Assembly (NCBI GenBank): GCA_045657125.1
Contig: JAZOSM010000084.1
Location: 1 to 44,702 of the forward strand
Length of the DNA stretch: 44,702 nucleotides
Reading direction: 5' to 3'
DNA from: Eubacteriales bacterium
GTDB taxonomy: Bacteria > Bacillota > Clostridia > Oscillospirales > SIG627
In this document: positions 1-44,702 of the stretch, in pieces
Layout of the letters: every line of letters starts with the position of its first letter
Position numbering within the stretch: the first letter of the stretch is position 1
Position numbers and translations under genes: made by a program
Notes under the pieces: generated by a model
Database searches by the model: none
The model's input: the letters and a program-made list of their open reading frames with translations, nothing else
What the model was told of the DNA's origin: nothing

Positions 1-4
1 AACT

Positions 5-1255
5 TTGACTGAGCCCGGTAAAAATAGCCCTTATCGCGACAGAAGCGTTGAAGAAAACCTCACTTTGTTTGAAAAAATGAAAAACGGTCAATTTGCCGAC
101 GGTGCATGTACCTTGCGTGCAAAGATTGATATGGCATCTCCCAATATGAATATGAGAGATCCTGCAATTTATCGTATCGCGCATACTTCTCATCACAGAC
201 AGGGAAGCAAATGGTGTATTTATCCTTTGTACGATTTTGCTCATCCCATCCAGGATGCTTTGGAAGGCATTACCCACTCTATGTGTTCTATTGAGTTCGA
301 AAACCACAGACCTCTGTATGATTGGGTAGTCGATCATATTGGTTTTGAAAAGAAACCCCATCAATATGAATTTGCAAGATTGAACGTTACGCATACCGTA
401 ATGAGTAAACGCTATTTGCGTCAGCTTGTAGAAACCCAGACCGTTGACGGTTGGGATGATCCTCGTATGCCTACCTTGTGTGGCTTGAGAAGACGCGGTT
501 ATACTCCTTCTGCGATTTTTGAATTTGTAAAGCGCGCGGGAATTTCCAAGGCTTACAGTATCGTTGATATTGGATTGCTTGAGCACTGCATTCGCGATGA
601 ATTGAATTTCAATGCACCCAGACGAATCGCCGTTCTTGATCCTGTTAAGGTAGTTATTGAAAATTACCCCGAAGATAAGGTGGAAGAATTTCCTCAGAAC
701 AATAATCCCAACGATGAAAACGCAGGTACGCGTCTTGTTCCTTTTACACGCGAGATTTACATTGAGCGCGGTGATTTCAGAACCGAGAAGGTTCCGAAAT
801 TCCATCGTCTGTATCCTGAAAACGAGGTTCGTTTGATGGGTGCTTACGTAATTAAGTGCGTAGGTTATGAGACGGATGAGAATGGACAGATTACTTTGAT
901 TCGTGCAACTGCAGATCTGGAAACCGGTGGTAAAAATCCTGCTGACGGCAGAAAAATTAAGGGTACGATTCATTGGGTTTCCGCAAACAACTGCTTCGAC
1001 GCTGATATTTACAAGTTCGGAAGACTTTTTGCCGAGGAAAATTTGATTTCTCTCCCTGAAGGCAAAAATTACGGCGATTATTTGAATCCCGATTCAAAAG
1101 AGCTTTTGAAGAACTGTAAACTCGAACTTTCTTTGAAAGAAGCAAAGCCCGGTGATCGCTTCCAGTTTGTTCGAAACGGTTATTTCTGCATGGATACCAA
1201 ATACGAAAATACGTTTAACGGTATCGTAGAATTGAAAGAAAGCAAAAATAAATAA
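5..1255 (+). CDS. glnS: glutamine--tRNA ligase, C-terminal ~416 aa (5' end lies upstream of the window)
   Basis: Frame is open to the window edge. Has a class-I VMSKR (KMSKS-type) motif and a GlnRS-type C-terminus (GTIHWVS, RFQFVRNGYFCMD). Confidence 0.9.
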   Translation: MTEPGKNSPYRDRSVEENLTLFEKMKNGQFADGACTLRAKIDMASPNMNMRDPAIYRIAHTSHHRQGSKWCIYPLYDFAHPIQDALEGITHSMCSIEFENHRPLYDWVVDHIGFEKKPHQYEFARLNVTHTVMSKRYLRQLVETQTVDGWDDPRMPTLCGLRRRGYTPSAIFEFVKRAGISKAYSIVDIGLLEHCIRDELNFNAPRRIAVLDPVKVVIENYPEDKVEEFPQNNNPNDENAGTRLVPFTREIYIERGDFRTEKVPKFHRLYPENEVRLMGAYVIKCVGYETDENGQITLIRATADLETGGKNPADGRKIKGTIHWVSANNCFDADIYKFGRLFAEENLISLPEGKNYGDYLNPDSKELLKNCKLELSLKEAKPGDRFQFVRNGYFCMDTKYENTFNGIVELKESKNK

Positions 1256-1265
1256 GAATTAAAAA

Positions 1266-1313
1266 AGATCCTCCTTTGGTAGTGATAGAAGCTGCCTTGG
1301 GAGGATTTTTTTG
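1266..1313 (+). terminator. rho-independent terminator after glnS
   Basis: Stem ATCCTCC / GGAGGAT followed by a T-run. Confidence 0.6.
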
Positions 1314-1328
1314 ATTAAAGATATCAAC

Positions 1329-1361
1329 AAAAAACTGACACCACTTATAAAGCGGTGTCAG
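1329..1361 (-). terminator. rho-independent terminator of the 107-aa gene
   Basis: Stem CTGACACC / GGTGTCAG. The A-run on the + strand gives a T-run on the - strand. Confidence 0.6.
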
Positions 1362-1398
1362 TATGTTGAAAAAAGTGAATTTTAAAACGGGGAATTCT

Positions 1399-1722
1399 TT
1401 ATTCTTCTACGGGAGCAGGGGTTTCTTCTGCGATAGTGAAGTTAATATCATCAGCGCTGGTCTCGGAGAAAAAGTCGTGATCACAGCAATCGCAATCATC
1501 AGAACACCAATCATCGCCTTCACAAACGAATTTCTCATCAAGAGATTCACGGTATTCCTGGTAAAGCAGATAAGCTCCGCCAAGACCGCTCAAAACGCCA
1601 ACGCCAAACAATGCGCGGGAAAGCTCTTTTTTGCGTTCAGCAAAAATCAAAGAAAGAACAATGCTGGTAAATGCTTCTGCTACAAGGCAAATTGCTACGA
1701 TAAATTTGGTTTTTTTGTTCAT
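1399..1722 (-). CDS. small membrane protein with an acidic Cys/Asp-rich tail (hypothetical)
   Basis: Strong RBS (AGAGGAGAA) before the ATG. Two hydrophobic segments, then CEGDDWCSDDCDCCDHD. The overlapping + ORF has no RBS. Confidence 0.6.
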   Translation of the reverse strand: MNKKTKFIVAICLVAEAFTSIVLSLIFAERKKELSRALFGVGVLSGLGGAYLLYQEYRESLDEKFVCEGDDWCSDDCDCCDHDFFSETSADDINFTIAEETPAPVEE

Positions 1723-1737
1723 AATATTCTCCTCTTT

Positions 1738-2859
1738 CTATTTATTATTTTTTTCACTTGATTTGAAAATCAAGTAAGCATTCATAAACTCATCCAAGTT
1801 GCCATCCATTACCTTGTTAATGTCACCGTCTTCATAGGAGGTGCGGTGATCCTTTGCAAGGGTATAGGGCATAAAAACGTAAGAACGGATTTGTGCGCCC
1901 CATTCAATATTGGTTTTGGCGCCTTTAATATCCTCAATGCGTTCCAACTGCTCTCTTTCTTTGATTTCGAGAAGCTTGGATTTCAGCATTTTTAAGGCAG
2001 TTTCTTTGTTTTGCAACTGACTGCGCTCATTTTGACATCCTACGATGATGCCTGTAGGAATATGCTTGATACGAATTGCAGAGTCGGTTTTGTTAACGTG
2101 CTGACCGCCTGCGCCGCTGGCTCTGTGAGCTTCGATTTCCAAATCTTCGTCTCGGATCTCTATTTTGATTTTATCATCAAATTCGGGCATTACCTCGACG
2201 GAAGAAAATGATGTGTGGCGACGTCCGGAGGAGTCAAACGGAGACACGCGAACCAAGCGATGAACACCGGATTCGGATTTTAAATAACCGTATGCAAAAT
2301 CTCCTTCGACCAAGAACGTTACACTTTTGATTCCTGCTTCATCACCGTCAAGATAATCCAAAACTTTGAAACGAAATCCTCGGCGTTCAGAAAAACGCAT
2401 ATACATTCGATAGAGCATTTCAGCCCAATCCTGAGCTTCGGTACCGCCGGCACCGGGGTGAATCGAAACGATGGCGTTGCTTCGGTCATACTCGCCTGAA
2501 AGAAGCAGCTTGATTTTTTGCTCCTCGTATGATTTTTCAATGGTTCGAATATCGGCCAAAATATCTTCCGTAAAACTTTCATCCTCGTCTGCAATGGCAA
2601 GATCCAAAAGCTCCATTGTAGAATCGAATAGGGAAGAAAGATCGTCGTAATCCGTAACCACGTCTTTGACTGCCTTTAACTCACCAAGAACCTTTTGAGA
2701 ATTATCAGGATCGTTCCAAAAATCAGGTCCTGATGCAACCTCCTCAAGTTCCTTACACTTTTCTTTTAATGCGTCAATATTTAATGAAGATGCAAGCTCA
2801 ACAATTTTGGGTTGAAAATCTCTCATTTGCTGTCTTGCTTGTTCCAGCTGGATAATCAA
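1738..2859 (-). CDS. prfB: peptide chain release factor 2
   Basis: SPF tripeptide (VSPFDSSGRRHTSF) and GGQ ([11 protein letters not shown]). TTG start with GGAGG 7 nt upstream. Single uninterrupted frame. Confidence 0.93.
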   Translation of the reverse strand: MIIQLEQARQQMRDFQPKIVELASSLNIDALKEKCKELEEVASGPDFWNDPDNSQKVLGELKAVKDVVTDYDDLSSLFDSTMELLDLAIADEDESFTEDILADIRTIEKSYEEQKIKLLLSGEYDRSNAIVSIHPGAGGTEAQDWAEMLYRMYMRFSERRGFRFKVLDYLDGDEAGIKSVTFLVEGDFAYGYLKSESGVHRLVRVSPFDSSGRRHTSFSSVEVMPEFDDKIKIEIRDEDLEIEAHRASGAGGQHVNKTDSAIRIKHIPTGIIVGCQNERSQLQNKETALKMLKSKLLEIKEREQLERIEDIKGAKTNIEWGAQIRSYVFMPYTLAKDHRTSYEDGDINKVMDGNLDEFMNAYLIFKSSEKNNK

Positions 2860-2890
2860 ATTATTTCCTCCAAGTACTTTCTTACACTTT

Positions 2891-2919
2891 ATTATACTAT
2901 GGAGATTGAAATTTGTAAA
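2891..2919 (-). promoter_or_regulatory. sigma-A-type promoter for prfB
   Basis: On the - strand: TTTACA, 17-nt spacer, TATAAT. Confidence 0.5.
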
Positions 2920-2927
2920 TATTGTTT

Positions 2928-3287
2928 TTACAAATTTTCAGGCTTTCCGCTGAAAAACATGGAAATTAGCAAAGAAAAAACAATAGCCGCGCAAATTCCT
3001 CCTCCGGTGCTTTCCAATCCTCCCGTAAATATTCCGATGAAACCATTTTGATTTACGGATTCCTTCACTCCTTTTGCCAATGTATAACCGAAACCGGTTA
3101 ATGGAACACTTGCACCGCACTTAAAATGTTTGATGAGAGGTTCGTAAATTCCGATGGCTGTTAAAAAGACTCCCGAACACACGTAACCGGTCAAAATTCG
3201 GGCAGGGGTCAATCTCGTTTTATCGATGATAATCTGTGCGATTACACAAAAGATACCGCCTAAAATAAAAGCTTTTAAATAATCCAT
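2928..3287 (-). CDS. spoVAE: stage V sporulation protein AE (SpoVAEB-type)
   Basis: 119-aa membrane protein with the SpoVAE signature (GASVPLTGFG, GIFTGGLE). Lies directly downstream of spoVAD. Confidence 0.85.
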   Translation of the reverse strand: MDYLKAFILGGIFCVIAQIIIDKTRLTPARILTGYVCSGVFLTAIGIYEPLIKHFKCGASVPLTGFGYTLAKGVKESVNQNGFIGIFTGGLESTGGGICAAIVFSLLISMFFSGKPENL

Positions 3288-3288
3288 A

Positions 3289-4293
3289 TTATCCCTCTCC
3301 GGTGATTCGAACCAAGTGAGAAACGCCTGGTATCGTTTCTTTTTGAAGTACGGTTGTGCTGTTCAAAAGAGCACCTGTTCCTATCAATAAAATGTCTTTC
3401 AACTCTTTTCTTTTGAATTGCTCGTATATTTTCGAACAAAAAACAATCGCTGAACAACCACAGCCCGAACCTCCGCTGTTAACTTTTTGCGTGTTTTGAT
3501 CGTAAAGCATTTTTCCGCAATCATTGCTGTTTACGGATAGGTCAAGTCCTTGTCTCTTACAAAGATCCAAAAAAATTTCGTGTCCTTCAAATCCCAAATC
3601 GCCCGTTAAGATTAAATCAAAATTTTTGGAGGAAGCGCCGCTTTCTTTAAAATACCGAATGACGGTATCAGCACAGGAAGGCGCCATCGCAGCGCCCATA
3701 TTATTCGCATCAACAATACCTTGATCCCGAATGATACCCGGCAAAAATTCTGTTATCCGCAGATTATCTTCATTGTTCTCCGATAAAACTACGGCGCCTG
3801 ATCCCGTTACGGTGTTTTGTGCAGACGGCGGACGTTGGCATCCGTATTCCAATGGAAAACGATATTGTCGTTCGGCGGAACAAAAATGGGAAGACGCTTC
3901 GGACAAAACGTTGCTTGCAAGCCCGCTTTCAATTGCTATTGCTCCCATACCCAAAGACAAGGCAAAAGTTGAACACGCTCCGTAAAGACCGATATGAGGG
4001 ATTTTCTTGTCCTTTAAGCCGAAACAAGATGCGGCGCATTGATTGGTTAAGTCTCCGGAAAAGGCAAGATCAATTTGATCATAATTCAGACCTGCTTTTT
4101 TGATTGCGATTTCGCTGCTTTCGCGAACCATTTCCGCCTCGGCTTTCTCCCAGGTGTCCATTCCGAATTTGCTATCTTCACAGGTAACGTCGAAATAATC
4201 TTTCAGAAGGCCTTCGCTTTCCATTTTTCCTGCAACCGCAGAACAAGATTGAATGTTAATTTTCTTTTGAAACCGTATTGTTTTCCTAGGCAT
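3289..4293 (-). CDS. spoVAD: stage V sporulation protein AD
   Basis: 334 aa, thiolase-like SpoVAD pattern with conserved spoVAD-spoVAE order. Confidence 0.88.
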   Translation of the reverse strand: MPRKTIRFQKKINIQSCSAVAGKMESEGLLKDYFDVTCEDSKFGMDTWEKAEAEMVRESSEIAIKKAGLNYDQIDLAFSGDLTNQCAASCFGLKDKKIPHIGLYGACSTFALSLGMGAIAIESGLASNVLSEASSHFCSAERQYRFPLEYGCQRPPSAQNTVTGSGAVVLSENNEDNLRITEFLPGIIRDQGIVDANNMGAAMAPSCADTVIRYFKESGASSKNFDLILTGDLGFEGHEIFLDLCKRQGLDLSVNSNDCGKMLYDQNTQKVNSGGSGCGCSAIVFCSKIYEQFKRKELKDILLIGTGALLNSTTVLQKETIPGVSHLVRITGEG

Positions 4294-4312
4294 AGTTTTC
4301 TCCCGTTTTTTT

Positions 4313-4341
4313 TAGTATGCAGTTCTTTGGAAAAATTATTC
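4313..4341 (-). promoter_or_regulatory. forespore sigma-G/sigma-F-type promoter for spoVAD-spoVAE
   Basis: On the - strand: GAATA, 17-nt spacer, CATACTA. Matches the B. subtilis consensus GHATR-N17/18-CATXHTA and lies ~20 nt upstream of the ATG. Confidence 0.55.
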
Positions 4342-4353
4342 GCCCGGGAAATC

Positions 4354-4386
4354 AAAAAAAGAAGACCGCAAAATCGATCTTCTTTT
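4354..4386 (-). terminator. terminator after the CofE-like gene
   Basis: On the - strand: stem AAGAAGATCG / CGGTCTTCTT (one mismatch) followed by a T-run. Confidence 0.55.
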
Positions 4387-4392
4387 TCTGAA

Positions 4393-5595
4393 TTAGTTGT
4401 TTGTATAGTTGTCGAAATAGCCTTGAACCAAAACAACAGGCGTTCCTTTGTCACCAGAACCGCTTGTCAAGTCGCAGAGAGAACCGATCAAGTCGGTAAG
4501 CTGACGGGGAGTAGTACCCTGAGAAGCCATATTGCCAACGAGGTTTTCGTTCTTCTTTTTGATGCTTTCTGCGATTGCCTTCTTCAGTTCCTCGCCGGAA
4601 AGATCCTTATAATCGTTGTCAGCAAGGTACTTCAGTTTCAATTCGTTGGGAGTACCGATGAGACCGTCGGTAAATGCGGGGGATACAACCGGGTCAGCCA
4701 GTTCCCAAATCTTACCTTGGGGATCCTTGAAAGCGCCATCGCCGTAAACCATAACCTCTACGTGCTTACCGGTAGCTTCCAGAATCTTTTTCTGAATGTC
4801 AAGCACCAAGGGCTTGCATTCTCTGGGGAAGAGCTTAACCTTGTCCTCGGTAGCCTTGTTGGAACCAAGCAAACCGTACTTTTCGTTGAAACCGCTTCCA
4901 TCTATGGAGGAGGTCAGGATTTCATCCAAGCCATAAACAGCCTTAGCACCGTGCTTTTTCAAGAGACGCTTGGTTCTTGCGCGGGTGTGGATGTCGCAGG
5001 TAAGGATGTGATCTGCGTAGGGGAGTACGTACTTTGCCTGGTTACCGAAAATGATTTCTACTTCAGCGCCTTCTTCGCGAATCAAATCTGCATAATACTG
5101 TACATAGTCTACACCGGTAAATTCGTGTTTGTTTTCGCCGAAAAGTTCTCTGTATTTTTCAAGAGAGAGTACGTCGGTATAGGGATCGATTCCTGCTTCG
5201 TCGATTTTGTCAATGCTAACAAGCTCGTTACCAACCTCATCGGAGGGATAACTAAGCATCAGAACGATTTTCTTAGCGCCACGTGCAATACCTCTCAGAC
5301 AAATCGCAAAGCGATTTCTGGAGAGAATGGGGAAGATTACGCCGACGGTTTCGCCGCCGAGCTTATTCTTAACGTCCTGAGCGATACTGTCGATCGAAGC
5401 GTAGTTACCCTGTGCGCGAGCTACGATAGACTCGGTCATAGAGATAACGTCACGGTCACGAATCTCAAAGCCTTCTGCTGCTGCAGCTTCTAAAACGCTT
5501 TCGGAAACGATTTGAGCGAGATCATCGCCTTCACGAATGATAGGACAACGAATACCTCTGGAAACCGTACCAACTCTTCTCATGTTTTCTTCCAT
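4393..5595 (-). CDS. CofE-family (F420-0:gamma-glutamyl ligase-like) protein with a large internal insertion
   Basis: N-terminal PIIREGDDLAQIV...ESIVARAQG and C-terminal TSGSGDKGTPVVLVQG resemble CofE. RBS AAGGTGGA. Confidence 0.6.
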   Translation of the reverse strand: MEENMRRVGTVSRGIRCPIIREGDDLAQIVSESVLEAAAAEGFEIRDRDVISMTESIVARAQGNYASIDSIAQDVKNKLGGETVGVIFPILSRNRFAICLRGIARGAKKIVLMLSYPSDEVGNELVSIDKIDEAGIDPYTDVLSLEKYRELFGENKHEFTGVDYVQYYADLIREEGAEVEIIFGNQAKYVLPYADHILTCDIHTRARTKRLLKKHGAKAVYGLDEILTSSIDGSGFNEKYGLLGSNKATEDKVKLFPRECKPLVLDIQKKILEATGKHVEVMVYGDGAFKDPQGKIWELADPVVSPAFTDGLIGTPNELKLKYLADNDYKDLSGEELKKAIAESIKKKNENLVGNMASQGTTPRQLTDLIGSLCDLTSGSGDKGTPVVLVQGYFDNYTNN

Positions 5596-5709
5596 TTGAT
5601 TTGTTCCACCTTATTTTTAGCGTAGTTGCTTTTACGCAACCCTTAACAGATGTATTTTACTACAAAATTTCTCATTGTTCAATATGTTTTTGAAAAAAAA
5701 TCGAAATCA

Positions 5710-5738
5710 TTGACATTTTTTTGCTTTTAATCTATACT
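5710..5738 (+). promoter_or_regulatory. sigma-A-type promoter for the Nudix gene
   Basis: TTGACA, 17-nt spacer, TATACT. Confidence 0.55.
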
Positions 5739-5767
5739 CAATTTGTATTTTGTTTTTGGAGAAAAAT

Positions 5768-6664
5768 ATGGTTTTTCGTTTTTATAATCCCGGGAAAATC
5801 CCCGATGAAAAAATTAGTAGGGTAGCGGTTTCGATTCGCTGTGATGCAAAGTGGCTCTTTGGTTTCGTTTTGCCGTCTATGACTTGGGATTTACCCGAGA
5901 GTAATCGATTTAAAGGCGAATCAATTGACGATGCCGCAAAGCGAATTTTGGATTCCGTAGAGCATTTAAAAGTTGATGAAATTCGAATGATCTGTCCGTA
6001 TTCCTATGACGAGAACGGCGAGACGGTTTACGGCGTTTTGTTTTTTGTTTCTGCCTCTGCCGTACCATCTGGCGAAGACTTCCGCTTGTTCGATAAGCTT
6101 CCCGATGATTTGCATAGGCCTGTGATTACCCGTCGCTTGTTTACCGGCACGCAAGGGTGGCTGAATATGCAGACCAATGCCGACGAGCTTTGGGACGTGT
6201 ACGATGCAAATCGAAATCTGACGGGCAGACTTCACCGCCGGGGTGATTTTCTTCCTGATGGTGATTATCATCTCGTCGTACATATCTGGCTTTTAAATTC
6301 CAAAGGTGAATTTTTGCTGACAAAACGTGCTCCCAACAAAGGATTTCCAAATACATGGGAAACCTCGGGAGGAGCTGCTCAGGCAGGAGATGATAGTTTA
6401 ACCGCTGCTTTGCGTGAGGTACGTGAGGAAACCGGCTTAATCGCAAAGGCAGAAAACGCCGAGCGAATTTTTGAATTTCGCAGAGAAGACGATTTTTGCG
6501 ATGTATGGCTGGTGCGCCAGGATTTCAGTTTGTCCGACGTTGTGCTTTTACCCGGAGAAACCATTGATAAAATGTATGTCCATTACGATAAGCTTTTGGG
6601 AATGCGTCAAAACAAAGAGCTGATTCCTTATTCTTATTTACCCGACCTTTTAAATCTTATTTAA
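5768..6664 (+). CDS. Nudix hydrolase with a degenerate N-terminal Nudix-like domain
   Basis: C-terminal Nudix box GGAAQAGDDSLTAALREVREETGL. ATG at 5768 follows GGAG; the track start at 5750 is TTG without an RBS. Confidence 0.75.
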   Translation: MVFRFYNPGKIPDEKISRVAVSIRCDAKWLFGFVLPSMTWDLPESNRFKGESIDDAAKRILDSVEHLKVDEIRMICPYSYDENGETVYGVLFFVSASAVPSGEDFRLFDKLPDDLHRPVITRRLFTGTQGWLNMQTNADELWDVYDANRNLTGRLHRRGDFLPDGDYHLVVHIWLLNSKGEFLLTKRAPNKGFPNTWETSGGAAQAGDDSLTAALREVREETGLIAKAENAERIFEFRREDDFCDVWLVRQDFSLSDVVLLPGETIDKMYVHYDKLLGMRQNKELIPYSYLPDLLNLI

Positions 6665-6685
6665 TTTCTAATTTTGAGGTGTATT

Positions 6686-7735
6686 ATGGATCAAATTTCT
6701 AAAATTGACAAAAATTTTGAAGTGAAAACGAAGCTTGAGCTTGAAAACGTGCGTTTTTATTCTGCCCTTGAAGCGCCTTTTTCCTTGCATGGGGTCTTTT
6801 ATAAAGATGGACTTTTTCGCAGAATGCCCGAAGAAGTTGCCAAAAAAGTAAGTGACGGCGTGTTTAGACTTCATAGTCATACGGCAGGCGGTCGACTTCG
6901 TTTTCGTACCGACAGCAGCTATATTGCTATCAAAGCGGTTATGCCGCAGGTTGCCAAGATGCCCCATTTTGCTTTGACAGGCTCTGCAGGCTTCGATCTT
7001 TACAAAGGCGAAACAGAACAATATGTCGGCACGTTTACGCCTCCTTTTGGCATTGTAAATGAATATGAAAACGTGATCAAACTGAAAAACGAAGGTATCT
7101 GTGATTATACCATCAATTTCCCGCTGTATAGCTCGATCAGTGAGCTTTATATCGGTCTGGAAGAAATGGCTACCGTTTTAGAACCCGCGCCTTATAAAAT
7201 TGAGAAGCCTGTTGTCTTCTACGGCTCATCTATTACTCAAGGCGGCTGCGCGTCAAGACCCGGCAACTGCTACGAAAGCCGCGTTTCCAGAGCCTTATCC
7301 TCTGACTATATCAATCTCGGCTTTTCGGGTAACTGCAGAGCAGAGGAAGAAATGGCACATTATCTGAAGGACCTTGAGATGTCTGCTTTCATTTACGATT
7401 ACGATCACAATTCACGCACGCCGAAGTTTTTGTCAGAAACGCATAGCAAATTTTTTGAGATCATTCGTGCCGCTAATCCCGACCTTCCCATTTTGATTTT
7501 GTCCCGTCCTGAGCCCGTTCTGGTAGGAAATGCTTTGTTAAGCCGCGACGTCATCAAAAAGACTTGTACGGATTCCAGGGAGAAAGGGGACAAGAACGTG
7601 TATTTTCTTGATGGACCTGCCTTGATGAAAATCGCCGGATTCGACGGTACGGTAGATAATTGCCACCCCAACGATCTCGGTTTCTATTCCATGGCGGAGG
7701 CAGTAATTGAAGTTTTAAAACCTATATTAAAATGA
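6686..7735 (+). CDS. SGNH/GDSL hydrolase with an N-terminal GxDLY domain
   Basis: GSAGFDLY motif, block I FYGSSITQG, and C-terminal DNCHPNDLG (DxxH). ATG at 6686 follows GAGGTG. Confidence 0.75.
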   Translation: MDQISKIDKNFEVKTKLELENVRFYSALEAPFSLHGVFYKDGLFRRMPEEVAKKVSDGVFRLHSHTAGGRLRFRTDSSYIAIKAVMPQVAKMPHFALTGSAGFDLYKGETEQYVGTFTPPFGIVNEYENVIKLKNEGICDYTINFPLYSSISELYIGLEEMATVLEPAPYKIEKPVVFYGSSITQGGCASRPGNCYESRVSRALSSDYINLGFSGNCRAEEEMAHYLKDLEMSAFIYDYDHNSRTPKFLSETHSKFFEIIRAANPDLPILILSRPEPVLVGNALLSRDVIKKTCTDSREKGDKNVYFLDGPALMKIAGFDGTVDNCHPNDLGFYSMAEAVIEVLKPILK

Positions 7736-7770
7736 AAAAAAGGTTGACCGATTCGGTCAACCTTTTTTTG
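7735..7770. terminator. bidirectional terminator between convergent genes
   Basis: A-run, stem GGTTGACC / GGTCAACC, T-run. Confidence 0.7.
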
Positions 7771-7772
7771 GA

Positions 7773-8444
7773 TTATAAAATATCGTCAAGGGCGTTGAGG
7801 AAAAGGTCACGATAAATATCGTAGCCTTCCTGGGTGAAGTGTATTTGATCGTCTACCCAAATGTCTTGACGCACTTTGCTGTAATCTCCTGCATCTGCAG
7901 AATCTTCGTAAAAACCGTGCCAAGCGGACTGACAAACGTAAATACAATCCTCGTTCTCATCGCAATAATCTTTCAAAAGCTTATTATATTGCGATGCAAG
8001 TCTTTGCCACATTTTACTTCCTATAAAACGCTTGTGGGGCATTGCATCACACAAATAAAGCCGTACTCCCGGGAAATCGGCTCTTGCCCAATTGCAAAAC
8101 TGCGCTATTAAATAGACAATTTCAACAGGAGAGTAGCCCATAGAAATATCATTGGGGAAAAAGCGCAATACGATGGCACGGGGTTCCCAAGGTCGAACCA
8201 TACGATTGTAATAATAAAGTCCTTCATCAATTGTAGATCCGCCAAAACCGTGGTTAATCGCAGCAGATGAACCGTCTTTCATGCGAATATCTTCCTCAAG
8301 AGGACGATGATTGTATTTGGGAGACCAGCGAGTAAAGCCGGATGAACCGTAAAAAAGAATTTTTCCTTTTTCAATCGGTTGAGATTCGAATTCGGCTGCA
8401 GTCTTTTCATAACGCTTCATTTTTGGAAGTTTTAATTCAAACAT
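7773..8444 (-). CDS. SGNH/GDSL-family hydrolase
   Basis: Block I FYGSSGF, block II GFGGST, block V DDQIHFT. Confidence 0.75.
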   Translation of the reverse strand: MFELKLPKMKRYEKTAAEFESQPIEKGKILFYGSSGFTRWSPKYNHRPLEEDIRMKDGSSAAINHGFGGSTIDEGLYYYNRMVRPWEPRAIVLRFFPNDISMGYSPVEIVYLIAQFCNWARADFPGVRLYLCDAMPHKRFIGSKMWQRLASQYNKLLKDYCDENEDCIYVCQSAWHGFYEDSADAGDYSKVRQDIWVDDQIHFTQEGYDIYRDLFLNALDDIL

Positions 8445-8485
8445 AAGTTGATCTCCTTTAAGCGAAATATTTTCACATTGAGATC

Positions 8486-8515
8486 ATTGTATCACAAGGC
8501 ATTCTCGTCGGTCAA
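8486..8515 (-). promoter_or_regulatory. sigma-A-type promoter (extended -10) for the 7773-8444 gene
   Basis: On the - strand: TTGACC, 18-nt spacer, TGaTACAAT. Confidence 0.45.
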
Positions 8516-8532
8516 TGCTTTTGAAAGGAATC

Positions 8533-8970
8533 TTAAAATAATGACGTTACCCAATAAATAACCCCATAAAACACACTCGCTACCGTGCCGTAAACAATAA
8601 CAGGTCCTGCAATTATAAACATTTTTGCGCCTACGCCTAAAACCCACCCCTCTGCTTTGTTGTCGATTGCGGGAGAGCACATTGCGTTTGCAAATCCTGT
8701 TATGGGCACTAGTGTTCCTGCACCTGCGGTCTTTGCTATTTTATCAAAAATACCGATTCCGGTTAACAGGCAGGCGAAAAAAATCAGTGTAATCGGTGTA
8801 ATTTTTTTTGATATTTCTTCGCTTATTCCAATTTTTTGTGAAAGATTCTGAATCAATTGTCCCAAAGCGCAGATTCCGCCACCAACTAAAAACGCAAAAC
8901 AACAATTTTTGAGAGTTGGGGTAGGGGAGTCGTGCTTTTTTACGAGTTTTGTATAGTCACTGTTTTTCAT
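8533..8970 (-). CDS. spoVAC: stage V sporulation protein AC
   Basis: 145-aa membrane protein with the SpoVAC pattern (NCCFAFLVGGGICALGQ, VPITGFANA). Confidence 0.88.
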   Translation of the reverse strand: MKNSDYTKLVKKHDSPTPTLKNCCFAFLVGGGICALGQLIQNLSQKIGISEEISKKITPITLIFFACLLTGIGIFDKIAKTAGAGTLVPITGFANAMCSPAIDNKAEGWVLGVGAKMFIIAGPVIVYGTVASVFYGVIYWVTSLF

Positions 8971-9019
8971 TTTTTATATACCTTTCTTGACGAGATATCT
9001 CTGATTGTGTAAAATGAAA

Positions 9020-9193
9020 CTACATTAAAGATTGCATCGAATTTTTCTGCTTGTATTTTTTAAAATCGGAAGCATAATAGATACATTTCTTTTGTTCGAT
9101 ATGAAAAATACTATTTTGTACGTTATACTTAAATTTGCACTTTCCGTTTTCAAAGTAAATGCAATCCTTTCGGCATATATTTTTATAATACAT
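9020..9193 (-). CDS. unannotated 57-aa Cys-rich small protein (hypothetical)
   Basis: Own translation: MYYKNICRKDCIYFENGKCKFKYNVQNSIFHIEQKKCIYYASDFKKYKQKNSMQSLM. GAGGTG lies 6 nt before the ATG. Below the track's 60-aa cutoff. Confidence 0.4.
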   Translation of the reverse strand: MYYKNICRKDCIYFENGKCKFKYNVQNSIFHIEQKKCIYYASDFKKYKQKNSMQSLM

Positions 9194-9247
9194 AACTTCA
9201 CCTCAAGGTTATTATGCGTAAATTCGTGAGATTTATTAGGAGTTTTT

Positions 9248-10042
9248 ATGATAATCAGAAGCGCAAAGAATACAGATAAAAGTCAAATTCTCGCTTTGTG
9301 GCAGGATTGTTTTCATGATCCACAAGAATATATTGAACAGTATCTTTCAAAGCGTTTTGATCCTAAATACTGTGTAATTTTAGAAGATAAAAGTGAAATT
9401 GTTGGGATGGTTCATCTATTGCCGTGCAAAATTTCGCCGGACACGAACGCTTTTTATTGGTATGCGGCGGGAATAAAAAGTACAAGAAGAAATGAAGGTT
9501 TATTTCGTAAATTCTCAAGTTTTTTGATTGAGAAGATCAATCAAGCGGGTTTTAAAAGTGTTTGCGTTCCTGCATCGGGTCTTGAAAATTTTTATATGTC
9601 AATCGGCTTTCGATATAAGCTTACCGCAACAGATAAAACTTTCATTAAAAATATTACAGAATCCCAAACAATTAGAAATTCTTCTTGGAGTTCTGCAAAA
9701 GTAGAAGATTTTCTCTGTAAGGGGAATAGCGGAGATATCATTTGGGATACCAATGCTATAGATTACGCAATATATGAAAACGATCGTTGCGAAGGTAAAG
9801 CTTACTCTGTAATAATCGACAACAAAAAGCATTCTTTATTTGCGATAAAAAAAGATGACGGATTTTTAATCGATTACCATTTTTTATCCGAAAAAGATTT
9901 TTTGCAAATCAAAGACGATCTTTTTAATCTTCTGGCGTGTGATCGTTTGATCTTCAGAGACATTGGTACGGAAAAGATTATTGCTTTAACAGACTCTGAT
10001 TTGATAAAATCTGATTCAAAGATTTCCATGACCTTGGCATAG
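9248..10042 (+). CDS. GNAT-like acetyltransferase family protein
   Basis: AGGAG RBS. N-terminal half resembles a GNAT fold (IVGMVHLLPC..., AAGIKSTRRNEGLFRKF). Call is weak. Confidence 0.5.
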   Translation: MIIRSAKNTDKSQILALWQDCFHDPQEYIEQYLSKRFDPKYCVILEDKSEIVGMVHLLPCKISPDTNAFYWYAAGIKSTRRNEGLFRKFSSFLIEKINQAGFKSVCVPASGLENFYMSIGFRYKLTATDKTFIKNITESQTIRNSSWSSAKVEDFLCKGNSGDIIWDTNAIDYAIYENDRCEGKAYSVIIDNKKHSLFAIKKDDGFLIDYHFLSEKDFLQIKDDLFNLLACDRLIFRDIGTEKIIALTDSDLIKSDSKISMTLA

Positions 10043-10064
10043 GGAGGCTGGAATAAAATTGACC

Positions 10065-10080
10065 CAACTATACAAAATGC
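10065..10080 (+). repeat. left direct repeat / attL core (CAACTATACAAAATGC)
   Basis: Identical 16-mer at 12840-12855. Confidence 0.85.
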
Positions 10081-10115
10081 CCGTTTTGTTTGACTCGGTA
10101 GGCACGGCAAGCGCG

Positions 10116-10124
10116 TTGATATAT
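10116..10124 (+). repeat. TTGATATAT copy 1 (GTTGATA, nick-site-like)
   Basis: AT island at the left edge of the GC-rich block. Identical 9-mer at 10705-10713. Confidence 0.6.
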
Positions 10125-10704
10125 TGAGTAAGCGAGGGTCTGATGGGGGCTCGCGGGTATTTGAAAGGGTGTAGTATGGAGGCGCGCTCCTTCCCCTTGG
10201 GGAAGGCGGGGGCAGGGGGAAACCTTACCCGCGAAGCGGTGTAACTTTTAAAGCGGGTCTGGTACTGTAGTGGCGAGCTACGGCGCAGACGAGGGCGGGC
10301 GAGCACGCGCAGCGGCGCAGAGCAGGGCACGGCACGTGCCCTAGAGACCCCCGAGTATGCAAAGCTGTGGCCGCCACGATATAGCCGGACAGGGGCACAA
10401 AGGCGGGGTCCCCCGAGGGGCGCCCCGAAGCGAAGCGGAGCGAATAGGCGAGTGGACGAGCCTCCTGAGCGGAGCGAAGCGCGGGGGGACCCCGACGGAT
10501 GGGACTACTCCCCCGTTAAGCCTACGGCTACGGAGCCAACGGCTAGGGTAGCCGTAGGCTATAGCTTCCCGCAGGGAAGCCAATAGGCTGCCGCGCAAGT
10601 GGTAGCCTACAAGAAGCGAAGCGGGCGAAGCCTGCCGCCGCAGGCGGGGGCGCAGCAGCGCGGAGCGGTACATCTCCGCGGCAAGATCTCGGCTTGCCTT
10701 TTAC
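10125..10704 (+). other. GC-rich hairpin-dense non-coding module (candidate single-strand origin, or structured ssDNA/RNA)
   Basis: Five GCGAAGC copies (10231, 10430, 10474, 10616, 10625). Perfect hairpins at 10189-10206, 10324-10342, 10520-10559, 10564-10580, 10630-10645, 10659-10680 and 10680-10698. Only Arg/Pro-rich junk ORFs. Confidence 0.6.
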
Positions 10705-10720
10705 TTGATATATAACCACA
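10701..10720 (+). other. candidate double-strand origin with CTTG/ATA nick motif
   Basis: TTACTTGATATATAACCACA contains CTTGATA, the nick core shared by the phiX174 ori (CAACTTGATATTAATAAC) and pC194-family plasmids. It follows a hairpin and lies ~40 nt upstream of rep. Confidence 0.5.
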
Positions 10721-10751
10721 TTATTCTGTCAAAATCTGCCCAAAATCAATT

Positions 10752-11663
10752 TTGGACGAAATCAATCACAGCGCAAAAAACATTGGAAGCACGAACGGAA
10801 TTTCGCTTCCTGCAGCGCCCGTTTTCGGGCACAAAGCATCATCCGAGGTACTTTATAACTCTTGCACAAAATTCTATCCGGATGGGGCTGGGGGATTCTA
10901 TCCGGTAAAAAGGGTTACCTTTGATCGTTTGATTTACAATCCCCGCAAAATGGAACTTCATCGGGACGAAACCTTTGACGAGGTTGTTGTTTCTACCGAC
11001 CCCTTTGGAGATGATACGAAACTTCGTAATCGTTCCGAGGTTTTCAACACCTTTTGGCGGAAATCTTTCAACCGTGCACGGCAGCAATGCTATGACTATC
11101 TCATGTGCAATTCCGACCTTGACACTTTCGTAACTTTCACTTTTGACCCGAAGATGATCGACCGATGTTCTTACGAGTCTATCGTTACCTCTCTTTCGAT
11201 CTGGCTTTCAAACCGTGTCCGCAGGAACGGTTTGAAATATATTCTTGTTCCTGAAAGGCATAAGGATGGGGCTATTCATTTTCACGGGATTACAAATAGG
11301 GAGGGCTTGAAGCTCGTTTCTTCGGGATATTGGAGGGTTGGCAAGTACACTCTTGCATGGGATCAAATCGCGTCTTCGAAAAAAAAGCTTGCACAGGAGA
11401 TATACAACGTGAAGGACATGCCCCTTGGCTTCTCGACTGCTCTGATCGTCGACGGGGAAGACGCCCAGGTTAAAATTTCCAAGTATATCTGGAAGTATAT
11501 GACAAAGCAGGGCGGGCAGAAAGTGGGCGGCAGATTCTATCTTCACGGCGGAGACCTCGCCCAACCTTTGCTTATTTACTCCAACGAGCTTTTCGAGGAT
11601 GACGAGGGAACCCTCGTCACGTACGGTCAGACGGCTTGCAAAATTTTGAACCTCAACAGTTGA
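10752..11663 (+). CDS. rolling-circle replication initiator, HUH superfamily, two-tyrosine type (start uncertain)
   Basis: Motif I FVTFTF, motif II IHFHGI (HUH), motif III YIWKYMTK (YxxxY as in phiX174 gpA and microvirus VP4). TTG is the only canonical start and there is no clear RBS. Confidence 0.72.
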   Translation: MDEINHSAKNIGSTNGISLPAAPVFGHKASSEVLYNSCTKFYPDGAGGFYPVKRVTFDRLIYNPRKMELHRDETFDEVVVSTDPFGDDTKLRNRSEVFNTFWRKSFNRARQQCYDYLMCNSDLDTFVTFTFDPKMIDRCSYESIVTSLSIWLSNRVRRNGLKYILVPERHKDGAIHFHGITNREGLKLVSSGYWRVGKYTLAWDQIASSKKKLAQEIYNVKDMPLGFSTALIVDGEDAQVKISKYIWKYMTKQGGQKVGGRFYLHGGDLAQPLLIYSNELFEDDEGTLVTYGQTACKILNLNS

Positions 11664-11684
11664 CTTTTTTAGGAATGTAAACTG

Positions 11685-12299
11685 ATGAAAAGTGACTATC
11701 TAAAGCCGTCGACCTACGAACACTTGTACCGGGTAATGCAGCGGGACAACGTACTGGCTATCAGGGTCTCTTTGGAGACGGGTCTTCGCATTGATGACGT
11801 GCTGCGGCTGGAGTGGAAGAACTTCACAAAAGGCAATCAATTTACCTATTTTGCCAAGAAAACGGGGAAAAAAGGTGTGAAAAAGTTGTCAAAACTGCTG
11901 AAAAACGAGCTTTTCTCAAGAAACGTGCACGGTAGCAAGTATGTCTTCCCCGGGAGAAAGCGGGGATCACATCGGACACGACAAGCCGTCTGGAAGGACA
12001 TCAAGAAGGCGGCTGATCTGATGGGGGTAGAGGTGAACGCTTCGCCGCACTCTGCCCGAAAAACTTACGCCGTAGAGTTGCGAAAAACCGCTGGTTTGCC
12101 AGCGGTTCAACGAGAGTTGCAGCACAACTCAATGTCTACCACAATGCTTTACGCCTTTGCCGATCTGGCACGTGCGGGCAAGCGGACACCGACCCCATCC
12201 AGTGACGATCTGATAGAGCTTGCCGATTTGATCGCAAAGAGGGTAGTCGAGCTTCTCCTTCCGGAGCTCGCCAAAGCAAAAGAAAAAAACCTAGGTTGA
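11685..12299 (+). CDS. tyrosine recombinase/integrase, catalytic domain only (204 aa)
   Basis: ETGLRIDDVLRL (Arg I), PHSARKTYA (HxxR), LQHNSMSTTMLYA (His...Tyr). Confidence 0.85.
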   Translation: MKSDYLKPSTYEHLYRVMQRDNVLAIRVSLETGLRIDDVLRLEWKNFTKGNQFTYFAKKTGKKGVKKLSKLLKNELFSRNVHGSKYVFPGRKRGSHRTRQAVWKDIKKAADLMGVEVNASPHSARKTYAVELRKTAGLPAVQRELQHNSMSTTMLYAFADLARAGKRTPTPSSDDLIELADLIAKRVVELLLPELAKAKEKNLG

Positions 12300-12316
12300 C
12301 AACCTAGGTTTTTTTT
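12283..12316 (+). terminator. terminator after the integrase gene
   Basis: 10-bp stem AACCTAGGTT / AACCTAGGTT with loop GAC, A-run before and T8 after. Overlaps the stop codon. Confidence 0.7.
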
Positions 12317-12839
12317 GGTACACTACCCATTGCCGGGGTGGCAATGTGGACGTATGGGGTAGTGTTTGACGTGTAGCACGTCGGCGCTCTTATACTGTAC
12401 CACGTTTGTTTCGTTTTGTCAATACCTTTTGCAGAAACTGTCCCTTTTATCGGACACGTACTGCGCACCCATGGCGGGCGCAAGGCGGCAAGGGCACCCT
12501 TCTCACAAAGTACCTCTTGCCCTTGCCGAATAAGCTCGACCGTCGATCTCGGGGTGCTGATGGAAGCGGGACAAGCACCAGCCACGGCACAAGACTATAA
12601 TTCGCACAAGCGGGTGAACCGCAAAGCGAGGAAAGGAGTAGGCAGAGACAGAAGCGCGCAGCCGTGGAAGTCCGTGGCTTTAATCCTGCCGAACCATACA
12701 AAACGTCCATTTTGTAGCCGAGAGAATTTCTCTGACCCAATCAAAGACAAACCAACGGTCAGAGAAATTATCTCGTGCTCTAGTTGTACGGGGCGACGAA
12801 AGGGGAAACAAGCGTAGCGCCCCTTTTGTTCGGCCTAGT

Positions 12840-12871
12840 CAACTATACAAAATGCAAATTTTGTATAGTTG
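12840..12871 (+). repeat. right direct repeat plus a lox/dif-like palindromic core (attR)
   Basis: CAACTATACAAAAT-GCAA-ATTTTGTATAGTTG has 14-bp perfect inverted arms. Its first 16 nt equal the left repeat. Confidence 0.8.
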
Positions 12872-12977
12872 GGGGCATAGAGTTTGAAATATACGGAGGT
12901 TAACGTCAATATTTTCCTTATATTTCGGTTTTGTCTATGATCTATTTGAACCGCTTAAACCTGTCTTTCTTTCCAGA

Positions 12978-13016
12978 TAAAAAAAGAAGCTCTTTTGTAG
13001 GGCTTCTTTTTCTTTT
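12978..13016. terminator. possible bidirectional terminator downstream of the 13071-13382 gene
   Basis: A-run, stem AGAAGC / GCTTCT, T-run. Confidence 0.4.
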
Positions 13017-13070
13017 ATATGATTCTATTGTGAAATGTACGTTCTATTTCGTTGATCTGTATTGGGTTTA

Positions 13071-13382
13071 CTATTTTAACATTGAAAGAATTTCGCTTGG
13101 TTCCAATAGTTCTGTGCTTCTTTTATAAATTTTTTGATTTTTTACAGATATGTATTCAGGAACGTTTTTAACAGAAAATGCTGCGGTGATATCAGGTTCT
13201 GCATCAATGTCAATTAAATACATATCAAATGGTTTTGCAATAAATGAAAATACGTCGTTCATTGCATTGAGACCTAAAATTGAAGACGGATCTTCTTTTC
13301 TGTAAAAGAACAATATCAAGTCATTTTCTCCACGAATTACCTGATCGAAATGTGCCCTACACAAATGTTTTAATTCTTCCAT
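13071..13382 (-). CDS. thioredoxin-fold protein lacking the CxxC active site
   Basis: Trx-like C-terminal pattern (AAFSVKNVPEYISVKN). ATG at 13382 has GGAGG 8 nt upstream. Confidence 0.6.
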   Translation of the reverse strand: MEELKHLCRAHFDQVIRGENDLILFFYRKEDPSSILGLNAMNDVFSFIAKPFDMYLIDIDAEPDITAAFSVKNVPEYISVKNQKIYKRSTELLEPSEILSMLK

Positions 13383-13409
13383 TCGTTTTAGCCTCCAATT
13401 ATACAAAAT

Positions 13410-14633
13410 TTATTTACGGATCAGATCTCCTTGCTTTAGTTCCGTATTTGTTTTGATATAAAAGATTTGCTGTGGATGCGGACAGGACGTAATTTTTTCC
13501 ATTTTCTCATCAAACATTTCTGTGAATTCCAAAGTTTGACCGACTTTCCCGGGAGTTACGAATTCGCAGGAATCACCAACGGAAAATTTGTTTCTTTGCT
13601 TGCATTTGGCAAGACCTGTATTTTGATCATAATTCAAAACCGTGCATAAAAATGATTTCTCTCCGATATAACCGTTATCCGAAGCAAGCTGCGAAGAGTT
13701 CATTTCACGGTCAAAATAATATCCCGTGCAATACTCACGATGTGAGACACAATCAAGTTCCCGTAATAAAATTGAATAATCAATTGCCTTGTCGAAGGAA
13801 TTCATTGCTATTCTGTACGCATTGGTAACAAGCGCCGTGTAATAAGCACTTTTCATTCTGCCTTCGATTTTAAAGCTTGAAATACCTGCTTGCGTCAATT
13901 CTTTCAAATGCTCGATCATACAAAGATCTTTGGAACCGAATAAATAACTGCCTTCCGGATGAATTTCGCAGGTCAAAATTTCATCAGGGCGCTTTTCTTC
14001 ATAAAATTGGTATTGCCAGCGGCAAGGCTGGGTGCACTCTCCCCTATTTGCATCCCTGCCGGTATAATATTCGGAAAGCATACAACGTCCCGAAAAAGAT
14101 ACGCACATAGAACCGTGTACAAAAGTCTCAAGTTCAAGATTTGTCGGAATTTTCTCGCGGATACCAATAATTTCGGAAAGAGATAATTCGCGCGCGAGAA
14201 CCACACGGCTGGCACCCATTTCATACCAGGCACGGCAGCTTTCTGCATTTACCGTTGCCGCCTGGGTTGATATGTGAATCGGGATTTTGGGGATGTGCTT
14301 TTTGCAAAGCATAAAAACACCAAGATCGGCTACGATCACTGCATCAGGCGCACATTCTGATAATTCTTCAAGATAAGCCACAAGCATAGATAACTCGTGC
14401 TGTCTCGGCATCACGTTAAGGGTCAGATAAACTTTTTTATTAAGGGAATGTGCATAAAGAATCGCAGATTTGAGTTCTTCAATGGAAAAATTGTCGGCCG
14501 CCGCACGCATTCCGAATTTTGAACCTGCAAGATAAACGGCATCTGCACCAAATCGAAAGGCTGACTCCATTTTTTCGTAATTCCCCGCCGGAGCAAGAAG
14601 CTCCGGCATTGAAATATTACTGAAATTACTCAT
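13410..14633 (-). CDS. peptidase U32 family protein
   Basis: N-terminal ELLAPAGNYEKMESAFRFGADAVYLAG and Cys-rich core typical of U32. Confidence 0.85.
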   Translation of the reverse strand: MSNFSNISMPELLAPAGNYEKMESAFRFGADAVYLAGSKFGMRAAADNFSIEELKSAILYAHSLNKKVYLTLNVMPRQHELSMLVAYLEELSECAPDAVIVADLGVFMLCKKHIPKIPIHISTQAATVNAESCRAWYEMGASRVVLARELSLSEIIGIREKIPTNLELETFVHGSMCVSFSGRCMLSEYYTGRDANRGECTQPCRWQYQFYEEKRPDEILTCEIHPEGSYLFGSKDLCMIEHLKELTQAGISSFKIEGRMKSAYYTALVTNAYRIAMNSFDKAIDYSILLRELDCVSHREYCTGYYFDREMNSSQLASDNGYIGEKSFLCTVLNYDQNTGLAKCKQRNKFSVGDSCEFVTPGKVGQTLEFTEMFDEKMEKITSCPHPQQIFYIKTNTELKQGDLIRK

Positions 14634-16021
14634 TTTCTGTTATAAAAAGCAAGACAAGCTTCGTAAGTGCTGTAAACGTCAAGTTTCGATACAACTTCAT
14701 AAGGTGCGTGCATGGAAAGCACGGGTACACCCAGATCTACTACGTCAATATTGAGTTTTGCAATATACTGAGCAACGGTTCCACCACCGCCCTGATCTAC
14801 TTTTCCAAGCTCACCGATTTGCCAAACTACCGAATTTTCGTTCAAAATTTTGCGAATTTCGCCCATAAATTCTGCGGAAGCGTCGGACGTGCCACTCTTA
14901 CCGCGTGCACCCGTATACTTTGTGATAATGGCACCGTGATTTAAAAGTGAGCTGTTCTGCTTTTCATAAACTTCCGGGAAAATCGGATCGTAGCAGGCAT
15001 TTACATCGGCAGACAAGCACCAGGAATTTGCCAATGCCTGTCTTGCATTCTTCTTACCGCATAATTCGCACAAAAAGTCATAAAGATAATTTGTATTCAA
15101 ACCGGTATTGCCGCTGCTGCCAATTTCTTCTTTATCAGCAAAAACCAAAACGGACGTGTGCAGGGGCTTTTGGGCATCAAAGAACGCCATCATTGAGGGA
15201 TATGCGCATACTCTGTCGTCGTGTGCATAAGAAGCAATCAGATTGCGGTCAAAACCGACGTCTCTTGCCTTCAGCGCAGGAACAAGCATCAATTCGGAAG
15301 AAATAAAATCTTCCTCGACCATTCCGTATTTTTCATTTAAAAACTGGAGAACGCGCACCTTTACTGCTTCGGAAACATCATCTTCGCTTTGCACGGGCAA
15401 GGAACCTGCAATTACAGCTAAGTTTTCGCCGGGTGTAAGTTCTCCTGCCACTCGTTTCATTTGATCCTGTGCAAGATGAGGCAAAAGATCTGTGATATAA
15501 AAAATCGGATCATTTTCATTCTCACCAATGCAAACATCAATTTTTTCGCCGTTTGCAAGAATTACTGAGCCGTGAAGCGCAAGAGGTACGGTAGGCCATT
15601 GATATTTTTTGATTCCGCCGTAATAATGGGTTTTAAAATAAGCGATGGATTCTTTTTCACAAAGAGGGTTAGGTTTTAAATCAATGCGCGGCGCATCGAT
15701 GTGGGATGCAATAATCCCGAATCCATCCGTAACGTCTTTTTCACCGATTACAGCAAGAATAATCGACTTATTTCGATTGACATAATAAATGCGATCACCC
15801 GCTGAATATTCTTTTCCGTACTCAAAAGAAACGAAACCCTTTTCCTCGGCAAGATTTTTGGCAAAAACAACCGCTTCTCTTTCGGTTTTTGCGGCGTTTA
15901 AAAATTTTTTATAGCCTTCAGCAAAATCAAAAGCTTTATTGATCTTTTCGGAATCAAATACTTTGGCGGCACTTTTGGTGCTAAAGCAAAGTTTTTCTCT
16001 CAACTCATTTTTTTCGCTCAT
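14630..16021 (-). CDS. M18-family aminopeptidase
   Basis: 463 aa with M18-like motifs (SHIDAPRIDLKPNP, ADKEEIGS, SMHAPYE). Confidence 0.82.
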   Translation of the reverse strand: MSEKNELREKLCFSTKSAAKVFDSEKINKAFDFAEGYKKFLNAAKTEREAVVFAKNLAEEKGFVSFEYGKEYSAGDRIYYVNRNKSIILAVIGEKDVTDGFGIIASHIDAPRIDLKPNPLCEKESIAYFKTHYYGGIKKYQWPTVPLALHGSVILANGEKIDVCIGENENDPIFYITDLLPHLAQDQMKRVAGELTPGENLAVIAGSLPVQSEDDVSEAVKVRVLQFLNEKYGMVEEDFISSELMLVPALKARDVGFDRNLIASYAHDDRVCAYPSMMAFFDAQKPLHTSVLVFADKEEIGSSGNTGLNTNYLYDFLCELCGKKNARQALANSWCLSADVNACYDPIFPEVYEKQNSSLLNHGAIITKYTGARGKSGTSDASAEFMGEIRKILNENSVVWQIGELGKVDQGGGGTVAQYIAKLNIDVVDLGVPVLSMHAPYEVVSKLDVYSTYEACLAFYNRK

Positions 16022-16036
16022 AACTTTCTTCCTTTT

Positions 16037-16624
16037 CTAAAAAATTGATTTTAACACTTCAATACATTTTTTGTGTAATTCTTCTTGTGTTCCGTTGTTT
16101 TCTATTATTATGTTTGCGCGAGATTTTAATTCTTCATCAGAAATTTGATTGGAAATTCTTTTCTTTGCAACTTCGGGATCAATATTATCTCGTAATTTTA
16201 AACGACGGAATTTTACTTCGTCATCCGCTACAACGGCAATTACATAATCACAGCGTTGATCGAGATTTGCTTCAAACAGCATCGGTGCATCAATAACGCA
16301 CCCTTTAACGTTTTCTTTTTCCATCTGTTTGATGCTTTCTTCGAGTTGCTCTTTTACGTGCCGATGGGAGATTTCGTTTAATAGAAGCATTTTATTTCGA
16401 TCGTTATAAACAATCGCGGATAATTTTTTTCGGTCTAATTGCCCTGAAGAAATAACGTCTTTTCCAAAATGTTTTGCGATCTCATCCAGGCAAGTAGACG
16501 GAGCATCCACCAACCGATGATAGATTATATCGCAATCCAAAACAGGCAGATTATTTTCTTCAAAAAAACGACTGACGGTACTTTTTCCGGATCCGCTGTT
16601 ACCGCAAATACCAATAATTTTCAT
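16037..16624 (-). CDS. coaE: dephospho-CoA kinase
   Basis: P-loop GICGNSGSGKST; length and CoaE pattern fit. Confidence 0.9.
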   Translation of the reverse strand: MKIIGICGNSGSGKSTVSRFFEENNLPVLDCDIIYHRLVDAPSTCLDEIAKHFGKDVISSGQLDRKKLSAIVYNDRNKMLLLNEISHRHVKEQLEESIKQMEKENVKGCVIDAPMLFEANLDQRCDYVIAVVADDEVKFRRLKLRDNIDPEVAKKRISNQISDEELKSRANIIIENNGTQEELHKKCIEVLKSIF

Positions 16625-16627
16625 AAA

Positions 16628-17677
16628 TTAAACCTCAATGGAATGAAAAGCGCACGCGCGGAGCAATCGATTGGAAATCGCAAGTCCAAGATCGTCCTGC
16701 TTGGTCTGTCTTGTATAGATTTGAGGAACGGAAACGGAGTCAAACTTTCTCAGAGCATCGAACAATCCCGAGGCCTGTGAAAGCAGATCGTCTTTTGAAC
16801 CGAAAGAAATGATGTTTTGATCGAAGCCTTTTCCTCTCAAAAACTCTAAATCTTCCTCAAAACAAAGAATACCGCATCCTTCACTAATTTTTTCAATGAA
16901 AAATTCAATCACACGATCCTCTGATCCAAACACCATTGTAACAGGAGATTTGGGGGCGTAATGACGGTATTTCATTCCCGGAGACTCCGCTTTTTGATCT
17001 TGCTGTAATGCAGACAAAACCGCATCTGAAACGATCACATGATCAGTTACCGATTTCAGATCTTCAAGAGTAACAAAACCGGGGCGCAACAGACGAATCT
17101 GATCACCGTCCAGAGAAATAACGGTAGATTCCAAACCGACTTCACTTTCGCCGCCGTCAAGAATCATGGGAATTCTGCCACTCATATCCTCAATGACGTG
17201 ATTTGCCTCCGTGGGGCTTGGGCGTCCCGATAGATTTGCCGAAGGAGCCGCAATGGGGCGTCCGGAGACACGTATCAAAGCTCTCGCAACCGGATGCGAC
17301 GGACAGCGGAGTGCTACCGTCGAAAGACCGACCGTAACCTCATCCGGGATAACATCCTTTTTTTTCAATATAACAGTCAAAGGTCCCGGCATAAAGCGAC
17401 GAGCAAGTTCATTTAATAAAGGCTGATTTTCAGTGTAAGCATAGTCGGAAAAATCGGCGGGAGATAATACGTGAACAATTAAAGGGTTATCCCGCGGACG
17501 CATTTTAGCATCGAAAACCTTATTACAGGCTTCCGCATCCAAAGCGTTTGCACCAAGTCCGTAAACAGTTTCCGTTGGGAAAGCAACCAGATCACCTGCT
17601 CGAATAATCTCTCCCGCGTTTTGCAAAGAAGAATCTTCAAAGCAATTGGGATCAATTTTTAAAATTTCTGTTTTCAT
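16628..17677 (-). CDS. tsaC: L-threonylcarbamoyladenylate synthase (Sua5/YwlC type)
   Basis: YrdC domain ([25 protein letters not shown]) plus a Sua5 C-terminal domain. Confidence 0.9.
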
Positions 17678-18747
17678 GAAATATCACCGTTTTCAAGCTG
17701 CTCCATTCTTTCGGCAGTCGTCAATGCTTCCACTAGTTCGTCAAGTTTTCCGTTAAGAATATTATCGATGGAATGAAGCGTCAACGAAATTCTGTGGTCA
17801 CTGACACGGCCTTGAGGATAGTTATAAGTTCTGATACGTTCGCTTCGATCGCCTGAACCAATCTGACTTTTTCTTGCATTTGAAATTTCAGTCGCTTGTT
17901 TTTCCAATTCAAGCTTATGAATTTTTGAACGAAGAACCTTCATTGCTTTTTCTCGATTCTTCAATTGACTTCTTTCGTCCTGGCATTCTACGATAATGCC
18001 TGTTGGCTTGTGAAGAATTCGAATTGCGGAGTCTGTTTTGTTGACGTGCTGACCGCCTGCACCACTTGCTCGGTGGGTATCGATTTCCAGGTCCTGCGGA
18101 TTGATGGTAACCTCAACGTCTTCCGCTTCGGGAAGAACGGCTACGGTAACGGTAGAGGTTTGAATTCGGCCTTGAGATTCAGTTTCGGGAACTCGCTGAA
18201 CGCGATGAACGCCGCTCTCAAATTTCAATTTGGAATATGCACCGTCGCCTTCGATCATAAAGGAGATTTCTTTATATCCGCCAAGCTCGGTCTCGTTGCA
18301 ACCGATAATCTCGCTTTTCCAACCGTTGTTTTGTGCATACATTGTATACATACGATATAAAACACCCGAAAAAAGCGCAGCCTCTTCCCCACCGGCGCCT
18401 GCACGAATTTCCATAATAACGTTTTTATCGTCATTGGGATCCTTAGGCAGCAAGAGGATTTTGATTTCATTCAACAAACGGGCTTCTTCAGCTTTTGCTT
18501 CTTCAAGCTCTTCCTGCGCAAGAAGAACCATTTCTTCATCAGGCTTTTCTGCAAGAATTTCCGCCGCGTCTTTTTGGCGCTCAACCGAATTTGTCAATGC
18601 GCGGTAGGCTTCGATAATAGGGGTAAGATTTTTATAATCCTTCATAAGCTGCGTATATTTTGCTGTAGATGAGACGACCTCGGGATCTCCGAGCATTTTT
18701 TCAATTTCAAGATATCGCAGCTCAGCGTTTTTCAATTTATCAATCAT
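17674..18747 (-). CDS. prfA: peptide chain release factor 1
   Basis: PET (PxT) motif [10 protein letters not shown] and GGQ ([11 protein letters not shown]). Confidence 0.93.
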
Positions 18748-18956
18748 AGCTGTTTTTTGATCACTCTCTTAATGTTTTTTTCAAGCTTTACACGAGGCAA
18801 AACCATTTCACGACCACAAGTTTCGCAACGGACTTTTACGTCGCTTCCTGCGAATAACACGTGAAAAAGAATTCCGCCGCATGGGTGCTTCTTTTTCAGT
18901 TCTAAAATGTCTCCGGAAGAAAAATTGTAAATCATATTATCAAAAAAAACGTGCAA
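18744..18956 (-). CDS. DUF951-family small protein (start may be the ATG at 18935)
   Basis: [14 protein letters not shown]...[13 protein letters not shown] pattern. Confidence 0.7.
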
Positions 18957-18991
18957 AATTACTCATTGAGTTCTTTTGCACGAAATCCATA

Positions 18992-19267
18992 TTATTTTTT
19001 CAGTTCTTTTTCAAGCCAGACCTTACCAAAGTCCAAAGCTTCATAAAGACCATATTTTTCTGACTGCTTCAAAACTTCACCCGTTTTTGTATCCTGCACC
19101 TGAACAAAAATCATATCGGGGATTTCCTTCCCGTGAAAATCCTTGGTCGTAAGGACGGTGAGAACCAAGACAGCCTTTTTAGAAGGATTACCGTAGCAAA
19201 TAATGTTGCCGTTTTTAACCAAAGGTTTGCCGCAATAAGTCGTATATTCCGTAATTTCTTTTGCCAT
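18992..19267 (-). CDS. hypothetical protein (91 aa)
   Basis: ATG preceded by AAAGG and non-repetitive sequence. No family recognised. Confidence 0.5.
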   Translation of the reverse strand: MAKEITEYTTYCGKPLVKNGNIICYGNPSKKAVLVLTVLTTKDFHGKEIPDMIFVQVQDTKTGEVLKQSEKYGLYEALDFGKVWLEKELKK

Positions 19268-19281
19268 TTGTATTAACCTTT

Positions 19282-19539
19282 CTAGATATTCAAATAACTT
19301 TTCAAGAGATGGCGCAACAACTCGTCACGCTCGATCTTTGCAATTAAAGTGCGAGCGTTGTTATAGTTGGTAATATACGTAGGATCTTCAGTCAGGATAT
19401 AACCTACGAGTTGATTCAAAGGATTGTAGCCTTTTTCAATCAAAGCTTCGTACACAGTGGCAAGAGTCTTGTGAACAAGATCCTCTTCTTCTTTGGTGAT
19501 CTTGTAAGTAATTGTTTTTTCCTTATCGAATCCGAGCAT
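19282..19539 (-). CDS. ireB: IreB-family regulatory phosphoprotein (UPF0297)
   Basis: 85 aa with [39 protein letters not shown]. Confidence 0.8.
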
Positions 19540-19574
19540 AATACCTCCTTATGTGCTTGCACAATAAAAAACTT

Positions 19575-19944
19575 ACTTATGACTAGGCTTGTAAGCCGGG
19601 TTCTGTAATGCATATCTGCACCGGCGATCATCTATCTGGGACAGAAATCTCTTTCTGCCTCTAGCCACCTATAAAACTGCCTGGCTAGCATTGACCTTGC
19701 GGTCTGTTTTGTATGCGGTGTTGCTTCGGATAGGGTTTACAGGGCCTCTATGTTACCATAAAGGTCGGTGAGCTCTTACCTCGCCTTTTCACCCTTACCG
19801 GTTACCCGGCGGTATCTCTCTGTTGCACTTTCCCTAAAGTCACCTTCGGCGGACGTTATCCGTTATCCTTGCCATGTGAAGCCCGGACTTTCCTCACTTT
19901 GGTTCTTTCGAAATCAAAGCGTAATCGCCCCACCTAGTCATATT
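19575..19944 (-). ncRNA. rnpB: RNase P RNA
   Basis: On the - strand: P4 strands GAGGAAAGTCCGGGCTTC (19878-19897 region) and ACAGAACCCGGCTTA (near 19590-19605). P1 pairs TATGACTAGG with CCTAGTCATA. A consensus promoter lies just upstream. Confidence 0.85.
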
Positions 19945-19950
19945 GGTTAT

Positions 19951-19979
19951 ATTATAACCGATAAATATATTTTTGTCAA
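19951..19979 (-). promoter_or_regulatory. consensus sigma-A promoter of rnpB
   Basis: On the - strand: TTGACA, 17-nt spacer, TATAAT. The predicted +1 coincides with the P1 5' end. Confidence 0.65.
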
Positions 19980-20047
19980 ACATATTGAATAATTATTTTA
20001 AATTCGTTATAATTAACCTGTTATTTACAGTGAAGGAGTTTTATTTT

Positions 20048-21448
20048 ATGGAAAAAGGTTATCTCGCTTTGTGCAATTTTGTAAAAAACAAGAGCATTTC
20101 TTTGATTGGTGCAGGTGTTTCAAACGTTCCTCTCGTAGCGTATTTATATGAATGCGGTGCAAGCCGCGTTACCGTACGCGATCTGAAAAAGAAAATGGAC
20201 GACGTAGAAATTAAAACCGTTCTTGAAAATAAGGGCTTTGTTTTCTTAGGCGAAAAATATTTGGACAATCTCAATGAAGATATCGTAATTCGCTCCCCCG
20301 GCATCAGACCCGATCACCCAGCATTTCTAAAAGCGGTTGAAAACGGATCGTATTTAACCTGTGAAACGGAGCTTTTCTTACGCTTTGTTCCTTGTAAAAC
20401 CATTGCGATTACCGGTAGTGACGGAAAAACAACGACTACCACTTTGACAGCGAAAATTCTTGAAAAAAATGGTTTCCGTGTCTTTTTGGGCGGAAACATC
20501 GGCAAATCTATGCTTCCTCAATTGAAAGAGATCACCCATTTGAATTGCATCAGTGTTATGGAGCTTTCCAGTTTTCAGCTTATGAACTGCAGATATAGCC
20601 CCGATGTTTCCATTATTACCAATCTTTCTGAAAATCATTTAGATTGGCATCGCGATATGGATGAGTATCTCGAAGCAAAGAAAAACATCTTAAAGCATCA
20701 AACCGAAAATTCCCGTTCCGTATTAAATTTGGACAACCATTACACTGCCGCCGCAAAAGCAAACGGCACTTGTTGTTATTTTACCCGCAATCCCGAGAAG
20801 ATTTGCCGCGATATGAAAGAGGTTGTCTATTGTGACGACAAAAATATTTATTATCGCTCCGGTAATATTACAACAACCGTTTTGGCTCTTTCCGACATTC
20901 TTTTGCCCGGAACGCACAACATTGAAAACTATATGGCAGCCATCGCGGCTACGATCAAGCTTGTTCAAAACAATGCGATTCTTGAAATTGCCAAAACGTT
21001 TGGCGGTGTAGAACACCGAATTGAACTTTGCAGAATTTTAAACGGTGTAAAATATTACAACAGCTCCATCGACTCCTCTCCTTCACGTTCCACCGCTGCC
21101 CTTCGCGCATTTACTCAAAAAGTAATTATGATTGCGGGCGGTTATGATAAAAATCTGGATTATACCGCTTTGGGTGATGAAATTTGCGAGCACGTAAAAG
21201 TTTTGATCCTCTGTGGCGCTACTTCTACCAAAATCAAGAATGCCGTTCTGGCATCGAAACTGTACGATTCCTCTGCTCTTAAAATCATCGATTGTCCCGA
21301 ATTTAATCAGACGGCAGCTGTTGCACAAGAATCAGCCAATGACGGAGATATTGTAATCCTCTCCCCCGCAAGTGCAAGTTTTGATCTGTTTAAAAATTTT
21401 GAAGAACGCGGAAAACTGTTTAAAAAATTAGTCTCGGAGTTAAAATGA
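20048..21448 (+). CDS. murD: UDP-N-acetylmuramoylalanine--D-glutamate ligase
   Basis: Mur ligase P-loop ITGSDGKTTTT and MurD-type N-terminus. ATG at 20048 follows AAGGAG. Confidence 0.9.
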   Translation: MEKGYLALCNFVKNKSISLIGAGVSNVPLVAYLYECGASRVTVRDLKKKMDDVEIKTVLENKGFVFLGEKYLDNLNEDIVIRSPGIRPDHPAFLKAVENGSYLTCETELFLRFVPCKTIAITGSDGKTTTTTLTAKILEKNGFRVFLGGNIGKSMLPQLKEITHLNCISVMELSSFQLMNCRYSPDVSIITNLSENHLDWHRDMDEYLEAKKNILKHQTENSRSVLNLDNHYTAAAKANGTCCYFTRNPEKICRDMKEVVYCDDKNIYYRSGNITTTVLALSDILLPGTHNIENYMAAIAATIKLVQNNAILEIAKTFGGVEHRIELCRILNGVKYYNSSIDSSPSRSTAALRAFTQKVIMIAGGYDKNLDYTALGDEICEHVKVLILCGATSTKIKNAVLASKLYDSSALKIIDCPEFNQTAAVAQESANDGDIVILSPASASFDLFKNFEERGKLFKKLVSELK

Positions 21449-22497
21449 GCCATTTTTTAAAAACGCTTGAATCCCTCAGGGAACATTGCTACGTTACCGG
21501 GAATGAAATCACATATTCACACAAAGAAATCCCTGCAATATTTGCAAAACATCATGCTGAAATTGATGATTTCGGCAATTTATCTATTATCAAAAAGTCC
21601 AAAAATCCAAATGCCAAAAACATCCTGATCGAAGCGCATTTGGATGAAATCGGATTTTGTATAAAAGAAATCACAAAAAATGGATTTCTTGCTGTTTCTC
21701 CTTGCGGTGGTTTTGATTCCAACATTATACCGGGAACTGAATTTTTCGTTCACTCTAAAGAAAAATATAAAGCAATAGCGGGCTCTATACCTCCCCATTT
21801 GCTTAAAAAAGAAGAAAACGGCAAAAAAAATTCCTTTGATAACATCTATTTGGATTGCGGTTTTTCCTCAAAAGAAGAAGCTGAAAAAAGTGTTTCCCTT
21901 GGTGATCCCATAACCTTTGCTTCGCCTGTTTTAAAACTTTTAAACGGTAAATTTTGTTGTCCGTCTTTGGATAACAAAGCGGCTGTCATCGCTCTGCTTG
22001 AAACGTGCGAAAAAGTACAAACAAACAATCATTTGCACTTTTTGTTTACCGTTGGCGAGGAATCTACTTCTCGTGGCGTAAAATGCGCAAATTTTAATGA
22101 AAAATTTGATTTTGCTCTCGTTGTAGACGCAGGCTTTGCCAAGACAAAAGGATTGAATGAAGATCAGTGTATTCTTATGGATCACGGACCTTCCGTTTCT
22201 ATTGCCGATACCCTCACCCGTGACGTTGCCTTTTGGATTTCCGGCGTTGCCAAAGACAAAAAAATGGATTTGCAAATTGTTGTCGAGCCCGGTGGCACGG
22301 GAACTAGTGCAACGGCGCTTCAGCTTCGAAATCACGGAATTCCCTGCGCTTTAATTTCAATTCCCATTAAAAATATGCACACTGCATCGGAAATCGTGTC
22401 TGAAAAAGACATCGAAAAAACGGTAAATTTGCTTTGCTGTTTGCTTGAGCATACCGATATAAAATTCGGGGAGGTGAATATAATTGAATCAAAATGA
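21445..22497 (+). CDS. M42-family metallopeptidase (paralog 1)
   Basis: Metal-ligand motifs are present: EAHLDEIGF, SLDNK, VGEES, VVDAG, NMHT. ATGA overlap with murD. Confidence 0.85.
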   Translation: MSHFLKTLESLREHCYVTGNEITYSHKEIPAIFAKHHAEIDDFGNLSIIKKSKNPNAKNILIEAHLDEIGFCIKEITKNGFLAVSPCGGFDSNIIPGTEFFVHSKEKYKAIAGSIPPHLLKKEENGKKNSFDNIYLDCGFSSKEEAEKSVSLGDPITFASPVLKLLNGKFCCPSLDNKAAVIALLETCEKVQTNNHLHFLFTVGEESTSRGVKCANFNEKFDFALVVDAGFAKTKGLNEDQCILMDHGPSVSIADTLTRDVAFWISGVAKDKKMDLQIVVEPGGTGTSATALQLRNHGIPCALISIPIKNMHTASEIVSEKDIEKTVNLLCCLLEHTDIKFGEVNIIESK

Positions 22498-23515
22498 TTT
22501 TGATTATTTAAAAAAACTGACCGAATCTTTTGGACCGTCCGGTGCAGAAAAGGCAACACGAGATTTGATTATTGAAAAAATCAAATCCCACGTAACCACC
22601 CTGAAAATTGATTCCTTAGGAAATCTGATTGCCACAAAAGGAAACGGTGGAAATCTTGTAATTTCTGCACACATGGATGAAGTTGCTTTGACAGTTACAG
22701 GGTATAACGAAGACGGAACACTTCGCTTTGCGGCAGTAGGTGGAATCAACCCTGCTCCCCTTCCCTCAAAACGCGTATACTTTCCCGAAAAAGATATTTT
22801 CGGCGTAATCGGTGCAAAACCGATCCATATGAATCGGGATCAAAAACAAACACTTGACTTTTCCGATCTCTATATTGATATCGGTGCCGACAACAGAGAG
22901 GAGACTAAGGAAAGAATATTCAAGGGTGATCTTGCAATTTTTGCAACAAAAACCGAGAGACTGAATTCAAATGCCATTTGCGGAAAGGCAATAGACGACC
23001 GTTTGGGTTGTTTTATTCTCTGTAATCTTATCTGCGATCCCGAAATTTCTGACGCTACGTTTGTGTTTTCCGTCCAAGAGGAAGTTGGATTGCTTGGCGC
23101 GGCTTGTTTTGCATCAAACAACACCTTTGATTTCGGAATCGCTTTGGATGTTACCACTCCCAACGATTTACCGAATATTGAAGGACCTGCAAAGGTATGC
23201 GAGCTTGGAAAAGGACCCGTTATATCTTTTGCTGACGGACGATGCGTTTATGATGCGAATTTGATTTCCAAGGTTTTCTCACTCCTTGATAAAAAAGATA
23301 TCCCTTGTCAGACCAAAGCAATGCGTACAGGCGGAAACGAAGCATCTTCATTTTTGAACGAAGGTTGTGGTATGGCATCAATTTCTATTTCTACCCCGTG
23401 CCGATATATTCACGGACCGGTCGGAGTTGTGTGGGAAAGTGATATAGAGCAAACGGAAAAAGCGATTCGTGTAATTTTGCAAGAGATACAGATCGGAGGG
23501 CTTCGAAATGCTTGA
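22484..23515 (+). CDS. M42-family metallopeptidase (paralog 2)
   Basis: SAHMDEV, IDDRLG, VQEEVG, ALDVT, YIHGP. Confidence 0.85.
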   Translation: MNQNDFDYLKKLTESFGPSGAEKATRDLIIEKIKSHVTTLKIDSLGNLIATKGNGGNLVISAHMDEVALTVTGYNEDGTLRFAAVGGINPAPLPSKRVYFPEKDIFGVIGAKPIHMNRDQKQTLDFSDLYIDIGADNREETKERIFKGDLAIFATKTERLNSNAICGKAIDDRLGCFILCNLICDPEISDATFVFSVQEEVGLLGAACFASNNTFDFGIALDVTTPNDLPNIEGPAKVCELGKGPVISFADGRCVYDANLISKVFSLLDKKDIPCQTKAMRTGGNEASSFLNEGCGMASISISTPCRYIHGPVGVVWESDIEQTEKAIRVILQEIQIGGLRNA

Positions 23516-24395
23516 TCTTTTAAAACAAATTTCGTCACTCCCCTGTGTCAACGGTTCTGAATTTCTTCTTGCAAAGTTCATCAAAGATTACTTTGTCCAA
23601 AAGGGATTTTGGGGATACATTGATCCTCTCGGAAACGTAATTGTAAAAAAAACATCGGACTCTATTCCAAGCCACGTGATTTTTACAGCAATGGATTCTC
23701 CCGGCTTTACTTGTCTCTATCGGGAAGATACCTTATGTTACCTGACACCAACTGCGGCATCGATAAAAGAATTGAAAGATATAGACACGGTGCTGGATTA
23801 CAAAGGAAATCGATGTTCTCTTTTAGAATCGAAATATGACAAAAACGCATTTTGTATCGAAAATTCCGAAGTAAAACTTGGAAGTGCATTTTCTATTCAA
23901 AACAAGATTGAGATTGAGAGCGATGTAATTACCGGAAGATTTGCAGGACGATTCGCTTGCTTGGCTGTTTTAATCAAATTTGCTGAACAATTCTCGGGAA
24001 ACGACATTGCTTTTTGCTTTACAAGCGGCTTCAATACCGGATACAAATCGGAATCAACTGTTTTGAATCGGTTGCAAGCAAGGAATGCCGTATTACTGGG
24101 CTTTGCCGAATCAGAAAACTCTGATCCTATTCTCTGCATTAAGGACGGAAAGCATTTTTCCTCAAAAAAACTGTTAAACTCTGTTATTCAGTTTTCCAAT
24201 AACAACAAAATTGATTTCAATCCAATGGTTTCGGATAAAGCAATCAGCGCATCCGAACGACTGTTTTCCCCATTTACACCAAACGTTCTTTCTATGGCGA
24301 TCCCCTGCAAAAATCCTTTAAAAACAGATGAAAGCGTAGTTTTCGACTCTATGAAAAAAACGTTTGAGATTCTATCATATTTCAATATAAATTAA
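23508..24395 (+). CDS. M42-like protein with eroded metal ligands (pseudo-peptidase paralog 3)
   Basis: Collinear with paralogs 1 and 2, but the ligand positions read TAMDS, FAGRF, TSGFN, LLGFA and KNPLK. Confidence 0.7.
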   Translation: MLDLLKQISSLPCVNGSEFLLAKFIKDYFVQKGFWGYIDPLGNVIVKKTSDSIPSHVIFTAMDSPGFTCLYREDTLCYLTPTAASIKELKDIDTVLDYKGNRCSLLESKYDKNAFCIENSEVKLGSAFSIQNKIEIESDVITGRFAGRFACLAVLIKFAEQFSGNDIAFCFTSGFNTGYKSESTVLNRLQARNAVLLGFAESENSDPILCIKDGKHFSSKKLLNSVIQFSNNNKIDFNPMVSDKAISASERLFSPFTPNVLSMAIPCKNPLKTDESVVFDSMKKTFEILSYFNIN

Positions 24396-24418
24396 AGAGA
24401 CGTCTTTGACGTCTCTTT
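24394..24418. terminator. hairpin between convergent genes
   Basis: 11-bp stem AAAGAGACGTC / GACGTCTCTTT. Only short flanking A and T runs. Confidence 0.5.
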
Positions 24419-24421
24419 AAT

Positions 24422-27400
24422 TTATTCACGGGAATCTTTTTCAATTTCCTTCCACTTTTCAAGTAACTGTAAATACCAGGAAGCCGCGCCAGTATACCAG
24501 CTCCACCCGCCGTGACCGCGAAAACCTTTTGCAGCATAAATATCTCCGCACAATACATAGGGCTCTCTTTGATATCGCTCAAACAGTTCTCTTTTTACGT
24601 TGATCGTCGGATCGAGAATCTCAGTTAATGTCCGCGCTTTTTTAATCAATTGATCATCTTTTAATTCTTTTCCGAAATCAAGCATTGCCATAGCAAACCA
24701 AACGGCAGCGTGGGTGTATTGACCACCGTTTTCTCTGACACCTGCACAATATCTCTGAATATACCCGGGTGAAGGCTCGGTATTTACAAAAGGCTTATCA
24801 AAAAGTTTTATGATTCGATGTTTGGAATCCACAAGAATTTCGAAAGCGGCATTTAATGAGCTTAGAACCATCTCATTGTCCAATTTGTGCTTTGTCTCGC
24901 GAAATTCAAGATTATAAAACGCAGCGAAGGCTTGCGTTATCAAGTCGATACTGCATTCCGATTGAAGCAGTCTGTCATTTCCGAGCACCTGACCGTTTCT
25001 TCTGTGAGCACGAACAAACCACGAACCGTTGAAAGATTTTTCCAATCCGCTTTTCAGTTTGCCAAGCACACACTCAATTTCTGCTTGTGTTTGCATGGAA
25101 AGATGTTTTTTCACGCGGTTCAAACAAATTGCCGAGAAGAAAGCGAGCCAAACACTATCTCCCTCAACCGAATTCATACCGTCATTCCAATCTCCGATTC
25201 CGATATCAGGCAGATTGTTTTCACCTAGTCCTTTTGACAGAAACAGCTTTGCGGCTTTCTCCAAATGCACAAGCATACTTTCACTTTTTCCGCGACACGT
25301 TGAAATATATTTTTCCTTTTCACATTCGTTTAGTTCTTCGCCAATTAAGAAAGGAATTTCAACGTTTAAAATTGAATCATCGCCCGTTTGATCCATATAT
25401 ACGGTGACACCGTAAATTAACCAAAGATAATCATCGCTGCACCTTGTTCTGACACCGGGATCCCATTTTTCTTCGTTTCTGATTGTATGCCACCAATGCA
25501 AAACGTCACCTTCTTCAAACTGATGTGATGCACAACGAATCAAATGAACTCGCGTTCGTTGCGGATCATTTTTGATAAATGACAGACAATCTTGCAATTG
25601 ATCTCTGAACCCATAAGCTCCGCTGGACTGATAGAGCCCTGTTCTACCGTAAAATCGAGAATGAAGAACCTGATATTGCAACCAAAATTCCTGTAAGTTC
25701 ATTTTTTGCACACGATTCACAGACTTCTTGATATTGGAAAGAATCATTTCTTTCGCCCGTTCTTTTAGACCTCCTCTAATAAATTCCAGGTGGGTTTCAT
25801 TGGTATATCCGCCCAGGAAAAAGAAATTTTCTTCACCGGAATTCACAGCAAAACAAAGTCTGTTTTGTGATTTAAAACAAGAAGCCTTCTTGTCTAATGA
25901 GCTAAAAAACGATTTTCCGAAATAATCATCGTAAATAGCGGGAGAAATACGAAATACATCATCTTTCAAGTCCACAAATACGTTTTTATTTGCAAATTGC
26001 CCCAAGGATGGAACAAAAGAAAAGATCAATTTCGAATCTTTCAATTGGTTTGATAAAATGACTACAATACTTTTTGCTGAGAATTCTTTAATCAAAGTAG
26101 CAAAAACGGAATATTGCTCACCAAATATTTCACCTTCATAAATTGCCATCGAGGATTTATACGAGATATTCCGAGCAATTTGCAAAAGATCGTATTCAAT
26201 TCCGTCTTTTGATAAAAAGATTTTTTCTCCGTCATCACCGCTTGGCAAATTATCCCATCGGGATATTCTGTTTAATCCGGAATTTCTAAACCAAGTGAAC
26301 CCCAGCGAATTCTGATTACAAACAAAACCAATATTTGGCGCAGAAACAACGTGTGAAAACGGGACGTTTGGATTGAATTTTTCTTTTGAAATGACAAATC
26401 CATTGTTTTGAAATTTACCAACTTCATCAGCATCGGAAGAAAGATTGCTTGAACTTTTGAAAATCCGCATTTGTTTTTCTTTTATTTCATCCATCCCTAC
26501 AACATTTCCACGATAAACCAGCCGCGCCGAAACGGATTTCCAAAACTTAAGATCCATTTCTTCGCACACTACAAAATGAATTCCGGGGTGTTTGCCGATC
26601 AAAAATTCGCATTGAAGCTGCGACACGATATTGGATAGCGCTTCTCTTTTATGATCAAAGTAACCGCAGGATTTTTCGTGAAGAATTACAAAATCAAATA
26701 AATTTATTCCCGAAAGAACAAGTGCTTTAAATGCGGAAATATAAGATTTCAAACATTTCAAAGCAGTTTTGTCACTCGATTCCAAAAAAAGCGAAATAAT
26801 CTTTCGATCGCCCGAAATTCCATATTTCCATAATTGATTTTTTTGAGATGAATCAAAATCTGTTTGATAAAAATTTTCCGTTGCGTTTAAAAGCAAAAGC
26901 ATTTCATTCAAACAATTTAAAGAGTAACGATCTAAATGACAGGTCTCATGAAACCTTGATAATTTATGCAAAGAGATCTCCCGCATATTTTTGGAAAACT
27001 GATATGAACCGTCAAAAATTTCCTCAGAAAGCAAAGATGAATCGTTGTCAAAAGAAAACACGAGGGGAATTACAAGGCTTTCCGCCGATTCCAAATCAAA
27101 AATAATTTTCACATCGGAATCATAAAGCATTCGCCAATCAAAAGATTCACTTTCTTTAAAGTGAGAAAATTTTGTTTTAAACGGTTTCGACGAATAGATC
27201 AAAACAACATCGTGTTTTTCTGTGCCTCGGCGCCGCAAAATCAATTTATTTTCGCCCGCACACCCTTCCAGAGATAAATTGTGGAAGGCAGAATGCGCAC
27301 GATAAACCTCTAACGCTTGATATAGAAAGTGAAAATCAACCTCTACCCGACAATTCTCGGAAACACCGTTCACTTCCATTCGCATAAAAAAAGCATTTTT

Positions 27401-30400
27401 TCCGTAAATCGGTGCATATCTGACAGCAAAAGAACTTTTGTTTTTGATCAGGATTTTCTCAAAACAAATTCCATCAAATCTGATTTTTGACCGTTCAATA
27501 TTTTCAATTGTAAGTTCTTCTCCCGATTCAAAAAAAGTACAGGTAAGTCCACCTTTTTCATGGTCAAATACATCTTTGGATCGATATAATAAGCGATTTT
27601 TTCCATCATCATAAGCAACAAAAGCAGTTTTTCCGTCGGTCATTAGTTTTCCGTTTTCCGCCTTAAGCTTAAGAGATAGATTTTCTCGCTTTGTTTTCAC
27701 TTCTTTAGAAGTATTTTCTCTGTTGAAATGTTTTCTTTGGTAGACCTTTCCTTCAATGGGAAAACGCTCTGCCAAGAGTTCTGTTTTTTCATTGAAACCC
27801 ATTCTCGACATAAAACGTTGGACGTTTTTTTGATCGCACAGAGCGTTTGCAATGGAAAGAAAGCTCATTCCTTTGTGATGAGCCATATAAGATCGAACCA
27901 CGCCAAAATCCATTGTACGACCGGATGAAAATTCTACTGCTTCAAAATATCCCATCGGACCCAAGCACCCTATTTTCTTCAACAAATCCAAATTCTTAAA
28001 TGAATGGACACCGCCTTTTGAAAGCATTAAAAAAGTAGAATACGGCGAAATTACCTTGCTGTCATATTTGCGTTCAACAATGGATAAATACGGAACGCCA
28101 AAAGCCATATATTGCAGATTTTCGTTATCATCTGTAAGAAGATATCCACTCTCGCTAATTCCGTAAATACTGCCGAATTCCCGATGTGCCGCATATTTCT
28201 TTTGACAATGATAGGCGAAATCCAGACTTTCATCTTCCAATGAGTTTTCTATGATTGGCAAAAACAGTGTGGGCATAAAATATTCAAAGCAAGTACCCGA
28301 CCAAGACCCGATTCCGACACGGCCTGCCAAGGATAAAACAGGTCTCTTTGTGGAATGCCAATGGGAAGGAGGAATTTGTCCCAAAGAAATGGCAAGAAAT
28401 GAGGTAATTCGTGCCTCACTCATATACAAATCGTAGTGAGAACCTCGAACCTTCTTATCATTTGTGAAAATCCCAACGTAAAATAAGTTTTCCGACCAAT
28501 CAAACAAACACTTAAAATTTGCGTTTTCGATTTCGGATTCAACCCTGGTTAACAGCTTCTTTGAATCACTGTTTTCGTGAGACCACTCTGCAAGAGCATT
28601 CGCTACGACAACCAGAGATGCAATATAATTTCCACTGTCCACCGTTGAAACAAAACGATCTCCGATTACATTCAGTGTATTCAGATCATACCAATTGTAA
28701 AGATGACCTTCATAATGTTCCATATTTTCAATGGAATCAAAGGCTTTTCCTATTAAATTCGTGCATTCTGCGGAAGATATTATCCCCAAATCTACCGCAC
28801 TGACCAATGAAGCAAGATAAAGGCCTATATTTGTAGGAGACGTTCTGTTAGCGATTTTTTCAACAGGTTCAAATTGAATATTGTCCGGAGGTAAAAAAGA
28901 ACTTTTTTCGTTGACCATATTTTGAAAAAAACGAAATTCAAGTATTGCAAATTCTTTTAATTTTCTTCTTTTTTTCTCATCAATTAAATCCGTTTCTACA
29001 TATTTTTCAGAGATTGCCAGCATAATAATCGGATAAAACAGAAAAGAAAGTGAAACAAAAAACAAGATTGATACTCTACTGAACATCAAAATGAAAGCTG
29101 AAATTAAAACAGATGGCAAATAAAAAAGCATCTGATCTTTATTTTGACCGCTGAACGGAGTATAAGTTTGCCATTCCAGTGTCTTTCTTTTCGATATAAA
29201 AGCACGATAAAAGCCGCGTAGCATAGCGTCCGAATAATGATACGCTTTGTGTGCGATTCCTGCAAAGGATAACAGGCGTTGATAAAGAGTGTTCAACAAA
29301 TGATTTCGTATTTTCGTTCTGAATCGTCTGCCAAACAATTGAAAATTTCGTGCAACGAGAAATTTTACAGCATCAAAAACAAGTGGATAGAATTCAAAAA
29401 TTACAACGGTCAAAGCGCAAATTGCCGCGCAATCTTTTGATACAAAGTTTGAAAAAACAAGAAGCGCCAGTTCTGCAAGCGGCAAAAAGTATCGAAGAAT
29501 GTTTTCCGCAGCAAAACAACAACGCAATCCCGGAATAATGGAGTAAAACGGTATATTCTGTACGTCCCCGCGGATCCACCTATGAATTCTTTTATCACTG
29601 CTGATGGCAGTTTGCGGATCGGAATCCATAAAATATTCATCACAGGCAATGGCCGATCGAAGCAGAGCACCCTCGATCATATCGTGACTTAAGATGCGCT
29701 GTTCGGGCAAAGTGTTACTGACAACGGACCGATATGCCTCCAAATCGATAATGCCCTTGCCGCAGAAGTTCCCTTCCTCGAATAAGGTTTGCATACTATC
29801 AAAGGCGGCTCCGGAATAAGGTAGTTCGCCGCTTCCGTTGCTGAATATTTTGGCATAAGGGGTAGTAATCGGCGTTAATAAAGATGGTGCTATCCGTGGC
29901 TGAATCAAACCGTGTCCTGACGTAACGTACTTTCTTCCGTTAGCCAATTTCGTTATGCGCGGTTGATTCAAGGGATGAATCATTTTTCCAATCAAGCGTT
30001 TTGCTTGACCTATACCAAGCTCCGTGTCGGAATCAAGAGTAATTAAATACTTACTTCCGACTACGTTACGATTTCCAAAAAAAGTAATGTTCTTTATCTC
30101 TGATCCAAATTTCAAAAACTCGGCAAACTGTTCAATTGCACCTCGTTTTCTTTCCCAACCGACGTATGAGTTCTCGCTTTCGTGGTAGACACGCTCTCTT
30201 ATTACGGCAAAATAGCAATCATTTTTTTCATTGAGACGATCTATTTCCTGTTTTAAAAGTTGAATGATATTTTCATCGTTTTTATGATTCTTACTTTTTG
30301 ACTGGGGCAGATCGCAAATCAATCCAAAATAAAGGCGGTCGTTTTCGCTTTTATTGTTTAAGCAATATTTTTCAAGTTTTTTAACGCTTTCAAACAGATC

Positions 30401-31348
30401 AGCTTCATTTGTAAGCAACGTCGTTATGGCTACAACCGTTTTTTCGCGATCCTCAACGGTTTCGCATTTCATTGCAGGCAAAATCTCAAAGTTTTTCGTC
30501 GCGGAATACACGTGATCAACAAACGACTTTGAAATAAAATACATAAGCGGAAAGGCTAAAAATCCGAGAAAAGCATTTTGAACAAAAAGAGACAATCCGA
30601 AGCAAAACAAACAAGAGAAAATAATGATCAATGAAAAATATGGCGGCTGAACGTGATTTTTGTTCAAATAAAAACCGATGTGCTTGTCATCTGCAACAGC
30701 GGACTTCAGCATTTCTTCGGCAACCTTTTCAACTGACATCTTATCTTTGCGAGCAATTTTTTCAATTCTGCTTCGATACAGCGCTTTTGTCGATTTCGTC
30801 ATCTTGGGATATACTCCCGCAGGGTCGAGACGCAGAATTTTTTCAAGTGGAGAAAATTGAATCGACAATTTGAAAAAATCAATTCCTGAAAAATTGTGAA
30901 TACACTGAATCAATTGCGGTATTTTTTCTGCATCAATTTCCACACATCGTTCCAATTCAAGAAATACAGACAAGATCAACGCCGATCCAATAGAATTCAA
31001 TTCTTTTTCGTCAATAGAATATTTTCGTGTAAATTCATCAAAAACGGAAAAGATATCTTCTTTTTCGCCGAAGAATCCCTCCAGAAGAATTACCTTTCTC
31101 AAAAAATTCAGTAATTCAATTCGAATTTTGATTTCACGAAAAACAAGATTCTTCCCTATTTTGAGTAAAAAATGATAATTTTCTACCAGCCAACGAAAGT
31201 TATCATCATTGGAATTTGTATTCGAATCAATTTTTCTTTCTATCTCTCTGATAGATTTTTTTAATTTAGATTTTAATTCAGTTTTTGTATAAAAATTGTT
31301 TGAAAGCGTGGTTTCATTTACCAAAACACGAATCAATTCCGTATTCAT
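24422..31348 (-). CDS. cyclic beta-1,2-glucan synthase-like multidomain protein (membrane GT domain + GH94-like phosphorylase domain)
   Basis: 2308 aa. TM clusters flank a GT domain (TLDSDTE, HRWIRGD). A central alpha/alpha-barrel-like region contains LYNWYDL. The C-terminus is GH94-like (RDQLQD, GGQYTHAAVW, GGWSWYTGAASW). Confidence 0.8.
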   Translation of the reverse strand: MNTELIRVLVNETTLSNNFYTKTELKSKLKKSIREIERKIDSNTNSNDDNFRWLVENYHFLLKIGKNLVFREIKIRIELLNFLRKVILLEGFFGEKEDIFSVFDEFTRKYSIDEKELNSIGSALILSVFLELERCVEIDAEKIPQLIQCIHNFSGIDFFKLSIQFSPLEKILRLDPAGVYPKMTKSTKALYRSRIEKIARKDKMSVEKVAEEMLKSAVADDKHIGFYLNKNHVQPPYFSLIIIFSCLFCFGLSLFVQNAFLGFLAFPLMYFISKSFVDHVYSATKNFEILPAMKCETVEDREKTVVAITTLLTNEADLFESVKKLEKYCLNNKSENDRLYFGLICDLPQSKSKNHKNDENIIQLLKQEIDRLNEKNDCYFAVIRERVYHESENSYVGWERKRGAIEQFAEFLKFGSEIKNITFFGNRNVVGSKYLITLDSDTELGIGQAKRLIGKMIHPLNQPRITKLANGRKYVTSGHGLIQPRIAPSLLTPITTPYAKIFSNGSGELPYSGAAFDSMQTLFEEGNFCGKGIIDLEAYRSVVSNTLPEQRILSHDMIEGALLRSAIACDEYFMDSDPQTAISSDKRIHRWIRGDVQNIPFYSIIPGLRCCFAAENILRYFLPLAELALLVFSNFVSKDCAAICALTVVIFEFYPLVFDAVKFLVARNFQLFGRRFRTKIRNHLLNTLYQRLLSFAGIAHKAYHYSDAMLRGFYRAFISKRKTLEWQTYTPFSGQNKDQMLFYLPSVLISAFILMFSRVSILFFVSLSFLFYPIIMLAISEKYVETDLIDEKKRRKLKEFAILEFRFFQNMVNEKSSFLPPDNIQFEPVEKIANRTSPTNIGLYLASLVSAVDLGIISSAECTNLIGKAFDSIENMEHYEGHLYNWYDLNTLNVIGDRFVSTVDSGNYIASLVVVANALAEWSHENSDSKKLLTRVESEIENANFKCLFDWSENLFYVGIFTNDKKVRGSHYDLYMSEARITSFLAISLGQIPPSHWHSTKRPVLSLAGRVGIGSWSGTCFEYFMPTLFLPIIENSLEDESLDFAYHCQKKYAAHREFGSIYGISESGYLLTDDNENLQYMAFGVPYLSIVERKYDSKVISPYSTFLMLSKGGVHSFKNLDLLKKIGCLGPMGYFEAVEFSSGRTMDFGVVRSYMAHHKGMSFLSIANALCDQKNVQRFMSRMGFNEKTELLAERFPIEGKVYQRKHFNRENTSKEVKTKRENLSLKLKAENGKLMTDGKTAFVAYDDGKNRLLYRSKDVFDHEKGGLTCTFFESGEELTIENIERSKIRFDGICFEKILIKNKSSFAVRYAPIYGKNAFFMRMEVNGVSENCRVEVDFHFLYQALEVYRAHSAFHNLSLEGCAGENKLILRRRGTEKHDVVLIYSSKPFKTKFSHFKESESFDWRMLYDSDVKIIFDLESAESLVIPLVFSFDNDSSLLSEEIFDGSYQFSKNMREISLHKLSRFHETCHLDRYSLNCLNEMLLLLNATENFYQTDFDSSQKNQLWKYGISGDRKIISLFLESSDKTALKCLKSYISAFKALVLSGINLFDFVILHEKSCGYFDHKREALSNIVSQLQCEFLIGKHPGIHFVVCEEMDLKFWKSVSARLVYRGNVVGMDEIKEKQMRIFKSSSNLSSDADEVGKFQNNGFVISKEKFNPNVPFSHVVSAPNIGFVCNQNSLGFTWFRNSGLNRISRWDNLPSGDDGEKIFLSKDGIEYDLLQIARNISYKSSMAIYEGEIFGEQYSVFATLIKEFSAKSIVVILSNQLKDSKLIFSFVPSLGQFANKNVFVDLKDDVFRISPAIYDDYFGKSFFSSLDKKASCFKSQNRLCFAVNSGEENFFFLGGYTNETHLEFIRGGLKERAKEMILSNIKKSVNRVQKMNLQEFWLQYQVLHSRFYGRTGLYQSSGAYGFRDQLQDCLSFIKNDPQRTRVHLIRCASHQFEEGDVLHWWHTIRNEEKWDPGVRTRCSDDYLWLIYGVTVYMDQTGDDSILNVEIPFLIGEELNECEKEKYISTCRGKSESMLVHLEKAAKLFLSKGLGENNLPDIGIGDWNDGMNSVEGDSVWLAFFSAICLNRVKKHLSMQTQAEIECVLGKLKSGLEKSFNGSWFVRAHRRNGQVLGNDRLLQSECSIDLITQAFAAFYNLEFRETKHKLDNEMVLSSLNAAFEILVDSKHRIIKLFDKPFVNTEPSPGYIQRYCAGVRENGGQYTHAAVWFAMAMLDFGKELKDDQLIKKARTLTEILDPTINVKRELFERYQREPYVLCGDIYAAKGFRGHGGWSWYTGAASWYLQLLEKWKEIEKDSRE

Positions 31349-31523
31349 CTTTTACCTTCCCAATTTATAATGTTCTTTTATTATGAAATAAAAATCAAAT
31401 TGATATTCAAATCCTCCCGAAATTAACGAAAAGACTTGCTTTTTTTTGAGTTTTGCTGTAAAATAAATTGATTATATGCATGTGCTATTGCCACATATAA
31501 AATATTAAAATCCGAGGTTGATT

Positions 31524-34154
31524 ATGGCACAAATATTGGAAAAAAATTACGACCCAAAAAGTTTTGAGGACAGAATTTATAACACTTGGTGTGAAAAAGG
31601 TTTCTTCAAGCCTTCCGAGGATTCCGAAGCACCGTCATATACAATTGTTATCCCCCCTCCAAACATTACCGGTCAGCTTCACATGGGTCATGCGCTGGAT
31701 AATACCCTGCAGGATATTTTAATTCGATACAAAAGAATGCGCGGTTTCTGCACCCTTTGGCTTCCCGGCACTGACCACGCTTCTATTGCAACCGAAGCGA
31801 AAATTGTTGAAGCTATGCGCAAAGAAGGTATTACAAAAGACGACATCGGACGCGAAGGCTTCTTGAAGCGCGCTTGGGAATGGAAAGAACAGTACGGCGG
31901 ACGTATTATTTCCCAGTTAAAGAAGCTTGGTTCTTCCTGTGACTGGTCAAGAGAGCGCTTTACTATGGACGAAGGCTGCTCTAAGGCTGTTAAAGAAGTA
32001 TTTGTTCGACTTTATGAAAAAGATTTGATTTATCGCGGCGAACGAATTATTAACTGGTGTCCCCATTGCTTAACTTCTATTTCCGATGCAGAGGTTGAAT
32101 ACGAGGATCAAGCAGGTCATTTTTGGCATCTGCGTTATCCCTTAAAAGACGGTAGCGGTTACTTGGAATTGGCTACCACCCGTCCCGAAACTTTGCTCGG
32201 CGATACTGCCGTTGCCGTAAACCCCAATGATGAACGTTATCGTGATTTAGTCGGCAAAATGCTGATTCTTCCGTTGGTAGGCAGAGAAATCCCCGTAGTT
32301 GCAGATGATTACGTTGAAATGGATTTCGGAACCGGCGTGGTTAAAATTACCCCTGCGCACGACCCCAACGACTTTGAAGTCGGCAAACGCCACAACCTTG
32401 AAATCATTAACTGCATGACGGACGATGCCAAAATCACCGAAGATTACCCCAAGTATGCAGGTATGGATCGTTACGAGGCAAGAAAAGCTATTGTTAAAGA
32501 TTTGGATGAGCAAGGTTTCTTGATTAAAACCGAGGATTACAATCATAACGTCGGTACTTGTTATCGCTGCGGAACCACGGTAGAACCCAGAGTTTCTATG
32601 CAGTGGTTTGTAAAAATGGAGCCCTTGGCAAAACCTGCTATCGAAGCTGTTGAAAACGGTGATATTCGTTTCATTCCCGAAAGATTCAGCAAAAACTATT
32701 TCCATTGGATGAGAAACATCCGCGACTGGTGTATTTCCCGTCAGCTTTGGTGGGGCCATAGAATTCCCGCCTTCTTCTGTGACGATTGCGGTGAAATGGT
32801 CGTTACCAAAGATGAAAGCGCCGTTTGTCACAAGTGCGGCAAGGCAATGCGTCAGGATCCTGATACCCTTGATACTTGGTTCTCCTCTGCTCTTTGGCCT
32901 TTCTCCACCCTTGGTTGGCCTGAAGAAACCGCAGATTTGAAGCGTTTTTATCCCACTGACACGCTTGTTACCGGTTACGATATCATTACTTTCTGGGTTT
33001 CCAGAATGATTTTCTCCGGTCTTGAATATATGGATCAAAAGCCTTTCAGCGACGTTTTGATTCACGGTCTTGTTCGCGATGCACAAGGCAGAAAAATGTC
33101 CAAATCTTTGGGCAATGGTATCGATCCCCTGTTGATCATTGACCAGTACGGCGCAGACGCGCTTCGTTTCGCTTTGGCAACCAACAACTCTCCCGGAAAC
33201 GATATGCGTTTCTCTGATGAAAAAATCGAGTCCGCACGTAACTTTGCAAACAAACTTTGGAATGCCGCGCGTTTTATTTTGATGAATCTGGATATTGAGG
33301 AAGTTGTTTCGCCCGAATCCGTTGATGGTCTTGCCATTGAAGACAAGTGGATTCTTTCCAAGTTTAACACTCTTGCCTCAGAGGTTAGTGACAACCTTGA
33401 CAAGTACGAACTTGGTATTGCACTTGCTAAATTGTACGATTTCATTTGGGATCTGTTCTGCGACTGGTATATCGAGCTTGTTAAGCCCAGATTGCTCGAT
33501 CCTGAATGCAGCACTCGTGTTGCGGCACAAAATACACTCGCTTACGTATTCTCTAGCACCATGCAGCTGCTTCATCCCTTTATGCCCTTTATTACTGAAG
33601 AAATTTGGCAGAAATTCCCCCACAAGGGCGAAAGCATTATGATTTCTTCTTGGCCCACCGCAAAAGCTGAGCTTTCCTTTATTTCTGAAGAAGATGCTAT
33701 GAAGCGTATCATCGACGTCATTTCTGCAATTCGTAACCGCAGAAGCGAAATGAATGTTCCCGCTTCCAAGAAAGTGCCGATTTTCATTCAGAGCGCATTC
33801 CACAACGATTTCCGTGAAAGTGTAGCATTCTTAACCAGACTTGCAAGCGCAAGTTCCATCTCCTTCGAAAAGGAATATAACCCTGAGGAGTGCGTTTCCA
33901 TCGTTACAGAATCTGCCAGCGTATTCATTCCTTTGTTTGAACTTCTTGACGTAGAGAAGGAAAAAGAAAGACTTGCGGGAGAGAAAAAGAAAGTTCTTGC
34001 GGAAATCGAAAGAATTGATAAGAAGCTTTCTAACGAACAGTTTGTAAGCAAAGCTCCCGAGAAGGTAGTTGCTGCAGAGCGCGAAAAATTGGAGGGTTAC
34101 AAAAACACCTTGGCAAACATCGAAGAAACCATTGCGACTCTGTTCAAAAAATAA
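31524..34154 (+). CDS. valS: valine--tRNA ligase
   Basis: HIGH ([11 protein letters not shown]), KMSKS, and a C-terminal coiled coil. ATG at 31524 follows GAGG. Confidence 0.93.
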
Positions 34155-34167
34155 TTCTACAAAAAAT

Positions 34168-34200
34168 AAAAACACGCCGAAATTCGGCGTTTTTTTATTT
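34168..34200. terminator. bidirectional terminator between valS and ispF
   Basis: A-run, stem ACGCCG / CGGCGT, T-run. Confidence 0.7.
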
Positions 34201-34261
34201 TTTTTAAAGCAAGCTTGTGCTAAATTCAATTGCATTCTTTGGGAATCAGCATATCGACTGA

Positions 34262-34744
34262 TTACTTTTTGCACATAATACAAACAGCGTGAGCAGAAAT
34301 ACCTTCTTCTCTGCCGGTAAATCCAAGTTTTTCCTCAGTTGTCGCTTTCACGTTAACGCAATTTGTCTCCAAAGACAAAGCATCGGCAATCCGTCTTACC
34401 ATTTCCGGAATAAAAGCGGCAATTTTAGGTTTTTGTGCAACAACGATTGAATCCACGTTGGAGATGAAATAGCCTTCTTTGGAACAAATTTCAGCAGTTT
34501 TATGCAAAATGAAGCTTCCACTCATTCCTCGAAAAGCTTCATCTGTATCAGGAAAATGCTTTCCGATGTCCCCTAACCCGCAAGCGCCAAGCATAGCATC
34601 CGCAATGGCGTGGCAAAGAACGTCAGCATCCGAATGACCAAGAAGCCCGAAGTAGTGAGGGATCTCAACACATCCAAGGAACAATTTTCTTCCTTCCACG
34701 AGGCGGTGTACATCATAACCATTACCAATTCTGATATCAGACAT
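34262..34744 (-). CDS. ispF: 2-C-methyl-D-erythritol 2,4-cyclodiphosphate synthase
   Basis: IGNGYDVHRL and GHSDADVLCHA motifs. Confidence 0.9.
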   Translation of the reverse strand: MSDIRIGNGYDVHRLVEGRKLFLGCVEIPHYFGLLGHSDADVLCHAIADAMLGACGLGDIGKHFPDTDEAFRGMSGSFILHKTAEICSKEGYFISNVDSIVVAQKPKIAAFIPEMVRRIADALSLETNCVNVKATTEEKLGFTGREEGISAHAVCIMCKK

Positions 34745-35501
34745 TTTCTCTCTCCTTCAATATTGCGGAAATCGTAACCAGATCGTCTTCGGTCGTTAAT
34801 TTCAAATTAGGACCGTCCAGTTCAACTAATTTAACACCAAACCCTGCGTGCTCTGCCAAAGAGCAATCGTCAGTAACGGAAAAACAATCTTTTTCAGCCA
34901 GAGCAAGAGCAACGCGATACAAATCCGTCTTAAAAACCTGCGGCGTTTGAACACAATACAAATCATCCCGCGGAACGGTTTCAACAATCATTGCATTCTT
35001 ATCTGCGCGTTTCATGGTATCGGCGCATTTTTTTGCTGCCGCCGCCGCGCCGTAACGATTTGCAAAATCAAGTAACTTCGAAATTTGATGAGAACAAATC
35101 AAAGGTCTTGCGGCGTCGTGTACAGCAACCATATTACTCTTTTTTGAAATTGCAAAAAAACCTTTGGCAACAGACTCTTGACGAGTATTGCCGCCCGAGA
35201 TGATTGCGGATACTTTAGACAAATTATAGGTTTCGCAAAGATCTGAAATTTCGTCCTCTTGTCCTTCGCGCACAACAACTACAATTTCATCAATGGATTT
35301 GCACTCTTGAAAAGCCAATAATGAATACAGGATACAAGGCTTACCGCAAAGATCCCTCAACTGTTTTGGCTTACCGCCGAGGCGTGTACCGCTTCCTCCA
35401 CCTGTTATAATTGCGGAAGCGAAGCGCTTTTCATAATCCCCCGGGAACAATCGATGCAAGGAATTATTAAATTTTACAGCAGCAATTTCAACTTTATTCA
35501 T
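34737..35501 (-). CDS. ispD: 2-C-methyl-D-erythritol 4-phosphate cytidylyltransferase
   Basis: GGGSGTRLG...KQ and VHDAARP motifs. Overlaps ispF. Confidence 0.88.
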   Translation of the reverse strand: MNKVEIAAVKFNNSLHRLFPGDYEKRFASAIITGGGSGTRLGGKPKQLRDLCGKPCILYSLLAFQECKSIDEIVVVVREGQEDEISDLCETYNLSKVSAIISGGNTRQESVAKGFFAISKKSNMVAVHDAARPLICSHQISKLLDFANRYGAAAAAKKCADTMKRADKNAMIVETVPRDDLYCVQTPQVFKTDLYRVALALAEKDCFSVTDDCSLAEHAGFGVKLVELDGPNLKLTTEDDLVTISAILKERENV

Positions 35502-35533
35502 TGTTGATTCCTTTCGACAAATCTTCTCCCCCT

Positions 35534-35562
35534 ATTATAATACACAATCTCTTGACTTTCAA
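35534..35562 (-). promoter_or_regulatory. sigma-A-type promoter for ispDF
   Basis: On the - strand: TTGAAA, 17-nt spacer, TATAAT. Confidence 0.5.
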
Positions 35563-35580
35563 GCCTTCTTTTGTTAGAAT
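35552..35580 (+). promoter_or_regulatory. sigma-A-type promoter for the solute-binding protein gene
   Basis: TTGACT, 17-nt spacer, TAGAAT. Its -35 overlaps that of the divergent ispD promoter. Confidence 0.5.
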
Positions 35581-35601
35581 AAAATAAGAAAGTGGTGTAA
35601 T

Positions 35602-37044
35602 ATGAAAAAAAATAAAATCTACTCTATCGTAATTGTTTTGCTTTGTTTTACATTTCTTCTCACCTCTTGTTCTTCAAAGCCAACCACCGAAGAACAAAAG
35701 CAAAGTGAGACGGTTCTTTTCGAAACCGAAGAAACAATACAGCAAACCCAAGAACCCAACAATTACGATCAAATCCTGTCAAAGCGCATTGAAAAAGATT
35801 TTCAAGGAAAAAGCTTTAGAATCGCAACGGATAATACCGATTTAGTCCTTGCAGACGGCGGTGAAAGTCTCCTCGGAAAAGAACAATATCTGCGCAACGA
35901 TGCCATCGAAAGAAAATATAACGTTAAAATCACTTTAACGGAAGAAAGCGGATTATCTACCGTAGCAGATCGTATTAAAACAGAAGCCTTAGCAGGTACC
36001 GATTATTGTGATTTGATTTTGCTCGAATCTCCTACTTTTCAATCTTTGGCAAGTTCAAAAATTCTTTTGAACGTTCAATCCATTCCCTATTTAGATATCA
36101 ATGCCGATTTTTTCTTTGATCGTTCTCTCGAAGCTACCACGGTAGGCAATTTCAGTTACGGAATAGCAGGCGATTTGGTCTATAATCCGGAAGATCTGCA
36201 GGTTGTTTTTTTCAACAAAACGCTTTTATCCAAGATCCCTTTGCCCGATATTTACTCCTTGGTCGATAGCAATCAATGGGACTGGGAAAATTTTCTTCTT
36301 TATTCGGAAGAAATCTATACCTTAACACGTTCTACCGGTTCAAACGTTTACGGAACCCTTTCCACCAATACTCAGGAAGATCTCATTAAAATTTTTTGGG
36401 CAGCCGGCGGCATGGACTTTATGAAAAATGAATACGGTGGGCGTCCCGAACTCATCTACAACAACGAAAAGACTCTTGAGTTTATTGATCAGTTCAGCAA
36501 TCTCTTTTTAAGAAGCCCTGCTTACAGCACCGTTCATATTCAAGAAAGTGCAGTTCCCGCTTTTAAAAATGGAGAAAGCTTGTTTTTAATCGGTCCGATG
36601 AACCTTGCAAAAGAGCTCTCGGGAAGCGGAATCAATTGGGGCGTTGCTCCGATACCCAAATTTGATATCAACCAAAAGCAATTTTTCTCTTACGGAAGTC
36701 AAAACTACGCTCTGGCAGGTTTTGCCAAAGGTACGGGCGATTTGAATTTTTCAGGAATCATCACCTCCGCCCTCTTTTCAACGTCAAAAGGTATGAATCA
36801 AAAGTTTGCGGTACAAAGTTATATGAATCTTTATTTTTCTACACTCGACGATGCTCGTATGATGGAAAAAATCATGGAGTCCCCCTATTATGACCCCGTA
36901 GAGTTTTTCGGACAGATTGATACTTCATATACCGCGGCAACGCAAACATTACTTTACAGAACCACATACAACGGAATTGATTTTAACGAACTGTATGATC
37001 AATATTCCAAAATGTTCAATAAGTATTTAGATACTATTTTATAG
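35602..37044 (+). CDS. ABC-transporter extracellular solute-binding lipoprotein (sugar-type family 1)
   Basis: Signal peptide with lipobox LLTSC; size and SBP-like sequence fit. Confidence 0.72.
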   Translation: MKKNKIYSIVIVLLCFTFLLTSCSSKPTTEEQKQSETVLFETEETIQQTQEPNNYDQILSKRIEKDFQGKSFRIATDNTDLVLADGGESLLGKEQYLRNDAIERKYNVKITLTEESGLSTVADRIKTEALAGTDYCDLILLESPTFQSLASSKILLNVQSIPYLDINADFFFDRSLEATTVGNFSYGIAGDLVYNPEDLQVVFFNKTLLSKIPLPDIYSLVDSNQWDWENFLLYSEEIYTLTRSTGSNVYGTLSTNTQEDLIKIFWAAGGMDFMKNEYGGRPELIYNNEKTLEFIDQFSNLFLRSPAYSTVHIQESAVPAFKNGESLFLIGPMNLAKELSGSGINWGVAPIPKFDINQKQFFSYGSQNYALAGFAKGTGDLNFSGIITSALFSTSKGMNQKFAVQSYMNLYFSTLDDARMMEKIMESPYYDPVEFFGQIDTSYTAATQTLLYRTTYNGIDFNELYDQYSKMFNKYLDTIL

Positions 37045-37055
37045 AGAGGTAGAAA

Positions 37056-37151
37056 ATGAAAAAGAATTTTAAAATTTGGTTTGTAAGAATTTTAGCGATC
37101 GTTCTTGCGCTTCTTTTTGTTTTAACGCTGTTCTTACCCGCTTTCAACTAA
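37056..37151 (+). CDS. unannotated 31-aa hydrophobic micropeptide
   Basis: Own translation: MKKNFKIWFVRILAIVLALLFVLTLFLPAFN. AGAGGT RBS 6 nt upstream, and a terminator follows. Confidence 0.4.
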   Translation: MKKNFKIWFVRILAIVLALLFVLTLFLPAFN

Positions 37152-37164
37152 AAACAATACTACA

Positions 37165-37194
37165 AAAAAATGCAGGCATTTGCCTGCATTTTTT
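37165..37194. terminator. bidirectional terminator
   Basis: A7, stem TGCAGGCA / TGCCTGCA, T6. Confidence 0.7.
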
Positions 37195-37924
37195 ATATTT
37201 TCAAAATCATATATCCTGAAGAAAACGTTTGTACCTTCCCATCAATTTCAATCAAAAGAGAAAAATCATTTCCGATACCAACGCATATGCCTTGAACACA
37301 ATTTTCATGAGATGTAATTTCAACCGTCTTGCCTATATGAACACATCGATTTTTGTATTCCGAAAGCAAGGCAGCTTGATCTGAATTCGAAAATTTTTGA
37401 ATGTTATTATACATAGAACAGATCAGCAAAATAAGTGAATCATGATCATAGGAATTCGAAACCCATCCTAAGCGGTCCTGTAATTCCGTTGGTATTGTTT
37501 CAGGTTTTATAAGGTTAATGCCGATGCCAATCAAAAGATAATCGTCTACCAATTGACACAAGACCCCAGCTACCTTTTTTTGATCGATATAAATGTCGTT
37601 AACCCATTTTACCCCGCATTTTACTGAAAAAGCTTCTTCAAGCGAGTTGCAAAGAGCCAAGGCAACAATCGGAGTAAAATCAAGTAACGAAAAACGTTCT
37701 GCCTTTAATGAAAACGTCAAATAAAGGCCGCTGTCTTTCGGAGAATAAAAACTCTTGCCGACTCTGCCTCGACCATCGGTTTGTTCAGAAGCGATTACAA
37801 CACCCTCAAACGGGTTGCCTGATTTTATTCTCCTGCTGCAATACAAGCTGGTAGAATCAATGACGTCGAAACAAAGCGTGGAAAGCCCAAGATCTTGTTC
37901 CAGACGTTCTGCATCAATCTCCAT
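37193..37924 (-). CDS. birA: biotin--protein ligase (group I, no HTH domain)
   Basis: QTDGRGRVGKSFYSP and KWVNDIY motifs. Confidence 0.85.
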   Translation of the reverse strand: MEIDAERLEQDLGLSTLCFDVIDSTSLYCSRRIKSGNPFEGVVIASEQTDGRGRVGKSFYSPKDSGLYLTFSLKAERFSLLDFTPIVALALCNSLEEAFSVKCGVKWVNDIYIDQKKVAGVLCQLVDDYLLIGIGINLIKPETIPTELQDRLGWVSNSYDHDSLILLICSMYNNIQKFSNSDQAALLSEYKNRCVHIGKTVEITSHENCVQGICVGIGNDFSLLIEIDGKVQTFSSGYMILKI

Positions 37925-38534
37925 CTTTCACCTCGATGTCAAGAATTCTGAAGATTTTATAGGTGCCATCTTCCGTTTTAATCAGCTGATAGATCTGCGG
38001 AACCAATGAATTTGAAGAGATTTCCGGTCGAAATGTTTTATTGTTTTTGAAAATTCTATACGAAACTTCAAAATTTAAAAGAGTAACCTCTTCGCCATCA
38101 ATCTCATCGATCGAGGCGGAATGATAACGAACGGCCGGGTCGTAAATCATTTGCATGGTAAACATCGGATCTTCCTTGAAATAACCGTCAACAAAGAAAT
38201 CTTTATAAGATTGATACTCACCATTGATTACGGTATGAAAATACTTTAAAAAGAATTGACAGTCGGTATCAGCGCTTTCCAAATCTTTTTCATAAGAGAA
38301 TAACTGCTCAACCCCGTTTACGGCATAAATCAAATCACGTTGAAAACCCATGTATGCCTGATTTAAAAAGATATTCTCATCATAATTTGCAGGATAATAC
38401 TCTCCTCCGGAAGGCATCGGCTGATCTTTCGGCAAAAAGAGCGCAAGTAATAATCCAATCATGAAAATTACCAAAATTGAAATTGCAATAATAAAAACAA
38501 TCTTTACTTTTTTAACATCTTTTTTGAAATGCAA
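37914..38534 (-). CDS. membrane-anchored hypothetical protein (206 aa)
   Basis: TTG start with AGGAGG 9 nt upstream and one N-terminal TM helix. Overlaps the birA start by 11 nt. Confidence 0.6.
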   Translation of the reverse strand: MHFKKDVKKVKIVFIIAISILVIFMIGLLLALFLPKDQPMPSGGEYYPANYDENIFLNQAYMGFQRDLIYAVNGVEQLFSYEKDLESADTDCQFFLKYFHTVINGEYQSYKDFFVDGYFKEDPMFTMQMIYDPAVRYHSASIDEIDGEEVTLLNFEVSYRIFKNNKTFRPEISSNSLVPQIYQLIKTEDGTYKIFRILDIEVKDGD

Positions 38535-38548
38535 TTGCGGATAACCTC

Positions 38549-38971
38549 CTATTTTGCAAAGGGTAAATTTTTATTTACTTTCTTTCGAGGACGTCTTTTT
38601 TGCAGTAAAAACTGAACAGCTGTGGTACAAAGAATAAATACAGCATGTTCTATCAAAACTTTTGTAGGATGAAAATCACCGTCGGTATACAAAAGTCCTA
38701 AAACAATACTAATAAATGAAACTGCGGCTGCGCCAATAAAAGTTAACTTTAAAGGATTTTTCGATATACAGCGACAGAAGAAAACAAGCACAATCCCCTG
38801 CAAAGCCAGTAAAATGCACGGAAAACAGTTATAGAGAATATTGCTTCGCGGAACTTGAAACAGAACGTAAGAAATCAGATAAAATAAAAGTACAAGAGAA
38901 AAACAGCCAAAAGAAATTAAAAACAAGTATTTGGATGAAAAGAATTTTCGATTCGTCTTTGAGTGATTCAT
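38549..38971 (-). CDS. polytopic membrane hypothetical protein (140 aa)
   Basis: GGGAGG RBS and about four hydrophobic helices. Confidence 0.6.
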   Translation of the reverse strand: MNHSKTNRKFFSSKYLFLISFGCFSLVLLFYLISYVLFQVPRSNILYNCFPCILLALQGIVLVFFCRCISKNPLKLTFIGAAAVSFISIVLGLLYTDGDFHPTKVLIEHAVFILCTTAVQFLLQKRRPRKKVNKNLPFAK

Positions 38972-39020
38972 AACAGCCTCCCTTTTTTAGAAAAGATATG
39001 AACCACTCTCGAAAAAAAGA

Positions 39021-42000
39021 CTAGAAAGACGAAATATCCACAGAATCGTTTTGCAAAATTTGGAGAATATTCTGCAATTCGTGCTCAAATGAATCAAAAC
39101 ATTTCGTGGAACGCAAAAGATACATCGTCCATCCGCAACGCTGATAATAAAGCGTGTTGGAACACTCAACAGCCGCTACGTTCAAGCGATGATTTAAAAC
39201 GGTATGATCGGTCATAATACCCAGCAGAAAGCTTTCATCTTGACCCAAAACACCAAGATCAATGTAGTATCGTCCGCTTTGGATGCCCGAGACGGTCCTG
39301 AAGCCACGAGATTCAAGTTCATTTCTCATCCGAGAAATAATGCTTACCTCGTCAGAGACACCGGCAGCAATATAAGAATTATTGACCTTGGGCGCAGAAA
39401 GCGCGGCAAAAAGCGAACGGAAAGCCGCACCGGCAAACAAGAGACACGGCGATGCATTTAAATCATCTTCTTTGAAACTGGAAAGAACGAGAATTTTTTC
39501 TTTCGCAGACGAAAGAACCGACCCAATAGCTTTGTAAGCATCTTTACCACCAAATTCGTAAAATAAATCAGGCAACTTCGAATTCGGAATGCTTCGGTTT
39601 GTTGCAAAGGTTGCAGAAAAAACAATGTAATCGCAAGGATAAATAGGCTCACCAACAGAGGTAATATAAAACCTACTGTAATCGGTAAAGTATCGTGAAA
39701 CGTCCTCTTGATGGCGCAAGGTTTGAGCAAACAAACGCAAAATCAGTTTTTTCTGCTCCATCGTTGCAGCAACGATACCAATGCTTTTTTTCTTCTCCGA
39801 CATCGCAAAAGAAACAAGTTCCTCAACTGCCTTTTGCGCCTCGCAATAATTTGCTCCCGGATATTCACCGCCGAAGGTTCCGGGCAAAAGCCGCCATTCC
39901 GTTGCGGCGGTATAACGCTTACACGGAACGGAATAAAATCTAAAGTCAGATCGCAAATTCGAATAATAAGAGTTTTTAAATTCCGTTAACGCTGGAATGG
40001 AATAATAAGATGCAGACAAACGATATTTTTCATCGGAAACACTCCACAAATAATCGAAAGCAGAAGCAGATAGATCAAACTTTTGACTCTTATAAATGCG
40101 GTCGGAAAAATCACCGGCAAAAACAACCTGTTTGCCGCAATAAAAAATCCATATCAAATCCTCAAGAGAAACCGAGGCTCTGGATTCCAAAAGAATCAAA
40201 TCGAAAAAGTTTCTTTTTTCGGAAAAGAGTTTCTTTGCCTGCTTTAAATCCGAAATAACACAAGGGAAAATTCCGGAAAATACGGTTCTGTTTTCAATCA
40301 ACGCAGAGGGTGAAAAAGACGCCGTTGAAACGTCACGCAAAGAATCAAAACGTACAACAGATAACAGCGAGTCAAGCTCTGACTTTTCTTTGCTGCGTAC
40401 GGCGCTTCTTAACGCAACAAACGTCTCCATCGCCTTATCTACAGAAAAGTTCTCGGGAATCAATTGAGGATGCGCGATAAAATTAAACTCGCAGACGGAT
40501 TTAAAAAATGCACGCAAAAAGCTACGCTTGATTTCATCGTTTGTAAGTTTAGCATTTTCTATAGCGATTACAACGCTCTTTAATCCCAAAGAAATTGCAC
40601 GTTCTTTGACGTTCAGCCAACTGCACCAATTTTTCAGATGATCGGATGCAGACAAAACATCAAGAATATTTTGATGTAATCTTGTAAAATAATCTTCTGT
40701 AGCACTGGTGGGAAAATAAAAATCAATCTCATTGAAAATCAATTTTTCAAAATTAGTTTTCAATGATAAAAATTCTTCGCACAAGTCCTTGAGAACATTG
40801 ATTTTATCAGATACCTCAAACATCACTTTAGCCTTGGAAAAATCCGAAACAAAGGCCGAAATACCGTCCAATTCAAAAGACGACTGATAAACGGCGTAAC
40901 ATTGGTAACAAAGATCTGCCGAGAAAGAAAGTGACTTCCAGCATTCGTCTGAATTGTTGCCGGAAACAGAGAAAAGAGAAAATACTTGTTCTTGAGAACC
41001 CTCAATCAACCTTTGATTTTGCTGATAAGTAAAAAGACGGGATAAAATATACTCAATGTTTTCAACATCACAGTTTGGCTTTAAAAAGCGCTTTACAGAT
41101 TTCAAAATACCGTGCTTCTGCGAGATTGCTTTAAAGCTTTTATCACCAATCAAAGCATTGTAGCGTACATATAAATCTTCCGCATCCAATTCAAATACAC
41201 TATCAAAAAAGCTAACTCGAATGGCTTGAAGAATGCTGTCATTTTCCTCTTTTGCTTGAATCAAAGTCGTGGCTTTTCTAAAGTTTTGCTCGATGTTGCT
41301 GTAATTTGCAAAAAAGCTTTCGGGAATTTTTTCAAATTCGGCAAACAGACGGTACAAATCGCAAAAAGCACCGAGAACGGAAAGTGAAGACAGCGCAGAA
41401 ATCGACGGAAACAACAAAACGATCTGGTCCCGCAAATAAATAATTTGTTCGATACAGCGCAGAAGATCCTCCATGTACCGAATAAATTTAGACTTTAATT
41501 CATAAGAGAAGTTTTTATTTTTGACAATGCGAAGCGGATGAGTATGAACAGGTTCGATTTCAGAGACAGATTTAATCATCTCATTTACAGTAGAAAACCA
41601 CTCCTGAACCATATCGTCTGTCAGAGAGCCGATTTGCTCGGGAGAAAAAATAATTACGTCGTTTGCATCGCGCAACTGTTCGTATCGATCCGATGCAATC
41701 AAAAACGAAGAAACGATGCTTTTACTTCCCTCAAGAGCTGAATAATAAGAATCCAACTCTTCGGTAGCCAAGCGAAGATCCTCGCGGTCTTGCAGGATCA
41801 TATCATCAATGTTGAAGTTTGTTGCAAAGTCGTCTTTATAGCAGGTAAAGTCCGAATCTTTGATGATATTCCAAGCAAAAGTTGAACTAAACAAATTGGA
41901 AGAAATCTTCGCAAAATCATCGGGATGATAATCAGGATCGGTAATGTAAAGAACGTTTCTACCGCTTTTCATTTTCATGGATGCGGCGCGAGAAAAAAGC

Positions 42001-43193
42001 GTAGATACACCTGTTCCGGTTTGAGCACGAATCAAAGTAAAATCATTGGACAAAATCTTAGAAAGAATCTTATTTTGATTGACGTCGAGCTCGGGTTGAA
42101 ACGGAATGGATTCTTTTTTTGTGTTAATGGGAAATTTGCTTCCGAGAAGAATTGCTTTAACACGGGAATCATCGGAATATTTTTTCCAAAGCATATCATA
42201 ATCTGCAAAATCATGACGCAAATCTTCCTCCTCGCGAGCAGAAAGGACATAATTCCCCTTTTCCGAAACACGAACAGGTAAAGGCAAAATATGATATTCC
42301 CTTGCTTTCTCGATGCTGATCAGAACAAGTTTCTCATCAGAAAGATGAATGGAGTTTTTCGCATTAAACAAGGCGCTATCAAAGGAAAGGCTGCTGCCAA
42401 AAGCCAAATCGCTTCCGTCAATTAAGTATAAACCGTCAAAATTGCAATTGCTACCGTTAACAGTGTTAATTAGTTTCAAATTATCACGGTTCAATGTAAA
42501 GCCGCTGTAAACCTTACCACCTGCAGTGTACGCAACAACGGGAGAAATTCCACCTGCTTCAAGAGCAGAAGCAAAAGCCACGGCCAATTCCAAAGAATTT
42601 CCTGCACGTTCTTTAATGACTCTTTCGCACAAGCGAACGGGCAAAGGAGTTTTATCACTATAATCCTCAACAGCATACGTCAAGCGCAAATCTTTAATGT
42701 TGTCATAAACCTGGCAGGCGAAATCAATCGGATCCGTAAAACTGCCTACAACTTTAATTCTTTCAAGTTCGGGCTGAGCAGGCGTTACAAAGAAAGATAT
42801 TGCTTCGGGAATATCGGAGAAACCCGAAAAATAAAAATAAGGCAAAATCTTGCAAGCAAAATTAGAACTTGCAAGTATGTTTTCTTCTGCATCTTTGATA
42901 ATTACGGAAACAGAGACATCTTGAATTCGTCTCTCGGAAGCCAAATAGGAAGCATCAAGATTTACAAAATCGCAGGAAAAGAAATGATAACCACCTGCAG
43001 AAATATAATCCAGTTCTTGCTCGGAAGAAAACAAAATATTGGGAGTGGAAGTAATTTGTATTTTTAACGCAGAAAAAGCCAGGTCACTCAAATTCTCAAC
43101 GTAAAGAGAATCAAAGAGAGGAAACCCGGAATTAAATGCGGCAAAACTATAATTTTTCTTACAATTCAATTTAATTTTAAACAAATTTTCCAT
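39021..43193 (-). CDS. DUF4011/Upf1-like SF1 helicase-nuclease homologue with degenerate catalytic motifs
   Basis: Architecture is an N-terminal DUF4011-like domain, a transglutaminase-like segment, RecA1, a long helical insert, RecA2 (SIGIVAATMEQKK) and a C-terminal Vsr/DUF559-like fold. Walker A reads QTGTGVST and motif II reads LLESRAS. Confidence 0.72.
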   Translation of the reverse strand: MENLFKIKLNCKKNYSFAAFNSGFPLFDSLYVENLSDLAFSALKIQITSTPNILFSSEQELDYISAGGYHFFSCDFVNLDASYLASERRIQDVSVSVIIKDAEENILASSNFACKILPYFYFSGFSDIPEAISFFVTPAQPELERIKVVGSFTDPIDFACQVYDNIKDLRLTYAVEDYSDKTPLPVRLCERVIKERAGNSLELAVAFASALEAGGISPVVAYTAGGKVYSGFTLNRDNLKLINTVNGSNCNFDGLYLIDGSDLAFGSSLSFDSALFNAKNSIHLSDEKLVLISIEKAREYHILPLPVRVSEKGNYVLSAREEEDLRHDFADYDMLWKKYSDDSRVKAILLGSKFPINTKKESIPFQPELDVNQNKILSKILSNDFTLIRAQTGTGVSTLFSRAASMKMKSGRNVLYITDPDYHPDDFAKISSNLFSSTFAWNIIKDSDFTCYKDDFATNFNIDDMILQDREDLRLATEELDSYYSALEGSKSIVSSFLIASDRYEQLRDANDVIIFSPEQIGSLTDDMVQEWFSTVNEMIKSVSEIEPVHTHPLRIVKNKNFSYELKSKFIRYMEDLLRCIEQIIYLRDQIVLLFPSISALSSLSVLGAFCDLYRLFAEFEKIPESFFANYSNIEQNFRKATTLIQAKEENDSILQAIRVSFFDSVFELDAEDLYVRYNALIGDKSFKAISQKHGILKSVKRFLKPNCDVENIEYILSRLFTYQQNQRLIEGSQEQVFSLFSVSGNNSDECWKSLSFSADLCYQCYAVYQSSFELDGISAFVSDFSKAKVMFEVSDKINVLKDLCEEFLSLKTNFEKLIFNEIDFYFPTSATEDYFTRLHQNILDVLSASDHLKNWCSWLNVKERAISLGLKSVVIAIENAKLTNDEIKRSFLRAFFKSVCEFNFIAHPQLIPENFSVDKAMETFVALRSAVRSKEKSELDSLLSVVRFDSLRDVSTASFSPSALIENRTVFSGIFPCVISDLKQAKKLFSEKRNFFDLILLESRASVSLEDLIWIFYCGKQVVFAGDFSDRIYKSQKFDLSASAFDYLWSVSDEKYRLSASYYSIPALTEFKNSYYSNLRSDFRFYSVPCKRYTAATEWRLLPGTFGGEYPGANYCEAQKAVEELVSFAMSEKKKSIGIVAATMEQKKLILRLFAQTLRHQEDVSRYFTDYSRFYITSVGEPIYPCDYIVFSATFATNRSIPNSKLPDLFYEFGGKDAYKAIGSVLSSAKEKILVLSSFKEDDLNASPCLLFAGAAFRSLFAALSAPKVNNSYIAAGVSDEVSIISRMRNELESRGFRTVSGIQSGRYYIDLGVLGQDESFLLGIMTDHTVLNHRLNVAAVECSNTLYYQRCGWTMYLLRSTKCFDSFEHELQNILQILQNDSVDISSF

Positions 43194-43219
43194 AAAAACC
43201 CCAAACTTTTACTAATAAC

Positions 43220-43248
43220 ATATTACCATATTTATTTGAATTCGTCAA
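43220..43248 (-). promoter_or_regulatory. sigma-A-type promoter for the 1390-aa gene
   Basis: On the - strand: TTGACG, 17-nt spacer, TAATAT. Confidence 0.5.
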
Positions 43249-43254
43249 CAAGAA

Positions 43255-43288
43255 GAGAAAAAGGAAAGCGGAGATTTACCGCTTTCCC
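43255..43288 (-). terminator. terminator after glxK
   Basis: On the - strand: stem GGAAAGCGG / CCGCTTTCC followed by TTTTTC. Confidence 0.65.
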
Positions 43289-43315
43289 AAAAATAAAATT
43301 TTTATTGATTTCACG

Positions 43316-44428
43316 TTAGTCAGTGAAGGTATTTAAGAGTTTTGCCACTTGAAAAGCTGTCTGTTTCAGATTCTTTTCACCGTCGGTCAAAGCTTTATCA
43401 AGCGTGCACGGGTGATTTAAAATCGAGAACACAGAAACAATTCCCTCAGGCAGTGCGCTATCCTCAATTGAATATGATCCGCATAAAAGAATCACGGGCA
43501 CGTCAAACTTCCTGCAAACGGATGCGATTCCGGACACCGCCTTGCCATCCGCACTTTGAGAATCAAAACGCCCTTCCCCACTGATAACAAAATCCGCATC
43601 GGAAATTTCACGCTCAAAATTTTTTAAATTTAAAACCGTTTCAATTCCGCTTTGTAGTTTTGAATTTAAAAAAGCAACCGATCCTGCACCGCAACCGCCT
43701 GCCGCGCCTGCGCCGGGAATATTTGCAATTTCAATTTTCAAAGCATCTTCAATTACTTTCGACGCGGAAATCAATCCCTCATCCAAAATGCACAGCATTT
43801 CATCATTTGCACCTTTTTGGGGGGCAAATACGTAAGCAGCACCATTTTTTCCGTAAAGAGGATTTGTTACGTCGCACATGGTAATGAACTTGCTTTCTTT
43901 AATTCTCGGATCTATTTCGGATACATCAACACTTGCGATCTCATTCAAGGTTCCACCTGTCGGCACGAAGCTCTTTCCATTTTCATTAAAAAACTTTACA
44001 CCAAGTGCACAGGCAATACCACAGCCAAGATCATTTGTGGAGCTACCGCCCAAAGCTAAAATAAACTCTCTTTCCCCACAGTCCAAAGCGTTTTTAATAA
44101 GCTGTCCAACACCGTAGGTGGAACTTATCATCGGATTTGGATTTTTTGCCATGGGCAATCCGGCAACGGCGGCAAGCTCGATCACGGCAAAATTTCCAAG
44201 TTTTCCCCAAAAACTTGTAATATCTTCGGAAAAAGCATCCTTTACTTGAACAAAAACTTTTTCAGCTCCAAGTACATCGATCGTACCTTCGCCACCGTCG
44301 GCAATGGGAATCGTAACTACATCAACGTCACGATCAACGGAAAGAAAAGCGTCTTTTATTACGGTGCAAACGCGTTCGGAGGAAATGGATCCTTTAAAAG
44401 AATCACAAGCAACAACGACTTTTTTCAT
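43316..44428 (-). CDS. glxK: glycerate kinase
   Basis: N-terminal ACDSFKGS and PIADGGEGT motifs. ATG at 44428 is preferred over the TTG at 44440. Confidence 0.88.
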   Translation of the reverse strand: MKKVVVACDSFKGSISSERVCTVIKDAFLSVDRDVDVVTIPIADGGEGTIDVLGAEKVFVQVKDAFSEDITSFWGKLGNFAVIELAAVAGLPMAKNPNPMISSTYGVGQLIKNALDCGEREFILALGGSSTNDLGCGIACALGVKFFNENGKSFVPTGGTLNEIASVDVSEIDPRIKESKFITMCDVTNPLYGKNGAAYVFAPQKGANDEMLCILDEGLISASKVIEDALKIEIANIPGAGAAGGCGAGSVAFLNSKLQSGIETVLNLKNFEREISDADFVISGEGRFDSQSADGKAVSGIASVCRKFDVPVILLCGSYSIEDSALPEGIVSVFSILNHPCTLDKALTDGEKNLKQTAFQVAKLLNTFTD

Positions 44429-44507
44429 GGCAAACCCCAAAATTATTTTTTTCTAATTATAACACAAAATAGCTAAAAATCAAATAGATTTGCAAATCAT
44501 ATTAATC

Positions 44508-44536
44508 TTGACTTTTAATTAACGGCAAGATATAAT
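44508..44536 (+). promoter_or_regulatory. consensus sigma-A promoter
   Basis: TTGACT, 17-nt spacer, TATAAT. Confidence 0.6.
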
Positions 44537-44563
44537 AATTTTGTTTATGAAAGGAGTATCAAT

Positions 44564-44702
44564 ATGCTGTACGAAAACATTTTGAATTACATTGATGAAA
44601 ATGCTAAACTGTTTACAGATCTTTCCGACGACCTTTGGGATCACCCCGAGTTGGGTTACCGTGAATTTTATGCAGTTGAACGCATTACAAAAATCTTGAG
44701 AG
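44564..44702 (+). CDS. M20-family amidohydrolase (AbgB-like), N-terminal fragment cut by the window end
   Basis: AAGGAG RBS. MLYENILNYIDENAKLFTDLSDDLWDHPELGYREF resembles M20D N-termini. Confidence 0.55.
   Translation, partial: MLYENILNYIDENAKLFTDLSDDLWDHPELGYREFYAVERITKILR

Follow-up and report, generated by a model that had tools for sequence, protein, structure and literature searches.

A two-gene rolling-circle element of gut Clostridia inserted at a putative host dif site and resembling CTXφ

Introduction

Several described mobile elements integrate at dif, the chromosome-dimer-resolution site of their hosts. Classical IMEX carry an attP that mimics chromosomal dif with two arms and a centre, share homology with it on one side only, and restore a functional dif at one junction; they encode no recombinase and use host XerC/D. 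CTXφ and RS1 combine a filamentous-phage-type rolling-circle HUH Rep with two inverted dif-like sites, tens of nucleotides apart, that pair in the plus strand as attP(+). As duplexes these sites have irregular central regions, their dif homology is confined to the bases beside one arm, a functional dif is restored at one end, and tandem copies occur occasionally. TLCφ (Cri Rep + XafT), a 4.7-kb satellite-like HUH-Rep replicon of Vibrio without virion genes, integrates at dif through a simple 28-bp duplex attP, and its own protein factor XafT, a small activator and not a recombinase, makes Xer recombination FtsK-independent. In Legionella, the dif mimic on LME-1, a large phage-like element that uses host XerL and does not replicate as a rolling circle, exposed an unrecognised host dif (XerL/dif); the element described here likewise points to such a site in its own host lineage. 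Two further systems share single properties with the locus described here. The substrate of the tyrosine recombinase in the integron attC × attI reaction is a hairpin folded from single-stranded DNA; a single strand changes partners, and the product is resolved by replication. The enzyme, IntI, is of full length and has a dedicated I2 helix, the cassettes are non-replicating, and the target is attI and not dif. Plasmids of the pC194/pUB110 type and the 1.4-kb Staphylococcus cryptic plasmids (NC_013451) are tiny, have a CTTGATA-type nick motif, and are expected to carry a structured single-strand origin upstream of the double-strand origin.

Here we analyse an insert of about 2.8 kb within a 44.7-kb stretch of DNA (hereafter the window) from a gut Clostridium. 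A preliminary description held that it matches no known class of mobile element. This was not upheld, as its logic is that of a dif-integrating IMEX of the CTXφ/RS1 class, in which attP is folded ssDNA, and as judged from its sequence it is a CTXφ-class, IMEX-like element. Its layout agrees with the published attP1/attP2/attP(+) arrangement of CTXφ (PMC4246890). The target, the one-sided homology, the restored dif, the type of Rep and the two inverted sites listed above for IMEX and for CTXφ/RS1 recur here, with the pairing of the two sites supported by folding and covariation; the central regions measure 7-11 nt in most relatives and 6 nt in the clade of the window. The differences lie in the host, a Gram-positive member of the Oscillospiraceae with a palindromic dif of XerD-type arms, and in the gene content, which comprises two genes only, without morphogenesis (Zot/pI), coat, regulatory or cargo genes. 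One of the two encodes a 204-aa tyrosine recombinase reduced to its catalytic domain, whereas CTXφ, like IMEX, has none, and a GC-rich block nearly free of thymine accompanies them. A protein factor freeing Xer recombination from FtsK, as XafT does for TLCφ, is proposed for this element, and the single-strand exchange of integrons may have a counterpart in it. The plasmid Rep proteins are 32-37% identical to that of the element over the HUH core, but those plasmids lack a recombinase, an attP, chromosomal integration and the GC-rich T-free block. What is new is a Firmicutes family with two genes, including its own Xer-like recombinase of the catalytic domain only, and a near T-free GC-rich block.

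Results and Discussion

A 16-nt direct repeat (CAACTATACAAAATGC) was observed in exactly two copies in the window, at 10065-10080 and 12840-12855, while we estimate the chance expectation for such a 16-mer repeat inside a few kb at about 0.002. The preliminary description had read these repeats as bracketing about 2.76 kb of foreign DNA, and this was borne out. Counting one repeat copy, the insert measures 2,775 bp and has a GC content of 52.3% versus 39.9% for the rest of the window, with a peak of 66-68% over 10150-10600. The G+C counts made by hand for three 60-nt lines were exact (44/60 in lines 10261 and 10381, 18/60 in line 9961), and the non-coding share, put at about 44%, was measured at 45%. 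This non-coding DNA is hairpin-rich and contiguous in the circle, again as described. Two features had been missed: a perfect 14+14-nt palindrome at 12840-12871 that encloses the right-hand repeat, and a third related site inside the element at 12685-12717.

Profile searches of the two ORFs, which the preliminary description had proposed, placed the first in the HUH family PF23343 and the second in PF00589, and the remaining ORFs of the insert gave no family match. The earlier picture of an integrated rolling-circle element with Rep and a tyrosine recombinase as its only credible genes stands. The rep gene (10752..11663, plus strand) encodes a 303-aa HUH rolling-circle initiator with the motifs FVTFTF, HFHGI and YIWKYMTK at residues 126, 176 and 245, so that both the HUH motif (HFHGI) and the catalytic tyrosine motif (YIWKYMTK) are present. 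Its match to PF23343 (REP_ORF2-G2P, E=2e-10) was better than the curated cutoff, and it also matched PHROG 3419, "rolling circle DNA replication initiation". We found 564 Rep homologues, the majority on contigs of 2.4-3.1 kb. The annotated viral relatives of Rep, among those listed or inspected, were Zot-encoding Inoviridae from gut samples (29-36% identity), and the plasmid relatives were 1.4-kb Staphylococcus rolling-circle plasmids. The suggestion that the element is a satellite of a microvirus was not supported, given these inovirus relatives and the lack of a capsid match in the 6-kb relatives.

The int gene (11685..12299, plus strand) encodes a 204-aa Xer-like tyrosine recombinase that matched PF00589 (Phage_integrase) with E=1e-19 over residues 6-157. 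Residues R27, H122, R125, H147 and Y156 were invariant in 22 sequences and fit the R..H-x-x-R..H..Y pattern. In the AF2 model (pLDDT 83), one domain is followed by a long C-terminal helix (residues 173-203), and the best structural matches of the model were XerH (XerH-difH), the integron integrase IntI, and XerA. The N-terminal core-binding domain, the C-shaped clamp, is absent, as the Pfam catalytic domain begins at residue 6 and the model is single-domain. All NCBIfam Xer models scored Int far under their cutoffs. Of about 2,000 Int homologues, the top 120 ranged from 185 to 248 aa.

A double-strand origin was placed at 10680..10719 (plus strand), where a hairpin (GGCAAG..CTTGCC) is followed by the conserved TTTACTTGATATATAACCAC. 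The predicted nick falls at CTTG|ATA, between 10707 and 10708, a site that we take to correspond to the phiX174/pC194 nick consensus CTTGATA. The origin segment was unchanged in 10 of 11 close relatives, with one substitution in the eleventh (L012). In distant family members the nick motif ACTTGATA occupies a hairpin loop; TACTTGATATA is conserved near rep, and in the distant members it lies within the loop of CCTAT/ATAGG-type stems. A hairpin-rich block lies directly upstream of the nick site, and no known sso family was recognised there.

This block (10140..10690, plus strand) is GC-rich and T-poor (G 39%, C 28%, A 21%, T 12.5%) and purine-rich on the Rep-sense strand. It is rich in C-GNA-G mini-hairpins and holds 10 of the 12 plus-strand GCGNAGC motifs of the element. 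A block of this kind, 300-1000 nt in size, was found in nearly all family members checked, and T-free runs in relatives reached 577 nt on the displaced strand. By strand, GCGNAGC was counted 161 times on the plus and 31 times on the minus strand, and GAA triloops outnumbered TTC triloops 39 to 8. The plus strand folded more stably than the minus strand in 10/10 elements, with z from -1.8 to -7 in eight of these. Sequence differs between clades, and the global fold was not conserved among 11 close relatives, where only a few local hairpins co-vary. One of these (10189..10206, plus strand; CCTTCCCC-TTGG-GGAAGG, followed by G-runs, GGCGGGGGCAGGGGGAAAC) was invariant in 9 of the 11, with compensatory changes in the other two (L134 and L012). 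Another, the C-GNA-G mini-hairpin at 10228..10239 (plus strand; CCCGCGAAGCGG), has a co-varying stem (pairs CG/GC and GC/CG/AT) and GAA, GTA or GCA loops. The depletion of T/A accounts for the long ORFs of the GC-rich part, which 1-nt indels disrupt in close relatives. In ssDNA phages, GNA-type mini-hairpins are present at the origins of the complementary strand, and SSB binds poorly to them (PMC13037366). From composition and this analogy, and less firmly than the rest of our reading, the block would most likely be a structural domain of the plus strand as ssDNA, its hyper-stable G-C/GNA mini-hairpins shutting out SSB and nucleases, and it could act as a complementary-strand origin, a packaging signal, or both. 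Such a thymine-free string of G, C and A, proof against SSB and nucleases, may be a new kind of ssDNA module, which might let primase or RNA polymerase enter, act as a super packaging signal, or divert defences that sense ssDNA by serving as a decoy. Were this so, the element would chiefly carry DNA structure as its cargo and not a gene.

The element is one member of a large family of gut Clostridia that is so far undescribed, with relatives across the Oscillospiraceae both as assembled circles of 2.3-3.6 kb and as integrated copies. Two metagenomic contigs of 2,744 and 2,719 bp have exact terminal k-mer overlaps and the same gene order, and more than 20 further circular contigs span 2.3-3.6 kb. 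The circular form anticipated in the preliminary description was in this way confirmed for relatives, as contigs with exact terminal overlaps. The abundance of free circles indicates that the element is not a dead-end insertion, which sets it apart from CTXφ/RS1. Tandem copies were occasional (L330). We consider it likely that the element is a minimal rolling-circle replicon of inovirus or plasmid ancestry, existing both as a circle of about 2.8 kb and as a dif insertion.

A non-exclusive addition to this explanation, possible in our view though doubtful, is that the element is a satellite of filamentous phages. It would live mainly by parasitising gut inoviruses, with the T-free block as an outsized packaging signal or origin that beats the helper genome, and dif integration would be its lysogenic stage, as in TLCφ and RS1. 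The Zot-encoding gut Inoviridae among the annotated relatives of Rep point in this direction, as does the fact that the element has no gene for mobilisation. Hairpin block, nick site and rep follow one another as in the Ff intergenic region. Filamentous capsids set no lower size limit, and the satellites TLCφ and RS1 do without morphogenesis genes (PMC4246890, PMC6744903). Against it, a viral-contig collection contained no close relative, only elements of 4-7 kb at about 33% identity, and no helper phage was identified in the window. The related inoviruses also lack a T-free block that a shared packaging machinery could recognise, and the Rep also occurs on tiny, non-integrating Staphylococcus plasmids.

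An empty counterpart of the locus, implied by the earlier reading of the repeats, was recovered, as the uninterrupted target is present in eight other genomes. The 28-nt site was identical and single-copy in nine other genomes, in at least six unrelated gene neighbourhoods, and more than 120 Oscillospiraceae genomes each had a single copy of its commonest variant. With the site oriented by its spacer, GC skew was greater on its left in 53 of 56 genomes (sign test p=8e-13), and the pattern was +/- in 39 of the 56 and -/+ in none. A gene above the XerD equivalog cutoff was observed 1.2-3.3 kb from the site in all six loci examined, these being drawn from 25 with a host-type recombinase match near the site. 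Because the site is single-copy, conserved, located at the GC-skew switch and often near xerD, we identify the insertion target from sequence as the host dif site.

The left junction (attL, 10065..10102, plus strand) is a hybrid of the host left dif arm CAACTATACAAAA, the spacer TGC|CCG and an element-specific right arm X' (TTTTGTTTGACTCGGTAGG), and a hybrid attL was also present in L011, L012 and more than 20 further integrated relatives. The right junction (attR, 12840..12876, plus strand) reads as a regenerated intact host dif, CAACTATACAAAA TGCAAA TTTTGTATAGTTG with a purine motif (GGGGG) after it, and over 12840-12871 it matches the empty sites of L001-L009 exactly. Among 25 integrated relatives, attR was always host-type with a 6-nt spacer, the attL spacer was element-specific and 6-11 nt long, and the direct repeat, like the identity of attP with dif, stopped 1-4 nt into the 6-nt spacer (TGC in the window). 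The H arm of the element equals the host arm over 12-23 nt and mirrors host-specific arm variants, such as ATATAAAA in L012. Of about 11 dif loci that are occupied, one (L270) had the element on the other side and in inverted orientation.

The internal site 1 (12685..12717, plus strand) consists of an arm X (CCTGCCGAACCATACAAAA), the spacer CGTCCA and an H'-like arm (TTTTGTAG), and is predicted to pair with attP when the plus strand folds. A 19-bp hairpin (12719..12775, plus strand), seen in the MFE fold, lies in the loop separating the two. Inside each element, site 1 and attP had complementary outer arms, with up to 18 nt of co-varying arm sequence, and across elements these arms were unrelated. 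The anchored pairing score was 6.6 within elements versus 1.7±1.6 between them (Mann-Whitney p=4e-12), and a score of at least 5 was reached by 19 of 20 within-element pairs and by 6% of between-element pairs. Weaker statistics came from ungapped matches (9.8 vs 8.4) and from unanchored duplex energy (ranked first in 3 of 22). The covariation reveals pairing, and the same signal is expected from ssDNA, an RNA hairpin or a cruciform. A forked hairpin formed in 7/7 elements in MFE folds with DNA parameters. On the plus strand the crossover sits where the spacer begins at its 5' side, the position expected, partly by reasoning, for an exchange of top strands only with the strand displaced by the rolling circle. 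By analogy, insertion looks like that of CTXφ, through a folded ssDNA attP.

From this anatomy we propose that Rep nicks the plus strand at CTTG|ATA (about 10707/10708), that rolling-circle replication follows, and that the Rep-sense strand is freed as circular ssDNA. In the single strand, site 1 would pair with the attP region, formed by 12840-12855 joined to 10081-10102, as covariation and folding suggest. The stem of the resulting forked hairpin would mimic dif: its H/H' arm would be of host type, its X/X' arm specific to the element, and the 6-nt spacer between them partly unpaired. A tyrosine recombinase acting on the H arms of dif and folded attP would then, as in CTXφ, swap only the top (plus) strands at the boundary of arm and spacer. 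This would need a match over the first 1-4 spacer bases only (TGC in the window), and the pseudo-Holliday junction would be resolved by replication. This would leave attL as a hybrid and attR as an intact dif, and the host would thereby retain its dimer-resolution site. The catalyst may be host XerD, the 204-aa recombinase of the element or, most likely, both together.

A less probable course, which we regard as unlikely, is that Int needs no partner and recombines attP, as a duplex, with the palindromic site of the host, like a small FimB-like or Xer-like enzyme. Site 1 would then serve only for accessory or regulatory binding, or for resolving plasmid dimers, and host Xer would not be involved. 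Tyrosine recombinases of about 200 aa with little beyond the catalytic domain exist, the catalytic residues of Int are all intact, and Int, found in essentially all family members, is better conserved than Rep. It also has a weak match to a tyrosine-type DNA invertase family. The 6-nt attP spacer of the clade of the window suits a duplex core site, so in that clade attP could be used as a duplex, in the manner of VGJφ, with no strict need for the hairpin. However, the attP spacers of 7-11 nt in most relatives are too long for a duplex core site, and in every case attP and attB spacers diverge after 1-4 nt, so that a full two-step exchange would leave mismatches. The arms of up to 18 nt that co-vary between site 1 and attP, wholly different across elements, are hard to ascribe to protein recognition, and the copying of host-specific dif arm variants by the element also argues against this course.

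Under the preferred folded-strand reading, the catalytic-domain-only recombinase might be an active subunit that the element brings along, joining a host XerD complex on dif and folded ssDNA attP. Taken together with the thymine-free G/C/A block as a new functional ssDNA module, this remains a speculative proposal to which we give limited credence. If the subunit reading were true, an FtsK-gated single-recombinase Xer system would fire on demand, by a new Xer-hijacking route distinct from XafT.

Candidate transcription signals lie around the end of int and beyond it. A hairpin terminator (12283..12315) with a perfect 16-bp stem and A/T runs on either side appears bidirectional, serving int and a possible countertranscript. 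A TG-extended promoter-like sequence (TTGACA-17-TACACT; 12296..12324, plus strand), kept in close relatives, faces site 1, attP, and then the GC block and rep in the circle. A convergent promoter-like sequence (TTGACA-17-TACAGT; 12394..12422, minus strand) would start a transcript of about 100 nt that stops at the 12283-12315 terminator and could act as a countertranscript in copy control. These signals, together with the U-poor, presumably AU-specific-RNase-resistant RNA that the sense-strand T-depletion would yield, fit a reading of the block as a U-free, GC-rich structured ncRNA payload or a long rep-mRNA leader for copy control, yet we find this quite improbable, since Rfam gave no match above threshold over the non-coding 1.2 kb (only a ctRNA-like one at the int terminator, E=0.68), the block has neither a conserved global fold nor a sequence or length (300 to 1000 nt) kept between clades, and its enriched loops are GNA triloops, exceptionally stable in DNA, and not the GNRA tetraloops typical of RNA (PMC13037366). 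Promoter-like sites numbered 7, versus 1.9±1.4 expected.

A two-gene element found free and integrated

The 16-nt direct repeat CAACTATACAAAATGC was confirmed in two exact copies in the window (10065-10080 and 12840-12855), bounding an insert of 2,775 bp when one repeat copy is counted. The insert had a GC content of 52.3%, compared with 39.9% in the remaining window, and reached 66-68% within 10150-10600; the hand counts of G+C made for the preliminary description were exact (44/60 in lines 10261 and 10381, 18/60 in line 9961). Two ORFs had family support, the same pair claimed in that description. The first encodes a 303-aa HUH Rep (10752-11663, plus strand) with the motifs FVTFTF, HFHGI and YIWKYMTK; it matched PF23343 in Pfam (E=2e-10) as well as the "rolling circle DNA replication initiation" family of PHROG. 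The other encodes a 204-aa tyrosine recombinase (Int, 11685-12299, plus strand) matching PF00589 (E=1e-19). Non-coding DNA accounted for 45% of the insert, close to the earlier figure of roughly 44%.

Further copies in related genomes and metagenomes, which the preliminary description had proposed to search for, were found both free and integrated. Rep had 564 homologues in hundreds of clusters, mostly on contigs of 2.4-3.1 kb, and two such contigs had exact 141-nt terminal overlaps (the assembler k-mer) and so close into circles (2,744 and 2,719 bp) in which rep, int and the GC-rich block follow one another as in the window element. Among 217 surveyed loci, well over 100 contained the Rep and small-recombinase pair and more than 20 were circular contigs of 2.3-3.6 kb, while integrated copies were observed in Flavonifractor, Intestinimonas, Dysosmobacter, Acutalibacter, Faecousia and other Oscillospirales. 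The element belongs to a very large family, free as well as integrated, whose hosts are abundant gut Firmicutes and include the cultured Flavonifractor plautii (ATCC 29863, locus L059) and Intestinimonas massiliensis (locus L047). The recombinase had approximately 2,000 homologues (clusters), the best 120 of which were all 185-248 aa long and nearly all on contigs of 1-4 kb; no source gave these homologous proteins a functional name beyond "integrase". Our literature searches found no description of the element family.

Integration at the host dif site

The right-hand repeat sits in a perfect palindrome, CAACTATACAAAAT-GCAA-ATTTTGTATAGTTG, and no tRNA or tmRNA target was found in the window. 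The expected circular junction is …GGCCTAGTCAACTATACAAAATGC|CCGTTTTGTTTGACTCGG… and the expected empty site is …TTGACCCAACTATACAAAATGC|AAATTTTGTATAGTTGGGGG…. Empty target sites were observed: the 28-nt palindrome core occurred once in each of nine other Clostridia genomes (L001-L009), in at least six unrelated gene neighbourhoods, with eight of the nine uninterrupted and one containing a related element. No empty site was found in the window's own gene neighbourhood, where all three syntenic relatives (L010, L011, L013) were occupied. The host-side site had a constant form across the family, consisting of an arm ending in AAAA, a 6-nt spacer (TAAAAA, TAAATA, TGCAAA and others), a mirror-image arm and a purine motif. 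The arms vary between species yet are palindromic over 12-14 nt, and the purine motif, (A/G)GGGGAG, is conserved a few nt to the right (12840-12876 in the window; L001-L009 and L228-L347 in other genomes). The commonest variant, CAACAAAATAAAAATTTTGTTG, was present as a single copy in each of at least 120 Oscillospiraceae genomes.

Loci were oriented by the asymmetric spacer and GC skew was compared between the left and right of the site. Of 56 genomes, 53 had the greater skew to the left of the site, with a +/- pattern in 39 and a -/+ pattern in 0 (sign test p=8e-13), which is the signature of a replication-terminus site with fixed polarity. The right arm TTTTGTTGAGT agrees at 8 of 11 positions with the XerD-binding arm of E. 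coli dif, which we take to be TTATGTTAAAT. A host-type recombinase match was located near the site in 25 of 120 loci, and in the six of these 25 that were examined (L245, L255, L293, L230, L249, L343) a host gene scored above the NCBI XerD equivalog cutoff (333-342 bits vs 329.6) and lay 1.2-3.3 kb to the left. This proximity is reminiscent of the xerS-difSL and xerH-difH modules and suggests a Xer system with one recombinase. The host site, with the overall shape …AAAA-N6-TTTT…, is similar to difSL and difH, the sites of single-recombinase systems (PMC5357621). The target of the element is the host dif site, and in Oscillospiraceae this dif appears to consist of two XerD-type arms that form a palindrome around an A-rich spacer of 6 nt. 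Our literature search found no description of a dif site in Oscillospiraceae; the element reveals this site, often linked to xerD.

In the window, a gene for a SpoVAC/SpoVAEB sporulation protein is located left of dif (8533-8970, minus strand), and genes for a U32 peptidase, an M18 aminopeptidase, CoaE, Sua5 and RF-1 are located to the right (13410-18747, minus strand). These surroundings are consistent with a spore-forming Clostridium having housekeeping genes that converge on the terminus. The host DNA also includes two very long ORFs of 2,308 aa (24422-31348, minus strand) and 1,390 aa (39021-43193, minus strand).

One locus (L270) had the element to the right of dif and inverted, while approximately ten other occupied loci had it otherwise; insertion in either orientation may be allowed by the palindromic arms together with a spacer that starts with T on both strands. 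At another locus (L330), two tandem copies of the Rep and mini-Int pair, 3,417 nt apart, were observed directly left of dif (about -5322 to -252 relative to it). An array of this type would let rolling-circle replication free circles from the chromosome, as tandem CTXφ prophages do. At a further locus (L018), a stretch of approximately 90 nt left of attL duplicates the right end of the element (4890-4980 and 9019-9110; direct repeats of 57 and 33 nt), which suggests the remnant of an earlier copy beside the present one. The right half of dif also recurs in the window in inverted orientation (GCCTCCAATTATACAAAATTT at 13391-13411), 514 nt right of dif and 90% complementary to 12856-12876. This inverted copy, conserved in syntenic relatives (L010 at about 2852, L011 at about 8534), encloses a small thioredoxin-like ORF (13071-13406, minus strand) and may have been left behind by an earlier insertion at dif.

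Junctions and a predicted folded attachment site

The left junction in the window (attL, 10065-10102) reads H-TGC|CCG-X' and the right junction (attR, 12840-12876) reads H-TGCAAA-H', where H and H' are host-type dif arms and X and X' are element-specific arms. The element half of the attL spacer is GAG in L011 and GCG in L012, another relative. Across 25 integrated relatives the direct repeat always ended 1-4 nt into the spacer, attR was always the intact host site, and the attL spacer was element-specific and 6-11 nt long. The H arm of the element tracked host-specific arm variants, e.g. ATATAAAA in L012. The spacers match at the 5' end only, and productive exchange would therefore be limited to one strand pair, a rule established for CTXφ and VGJφ (PMC4246890). 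The junctions are of the type left by integrative mobile elements exploiting Xer (IMEX).

A second dif-like site, at 12685-12717 in the window, was also present inside every member, 60-220 nt upstream of attP. Within each element, the 14 nt beyond the conserved core of this site and the 14 nt beyond that of the attP right arm were complementary, while between elements these sequences were unrelated. An ungapped match and an unanchored duplex energy were too noisy as covariation statistics, and an anchored gapped test was used instead. The anchored score was 6.6 within elements versus 1.7±1.6 between them, and a score of at least 5 was reached by 19 of 20 within-element comparisons versus 6% of those between elements (Mann-Whitney p=4e-12), a result that shows pairing as such, whether the paired molecule is DNA or not. 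With DNA energy parameters, 7 of 7 elements folded into the same forked hairpin, comprising an outer X/X' stem, a small asymmetric spacer bubble, an inner H/H' stem and branched hairpins in the loop, with an internal loop recurring just past the 7-8-bp core of the X arm.

The arrangement of the internal site and attP closely parallels that of CTXφ, whose two inverted sites lie about 90 bp apart, have central regions of 12 bp and of 5-7 bp, and are both unusable as duplexes (PMC4246890). There the folded attP(+) spans about 150 nt, specificity comes from the bases adjoining one arm, and a single strand exchange is resolved by replication (PMC4246890). In our element the crossover position, at the 5' spacer edge of the strand bearing the nick motif and the rep sense, is the one expected if the exchanged strand is the one displaced by rolling-circle replication. 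The displaced plus strand would in that case be the one exchanged with dif. The attP spacer in the window's own clade is 6 nt long, and this clade may therefore use a duplex reaction of the VGJφ type.

The recombinase and the class of the element

The catalytic domain of Int starts at residue 6, with R27, H122, R125, H147 and Y156 invariant. An AlphaFold model (pLDDT 83) consisted of a single catalytic domain and a 30-residue C-terminal helix, and its best structural matches were XerH on difH, integron integrase and XerA. Integron integrase acts on ssDNA hairpins. Scores against all curated Xer models were far below their cutoffs. Classical IMEX elements have no recombinase gene, whereas this element encodes its own and is therefore not a textbook IMEX on this defining point. 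The sequence would accommodate alike an Int that acts alone, one that replaces a Xer subunit and one that activates XerD, as XafT does in TLCφ (PMC6744903).

The view that the element matches no known mobile-element class, put forward in the preliminary description, did not hold. With its dif target, IMEX-type junctions and pairing second site, it is a variant of the CTXφ-class dif-integrating elements. What is new is the gut Firmicutes host, the complement of only two genes, the element's own truncated recombinase and the thymine-free structured block. To our knowledge, the documented cases of folded single-strand integration at dif are so far CTXφ and a few relatives in γ-proteobacteria. The same architecture in a very large gut Firmicutes family would, if confirmed, make ssDNA integration a general strategy and not a Vibrio curiosity. 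With two genes, the element is probably near the smallest self-replicating, self-integrating DNA element, and such a replicon could serve as a vector chassis for genetically intractable Clostridia.

Ancestry of Rep and the origin

Among viruses, the annotated relatives of Rep were Zot-encoding Inoviridae from the gut, at 29-36% identity (Dulem virus 66, bajarodino virus 76), and its plasmid relatives were 1.4-kb cryptic Staphylococcus plasmids. Related Rep proteins (about 33% identity) were also observed in 4-7-kb contigs of a viral collection (L090-L130), a few with terminal overlaps, and in chromosomal insertions of Candidatus Nanosynbacter / Saccharibacteria (L062, L066-L069, L075, L081). 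The 4-7-kb contigs contained no match to a microvirus capsid and the annotated relatives are inoviruses, which counts against the earlier suggestion of a microvirus satellite. The one contig of this group examined (L098; 6,189 bp, 50-nt terminal overlap) encodes Rep, a full-length SAM-domain integrase, and proteins of 552 aa and 284 aa that had no Pfam or PHROG match. The group may represent unclassified ssDNA viruses or plasmids. In the smallest staphylococcal cryptic plasmids (for example PLSDB NC_013451 and NZ_CP042044, S. aureus; 1,435-1,475 bp), a "hypothetical protein" has the HUH core of Rep at 32-37% identity; judged by this match, it is evidently the unannotated replication initiator of these 1.4-kb plasmids.

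The origin motif TACTTGATATA (predicted nick at 10707/10708 in the window) was conserved throughout and was found in a hairpin loop in distant members. It fits what we take to be the nick consensus of phiX174 and pC194, CTTG|ATA. The origin sequence used as a DNA probe returned only already-known loci and chance matches.

A GC-rich, thymine-poor block

Nearly every member contained a block of 300-1000 nt with 65-90% GC that ended just upstream of the nick site (about 10140-10690 in the window). It was absent from 2 of 23 circles checked (L049 and L151) and was not found in the inovirus relatives or the 6-kb circles. Thymine on the Rep-sense strand of the block was 12.5% in the window and 2-5% in others, and T-free runs extended up to 433-577 nt, compared with 14-45 nt in most members for runs without any other base. 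GCGNAGC occurred 161 times on the Rep-sense strand versus 31 on the other, GNA triloops predominated (GAA vs TTC, 39 vs 8), and of the two strands the plus strand formed the more stable fold in all 10 elements compared. The sequence of the block was not conserved between clades and only local hairpins co-varied.

DNA mini-hairpins of the GCGAAGC type are extremely stable, resist nucleases and bind SSB poorly, and they occur at the complementary-strand origins of G4, St-1 and α3 (PMC13037366). Given these properties, the most economical reading of the block, which we suggest tentatively and at somewhat short of an even chance, is a structural domain of the plus-strand ssDNA that would serve as a complementary-strand origin, a packaging signal or both. 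A structured RNA had no counterpart in an Rfam scan of 9500-13500, which returned no real RNA family at a permissive threshold, and no global consensus fold was recovered, with local hairpins all that relatives had in common. A candidate second nick site, TTGATATAT at 10116, which would bracket the block and could allow a 590-nt minicircle, was not conserved in relatives and was rejected. A coding role was rejected, since the long ORFs on both strands, which result from T/A depletion, are broken by 1-nt indels among close relatives and had no family matches. That one strand is kept strictly free of thymine for hundreds of nt is a strong, so far unexplained signal, and it points to unrecognised biology of single-stranded DNA.

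One rotated circle (L192, about 1650-2250) had a 91% GC block of long CCG/GGC-rich palindromes that was not purine-skewed. What this block lacked was A and not T, with an A-free run of 143 nt, and the T-depletion rule is therefore not universal.

Candidate promoters and a terminator

Seven promoter-like sites were found versus 1.9±1.4 expected. One of these, TTGACA-17-TACACT at 12296-12324, is conserved and in the circle points through attP towards rep. A convergent promoter-like site at 12422-12394 has a predicted RNA of about 100 nt ending at a perfect bidirectional terminator (12283-12315), and this predicted layout would be typical of copy-control countertranscripts. If the site at 12296-12324 is the rep promoter, integration would part rep from its promoter.

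Follow-up and report, generated by a model that had tools for sequence, protein, structure and literature searches.

The 44,702-nt contig analysed here (the window), from an Eubacteriales bacterium, contains a GC-rich interval (10113-10720) that precedes a gene for a rolling-circle initiator (Rep) and carries the same 9-mer, TTGATATAT, at both of its edges. Does this interval hold two Rep sites, one for initiation and one for termination, or does it serve the replicon in another way? On balance, the interval seems to serve a 2.79-kb rolling-circle element as its non-coding origin, a region in which a nick site, a closing helix and a single-strand origin (sso) block are read together; the element sits in a gut Clostridia-like chromosome, at an intergenic palindrome into which it has been integrated site-specifically. 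The nick site itself is ordinary, a phiX/pC194-like double-strand origin (dso) upstream of rep; the worth of the locus lies in the context of this site.

An integrated two-gene element

The element spans about 10065-12853 of the 44.7-kb window (~2.79 kb) and is organised in the order attL, GC block, nick site, Rep, tyrosine recombinase, second non-coding region and attR (Table 1), without any structural-protein gene. The att core CAACTATACAAAATGC lies at both junctions, at 10065 and 12840, and the att pattern is more frequent in the window than in every shuffle. Together, attR and the attL core restore a perfect palindromic attB, CAACTATACAAAAT-gcaa-ATTTTGTATAGTTG. In related strains the site is empty: both flanks are covered and the element is not, and one contig joins 10044 to 12840. 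Its relatives occur as circular contigs that measure 2716-2811 bp and keep the gene order of the element; their attP reads CAAyTATACAAAA-N6-7-TTTTGTGTA. A recombinase gene, a core repeat at both junctions, an empty site and a circular form with attP, the marks of an integrative element, are all present. The junctions suggest that integration occurs in the double-stranded DNA form, via attP x attB.

This organisation is not confined to the window. A recombinase homologue adjoins Rep in 119 of 181 loci, and a search of the literature for a description of this Rep and recombinase element family found none. One relative, L083, was found solely in DNA contigs. Among public sequencing runs none was found to contain the element of the window, and a metatranscriptome had no reads mapping to its region. 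The convergent promoters downstream of the recombinase gene, which may form a countertranscript pair, keep their arrangement in L081, L082 and L177, with compensatory changes.

Table 1. Features of the integrated element, in window coordinates
Feature	Position	Strand	Description
attL (left element junction)	10063..10089	+	core CAACTATACAAAATGC common to attR, then element-side arm CCGTTTTGT; repeat family D1, inverted repeats I1-I3
Left AT island GTTGATATATTGAGTAAG	10115..10132	+	5' strand of putative long-range helix, complementary to nick region 10698-10713, with G·T wobbles
GC-rich block	10133..10697	+	non-coding array of covarying stem-loops, rich in GC (67%) and in purines, with C-GNA-G and GNRA caps; proposed single-strand (lagging-strand) origin or ssDNA fold
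Most conserved block hairpin	10190..10207	+	CCTTCCCC-TT-GGGGAAGG, then G-tract GGCGGGGGCAGGGGG; invariant in 11/12 relatives, L309 with a compensatory C-G pair
C-GNA-G hairpin	10229..10239		CCGC-GAA-GCGG
C-GNA-G hairpin	10548..10562		
C-GNA-G hairpin	10564..10580		GCTTCCC-GCA-GGGAAGC
C-GNA-G hairpin	10621..10635		
C-GNA-G hairpin	10635..10647		
Small hairpin	10680..10698	+	GGCAAG-atctcgg-CTTGCC, then TTTT; directly 5' of nick site; terminator-like
dso core	10698..10734	+	CTTTTACTTGATATATAACCACATTATTCTGTCAAAA; predicted Rep cleavage CTTG^ATA, between G10707 and A10708
Rep	10752..11663	+	rolling-circle initiator, 303 aa; HUH and two-tyrosine motifs
Tyrosine recombinase	11685..12299	+	short (204 aa), integrase of the element; Pfam PF00589, E 9.5e-20
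Palindrome	12283..12315	.	perfect, 16 bp, flanked by A and T runs; bidirectional terminator after recombinase gene; inverted repeat I7
Convergent promoters	12296..12422	+ (12296-12324), - (12422-12394)	sigma70-like, around covarying stem; candidate countertranscript pair
Second non-coding region	12316..12837	+	conserved, 53% GC; holds third att-like half-site 12691-12715
attR	12838..12873	+	GTCAACTATACAAAATGC, then host-side arm; inverted repeat I8

Rep and its nick site

Rep is a two-tyrosine HUH rolling-circle initiator of the PF23343 type, with predicted cleavage and joining activity. PF23343 (REP_ORF2-G2P) is its sole Pfam match (41.2 bits against a cut-off of 27.8, E 2.1e-10) and is present in all 120 of the Rep homologues listed. 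Motif 1 is FVTFTF (T128/T130), the HUH motif is H176-F-H178 and the catalytic tyrosine pair is followed by a lysine in KYIWKYMTK (Y245, K248, Y249, K252), of the YxxKY type. The residues T128, T130, H176, H178, Y245, K248, Y249 and K252 are invariant in 17 homologues, down to 34% identity. No real sequence match to Rep was found among solved structures. Its 564 homologues lie mostly on contigs of 2.4-3.1 kb and are almost all unnamed; the annotated relatives are inoviruses (bajarodino and Dulem viruses).

The right edge of the interval is much as the initial annotation described it. ACTTGATATATAAC (10703-10716) contains CTTGATA at 10704-10710, on the rep-sense strand, directly 3' of a GGCAAG/CTTGCC hairpin and 41 nt before the start of the Rep ORF (about 40 nt in that annotation). 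CTTGATA occurs 10 times in the window against 5.6 expected, which is unremarkable alone; the right-hand site is significant because it is conserved at the homologous position. The surrounding 37-nt segment is almost invariant in 13 close relatives, with a one-base difference within the core in L001 and L003, while the neighbouring non-coding DNA diverges. More widely, TACTTGATA has a chance expectation of about 0.002 per locus; of 139 non-redundant homologous loci, 105 carry it just upstream of the rep gene and on the same strand, at Rep identities as low as 30% (13/16 at identities of at least 50%, 29/33 at 40-50% and 63/90 below 40%). It is absent from this position in the annotated inoviruses and in a 1.4-kb Staphylococcus plasmid with distant Reps; the single copy in these distant carriers, in bajarodino virus 76, is on the opposite strand, ~2 kb past the rep gene. 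The hairpin 5' of the site is found in most relatives and is missing from L082 and L177. A local hairpin around the nick core itself (CCCTATA-CTTGA-TATAGGG) occurs in some other subfamilies and is not found in that of the window.

The conserved motif and flanks, together with the HUH and YxxKY motifs of Rep, therefore lend good support to the nick-site reading first proposed for this motif: ACTTGATATATAAC is very probably the Rep nick site of a small rolling-circle plasmid-like element. Cleavage is predicted at CTTG^ATA (10707/10708), a position which we assume can be carried over from the nick sites of phiX174 and pC194.

The left AT island and a proposed closing helix

As was originally noted, TTGATATAT occurs exactly twice in the window, at 10116-10124 and 10705-10713, both times on the + strand, the left copy being in the form GTTGATA. 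Termination at a second site copy is established for rolling-circle Reps, and the presence of the same 9-mer, identically oriented, at either end of the block and not elsewhere in the window is consistent with the proposal that the two copies are the initiation and termination sites of Rep and that the 580-nt module between them is excised as an ssDNA mini-circle. However, two copies arise in 8 of 100 shuffles, so the direct repeat alone is not significant. Comparison of the two sites among homologous elements, which bore out the right-hand one, fails to do so for the left: the nick motif is absent or inverted there in 10 of 12 relatives. Only L175 shares TTGATAT, the others having GTTTATATT, GAATATCAAG, GAAAATCAAG, TATTGAG or GGTTATATAG; the left site reads GTTTATATTGGG in L081, GAATATCAAGG in L082, GAAAATCAAGT in L179 and TATTGAGT in L181. 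Moreover, the left copy in the window lacks both the TAC that precedes TTGATA throughout the family and the invariant 3' flank AACCACAnTATTCyGTCA. Further direct copies of TACTTGATA are confined to 2 of ~125 loci, where the context looks unrelated, and no contig was found that comprises just the block. The lack of the motif at the left position in homologous elements is an outcome that the initial annotation had itself named as speaking against its proposal. A second Rep site in direct orientation is accordingly unsupported, as is the release of the module alone, and we regard the mini-circle as the least credible of the readings considered. It is also hard to see the left island as a functional nick site in inverted orientation, on the minus strand, serving for strand switching or for replicating the block from either side. 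The minus-strand sequence of the island is still nick-core-like in L002 (TACTTGATAAA), L309 (TCCTTGATATA), L177 (TTCTTGATATT) and L179 (TTACTTGATTTT), but the core is destroyed in the window element, L081, L175 and L181 (ACTCAATAT, ACCCAATAT), the destroying changes are exactly those transitions that keep + strand pairing by G·T wobble, and the inverted copy is without the invariant 3' flank that accompanies the true site. An inverted site thus appears very improbable.

Second direct nick motifs bounding whole elements were found at two loci only and were unconvincing.

Judged from the relatives, the conserved property of the left island is its complementarity to the nick region and not the direct repeat; its match to the nick site as a direct 9-mer comes only from the palindromic nature of the ATATAT core. 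With DNA parameters (~2650 windows), no other stretch of the 2.7-kb circle forms a better duplex with the nick region than the island does in 7 of 10 elements; the helix of the window element itself ranks first with RNA parameters and only 54th of 2686 with DNA parameters. RNAalifold independently pairs the island with the nick region. In L181 the closing helix has a compensating flank (GTAAAGAG with CTCTTTAC), and all deviations from perfect complementarity in the window element, L081, L175 and L181 fit G·T wobble on the + strand. This long-range pairing is not family-wide, since the best partner is upstream in only 38 of 64 Rep loci and most best partners are GC-flank matches; the closing helix is accordingly proposed only for the subfamily of the window and a few others.

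A GC-rich array of mini-hairpins

The two AT islands bound a GC-rich block, as first described, its 565 nt having a GC content of 66-67% and not the ~70% originally given, against 40-41% in the flanking chromosome. The block was considered as coding DNA and this was rejected: it is not coding because its indels are mostly of 1-2 nt, and all three minus-strand frames are open owing to base composition. It is instead extensively and conservatively folded. In the consensus of 124 pairs, the paired share of cells is 85%, where slid controls reach 45-50%, and two-sided (compensatory) changes affect 43 pairs, where these controls have 18-25. With DNA parameters the + strand folds better than the - strand by 17 kcal/mol (-143 vs -126 kcal/mol). 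The fold z-score is -2.2 as DNA and -4.3 as RNA, and G·U-type cells make up 6.4% on the + strand vs 2.1% on the - strand. The block also has long, strongly conserved purine-rich stretches (GAGGGCGGGCGAG, GGAGAGCGCGGGAGCG, AAGAGACCCCCGAC).

The most distinctive feature is the type of loop. The window block contains five C-GNA-G mini-hairpins, in which a C:G pair closes a GNA triloop on a G+C stem, against 0.28 expected, and a count of five was exceeded in none of 500 shuffles; the rest of the element has none and the 41.8 kb of host DNA has six. Other subfamilies, with blocks that defy alignment, have the same strand-specific excess upstream of the nick site. In 79 loci of these other subfamilies, C-GNA-G hairpins number 108 on the nick strand vs 18.8 expected, and the mirror loop type of the opposite strand 9 vs 8.9 expected, with 49 loci carrying the nick-strand type vs 4 carrying the mirror. 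GNRA loops are enriched in the window subfamily (27 vs 6.5 expected) and are not enriched in the 79 loci (21 vs 36 expected).

The block sequence has no similarity to anything annotated. Rfam 15 (including ROOL, GOLLD and HEARO), searched with the window and the element, gave no match to the block at the gathering threshold; relaxing the limit to E = 10 added nothing substantial, and what was returned comprised RNase P, elsewhere in the window, and noise.

The 18-mer of the most conserved block hairpin, with a G-rich tail behind it, is widespread among unrelated genomes, being present at more than 120 unrelated chromosomal loci without Rep or Int, where Rfam again found nothing. These loci share only the hairpin and the G-rich tail and were left out of the evidence for block function.

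Possible roles of the block

The block most likely works as single-stranded DNA, as the single-strand (lagging-strand) origin of the element from which the second strand would be primed. It is non-coding, with extensive intrastrand pairing, and has features specific to the displaced strand. These are traits of an sso, which works in a single orientation, solely on the displaced strand, and owes more to structure than to sequence (PMC5703833, PMC4595007). The mini-hairpins point in the same direction: as DNA, GCGNAGC mini-hairpins greatly exceed their RNA counterparts in stability, and they bind SSB poorly and are found at the complementary-strand origins of the ssDNA phages G4, St-1 and alpha3 and in ssiA of RSF1010 (PMC13037366). 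The conserved TAGCG[TA] of the ssoA CS-6 motif is absent from the block, which is therefore not of the ssoA type and would at most be a new type of sso.

Some of the observations would suit a structured RNA as well and count against an ssDNA origin, namely the RNA z-score, the GNRA enrichment in the window subfamily, the purine-rich stretches, which are conserved and unpaired, and the terminator-like hairpin with its T-run at the block end (10680-10702). The block could then be transcribed, either as a stand-alone large non-coding RNA or as a long rep mRNA leader for which this hairpin would be an attenuator. The stems covary with more G·U-type cells on the + strand, and in the circular form the block is faced by the conserved promoter of the + strand (12296-12324), with which an antisense promoter forms a pair. 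However, the loop enriched throughout the family is C-GNA-G and not GNRA, and this enrichment is the mark of DNA, the same hairpins having much lower stability in RNA form (PMC13037366). Furthermore, there is no promoter between att and the block, a hairpin with a T-run just before att (~12790-12830) would stop transcripts from the 12296 promoter, integration at att parts the block from that promoter, and no Rfam family, ROOL and GOLLD included, matches. The blocks of other subfamilies cannot be aligned with that of the window and yet have the same character, and a structural ssDNA role therefore suits better than a specific RNA machine. An RNA function is thus unlikely, although it keeps a real share of the probability, and the active form would be ssDNA rather than RNA. 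A different role for the single strand would be that of a packaging or morphogenesis signal, by which a capsid-less element rides in the virions of a helper filamentous phage, like the Ff packaging hairpin. The Ff packaging hairpin lies in the intergenic region, and the layout of the element, whose structured non-coding region precedes the plus origin and then the Rep gene, mirrors that region. The inoviral affiliation of the annotated Rep relatives and the absence of an encoded structural protein are also in keeping with this idea. On the other hand, among contigs of viral fractions no close relative was found, only relatives of at most 36% identity on contigs of 4-7.6 kb, and the countertranscript-like promoter pair suggests plasmid-style maintenance. 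Packaging therefore has a small chance of being the function of the block, and it could coexist with a role as sso.

With the block as an sso, replication might proceed as follows. Rep would cut the + strand at the predicted position and a host polymerase would extend the 3' end, while the + strand would be displaced and closed into a circle again where the nick site is restored. Within this single-stranded + circle, the left island and the nick region would pair, closing the block into one domain and putting the regenerated nick site in duplex, where it may be masked. At HUH origins the nick site is normally exposed, and a pairing that buries one is unusual. Being part of the displaced strand and situated just 5' of the nick, the block would be exposed last. 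Its C-GNA-G-capped stem-loops, as DNA, would be exceptionally stable and exclude SSB, and host primase or RNA polymerase would start the complementary strand there. Through the pairing of the far end of the block with the nick site, an ssDNA circle might be protected from a further cut by its own Rep.

It is tempting to go further, and we tentatively propose, as a possibility that falls somewhat short of being probable, that the 2.7-2.8-kb circles with Rep and recombinase are an undescribed integrative rolling-circle family of gut Clostridia, derived from inovirus-type replicons, and that the ~600-nt array of mini-hairpins on the displaced strand is a new, unusually large class of sso, closed in this subfamily on its own nick site so as to hide the Rep target until the complementary strand is made. 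This would be a large unnamed family of tiny two-gene elements that both replicate by rolling circle and integrate. Gene callers put spurious ORFs in the GC blocks, and the order of nick motif, Rep and recombinase offers a useful annotation rule. Single-strand origins are notoriously hard to spot from sequence, and the strand-specific C-GNA-G excess upstream of the nick provides a computational handle. If confirmed, this excess would be natural, large-scale evidence that mini-hairpin DNA marks the initiation of complementary strands.

Comparison with known systems

The nick core of the element, ACTTGATAT(n)ATAAC, resembles that of phiX174, CAACTTG^ATATTAATAAC, and Rep, like the gene A protein, has an HUH motif and two tyrosines, which are three residues apart (Y245, Y249). 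Unlike the phage initiator, however, it belongs to PF23343 (inovirus G2P/plectrovirus ORF2 type) and not to the phiX A protein family, and the element, which lacks capsid genes, brings its own recombinase for integration. The dso of the pC194/pUB110 family shares the CTTGATA core upstream of rep on the rep strand, and a dso upstream of rep is the usual layout (PMC5703833). The Reps of that family have one tyrosine together with glutamate residues (Tyr214, Glu210 and Glu142 in pC194 RepA; PMC5703833), whereas that of the element is a two-tyrosine (YxxKY) protein without a Rep_1 match; the element is therefore not a member of the pC194 replicon family.

Like ssoA, ssoU, ssoT, ssoW, ssoL and sso1 of ICEBs1, the block is non-coding, heavily folded on the displaced strand and adjacent to the dso, and its structure is kept more than its sequence (PMC4595007, PMC5703833). 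It differs from these classes in its length (~565 nt vs ~160-300 nt, 2-4 times longer; ssoA is ~160 nt), in its many C-GNA-G mini-hairpins, in its putative closure by pairing with the nick site and in the absence of CS-6. Hairpins of the GCGNAGC/CCGAAGG type, SSB-resistant on ssDNA and located at the primer start, are known from the origins of G4, St-1 and alpha3 and from RSF1010 ssiA (PMC13037366), but these have one or a few in ~100-140 nt and the element has 4-5 or more per 565-nt block.

The intergenic region of Ff (M13/f1) offers a parallel in its general layout, with ~500 nt of structured, non-coding, multi-hairpin DNA directly upstream of the plus-strand nick site and a gene II-type Rep, and the Rep family is common to the element and inoviruses. 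There is, however, no sequence similarity, the nick sequence is another one, and the element has no coat or assembly genes, so that no packaging role is evident. Finally, CTXphi, RS1, TLC and integrative plasmids are likewise small rolling-circle replicons also found integrated at palindromic, dif-like chromosomal sites. The element differs in carrying a short tyrosine recombinase of its own in place of host XerCD, and in having only 2.8 kb and two genes.

An integrated two-gene element

The nick motif belongs to an element that carries a Rep gene and a short tyrosine recombinase gene between two att core repeats. Contigs of four gut metagenomes holding close relatives of the host cover both flanks and leave 10108-12720 uncovered, and one contig from these metagenomes joins 10044 to 12840; the window therefore carries an integrated copy, at about 10065-12853 (2.79 kb). 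The insertion point is an intergenic palindrome with convergent host genes on either side, and the right-hand core forms one arm of a perfect palindrome there, CAACTATACAAAAT-gcaa-ATTTTGTATAGTTG. In run X5, word depth is about 200 in the 144-nt bin of the attachment palindrome and in single digits nearby, so that this or a similar sequence is repeated many times in that metagenome. An RNase P RNA confirms that the window is bacterial chromosomal DNA.

Rep has 564 homologues, mostly on contigs of 2.4-3.1 kb, and an integrase homologue accompanies it in 119 of 181 loci. Since their contig ends overlap in k-mers, the close relatives are circles (2716-2811 bp), in the order nick site, Rep, recombinase, terminator, second non-coding region, att, AT island, GC block and nick site again; their att reads CAAyTATACAAAA-N6-7-TTTTGTGTA.

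The second non-coding region is also conserved and apparently structured, and together with the GC block makes up about 40% of the element. It includes a third att-like half-site and, just before attR, a hairpin with a T-run. The stem between its convergent promoters shows compensatory changes in three homologous loci (L081, L082 and L177), and the bidirectional terminator carries the -35 box of the + strand promoter in its loop. The arrangement as a whole (12283-12422) resembles the countertranscript (copy-control) pairs of plasmids.

Features of the element and its surroundings in the window
Feature	Position	Strand	Details
GNAT acetyltransferase gene	9248-10042		convergent neighbour
Attachment site, left	10063-10089		att core and element-side arm
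att core repeat, left	10065		16-mer CAACTATACAAAATGC
Left AT island	10115-10132
9-mer TTGATATAT, left	10116-10124	+
GC block	10133-10697
Most conserved block hairpin	10190-10207		CCTTCCCCTTGGGGAAGG
Hairpin	10680-10698		directly 5' of nick motif
Nick motif	10703-10716		ACTTGATATATAAC; CTTGATA at 10704-10710
9-mer TTGATATAT, right	10705-10713	+
Rep ORF	10752-11663		303 aa; Pfam PF23343 (REP_ORF2-G2P), 41.2 bits, cut-off 27.8
Tyrosine recombinase ORF	11685-12299		PF00589, E 1e-19
Bidirectional terminator	12283-12315
Sigma70-like promoter	12296-12324	+	extended -10 box
Second non-coding region	12316-12837		~520 nt, 53% GC
Sigma70-like promoter	12422-12394	-	extended -10 box; convergent
Third att-like half-site	12691-12715
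Attachment site, right	12838-12873		perfect 14+4+14 palindrome
att core repeat, right	12840		16-mer CAACTATACAAAATGC
Thioredoxin-like gene	13071-13406		convergent neighbour
RNase P RNA, bacterial class A	19576-19940	-	270.8 bits

The probable nick site and Rep

The initial annotation had placed the motif and both copies of the 9-mer exactly, and the hairpin directly 5' of the right-hand motif and the Rep ORF downstream are likewise where it had put them. The window holds just these two copies. Two copies turn up in 8 of 100 shuffles, and for CTTGATA the window count is 10 (5.6 expected); taken alone, the repeat is weak evidence.

Comparison among relatives supports the proposal that the right-hand motif is the Rep nick site, and we regard it as very probably that of the origin. 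The segment CTTTTACTTGATATATAACCACAnTATTCyGTCAAAA is nearly invariant in 13 close relatives, although their sequences immediately 5' of it are in places unalignable; two integrated copies in MAGs show a one-base difference in the nick core. Loci from genomes, metagenomes and viral contigs were fetched via the Rep protein alone and searched on the rep strand from -450 to +150 around the inferred rep start: the 9-mer TACTTGATA was found in 105 of 139 non-redundant loci, chance being about 0.002 per locus. It is present in 13/16 loci with Rep identity of at least 50%, 29/33 at 40-50% and 63/90 below 40%, in hosts from Oscillospiraceae and Flavonifractor through to Saccharibacteria. Distant members in Candidatus Nanosynbacter (Saccharibacteria) genomes and 4-7-kb IMG-VR viral contigs (L053, L057-L059, L166-L168) keep GGGCTACTTGATAACCC upstream of rep, which forms a local hairpin whose loop contains the nick core.

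The invariant residues of Rep are T128/T130 (motif 1), H176-x-H178 (HUH) and Y245-x-x-K-Y249-x-x-K, and the two-tyrosine arrangement is that of phiX174 gene A protein. By analogy, cleavage would occur at CTTG^ATA, between 10707 and 10708.

The left AT island and the proposed closing helix

The left copy had been suggested as a possible second Rep site in direct orientation that would, speculatively, allow the 580-nt module to be released as a ssDNA mini-circle. When conservation of the two sites is compared, the right one is kept, but the other relatives differ at the left island, so that the direct repeat is confined to the window and L175; moreover, the left copy has neither the family-wide TAC prefix nor the conserved 3' flank. 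The two-site mini-circle is thus not supported and appears highly improbable.

Left-island sequences in homologous loci
Locus	Left island
L081	GTTTATATTGGG
L175	GTTGATATTGAG
L082 and L177	GAATATCAAG
L309	GTATATCAAGG
L179 and L180	GAAAATCAAGT
L181	TATTGAGT
L308	GGTTATATAGC
L002	GTTTATCAAGTAT

All these variants are, however, complementary to the nick region, and since the ATATAT core is self-complementary, an identical 9-mer arises at both ends. In the window, 5'-ATATATTGAGTAAG-3' pairs with 5'-CTTTTACTTGATATAT-3' over 14 positions, three of them G·T wobbles. All departures from perfect complementarity are wobble-compatible in the window copy, L081, L175 and L181, and in L181 the flank has changed on both sides (GTAAAGAG with CTCTTTAC). 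Every 24-nt window of each circle was scanned against the 21-nt nick region (10 elements, ~2650 windows): the left island was the top-ranking partner in 7 of 10 elements with DNA parameters (54th in our copy) and in five, our copy among them, with RNA parameters. RNAalifold independently gives the same helix. The minus strand of the island is still nick-core-like in about half of the relatives; in the rest it has decayed in a manner that keeps + strand pairing, which suggests that pairing is under selection. The long-range helix characterises the window's subfamily and a few others rather than the family as a whole.

The GC block

The block between the AT islands is GC-rich, as had been described, at 66-67% rather than the claimed ~70% (+ strand G 39%, C 28%, A 20%, T 13%; surrounding chromosome 40-41%). 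A coding function is ruled out by pairwise indels that are nearly all of 1-2 nt (13 runs between the window copy and L175, none a multiple of three) and by long minus-strand ORFs, as found by gene callers, in all three frames. The minus-strand ORFs (130-190 aa) that public gene calls place within the blocks of L177-L180, L308 and L309 are, for the same reasons, composition artefacts.

The consensus fold of 12 block sequences has 124 pairs, with 79% of cells Watson-Crick and 6.4% G·T, against 45-50% paired in controls with partners slid by 1-3 columns; two-sided changes affect 43 pairs, against 18-25 in these controls. The same helices on the minus strand give 2.1% wobble-type cells. With DNA parameters the block folds at -143 kcal/mol (z -2.2) on the + strand and -126 kcal/mol (z -1.5) on the minus strand; with RNA parameters the + strand reaches -298.5 kcal/mol (z -4.3). 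No Rfam family matches the block.

C-GNA-G triloop hairpins with stems of at least 4 bp number 49 in 13 related blocks (3 expected), and GNRA tetraloops 27 (6.5 expected). The window block has five of the former (0.28 expected, a count reached in 0/500 dinucleotide-preserving shuffles), the remaining 2.1 kb of element sequence none, and 41.8 kb of host DNA six. In 79 loci of other subfamilies, upstream blocks that cannot be aligned to that of the window are GC-enriched (mean 0.63 vs 0.53 in rep), and the 600 nt preceding their nick sites hold 108 C-GNA-G hairpins (18.8 expected), 9 of the mirror type with GNA loops on the other strand (8.9 expected) and 21 GNRA loops, which are not enriched (36 expected). 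As DNA, hairpins of the GCGNAGC/GCGNNAGC type show extraordinary stability, and they are much weaker as RNA (r(GCGAAAGC), Tm = 39 C); they occur at complementary-strand origins of the ssDNA phages G4, St-1 and alpha3 and at RSF1010 ssiA, and bind SSB poorly (PMC13037366). Activity of single-strand origins (sso) is limited to one orientation, that on the displaced strand (PMC5703833), and depends more on structure than on sequence (PMC4595007).

The displaced strand would be that with the nick motif, and the block, lying immediately 5' of the nick, would be uncovered last. The cap pattern, the mini-hairpin and sso literature and this position favour action as ssDNA, and we lean, guardedly, towards an array of DNA mini-hairpins, large and sso-like, that pairing with the nick region would close. 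The block would serve as a single-strand origin or as an SSB-excluding structure: primase or RNA polymerase may start the complementary strand at SSB-free DNA, and the closing helix may fold the regenerated nick site into duplex and so mask it. However, the length, 2-4 times that of described sso classes, and the absence of the sso motif CS-6 from the block point away from an sso. The length, together with long conserved purine-rich segments, GNRA loops enriched in the window's subfamily, a terminator-like hairpin and T-run at the block's end and a conserved promoter (that at 12296, paired with its convergent partner around the covarying stem) directed towards the block in the circular form, makes a structured RNA a live, if rather unlikely, rival. 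Against such an RNA, that promoter is separated from the block by a hairpin and T-run just before att, no other lies between att and the block, and integration parts the promoter from the block.

Relation to known systems

Taken by itself, the origin holds moderate interest, which is raised by a mini-hairpin signature common to the family and by the fact that the element family is unannotated; a literature search found no paper describing this family. The 18 nt of the most conserved block hairpin recur exactly in over 120 stretches from unrelated genomes (L182-L307) of Bacteroidaceae, Clostridia, Dehalococcoidia, Sphingomonadales and Hyphomicrobiales, between genes in the one locus closely examined (L261). 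Its orientation is constant; TTGGGATGGGGT or TGGC-[GNA-capped hairpin]-GACGGATGAGGT follows, sometimes in tandem arrays. These loci encode no Rep or recombinase homologue and match no Rfam family, and CCTTCCCCTTGGGGAAGG with its G-tract is thus a widespread repeat.

Rep is a member of the Pfam family of inovirus/plectrovirus G2P-ORF2 proteins. Where relatives are annotated, they come from faecal inoviruses (bajarodino and Dulem viruses, at about 30-36% identity) and from 1.4-kb Staphylococcus plasmids, such as S. aureus pAvY-B1 (NZ_MH785237.1, 1435 bp; L313) with some 30 similar records. The sole "hypothetical protein" of these plasmids is a distant Rep homologue (35-37% over the catalytic half), so they probably replicate as rolling circles with an initiator of this family. 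In phiX174 and the pC194 family the nick core is similar, although pC194 RepA, unlike the two-tyrosine Rep, has an active site of Tyr and Glu (PMC5703833). The Ff intergenic region offers a parallel layout, in which a structured non-coding region is followed by the plus origin and a gene II-type Rep; to this the element adds a private tyrosine recombinase.

Follow-up and report, generated by a model that had tools for sequence, protein, structure and literature searches.

We propose that a GC-rich, non-coding, hairpin-dense module is the single-strand origin (also known as the lagging-strand or complementary-strand origin) of a 2,775-bp integrative rolling-circle replicon. This is our best explanation for the module and we consider it somewhat probable, with much room for doubt. 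The window that we analyzed is a 44,702-nucleotide contig (JAZOSM010000084.1) from a Eubacteriales bacterium. The original prediction for this region, which was made without any database searches, was that the module functions as folded single-stranded DNA (ssDNA), as a single-strand origin, a packaging signal, or something else. It would have been refuted if its hairpin motif were not enriched, if homologs did not maintain the hairpins, or if the module matched a known RNA family or encoded a conserved protein. None of these proved to be the case, and the prediction is supported. Among its three options, the single-strand origin is favored because the module lies directly upstream of a double-strand origin (dso).

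The main features of the element are:

10065-10080, + strand: attL core, the left copy of a 16-bp direct repeat (CAACTATACAAAATGC), at the left boundary of the element
10125-10704, + strand: the module itself, GC-rich, non-coding, and dense with hairpins; we propose that it serves, as folded ssDNA, as the origin for complementary-strand synthesis
10703-10735, + strand: double-strand origin (from conservation and its likeness to phiX174), with the nick motif ACTTG^ATATATAACCAC and the conserved block ATTATTCTGTCAAAA
10752-11663, + strand: Rep, an HUH rolling-circle initiator of 303 amino acids (Pfam PF23343, PHROG 3419)
11685-12299, + strand: a short tyrosine recombinase (integrase) of 204 amino acids, with the catalytic domain only (Pfam PF00589)
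12283-12839, no strand: second non-coding region of the element
12840-12855, + strand: attR core, the right copy of the 16-bp direct repeat, at the right boundary of the element

The 16-bp repeat occurs exactly twice in the window, with zero copies expected by chance, and at attR the core completes a palindrome of the host. Integrated relatives have flanking copies of the core, and circular relatives have a single copy. The close relatives are contigs of 2.72-2.81 kb, and they are circles, given that their terminal overlaps equal the assembler's k-mer. Rep and the integrase are the only conserved open reading frames in these circles (2.7-2.8 kb), and the integrase is retained in all of them. 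Similarly, most of the 564 homologs of Rep are on contigs of 2.5-3.1 kb. The layout (GC-rich module, dso, Rep, and then the short integrase) recurs in loci from Oscillospiraceae and other Eubacteriales.

Rep belongs to the family REP_ORF2-G2P (PF23343, E = 2e-10) and to PHROG 3419 (rolling circle DNA replication initiation). Its translation contains FVTFTF, HFH, and YIWKY, so it has both the HUH motif (HFH) and the tyrosine motif (YIWKY) that are expected for the Rep of a phiX174/pC194-type dso system. Searching PDB by sequence gave no meaningful match to Rep. The integrase matches PF00589 (E = 9.5e-20) and the integrase families of PHROG. Relatives of Rep, at 29-36% identity, are found in Inoviridae genomes, and the relatives that are accompanied by Zot are in genomes of 5-9 kb. 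We did not find genes for the inovirus morphogenesis ATPase (Zot/pI) or for a coat protein, so the element does not qualify as an inovirus.

The second non-coding region belongs to the element and is not part of our finding about the module. It contains a bidirectional terminator, convergent conserved promoters, and a candidate countertranscript of ~110 nt. We also noticed an inverted repeat that resembles integrase sites and, just before attR, a terminator-like hairpin.

We did not find any description of the module or of the element family in the published literature. The elements appear to form an undescribed family of minimal integrative rolling-circle replicons, with Rep, an integrase of 170-210 amino acids, and conserved non-coding DNA totaling about 1.1 kb. 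Such replicons seem to be common in gut and rumen metagenomes, and they are missed by detectors of viruses and plasmids that rely on hallmark genes. The module itself had no match by DNA similarity to phage records or, using the distant mode of blastn, to 72,556 plasmids from PLSDB. Scanning metagenomes with the nick motif identified only two true relatives and two chance matches (L082 and L084).

The module ends at the nick motif, which is within 10703-10719. Specifically, ACTTG^ATAT is at 10703-10711, and from the sequence we predict that Rep nicks between G10707 and A10708 (cleavage is inferred). Close relatives all share the nick motif without change, and in most of the 80 loci ACTTGATA and GGACAGTATTCCGTCA are found again directly upstream of Rep. 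Both ACTTGATAT and ATAAC.AC are shared with the origin of phiX174 (taken from NC_001422, where it is annotated at 4306), and having CTTG^ATA next to rep is as expected for a dso of the phiX174/pC194 type. The module's position just upstream of the dso is where a single-strand origin should be. Furthermore, ACTTG^ATA and the hairpins share a strand, the one that would be nicked and thus displaced by Rep as ssDNA. We inspected the region between the nick and the start of Rep by eye and saw only weak candidates for a rep promoter.

The module is a sharp GC island (GC content of 0.60-0.71, versus 0.30-0.45 in the flanks) whose + strand is rich in purines. In relatives, the module is 400-800 nt long with a GC content of up to 0.8-0.9. 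As originally described, GCGAAGC occurs five times in the module, always on the + strand; its complement GCTTCGC is absent from 10125-10704. Across 5,000 shuffles that preserved the dinucleotide content, GCGAAGC occurred 0.21 times on average and at most three times. The more general motif GCGNAGC has ten copies on the + strand and none on the − strand (0.96 on average in shuffled sequences), while the remaining 44 kb of the window has just two copies on the + strand and three on the − strand. If we instead count mini-hairpins of the form X-C-GNA-G-X', there are 13 on the + strand and one on the − strand (1.87 ± 1.32 in shuffled sequences, with a maximum of 7 in 500). This bias holds in other elements: 146 mini-hairpins on the + strand versus 20 on the − strand in 14 close modules, and 303 versus 62 in distant GC-rich modules. 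Some relatives' modules even have overlapping tandem runs of (GCGNA)n.

These mini-hairpins match the d(GCGNAGC) heptamer, whose hallmarks are a sheared G·A pair, closure by C-G, and freedom at the middle base. GNA triloops are closed by C-G in 69 cases and by G-C in 13 cases, as compared to 90 and 70 for other triloops. One aligned site reads GCG(A/C/G/T)AGC: the G and the A of the loop are invariant and any base is found between them. GNA loops with these properties are a signature of mini-hairpins of DNA, not RNA. Mini-hairpins of the GCGNAGC type are very stable as DNA, while r(GCGAAAGC) melts at 39 °C (PMC13037366); the rule for the closing pair of DNA mini-hairpins is from PMC3201870. 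Such motifs occur at the complementary-strand origin of phage G4, at ssiA, and at the single-stranded promoters of N4, and they are bound poorly by single-stranded DNA-binding protein (SSB) (PMC13037366).

The structured features in and around the module are:

10120-10131, + strand: left arm (ATATATTGAGTA) of a long-range closing stem; in the RNA centroid fold, its partner is the nick region (10702-10713)
10187-10224, + strand: the most conserved block in the alignment of relatives, with the CCTTCCCCTTGGGGAAGG hairpin and then the G-tract GGCGGGGG(C/T)(A/T)GGGGGAAACC
10225-10244, + strand: hairpin Hb, TTACCCGC-GAA-GCGG.TGTAA, which contains GCGAAGC (10231-10237) and covaries among relatives
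10324-10342, + strand: hairpin AGGGCACG-GCA-CGTGCCCT, from folding; aligned relatives have a GC-GNA-GC or GC-GCAA-GC mini-hairpin
10410-10436, + strand: conserved block (from the alignment) CCCCC-GA(A)-GGGG-CG-CCCC, then GCGAAGC (10430-10436)
10516-10662, + strand: 3' domain, described by covariance model R1 (from model search and alignment)
10519-10560, + strand: hairpin H1 of R1
10564-10580, + strand: hairpin Hd of R1
10584-10609, + strand: hairpin He of R1
10616-10622, + strand: mini-hairpin of R1
10624-10632, + strand: mini-hairpin of R1
10635-10647, + strand: hairpin Hf of R1
10650-10656, + strand: mini-hairpin of R1
10660-10666, + strand: invariant GCGGAGC, just beyond the R1 domain

The hairpins that were originally proposed are present. 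These include perfect stems that close on a GCA or GGA triloop, at 10324-10342, 10482-10494 (CGGGG-GGA-CCCCG), and 10564-10580 (GCTTCCC-GCA-GGGAAGC), as well as the palindrome at 10189-10206 and the stems at 10630-10645, 10659-10680, and 10680-10698. The stem at 10520-10559 is also present, but its length is 12 bp (13 bp with the A10519-T10560 pair) rather than the 11 bp that was given.

The block at 10187-10224 is nearly invariant in 11 relatives whose Reps are only 60-74% identical, and we consider it a candidate recognition site. We also considered whether its G-tract could form a G-quadruplex; it has only three runs of at least three Gs, plus one GG. The stem of Hb covaries (CCCAC/GTGGG, CCGCC/GGCGG, CCACC/GGTGG, or GCGCC/GGCG), with GAA, GCA, GTA, or GGA as the loop. 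Relatives have CCCC-GAA-GGGG, CCCC-GTA-GGGG, or CCCC-AAA-GGGG in the block at 10410-10436, and GGCGGAGCG is invariant at 40-50 nt upstream of the nick site. The closing stem includes two G·T pairs in the window's copy and is not in its minimum-free-energy fold as DNA. In relatives, a left arm with matching complementarity lies 570-640 nt before the nick motif (for instance, GGTTATATAGCAAGTA and TACTTGATATATAACC in L135), and L003 has a compensatory change (GGTTATAAATCAA and TTGATTTATAACC).

The two strands of the module do not fold equally well. With DNA parameters, the folding energy is −141.9 kcal/mol for the + strand (z = −2.6) and −125.7 for the − strand (z = −1.2); with RNA parameters, it is −296.9 (z = −3.8) and −265.9 (z = −2.6). 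Since the + strand folds better with either set of parameters, the energies indicate asymmetry and cannot distinguish DNA from RNA. For covariation, we used RNAalifold on MAFFT alignments of the whole module and of the 3' domain, which gave few helices because the stems were misaligned, so we replaced this consensus with anchored local folds and a covariance model. The model (R1) was built from five sequences with a hand-written structure. Searching with R1 found seven independent relatives (E = 5e-10 to 1.5e-5), all on the + strand and in the expected place. In the R1 alignment, compensatory changes preserve the hairpins: 91.3% of paired cells can pair, versus 73.9% if shuffled, and both sides have changed in 26 of the 47 pairs, versus 12.4 if shuffled. 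That number was not reached in any of 500 shuffles (although the shuffling did not account for phylogeny). In slid controls, only 28-44% of the cells pair, and swapping the arms of hairpins between sequences reduced complementarity from 0.71-0.87 to 0.49-0.56. So, as expected for a single-strand origin, extensive and strand-specific secondary structure is maintained among related replicons.

A single-strand origin should also be non-coding, and the module has no conserved open reading frame. Between copies that are 89% identical, all 12 indels have lengths that are not multiples of three. The three frames of the − strand are all open at once, which is an effect of composition, and the long − strand open reading frames that gene callers report in relatives are artefacts of the same kind; we rejected the possibility that the module encodes a protein. 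We also rejected known RNA families (ROOL, GOLLD, HEARO, and others). No Rfam covariance model matched the module at the gathering score or, in any meaningful way, at E ≤ 10, where the best match was a 24-nt chance similarity to a CRISPR repeat (E = 0.75).

Our proposal is that the element excises by means of its tyrosine recombinase and that Rep would then nick the + strand at ACTTG^ATAT, between 10707 and 10708. Leading-strand synthesis would peel off the + strand, and the module, being immediately 5' of the nick site, would be the last part to become single-stranded. Most rolling-circle plasmids have their single-strand origin just upstream of the dso, so that it is exposed last (PMC4595007). 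Once single-stranded, which we infer and have not observed in vivo, the module would collapse into about 20 hairpins, many of them of the d(C-GNA-G) type, which are stable as DNA and bind SSB poorly. Their formation in vivo is likewise inferred. This would leave a naked, folded landmark on a circle that is otherwise coated with SSB. A host RNA polymerase or primase could then lay down a primer at the folded module. In known systems, a host enzyme (RNA polymerase or primase) primes the complementary strand, and the priming site works only in its single-stranded form (PMC4595007; PMC5714925). For the module, we infer the priming, the host enzyme that carries it out, and the role of the nearly invariant blocks as that enzyme's recognition sites. 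Synthesis would proceed leftward, and attP and the regulatory region would be the first parts to become double-stranded; this conversion of ssDNA to double-stranded DNA is also an inference.

If this is right, the module is the largest and most elaborate element of the single-strand origin type that is known. It would also be the first natural domain of folded ssDNA to be built in bulk from extraordinarily stable DNA mini-hairpins, as conserved units; so far, such mini-hairpins have been isolated curiosities at a few phage origins. At 2.8 kb, the system is small enough for a direct test of the links between ssDNA structure, exclusion of SSB, and priming.

The size of the module fits less well with our proposal. 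Characterised single-strand origins are roughly 150-300 nt, so the module, at about 580 nt, is two to four times larger, which hints at additional or different functions. One such function, which we consider doubtful, is as a signal for packaging or hitch-hiking, so that a helper exports the 2.8-kb ssDNA circle. The module could mimic the packaging signal and intergenic region of a helper filamentous phage, or it could be a landmark for a conjugative coupling protein. The element is widespread and encodes only Rep and the integrase, without structural or transfer genes, so it needs a route between cells. Rep is in the same family as G2P of inoviruses and plectroviruses (PF23343), and its nearest annotated relatives are from Inoviridae genomes that carry Zot. 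Also, priming alone would not seem to call for a module of this size and degree of conservation. In Ff, a packaging hairpin and the origins of both the minus and the plus strand lie together in the intergenic region, so in our analysis a packaging role would not exclude an origin function. Rolling-circle Reps can also serve as relaxases for the transfer apparatus of integrative and conjugative elements (PMC5714925). However, we did not identify a helper, and the window has no inovirus genes. The Rep-related Inoviridae genomes and the Saccharibacteria-type viral contigs that we examined lack a GC-rich module of mini-hairpins. In IMG/VR, we found no close relative of the element, and searching it for the nick motif, or for the conserved palindrome or block, returned only unrelated sequences.

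A related and similarly tentative idea is that the module is a large, conserved, folded domain of ssDNA, as a DNA counterpart of the ornate non-coding RNAs, whose array of mini-hairpins would exclude SSB and nucleases and which would also be a handle for export or packaging. If so, then a two-gene, 2.8-kb element could travel on a helper filamentous phage or through a conjugative pore from one of the gut Clostridia to another and become re-established in the new host.

It is unlikely, we think, that the module is a structured RNA, either the long 5' leader of a rep-int mRNA (from the promoter at 12296-12324, in the circular form) or a non-coding RNA from a new family. The + strand does fold well as RNA, its helices covary, and the pairs that are compatible with G·U (including G·T pairs in He) are strand-specific. 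Some loops are of RNA-compatible types (GNRA such as GCAA, or CUUG). In the circle, the conserved promoter at 12296-12324 is directed at the module from the other side of attP, and a candidate antisense RNA overlaps its start. The module could be transcribed from this promoter if the terminator-like hairpin before attP is leaky. As we did not identify another promoter for rep, a role as an RNA leader cannot be dismissed. However, that hairpin is conserved and would stop the promoter's transcript. Another terminator-like hairpin, with TTTT, is at 10680-10702 in the window's copy, but it is not conserved in relatives. The lack of any match in Rfam and the types of loops also argue against RNA. 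In close relatives, triloops outnumber tetraloops by over 4 to 1 (146 versus 33), and they are of the GNA class with C-G closing pairs. Several of the conserved mini-hairpins have stems of only 2-3 bp, and GC-GNA-GC units with 2-bp stems would be unstable as RNA (PMC13037366). Also, DNA replication accounts for the adjacency to the nick site, which a function as RNA does not. That the structure acts as DNA remains unproven: it rests on loop chemistry (GNA loops closed by C-G and the 2-bp mini-hairpins) and on context, and not on any experiment.

Finally, it is very unlikely that the module acts as double-stranded DNA (for example, through iterons or repeats that bind Rep) or is merely a remnant, in composition, of GC-rich DNA from elsewhere, without a role for its structure: GGAGCG and GCGNAGC do recur, the invariant GGCGGAGCG could bind Rep, and the GC content is sharply unlike the rest of the element, but binding sites in a duplex would not explain the compensatory changes in stems, the strict strand asymmetry of the loops is also left unexplained, the motifs are irregularly spaced, and the module is retained in dozens of diverged elements, in the same style despite turnover of its sequence.

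Returning to the single-strand origin, the module is like ssoA, ssoT, ssoU, ssoW, and sso1 of ICEBs1 in that it is non-coding, has a strand- and orientation-specific fold, is on the displaced strand just upstream of the dso, and is accompanied by an HUH Rep. It differs in its length (two to four times theirs), in a GC content far above that of its replicon, in consisting mostly of GNA mini-hairpins with several nearly invariant blocks, and in belonging to an integrative replicon. It is not of a known type (ssoA, ssoT, ssoU, or ssoW), as it has no similarity to plasmids and does not conserve CS-6. Members of the ssoA type have RSB and CS-6 (TAGCGT); in the modules, TAGCGT is seen just sporadically, where the N of GCGNAGC is T.

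Vibrio RS1 and TLC, which are satellites of filamentous phages, are also small, integrative, and related to inoviruses, with a rolling-circle Rep and integration functions and no structural genes. In contrast to these satellites, our element is from Gram-positive gut Clostridia, has its own tyrosine recombinase, and has no known helper. Neither RS1 nor TLC is known to have a structured module like this one. ROOL and GOLLD resemble the module in size (about 580 nt), in being from mobile elements of Firmicutes, and in their dense conserved hairpins, but the module has no Rfam match at E ≤ 10, has DNA-type loops, and is tied to a replication nick site.

The likeness to ssDNA phages is in the hairpins and in their location. 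The Ff intergenic region is just upstream of gene II, and the module is likewise upstream of a G2P-family Rep. phiX174 has CCCC-GAA-GGGG 25 nt after its nick, and its nick motif resembles the element's. GCGNAGC or GCGNNAGC mini-hairpins mark the priming site of G4 and bind SSB poorly (PMC13037366). But the primase site of G4, the ssi of phiX174, and the Ff intergenic region have one to three hairpins in 50-150 nt, while the module has ~20 hairpins in 580 nt, and unlike these phages, the element has no capsid or morphogenesis genes. The d(GCGNAGC) and d(GCGNNAGC) mini-hairpins of Hirao and colleagues have the same C-G closing pair, fixed G and A, and free middle base, and the heptamer is identical to the module's. 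Those mini-hairpins are known as isolated motifs at origins and promoters, while the module is a conserved array of 10-20 of them.

The original prediction was that the GC-rich module just 5' of rep (10125–10704) is packed with DNA-type mini-hairpins, with its stable loops on the + strand. This module is a sharp-edged island: its GC content is 0.60–0.71, versus 0.30–0.45 in both flanks, and its + strand is purine-rich. As predicted, it contains five copies of GCGAAGC, each at its predicted position on the + strand, and no copies of the complement; 5,000 dinucleotide-preserving shuffles averaged 0.21 copies, with a maximum of 3. GCGNAGC occurs 10 times on the + strand of the module and never on the − strand (shuffle mean 0.96), and the remaining 44 kb of the window has just 2 (+) and 3 (−). 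The proposed hairpins with GCA or GGA triloops, and the larger stems, are also there, at the coordinates given. As for the strand bias, there are 13 X-C-GNA-G-X' units on the + strand versus 1 on the − strand (shuffles: 1.87 ± 1.32). With DNA parameters, the + strand folds at −141.9 kcal/mol (z = −2.6) and the − strand at −125.7 (z = −1.2). The + strand was again better with RNA parameters, so the folding energy confirms the asymmetry but cannot separate DNA from RNA. We also noticed an excess of C(GNA)G mini-hairpins on the + strand within rep coding regions (85 versus 29 in loci L005–L080 of the relatives), which could reflect either purine-rich coding strands or selection for element-wide folding of ssDNA.

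All three reading frames of the module's − strand are open simultaneously, an effect of composition. Relatives share no conserved ORF within the module, and none of the 12 indels between 89%-identical copies is a multiple of three, so the module is non-coding. An Rfam scan of the module gave no match, even at E ≤ 10. In an alignment of 12 modules, nearly invariant blocks (CCTTCCCCTTGGGGAAGGCGGGGGTTGGGGGAAACC; GAGACCCCCGACG; GGACAGRGGCA; CCCCCGAAGGGGCGCCCC; and GGCGAAGCCTG...GGGGCGGAGCG) lie between hairpins whose stems differ yet remain complementary. For instance, the hairpin at 10584–10609 (He) has at least eight distinct stem sequences, every one of them paired. At four sites, swapping 5' and 3' arms between sequences lowered complementarity from 0.71–0.87 to 0.49–0.56. 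For the 3' domain (10516–10662), we wrote the structure by hand and built a covariance model from it and five sequences; the model recovered seven independent relatives (E = 5e-10 to 1.5e-5), in each case on the + strand and in the expected place. In the model's alignment, paired cells make up 91.3% (73.9 ± 1.4% when shuffled), and the compensatory changes that the prediction called for are present: 26 of 47 pairs changed on both sides (12.4 ± 2.3 when shuffled). None of 500 shuffles reached either value, and pairing was 28–44% after sliding the partner by 1–3 columns. Fitting the alignment to the model favors the structure, but the observed values exceed the controls by a wide margin.

The module lies within a 2,775-bp insertion with copies of a perfect 16-bp direct repeat, CAACTATACAAAATGC, at its ends (10065–10080 and 12840–12855; none is expected by chance). 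With the right-hand copy, a palindrome of the host is complete, and a terminator hairpin between convergent genes is thus the probable target. The element has only two conserved genes, and the window around it is the ordinary chromosome of a spore-forming Firmicute (SpoVAC, aminoacyl-tRNA synthetases, RF-1, Mur ligase, RNase P RNA).

Features of the element and of the surrounding chromosome
10752–11663, + strand: Rep, 303 aa (Pfam PF23343, REP_ORF2-G2P; PHROG 3419, "rolling circle DNA replication initiation")
11685–12299, + strand: tyrosine recombinase (integrase), 204 aa, consisting of the catalytic domain alone, with none of the usual N-terminal DNA-binding domains
12296–12324, + strand: promoter, TTGACA within the int terminator loop, then TGnTACAMT 17 nt on
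12422–12394, − strand: promoter, TTGACA-17-TACAGT
19576–19940, − strand: RNase P RNA, bacterial class A (270.8 bits), an ordinary housekeeping RNA
24422–31348, − strand: 2308-aa GH94-family glycosyl hydrolase
39021–43193, − strand: 1390-aa protein whose sole match, a C-terminal REase_MTES_1575 nuclease domain, is under the curated cut-off

The translation of rep shows the motifs FVTFTF, HFH, and YIWKY. We found 564 homologues of Rep in the protein collection, nearly all of them unnamed, and mostly on contigs of 2.5–3.1 kb. In ten relatives' contigs, the terminal overlaps equal the assembler's k-mer (141, 55, or 30), so these are circles, of 2,716–2,811 bp, and they carry the same two genes. 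Each circle has one att core (the 16-bp repeat), and copies flank the integrated elements in MAGs. Relatives are encoded at 80 genomic loci, mostly in animal-gut Eubacteriales (Oscillospiraceae and others), and the more distant loci still have a GC-rich block, Rep, and a short integrase (167–211 aa in relatives) in the same arrangement. At some distant loci (L017, L027, and L045), a second, full-length tyrosine recombinase lies directly downstream. The nearest annotated relatives of Rep (29–36% identity) are in Inoviridae genomes with Zot; rolling-circle plasmids of staphylococci (1.4 kb) encode others. A Rep of ~33% identity, with an integrase and an ACT(T/C)GATA motif, is also found in viral contigs of 4–7 kb from IMG/VR (L085–L125) and at Saccharibacteria loci (L053–L079). 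The GC-rich module is missing from these, and upstream are three ORFs (464, 87, and 284 aa in L106) for which PHROG gave no match. They may be a group of ssDNA viruses that has yet to be characterised.

The element has a second non-coding region. Right after the integrase gene (12283–12422), the two conserved promoters converge. The predicted − strand product, an RNA of ~110 nt that ends at a bidirectional terminator, has a folding energy of −44.4 kcal/mol (z = −7.5) and resembles a plasmid-type countertranscript, as judged from this prediction; nothing in Rfam matched it above threshold. 3' of the + strand promoter is ~500 nt of conserved non-coding DNA (12331–12832; no ORF is conserved across relatives), with a conserved GAAAGGAG block at ~12630 and, immediately before the att core, a conserved GC stem with a T-run (12790–12830). 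This stretch might encode another RNA or serve in regulation. An inverted repeat within the element, TACAAAA-N6-TTTTGTA (12697–12716), is similar to the att core region (10069–10090) and is kept in relatives; the two are probably integrase binding sites, ~140 bp apart. Three integrated relatives have a third copy of the att core ~0.5 kb past attR (L001 2847–2859, L002 6529–6541, and L004 2811–2823); it may have been left behind by a previous or tandem insertion.

Conservation of the entire non-coding region peaks at CTTTTACTTGATATATAACCACAnTATTCnGTCAAAA, at the module's 3' edge (10698–10735). Across the wider family, ACTTGATA and then GGACAGTATTCCGTCA lie directly upstream of Rep. In many cases this stretch forms the loop of a small hairpin with a covarying stem (CCTCT/AGAGG, GGCTA/TAGCC, TCTATA/TATAGA). 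The phiX174 origin (NC_001422, annotated at 4306) reads CAACTTG^ATATTAATAACAC and has ACTTGATAT and ATAAC.AC in common with the element; the two tyrosines of the element's Rep are arranged as YxxKY. From the similarity of the motifs, without cleavage data, we predict a nick between G10707 and A10708. HUH initiators nick and displace the strand that bears the origin motif (PMC5714925), so the + strand, with its mini-hairpins, would become single-stranded. Also, phiX174 has CCCC-GAA-GGGG ~25 nt 3' of its nick (within 4270–4350), and this is a conserved block of the module as well (10410–10420, with GA instead of GAA). A long-range stem joins the module's 5' edge to the nick region. In relatives, its complementary left arm is 570–640 nt upstream, and L003 shows a compensatory change. 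In the window's copy, the stem needs two G·T pairs; the RNA centroid fold includes it, but the DNA minimum-free-energy fold does not.

On balance, and without great confidence, we propose that the module is the element's complementary-strand origin, because it has exactly the position, strand, and character of the single-strand origin (sso) of rolling-circle plasmids. Most rolling-circle plasmids have the sso just upstream of the double-strand origin (PMC4595007), and hence it is exposed only near the completion of leading-strand synthesis. An sso is active in one orientation only, in which the folded ssDNA attracts the host's RNA polymerase or primase (PMC4595007; PMC5714925). DNA mini-hairpins of the module's type occur at the G4 complementary-strand priming site, ssiA, and the N4 single-stranded promoters, and tandem mini-hairpins bind SSB poorly (PMC13037366). 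We infer that the array would keep the region free of SSB and that the invariant blocks are likely recognition sites. Priming within the module would send synthesis toward the 5' side of the + strand, so that attP (the att site of the circular form) and the adjacent regulatory region would become double-stranded first. This might suit rapid integration on entering a new cell.

There is a minority chance that the folded ssDNA serves something beyond priming. In particular, the module might be a packaging or hitch-hiking signal, which would be compatible with a role as an origin. The appeal of this reading is that the element lacks transfer genes and encodes an inovirus-type Rep, but we found no helper or matching signal, and we consider it unlikely. 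An unrelated 28-kb viral contig (L142, 3360–3405) contains CCCCTTCCCCTTGGGGAAGGGGTTGGGGGTTAGG, which is very similar to the module's most conserved block; this is either a coincidence in a low-complexity motif or a common recognition element.

We also considered that the module might be a structured RNA leader or a new non-coding RNA. The loop chemistry disfavors this. Close relatives have 146 GNA-class triloops versus 33 GNNA tetraloops (− strand: 20), and distant GC-rich modules have 211 and 92 on the + strand (− strand: 35 and 27). Single aligned positions read GCG[A/C/G/T]AGC, with the G and A fixed and the middle base free. GNA loops are closed by C-G 69 times and G-C 13 times (other triloops: 90 versus 70), in agreement with the closing-pair rule for d(GNA) loops (PMC3201870). 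Several conserved units are GC-GNA-GC alone, some in overlapping (GCGNA)n runs; such units are exceptionally stable and nuclease-resistant as DNA and far weaker as RNA, with a Tm of 39 °C for r(GCGAAAGC) (PMC13037366). The loop class, free middle base, closing pair, and very short stems favor DNA. On the other hand, GCAA and CTTG loops, which suit RNA too, are present; He has G·T pairs; in the circular form, one conserved promoter points at the module from the other side of attP; and we did not identify a promoter for rep. However, a conserved terminator-like hairpin precedes attP, and Rfam has no match. An RNA is not excluded, but seems slightly more doubtful still. That the module is a set of duplex iterons or a compositional relic is very improbable, as neither can account for the covariation or the strand asymmetry.

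If the module is a complementary-strand origin, it is not of a known sso type, as it has no similarity to PLSDB plasmids and no conserved CS-6 (the hallmark of ssoA). It is several times larger than characterised ssos. We found no description of the module or the element family in the searchable literature. The function of a lagging-strand origin is known, but this implementation appears to be new: a conserved array of DNA mini-hairpins, 400–800 nt long and very GC-rich, in a two-gene integrative rolling-circle replicon.
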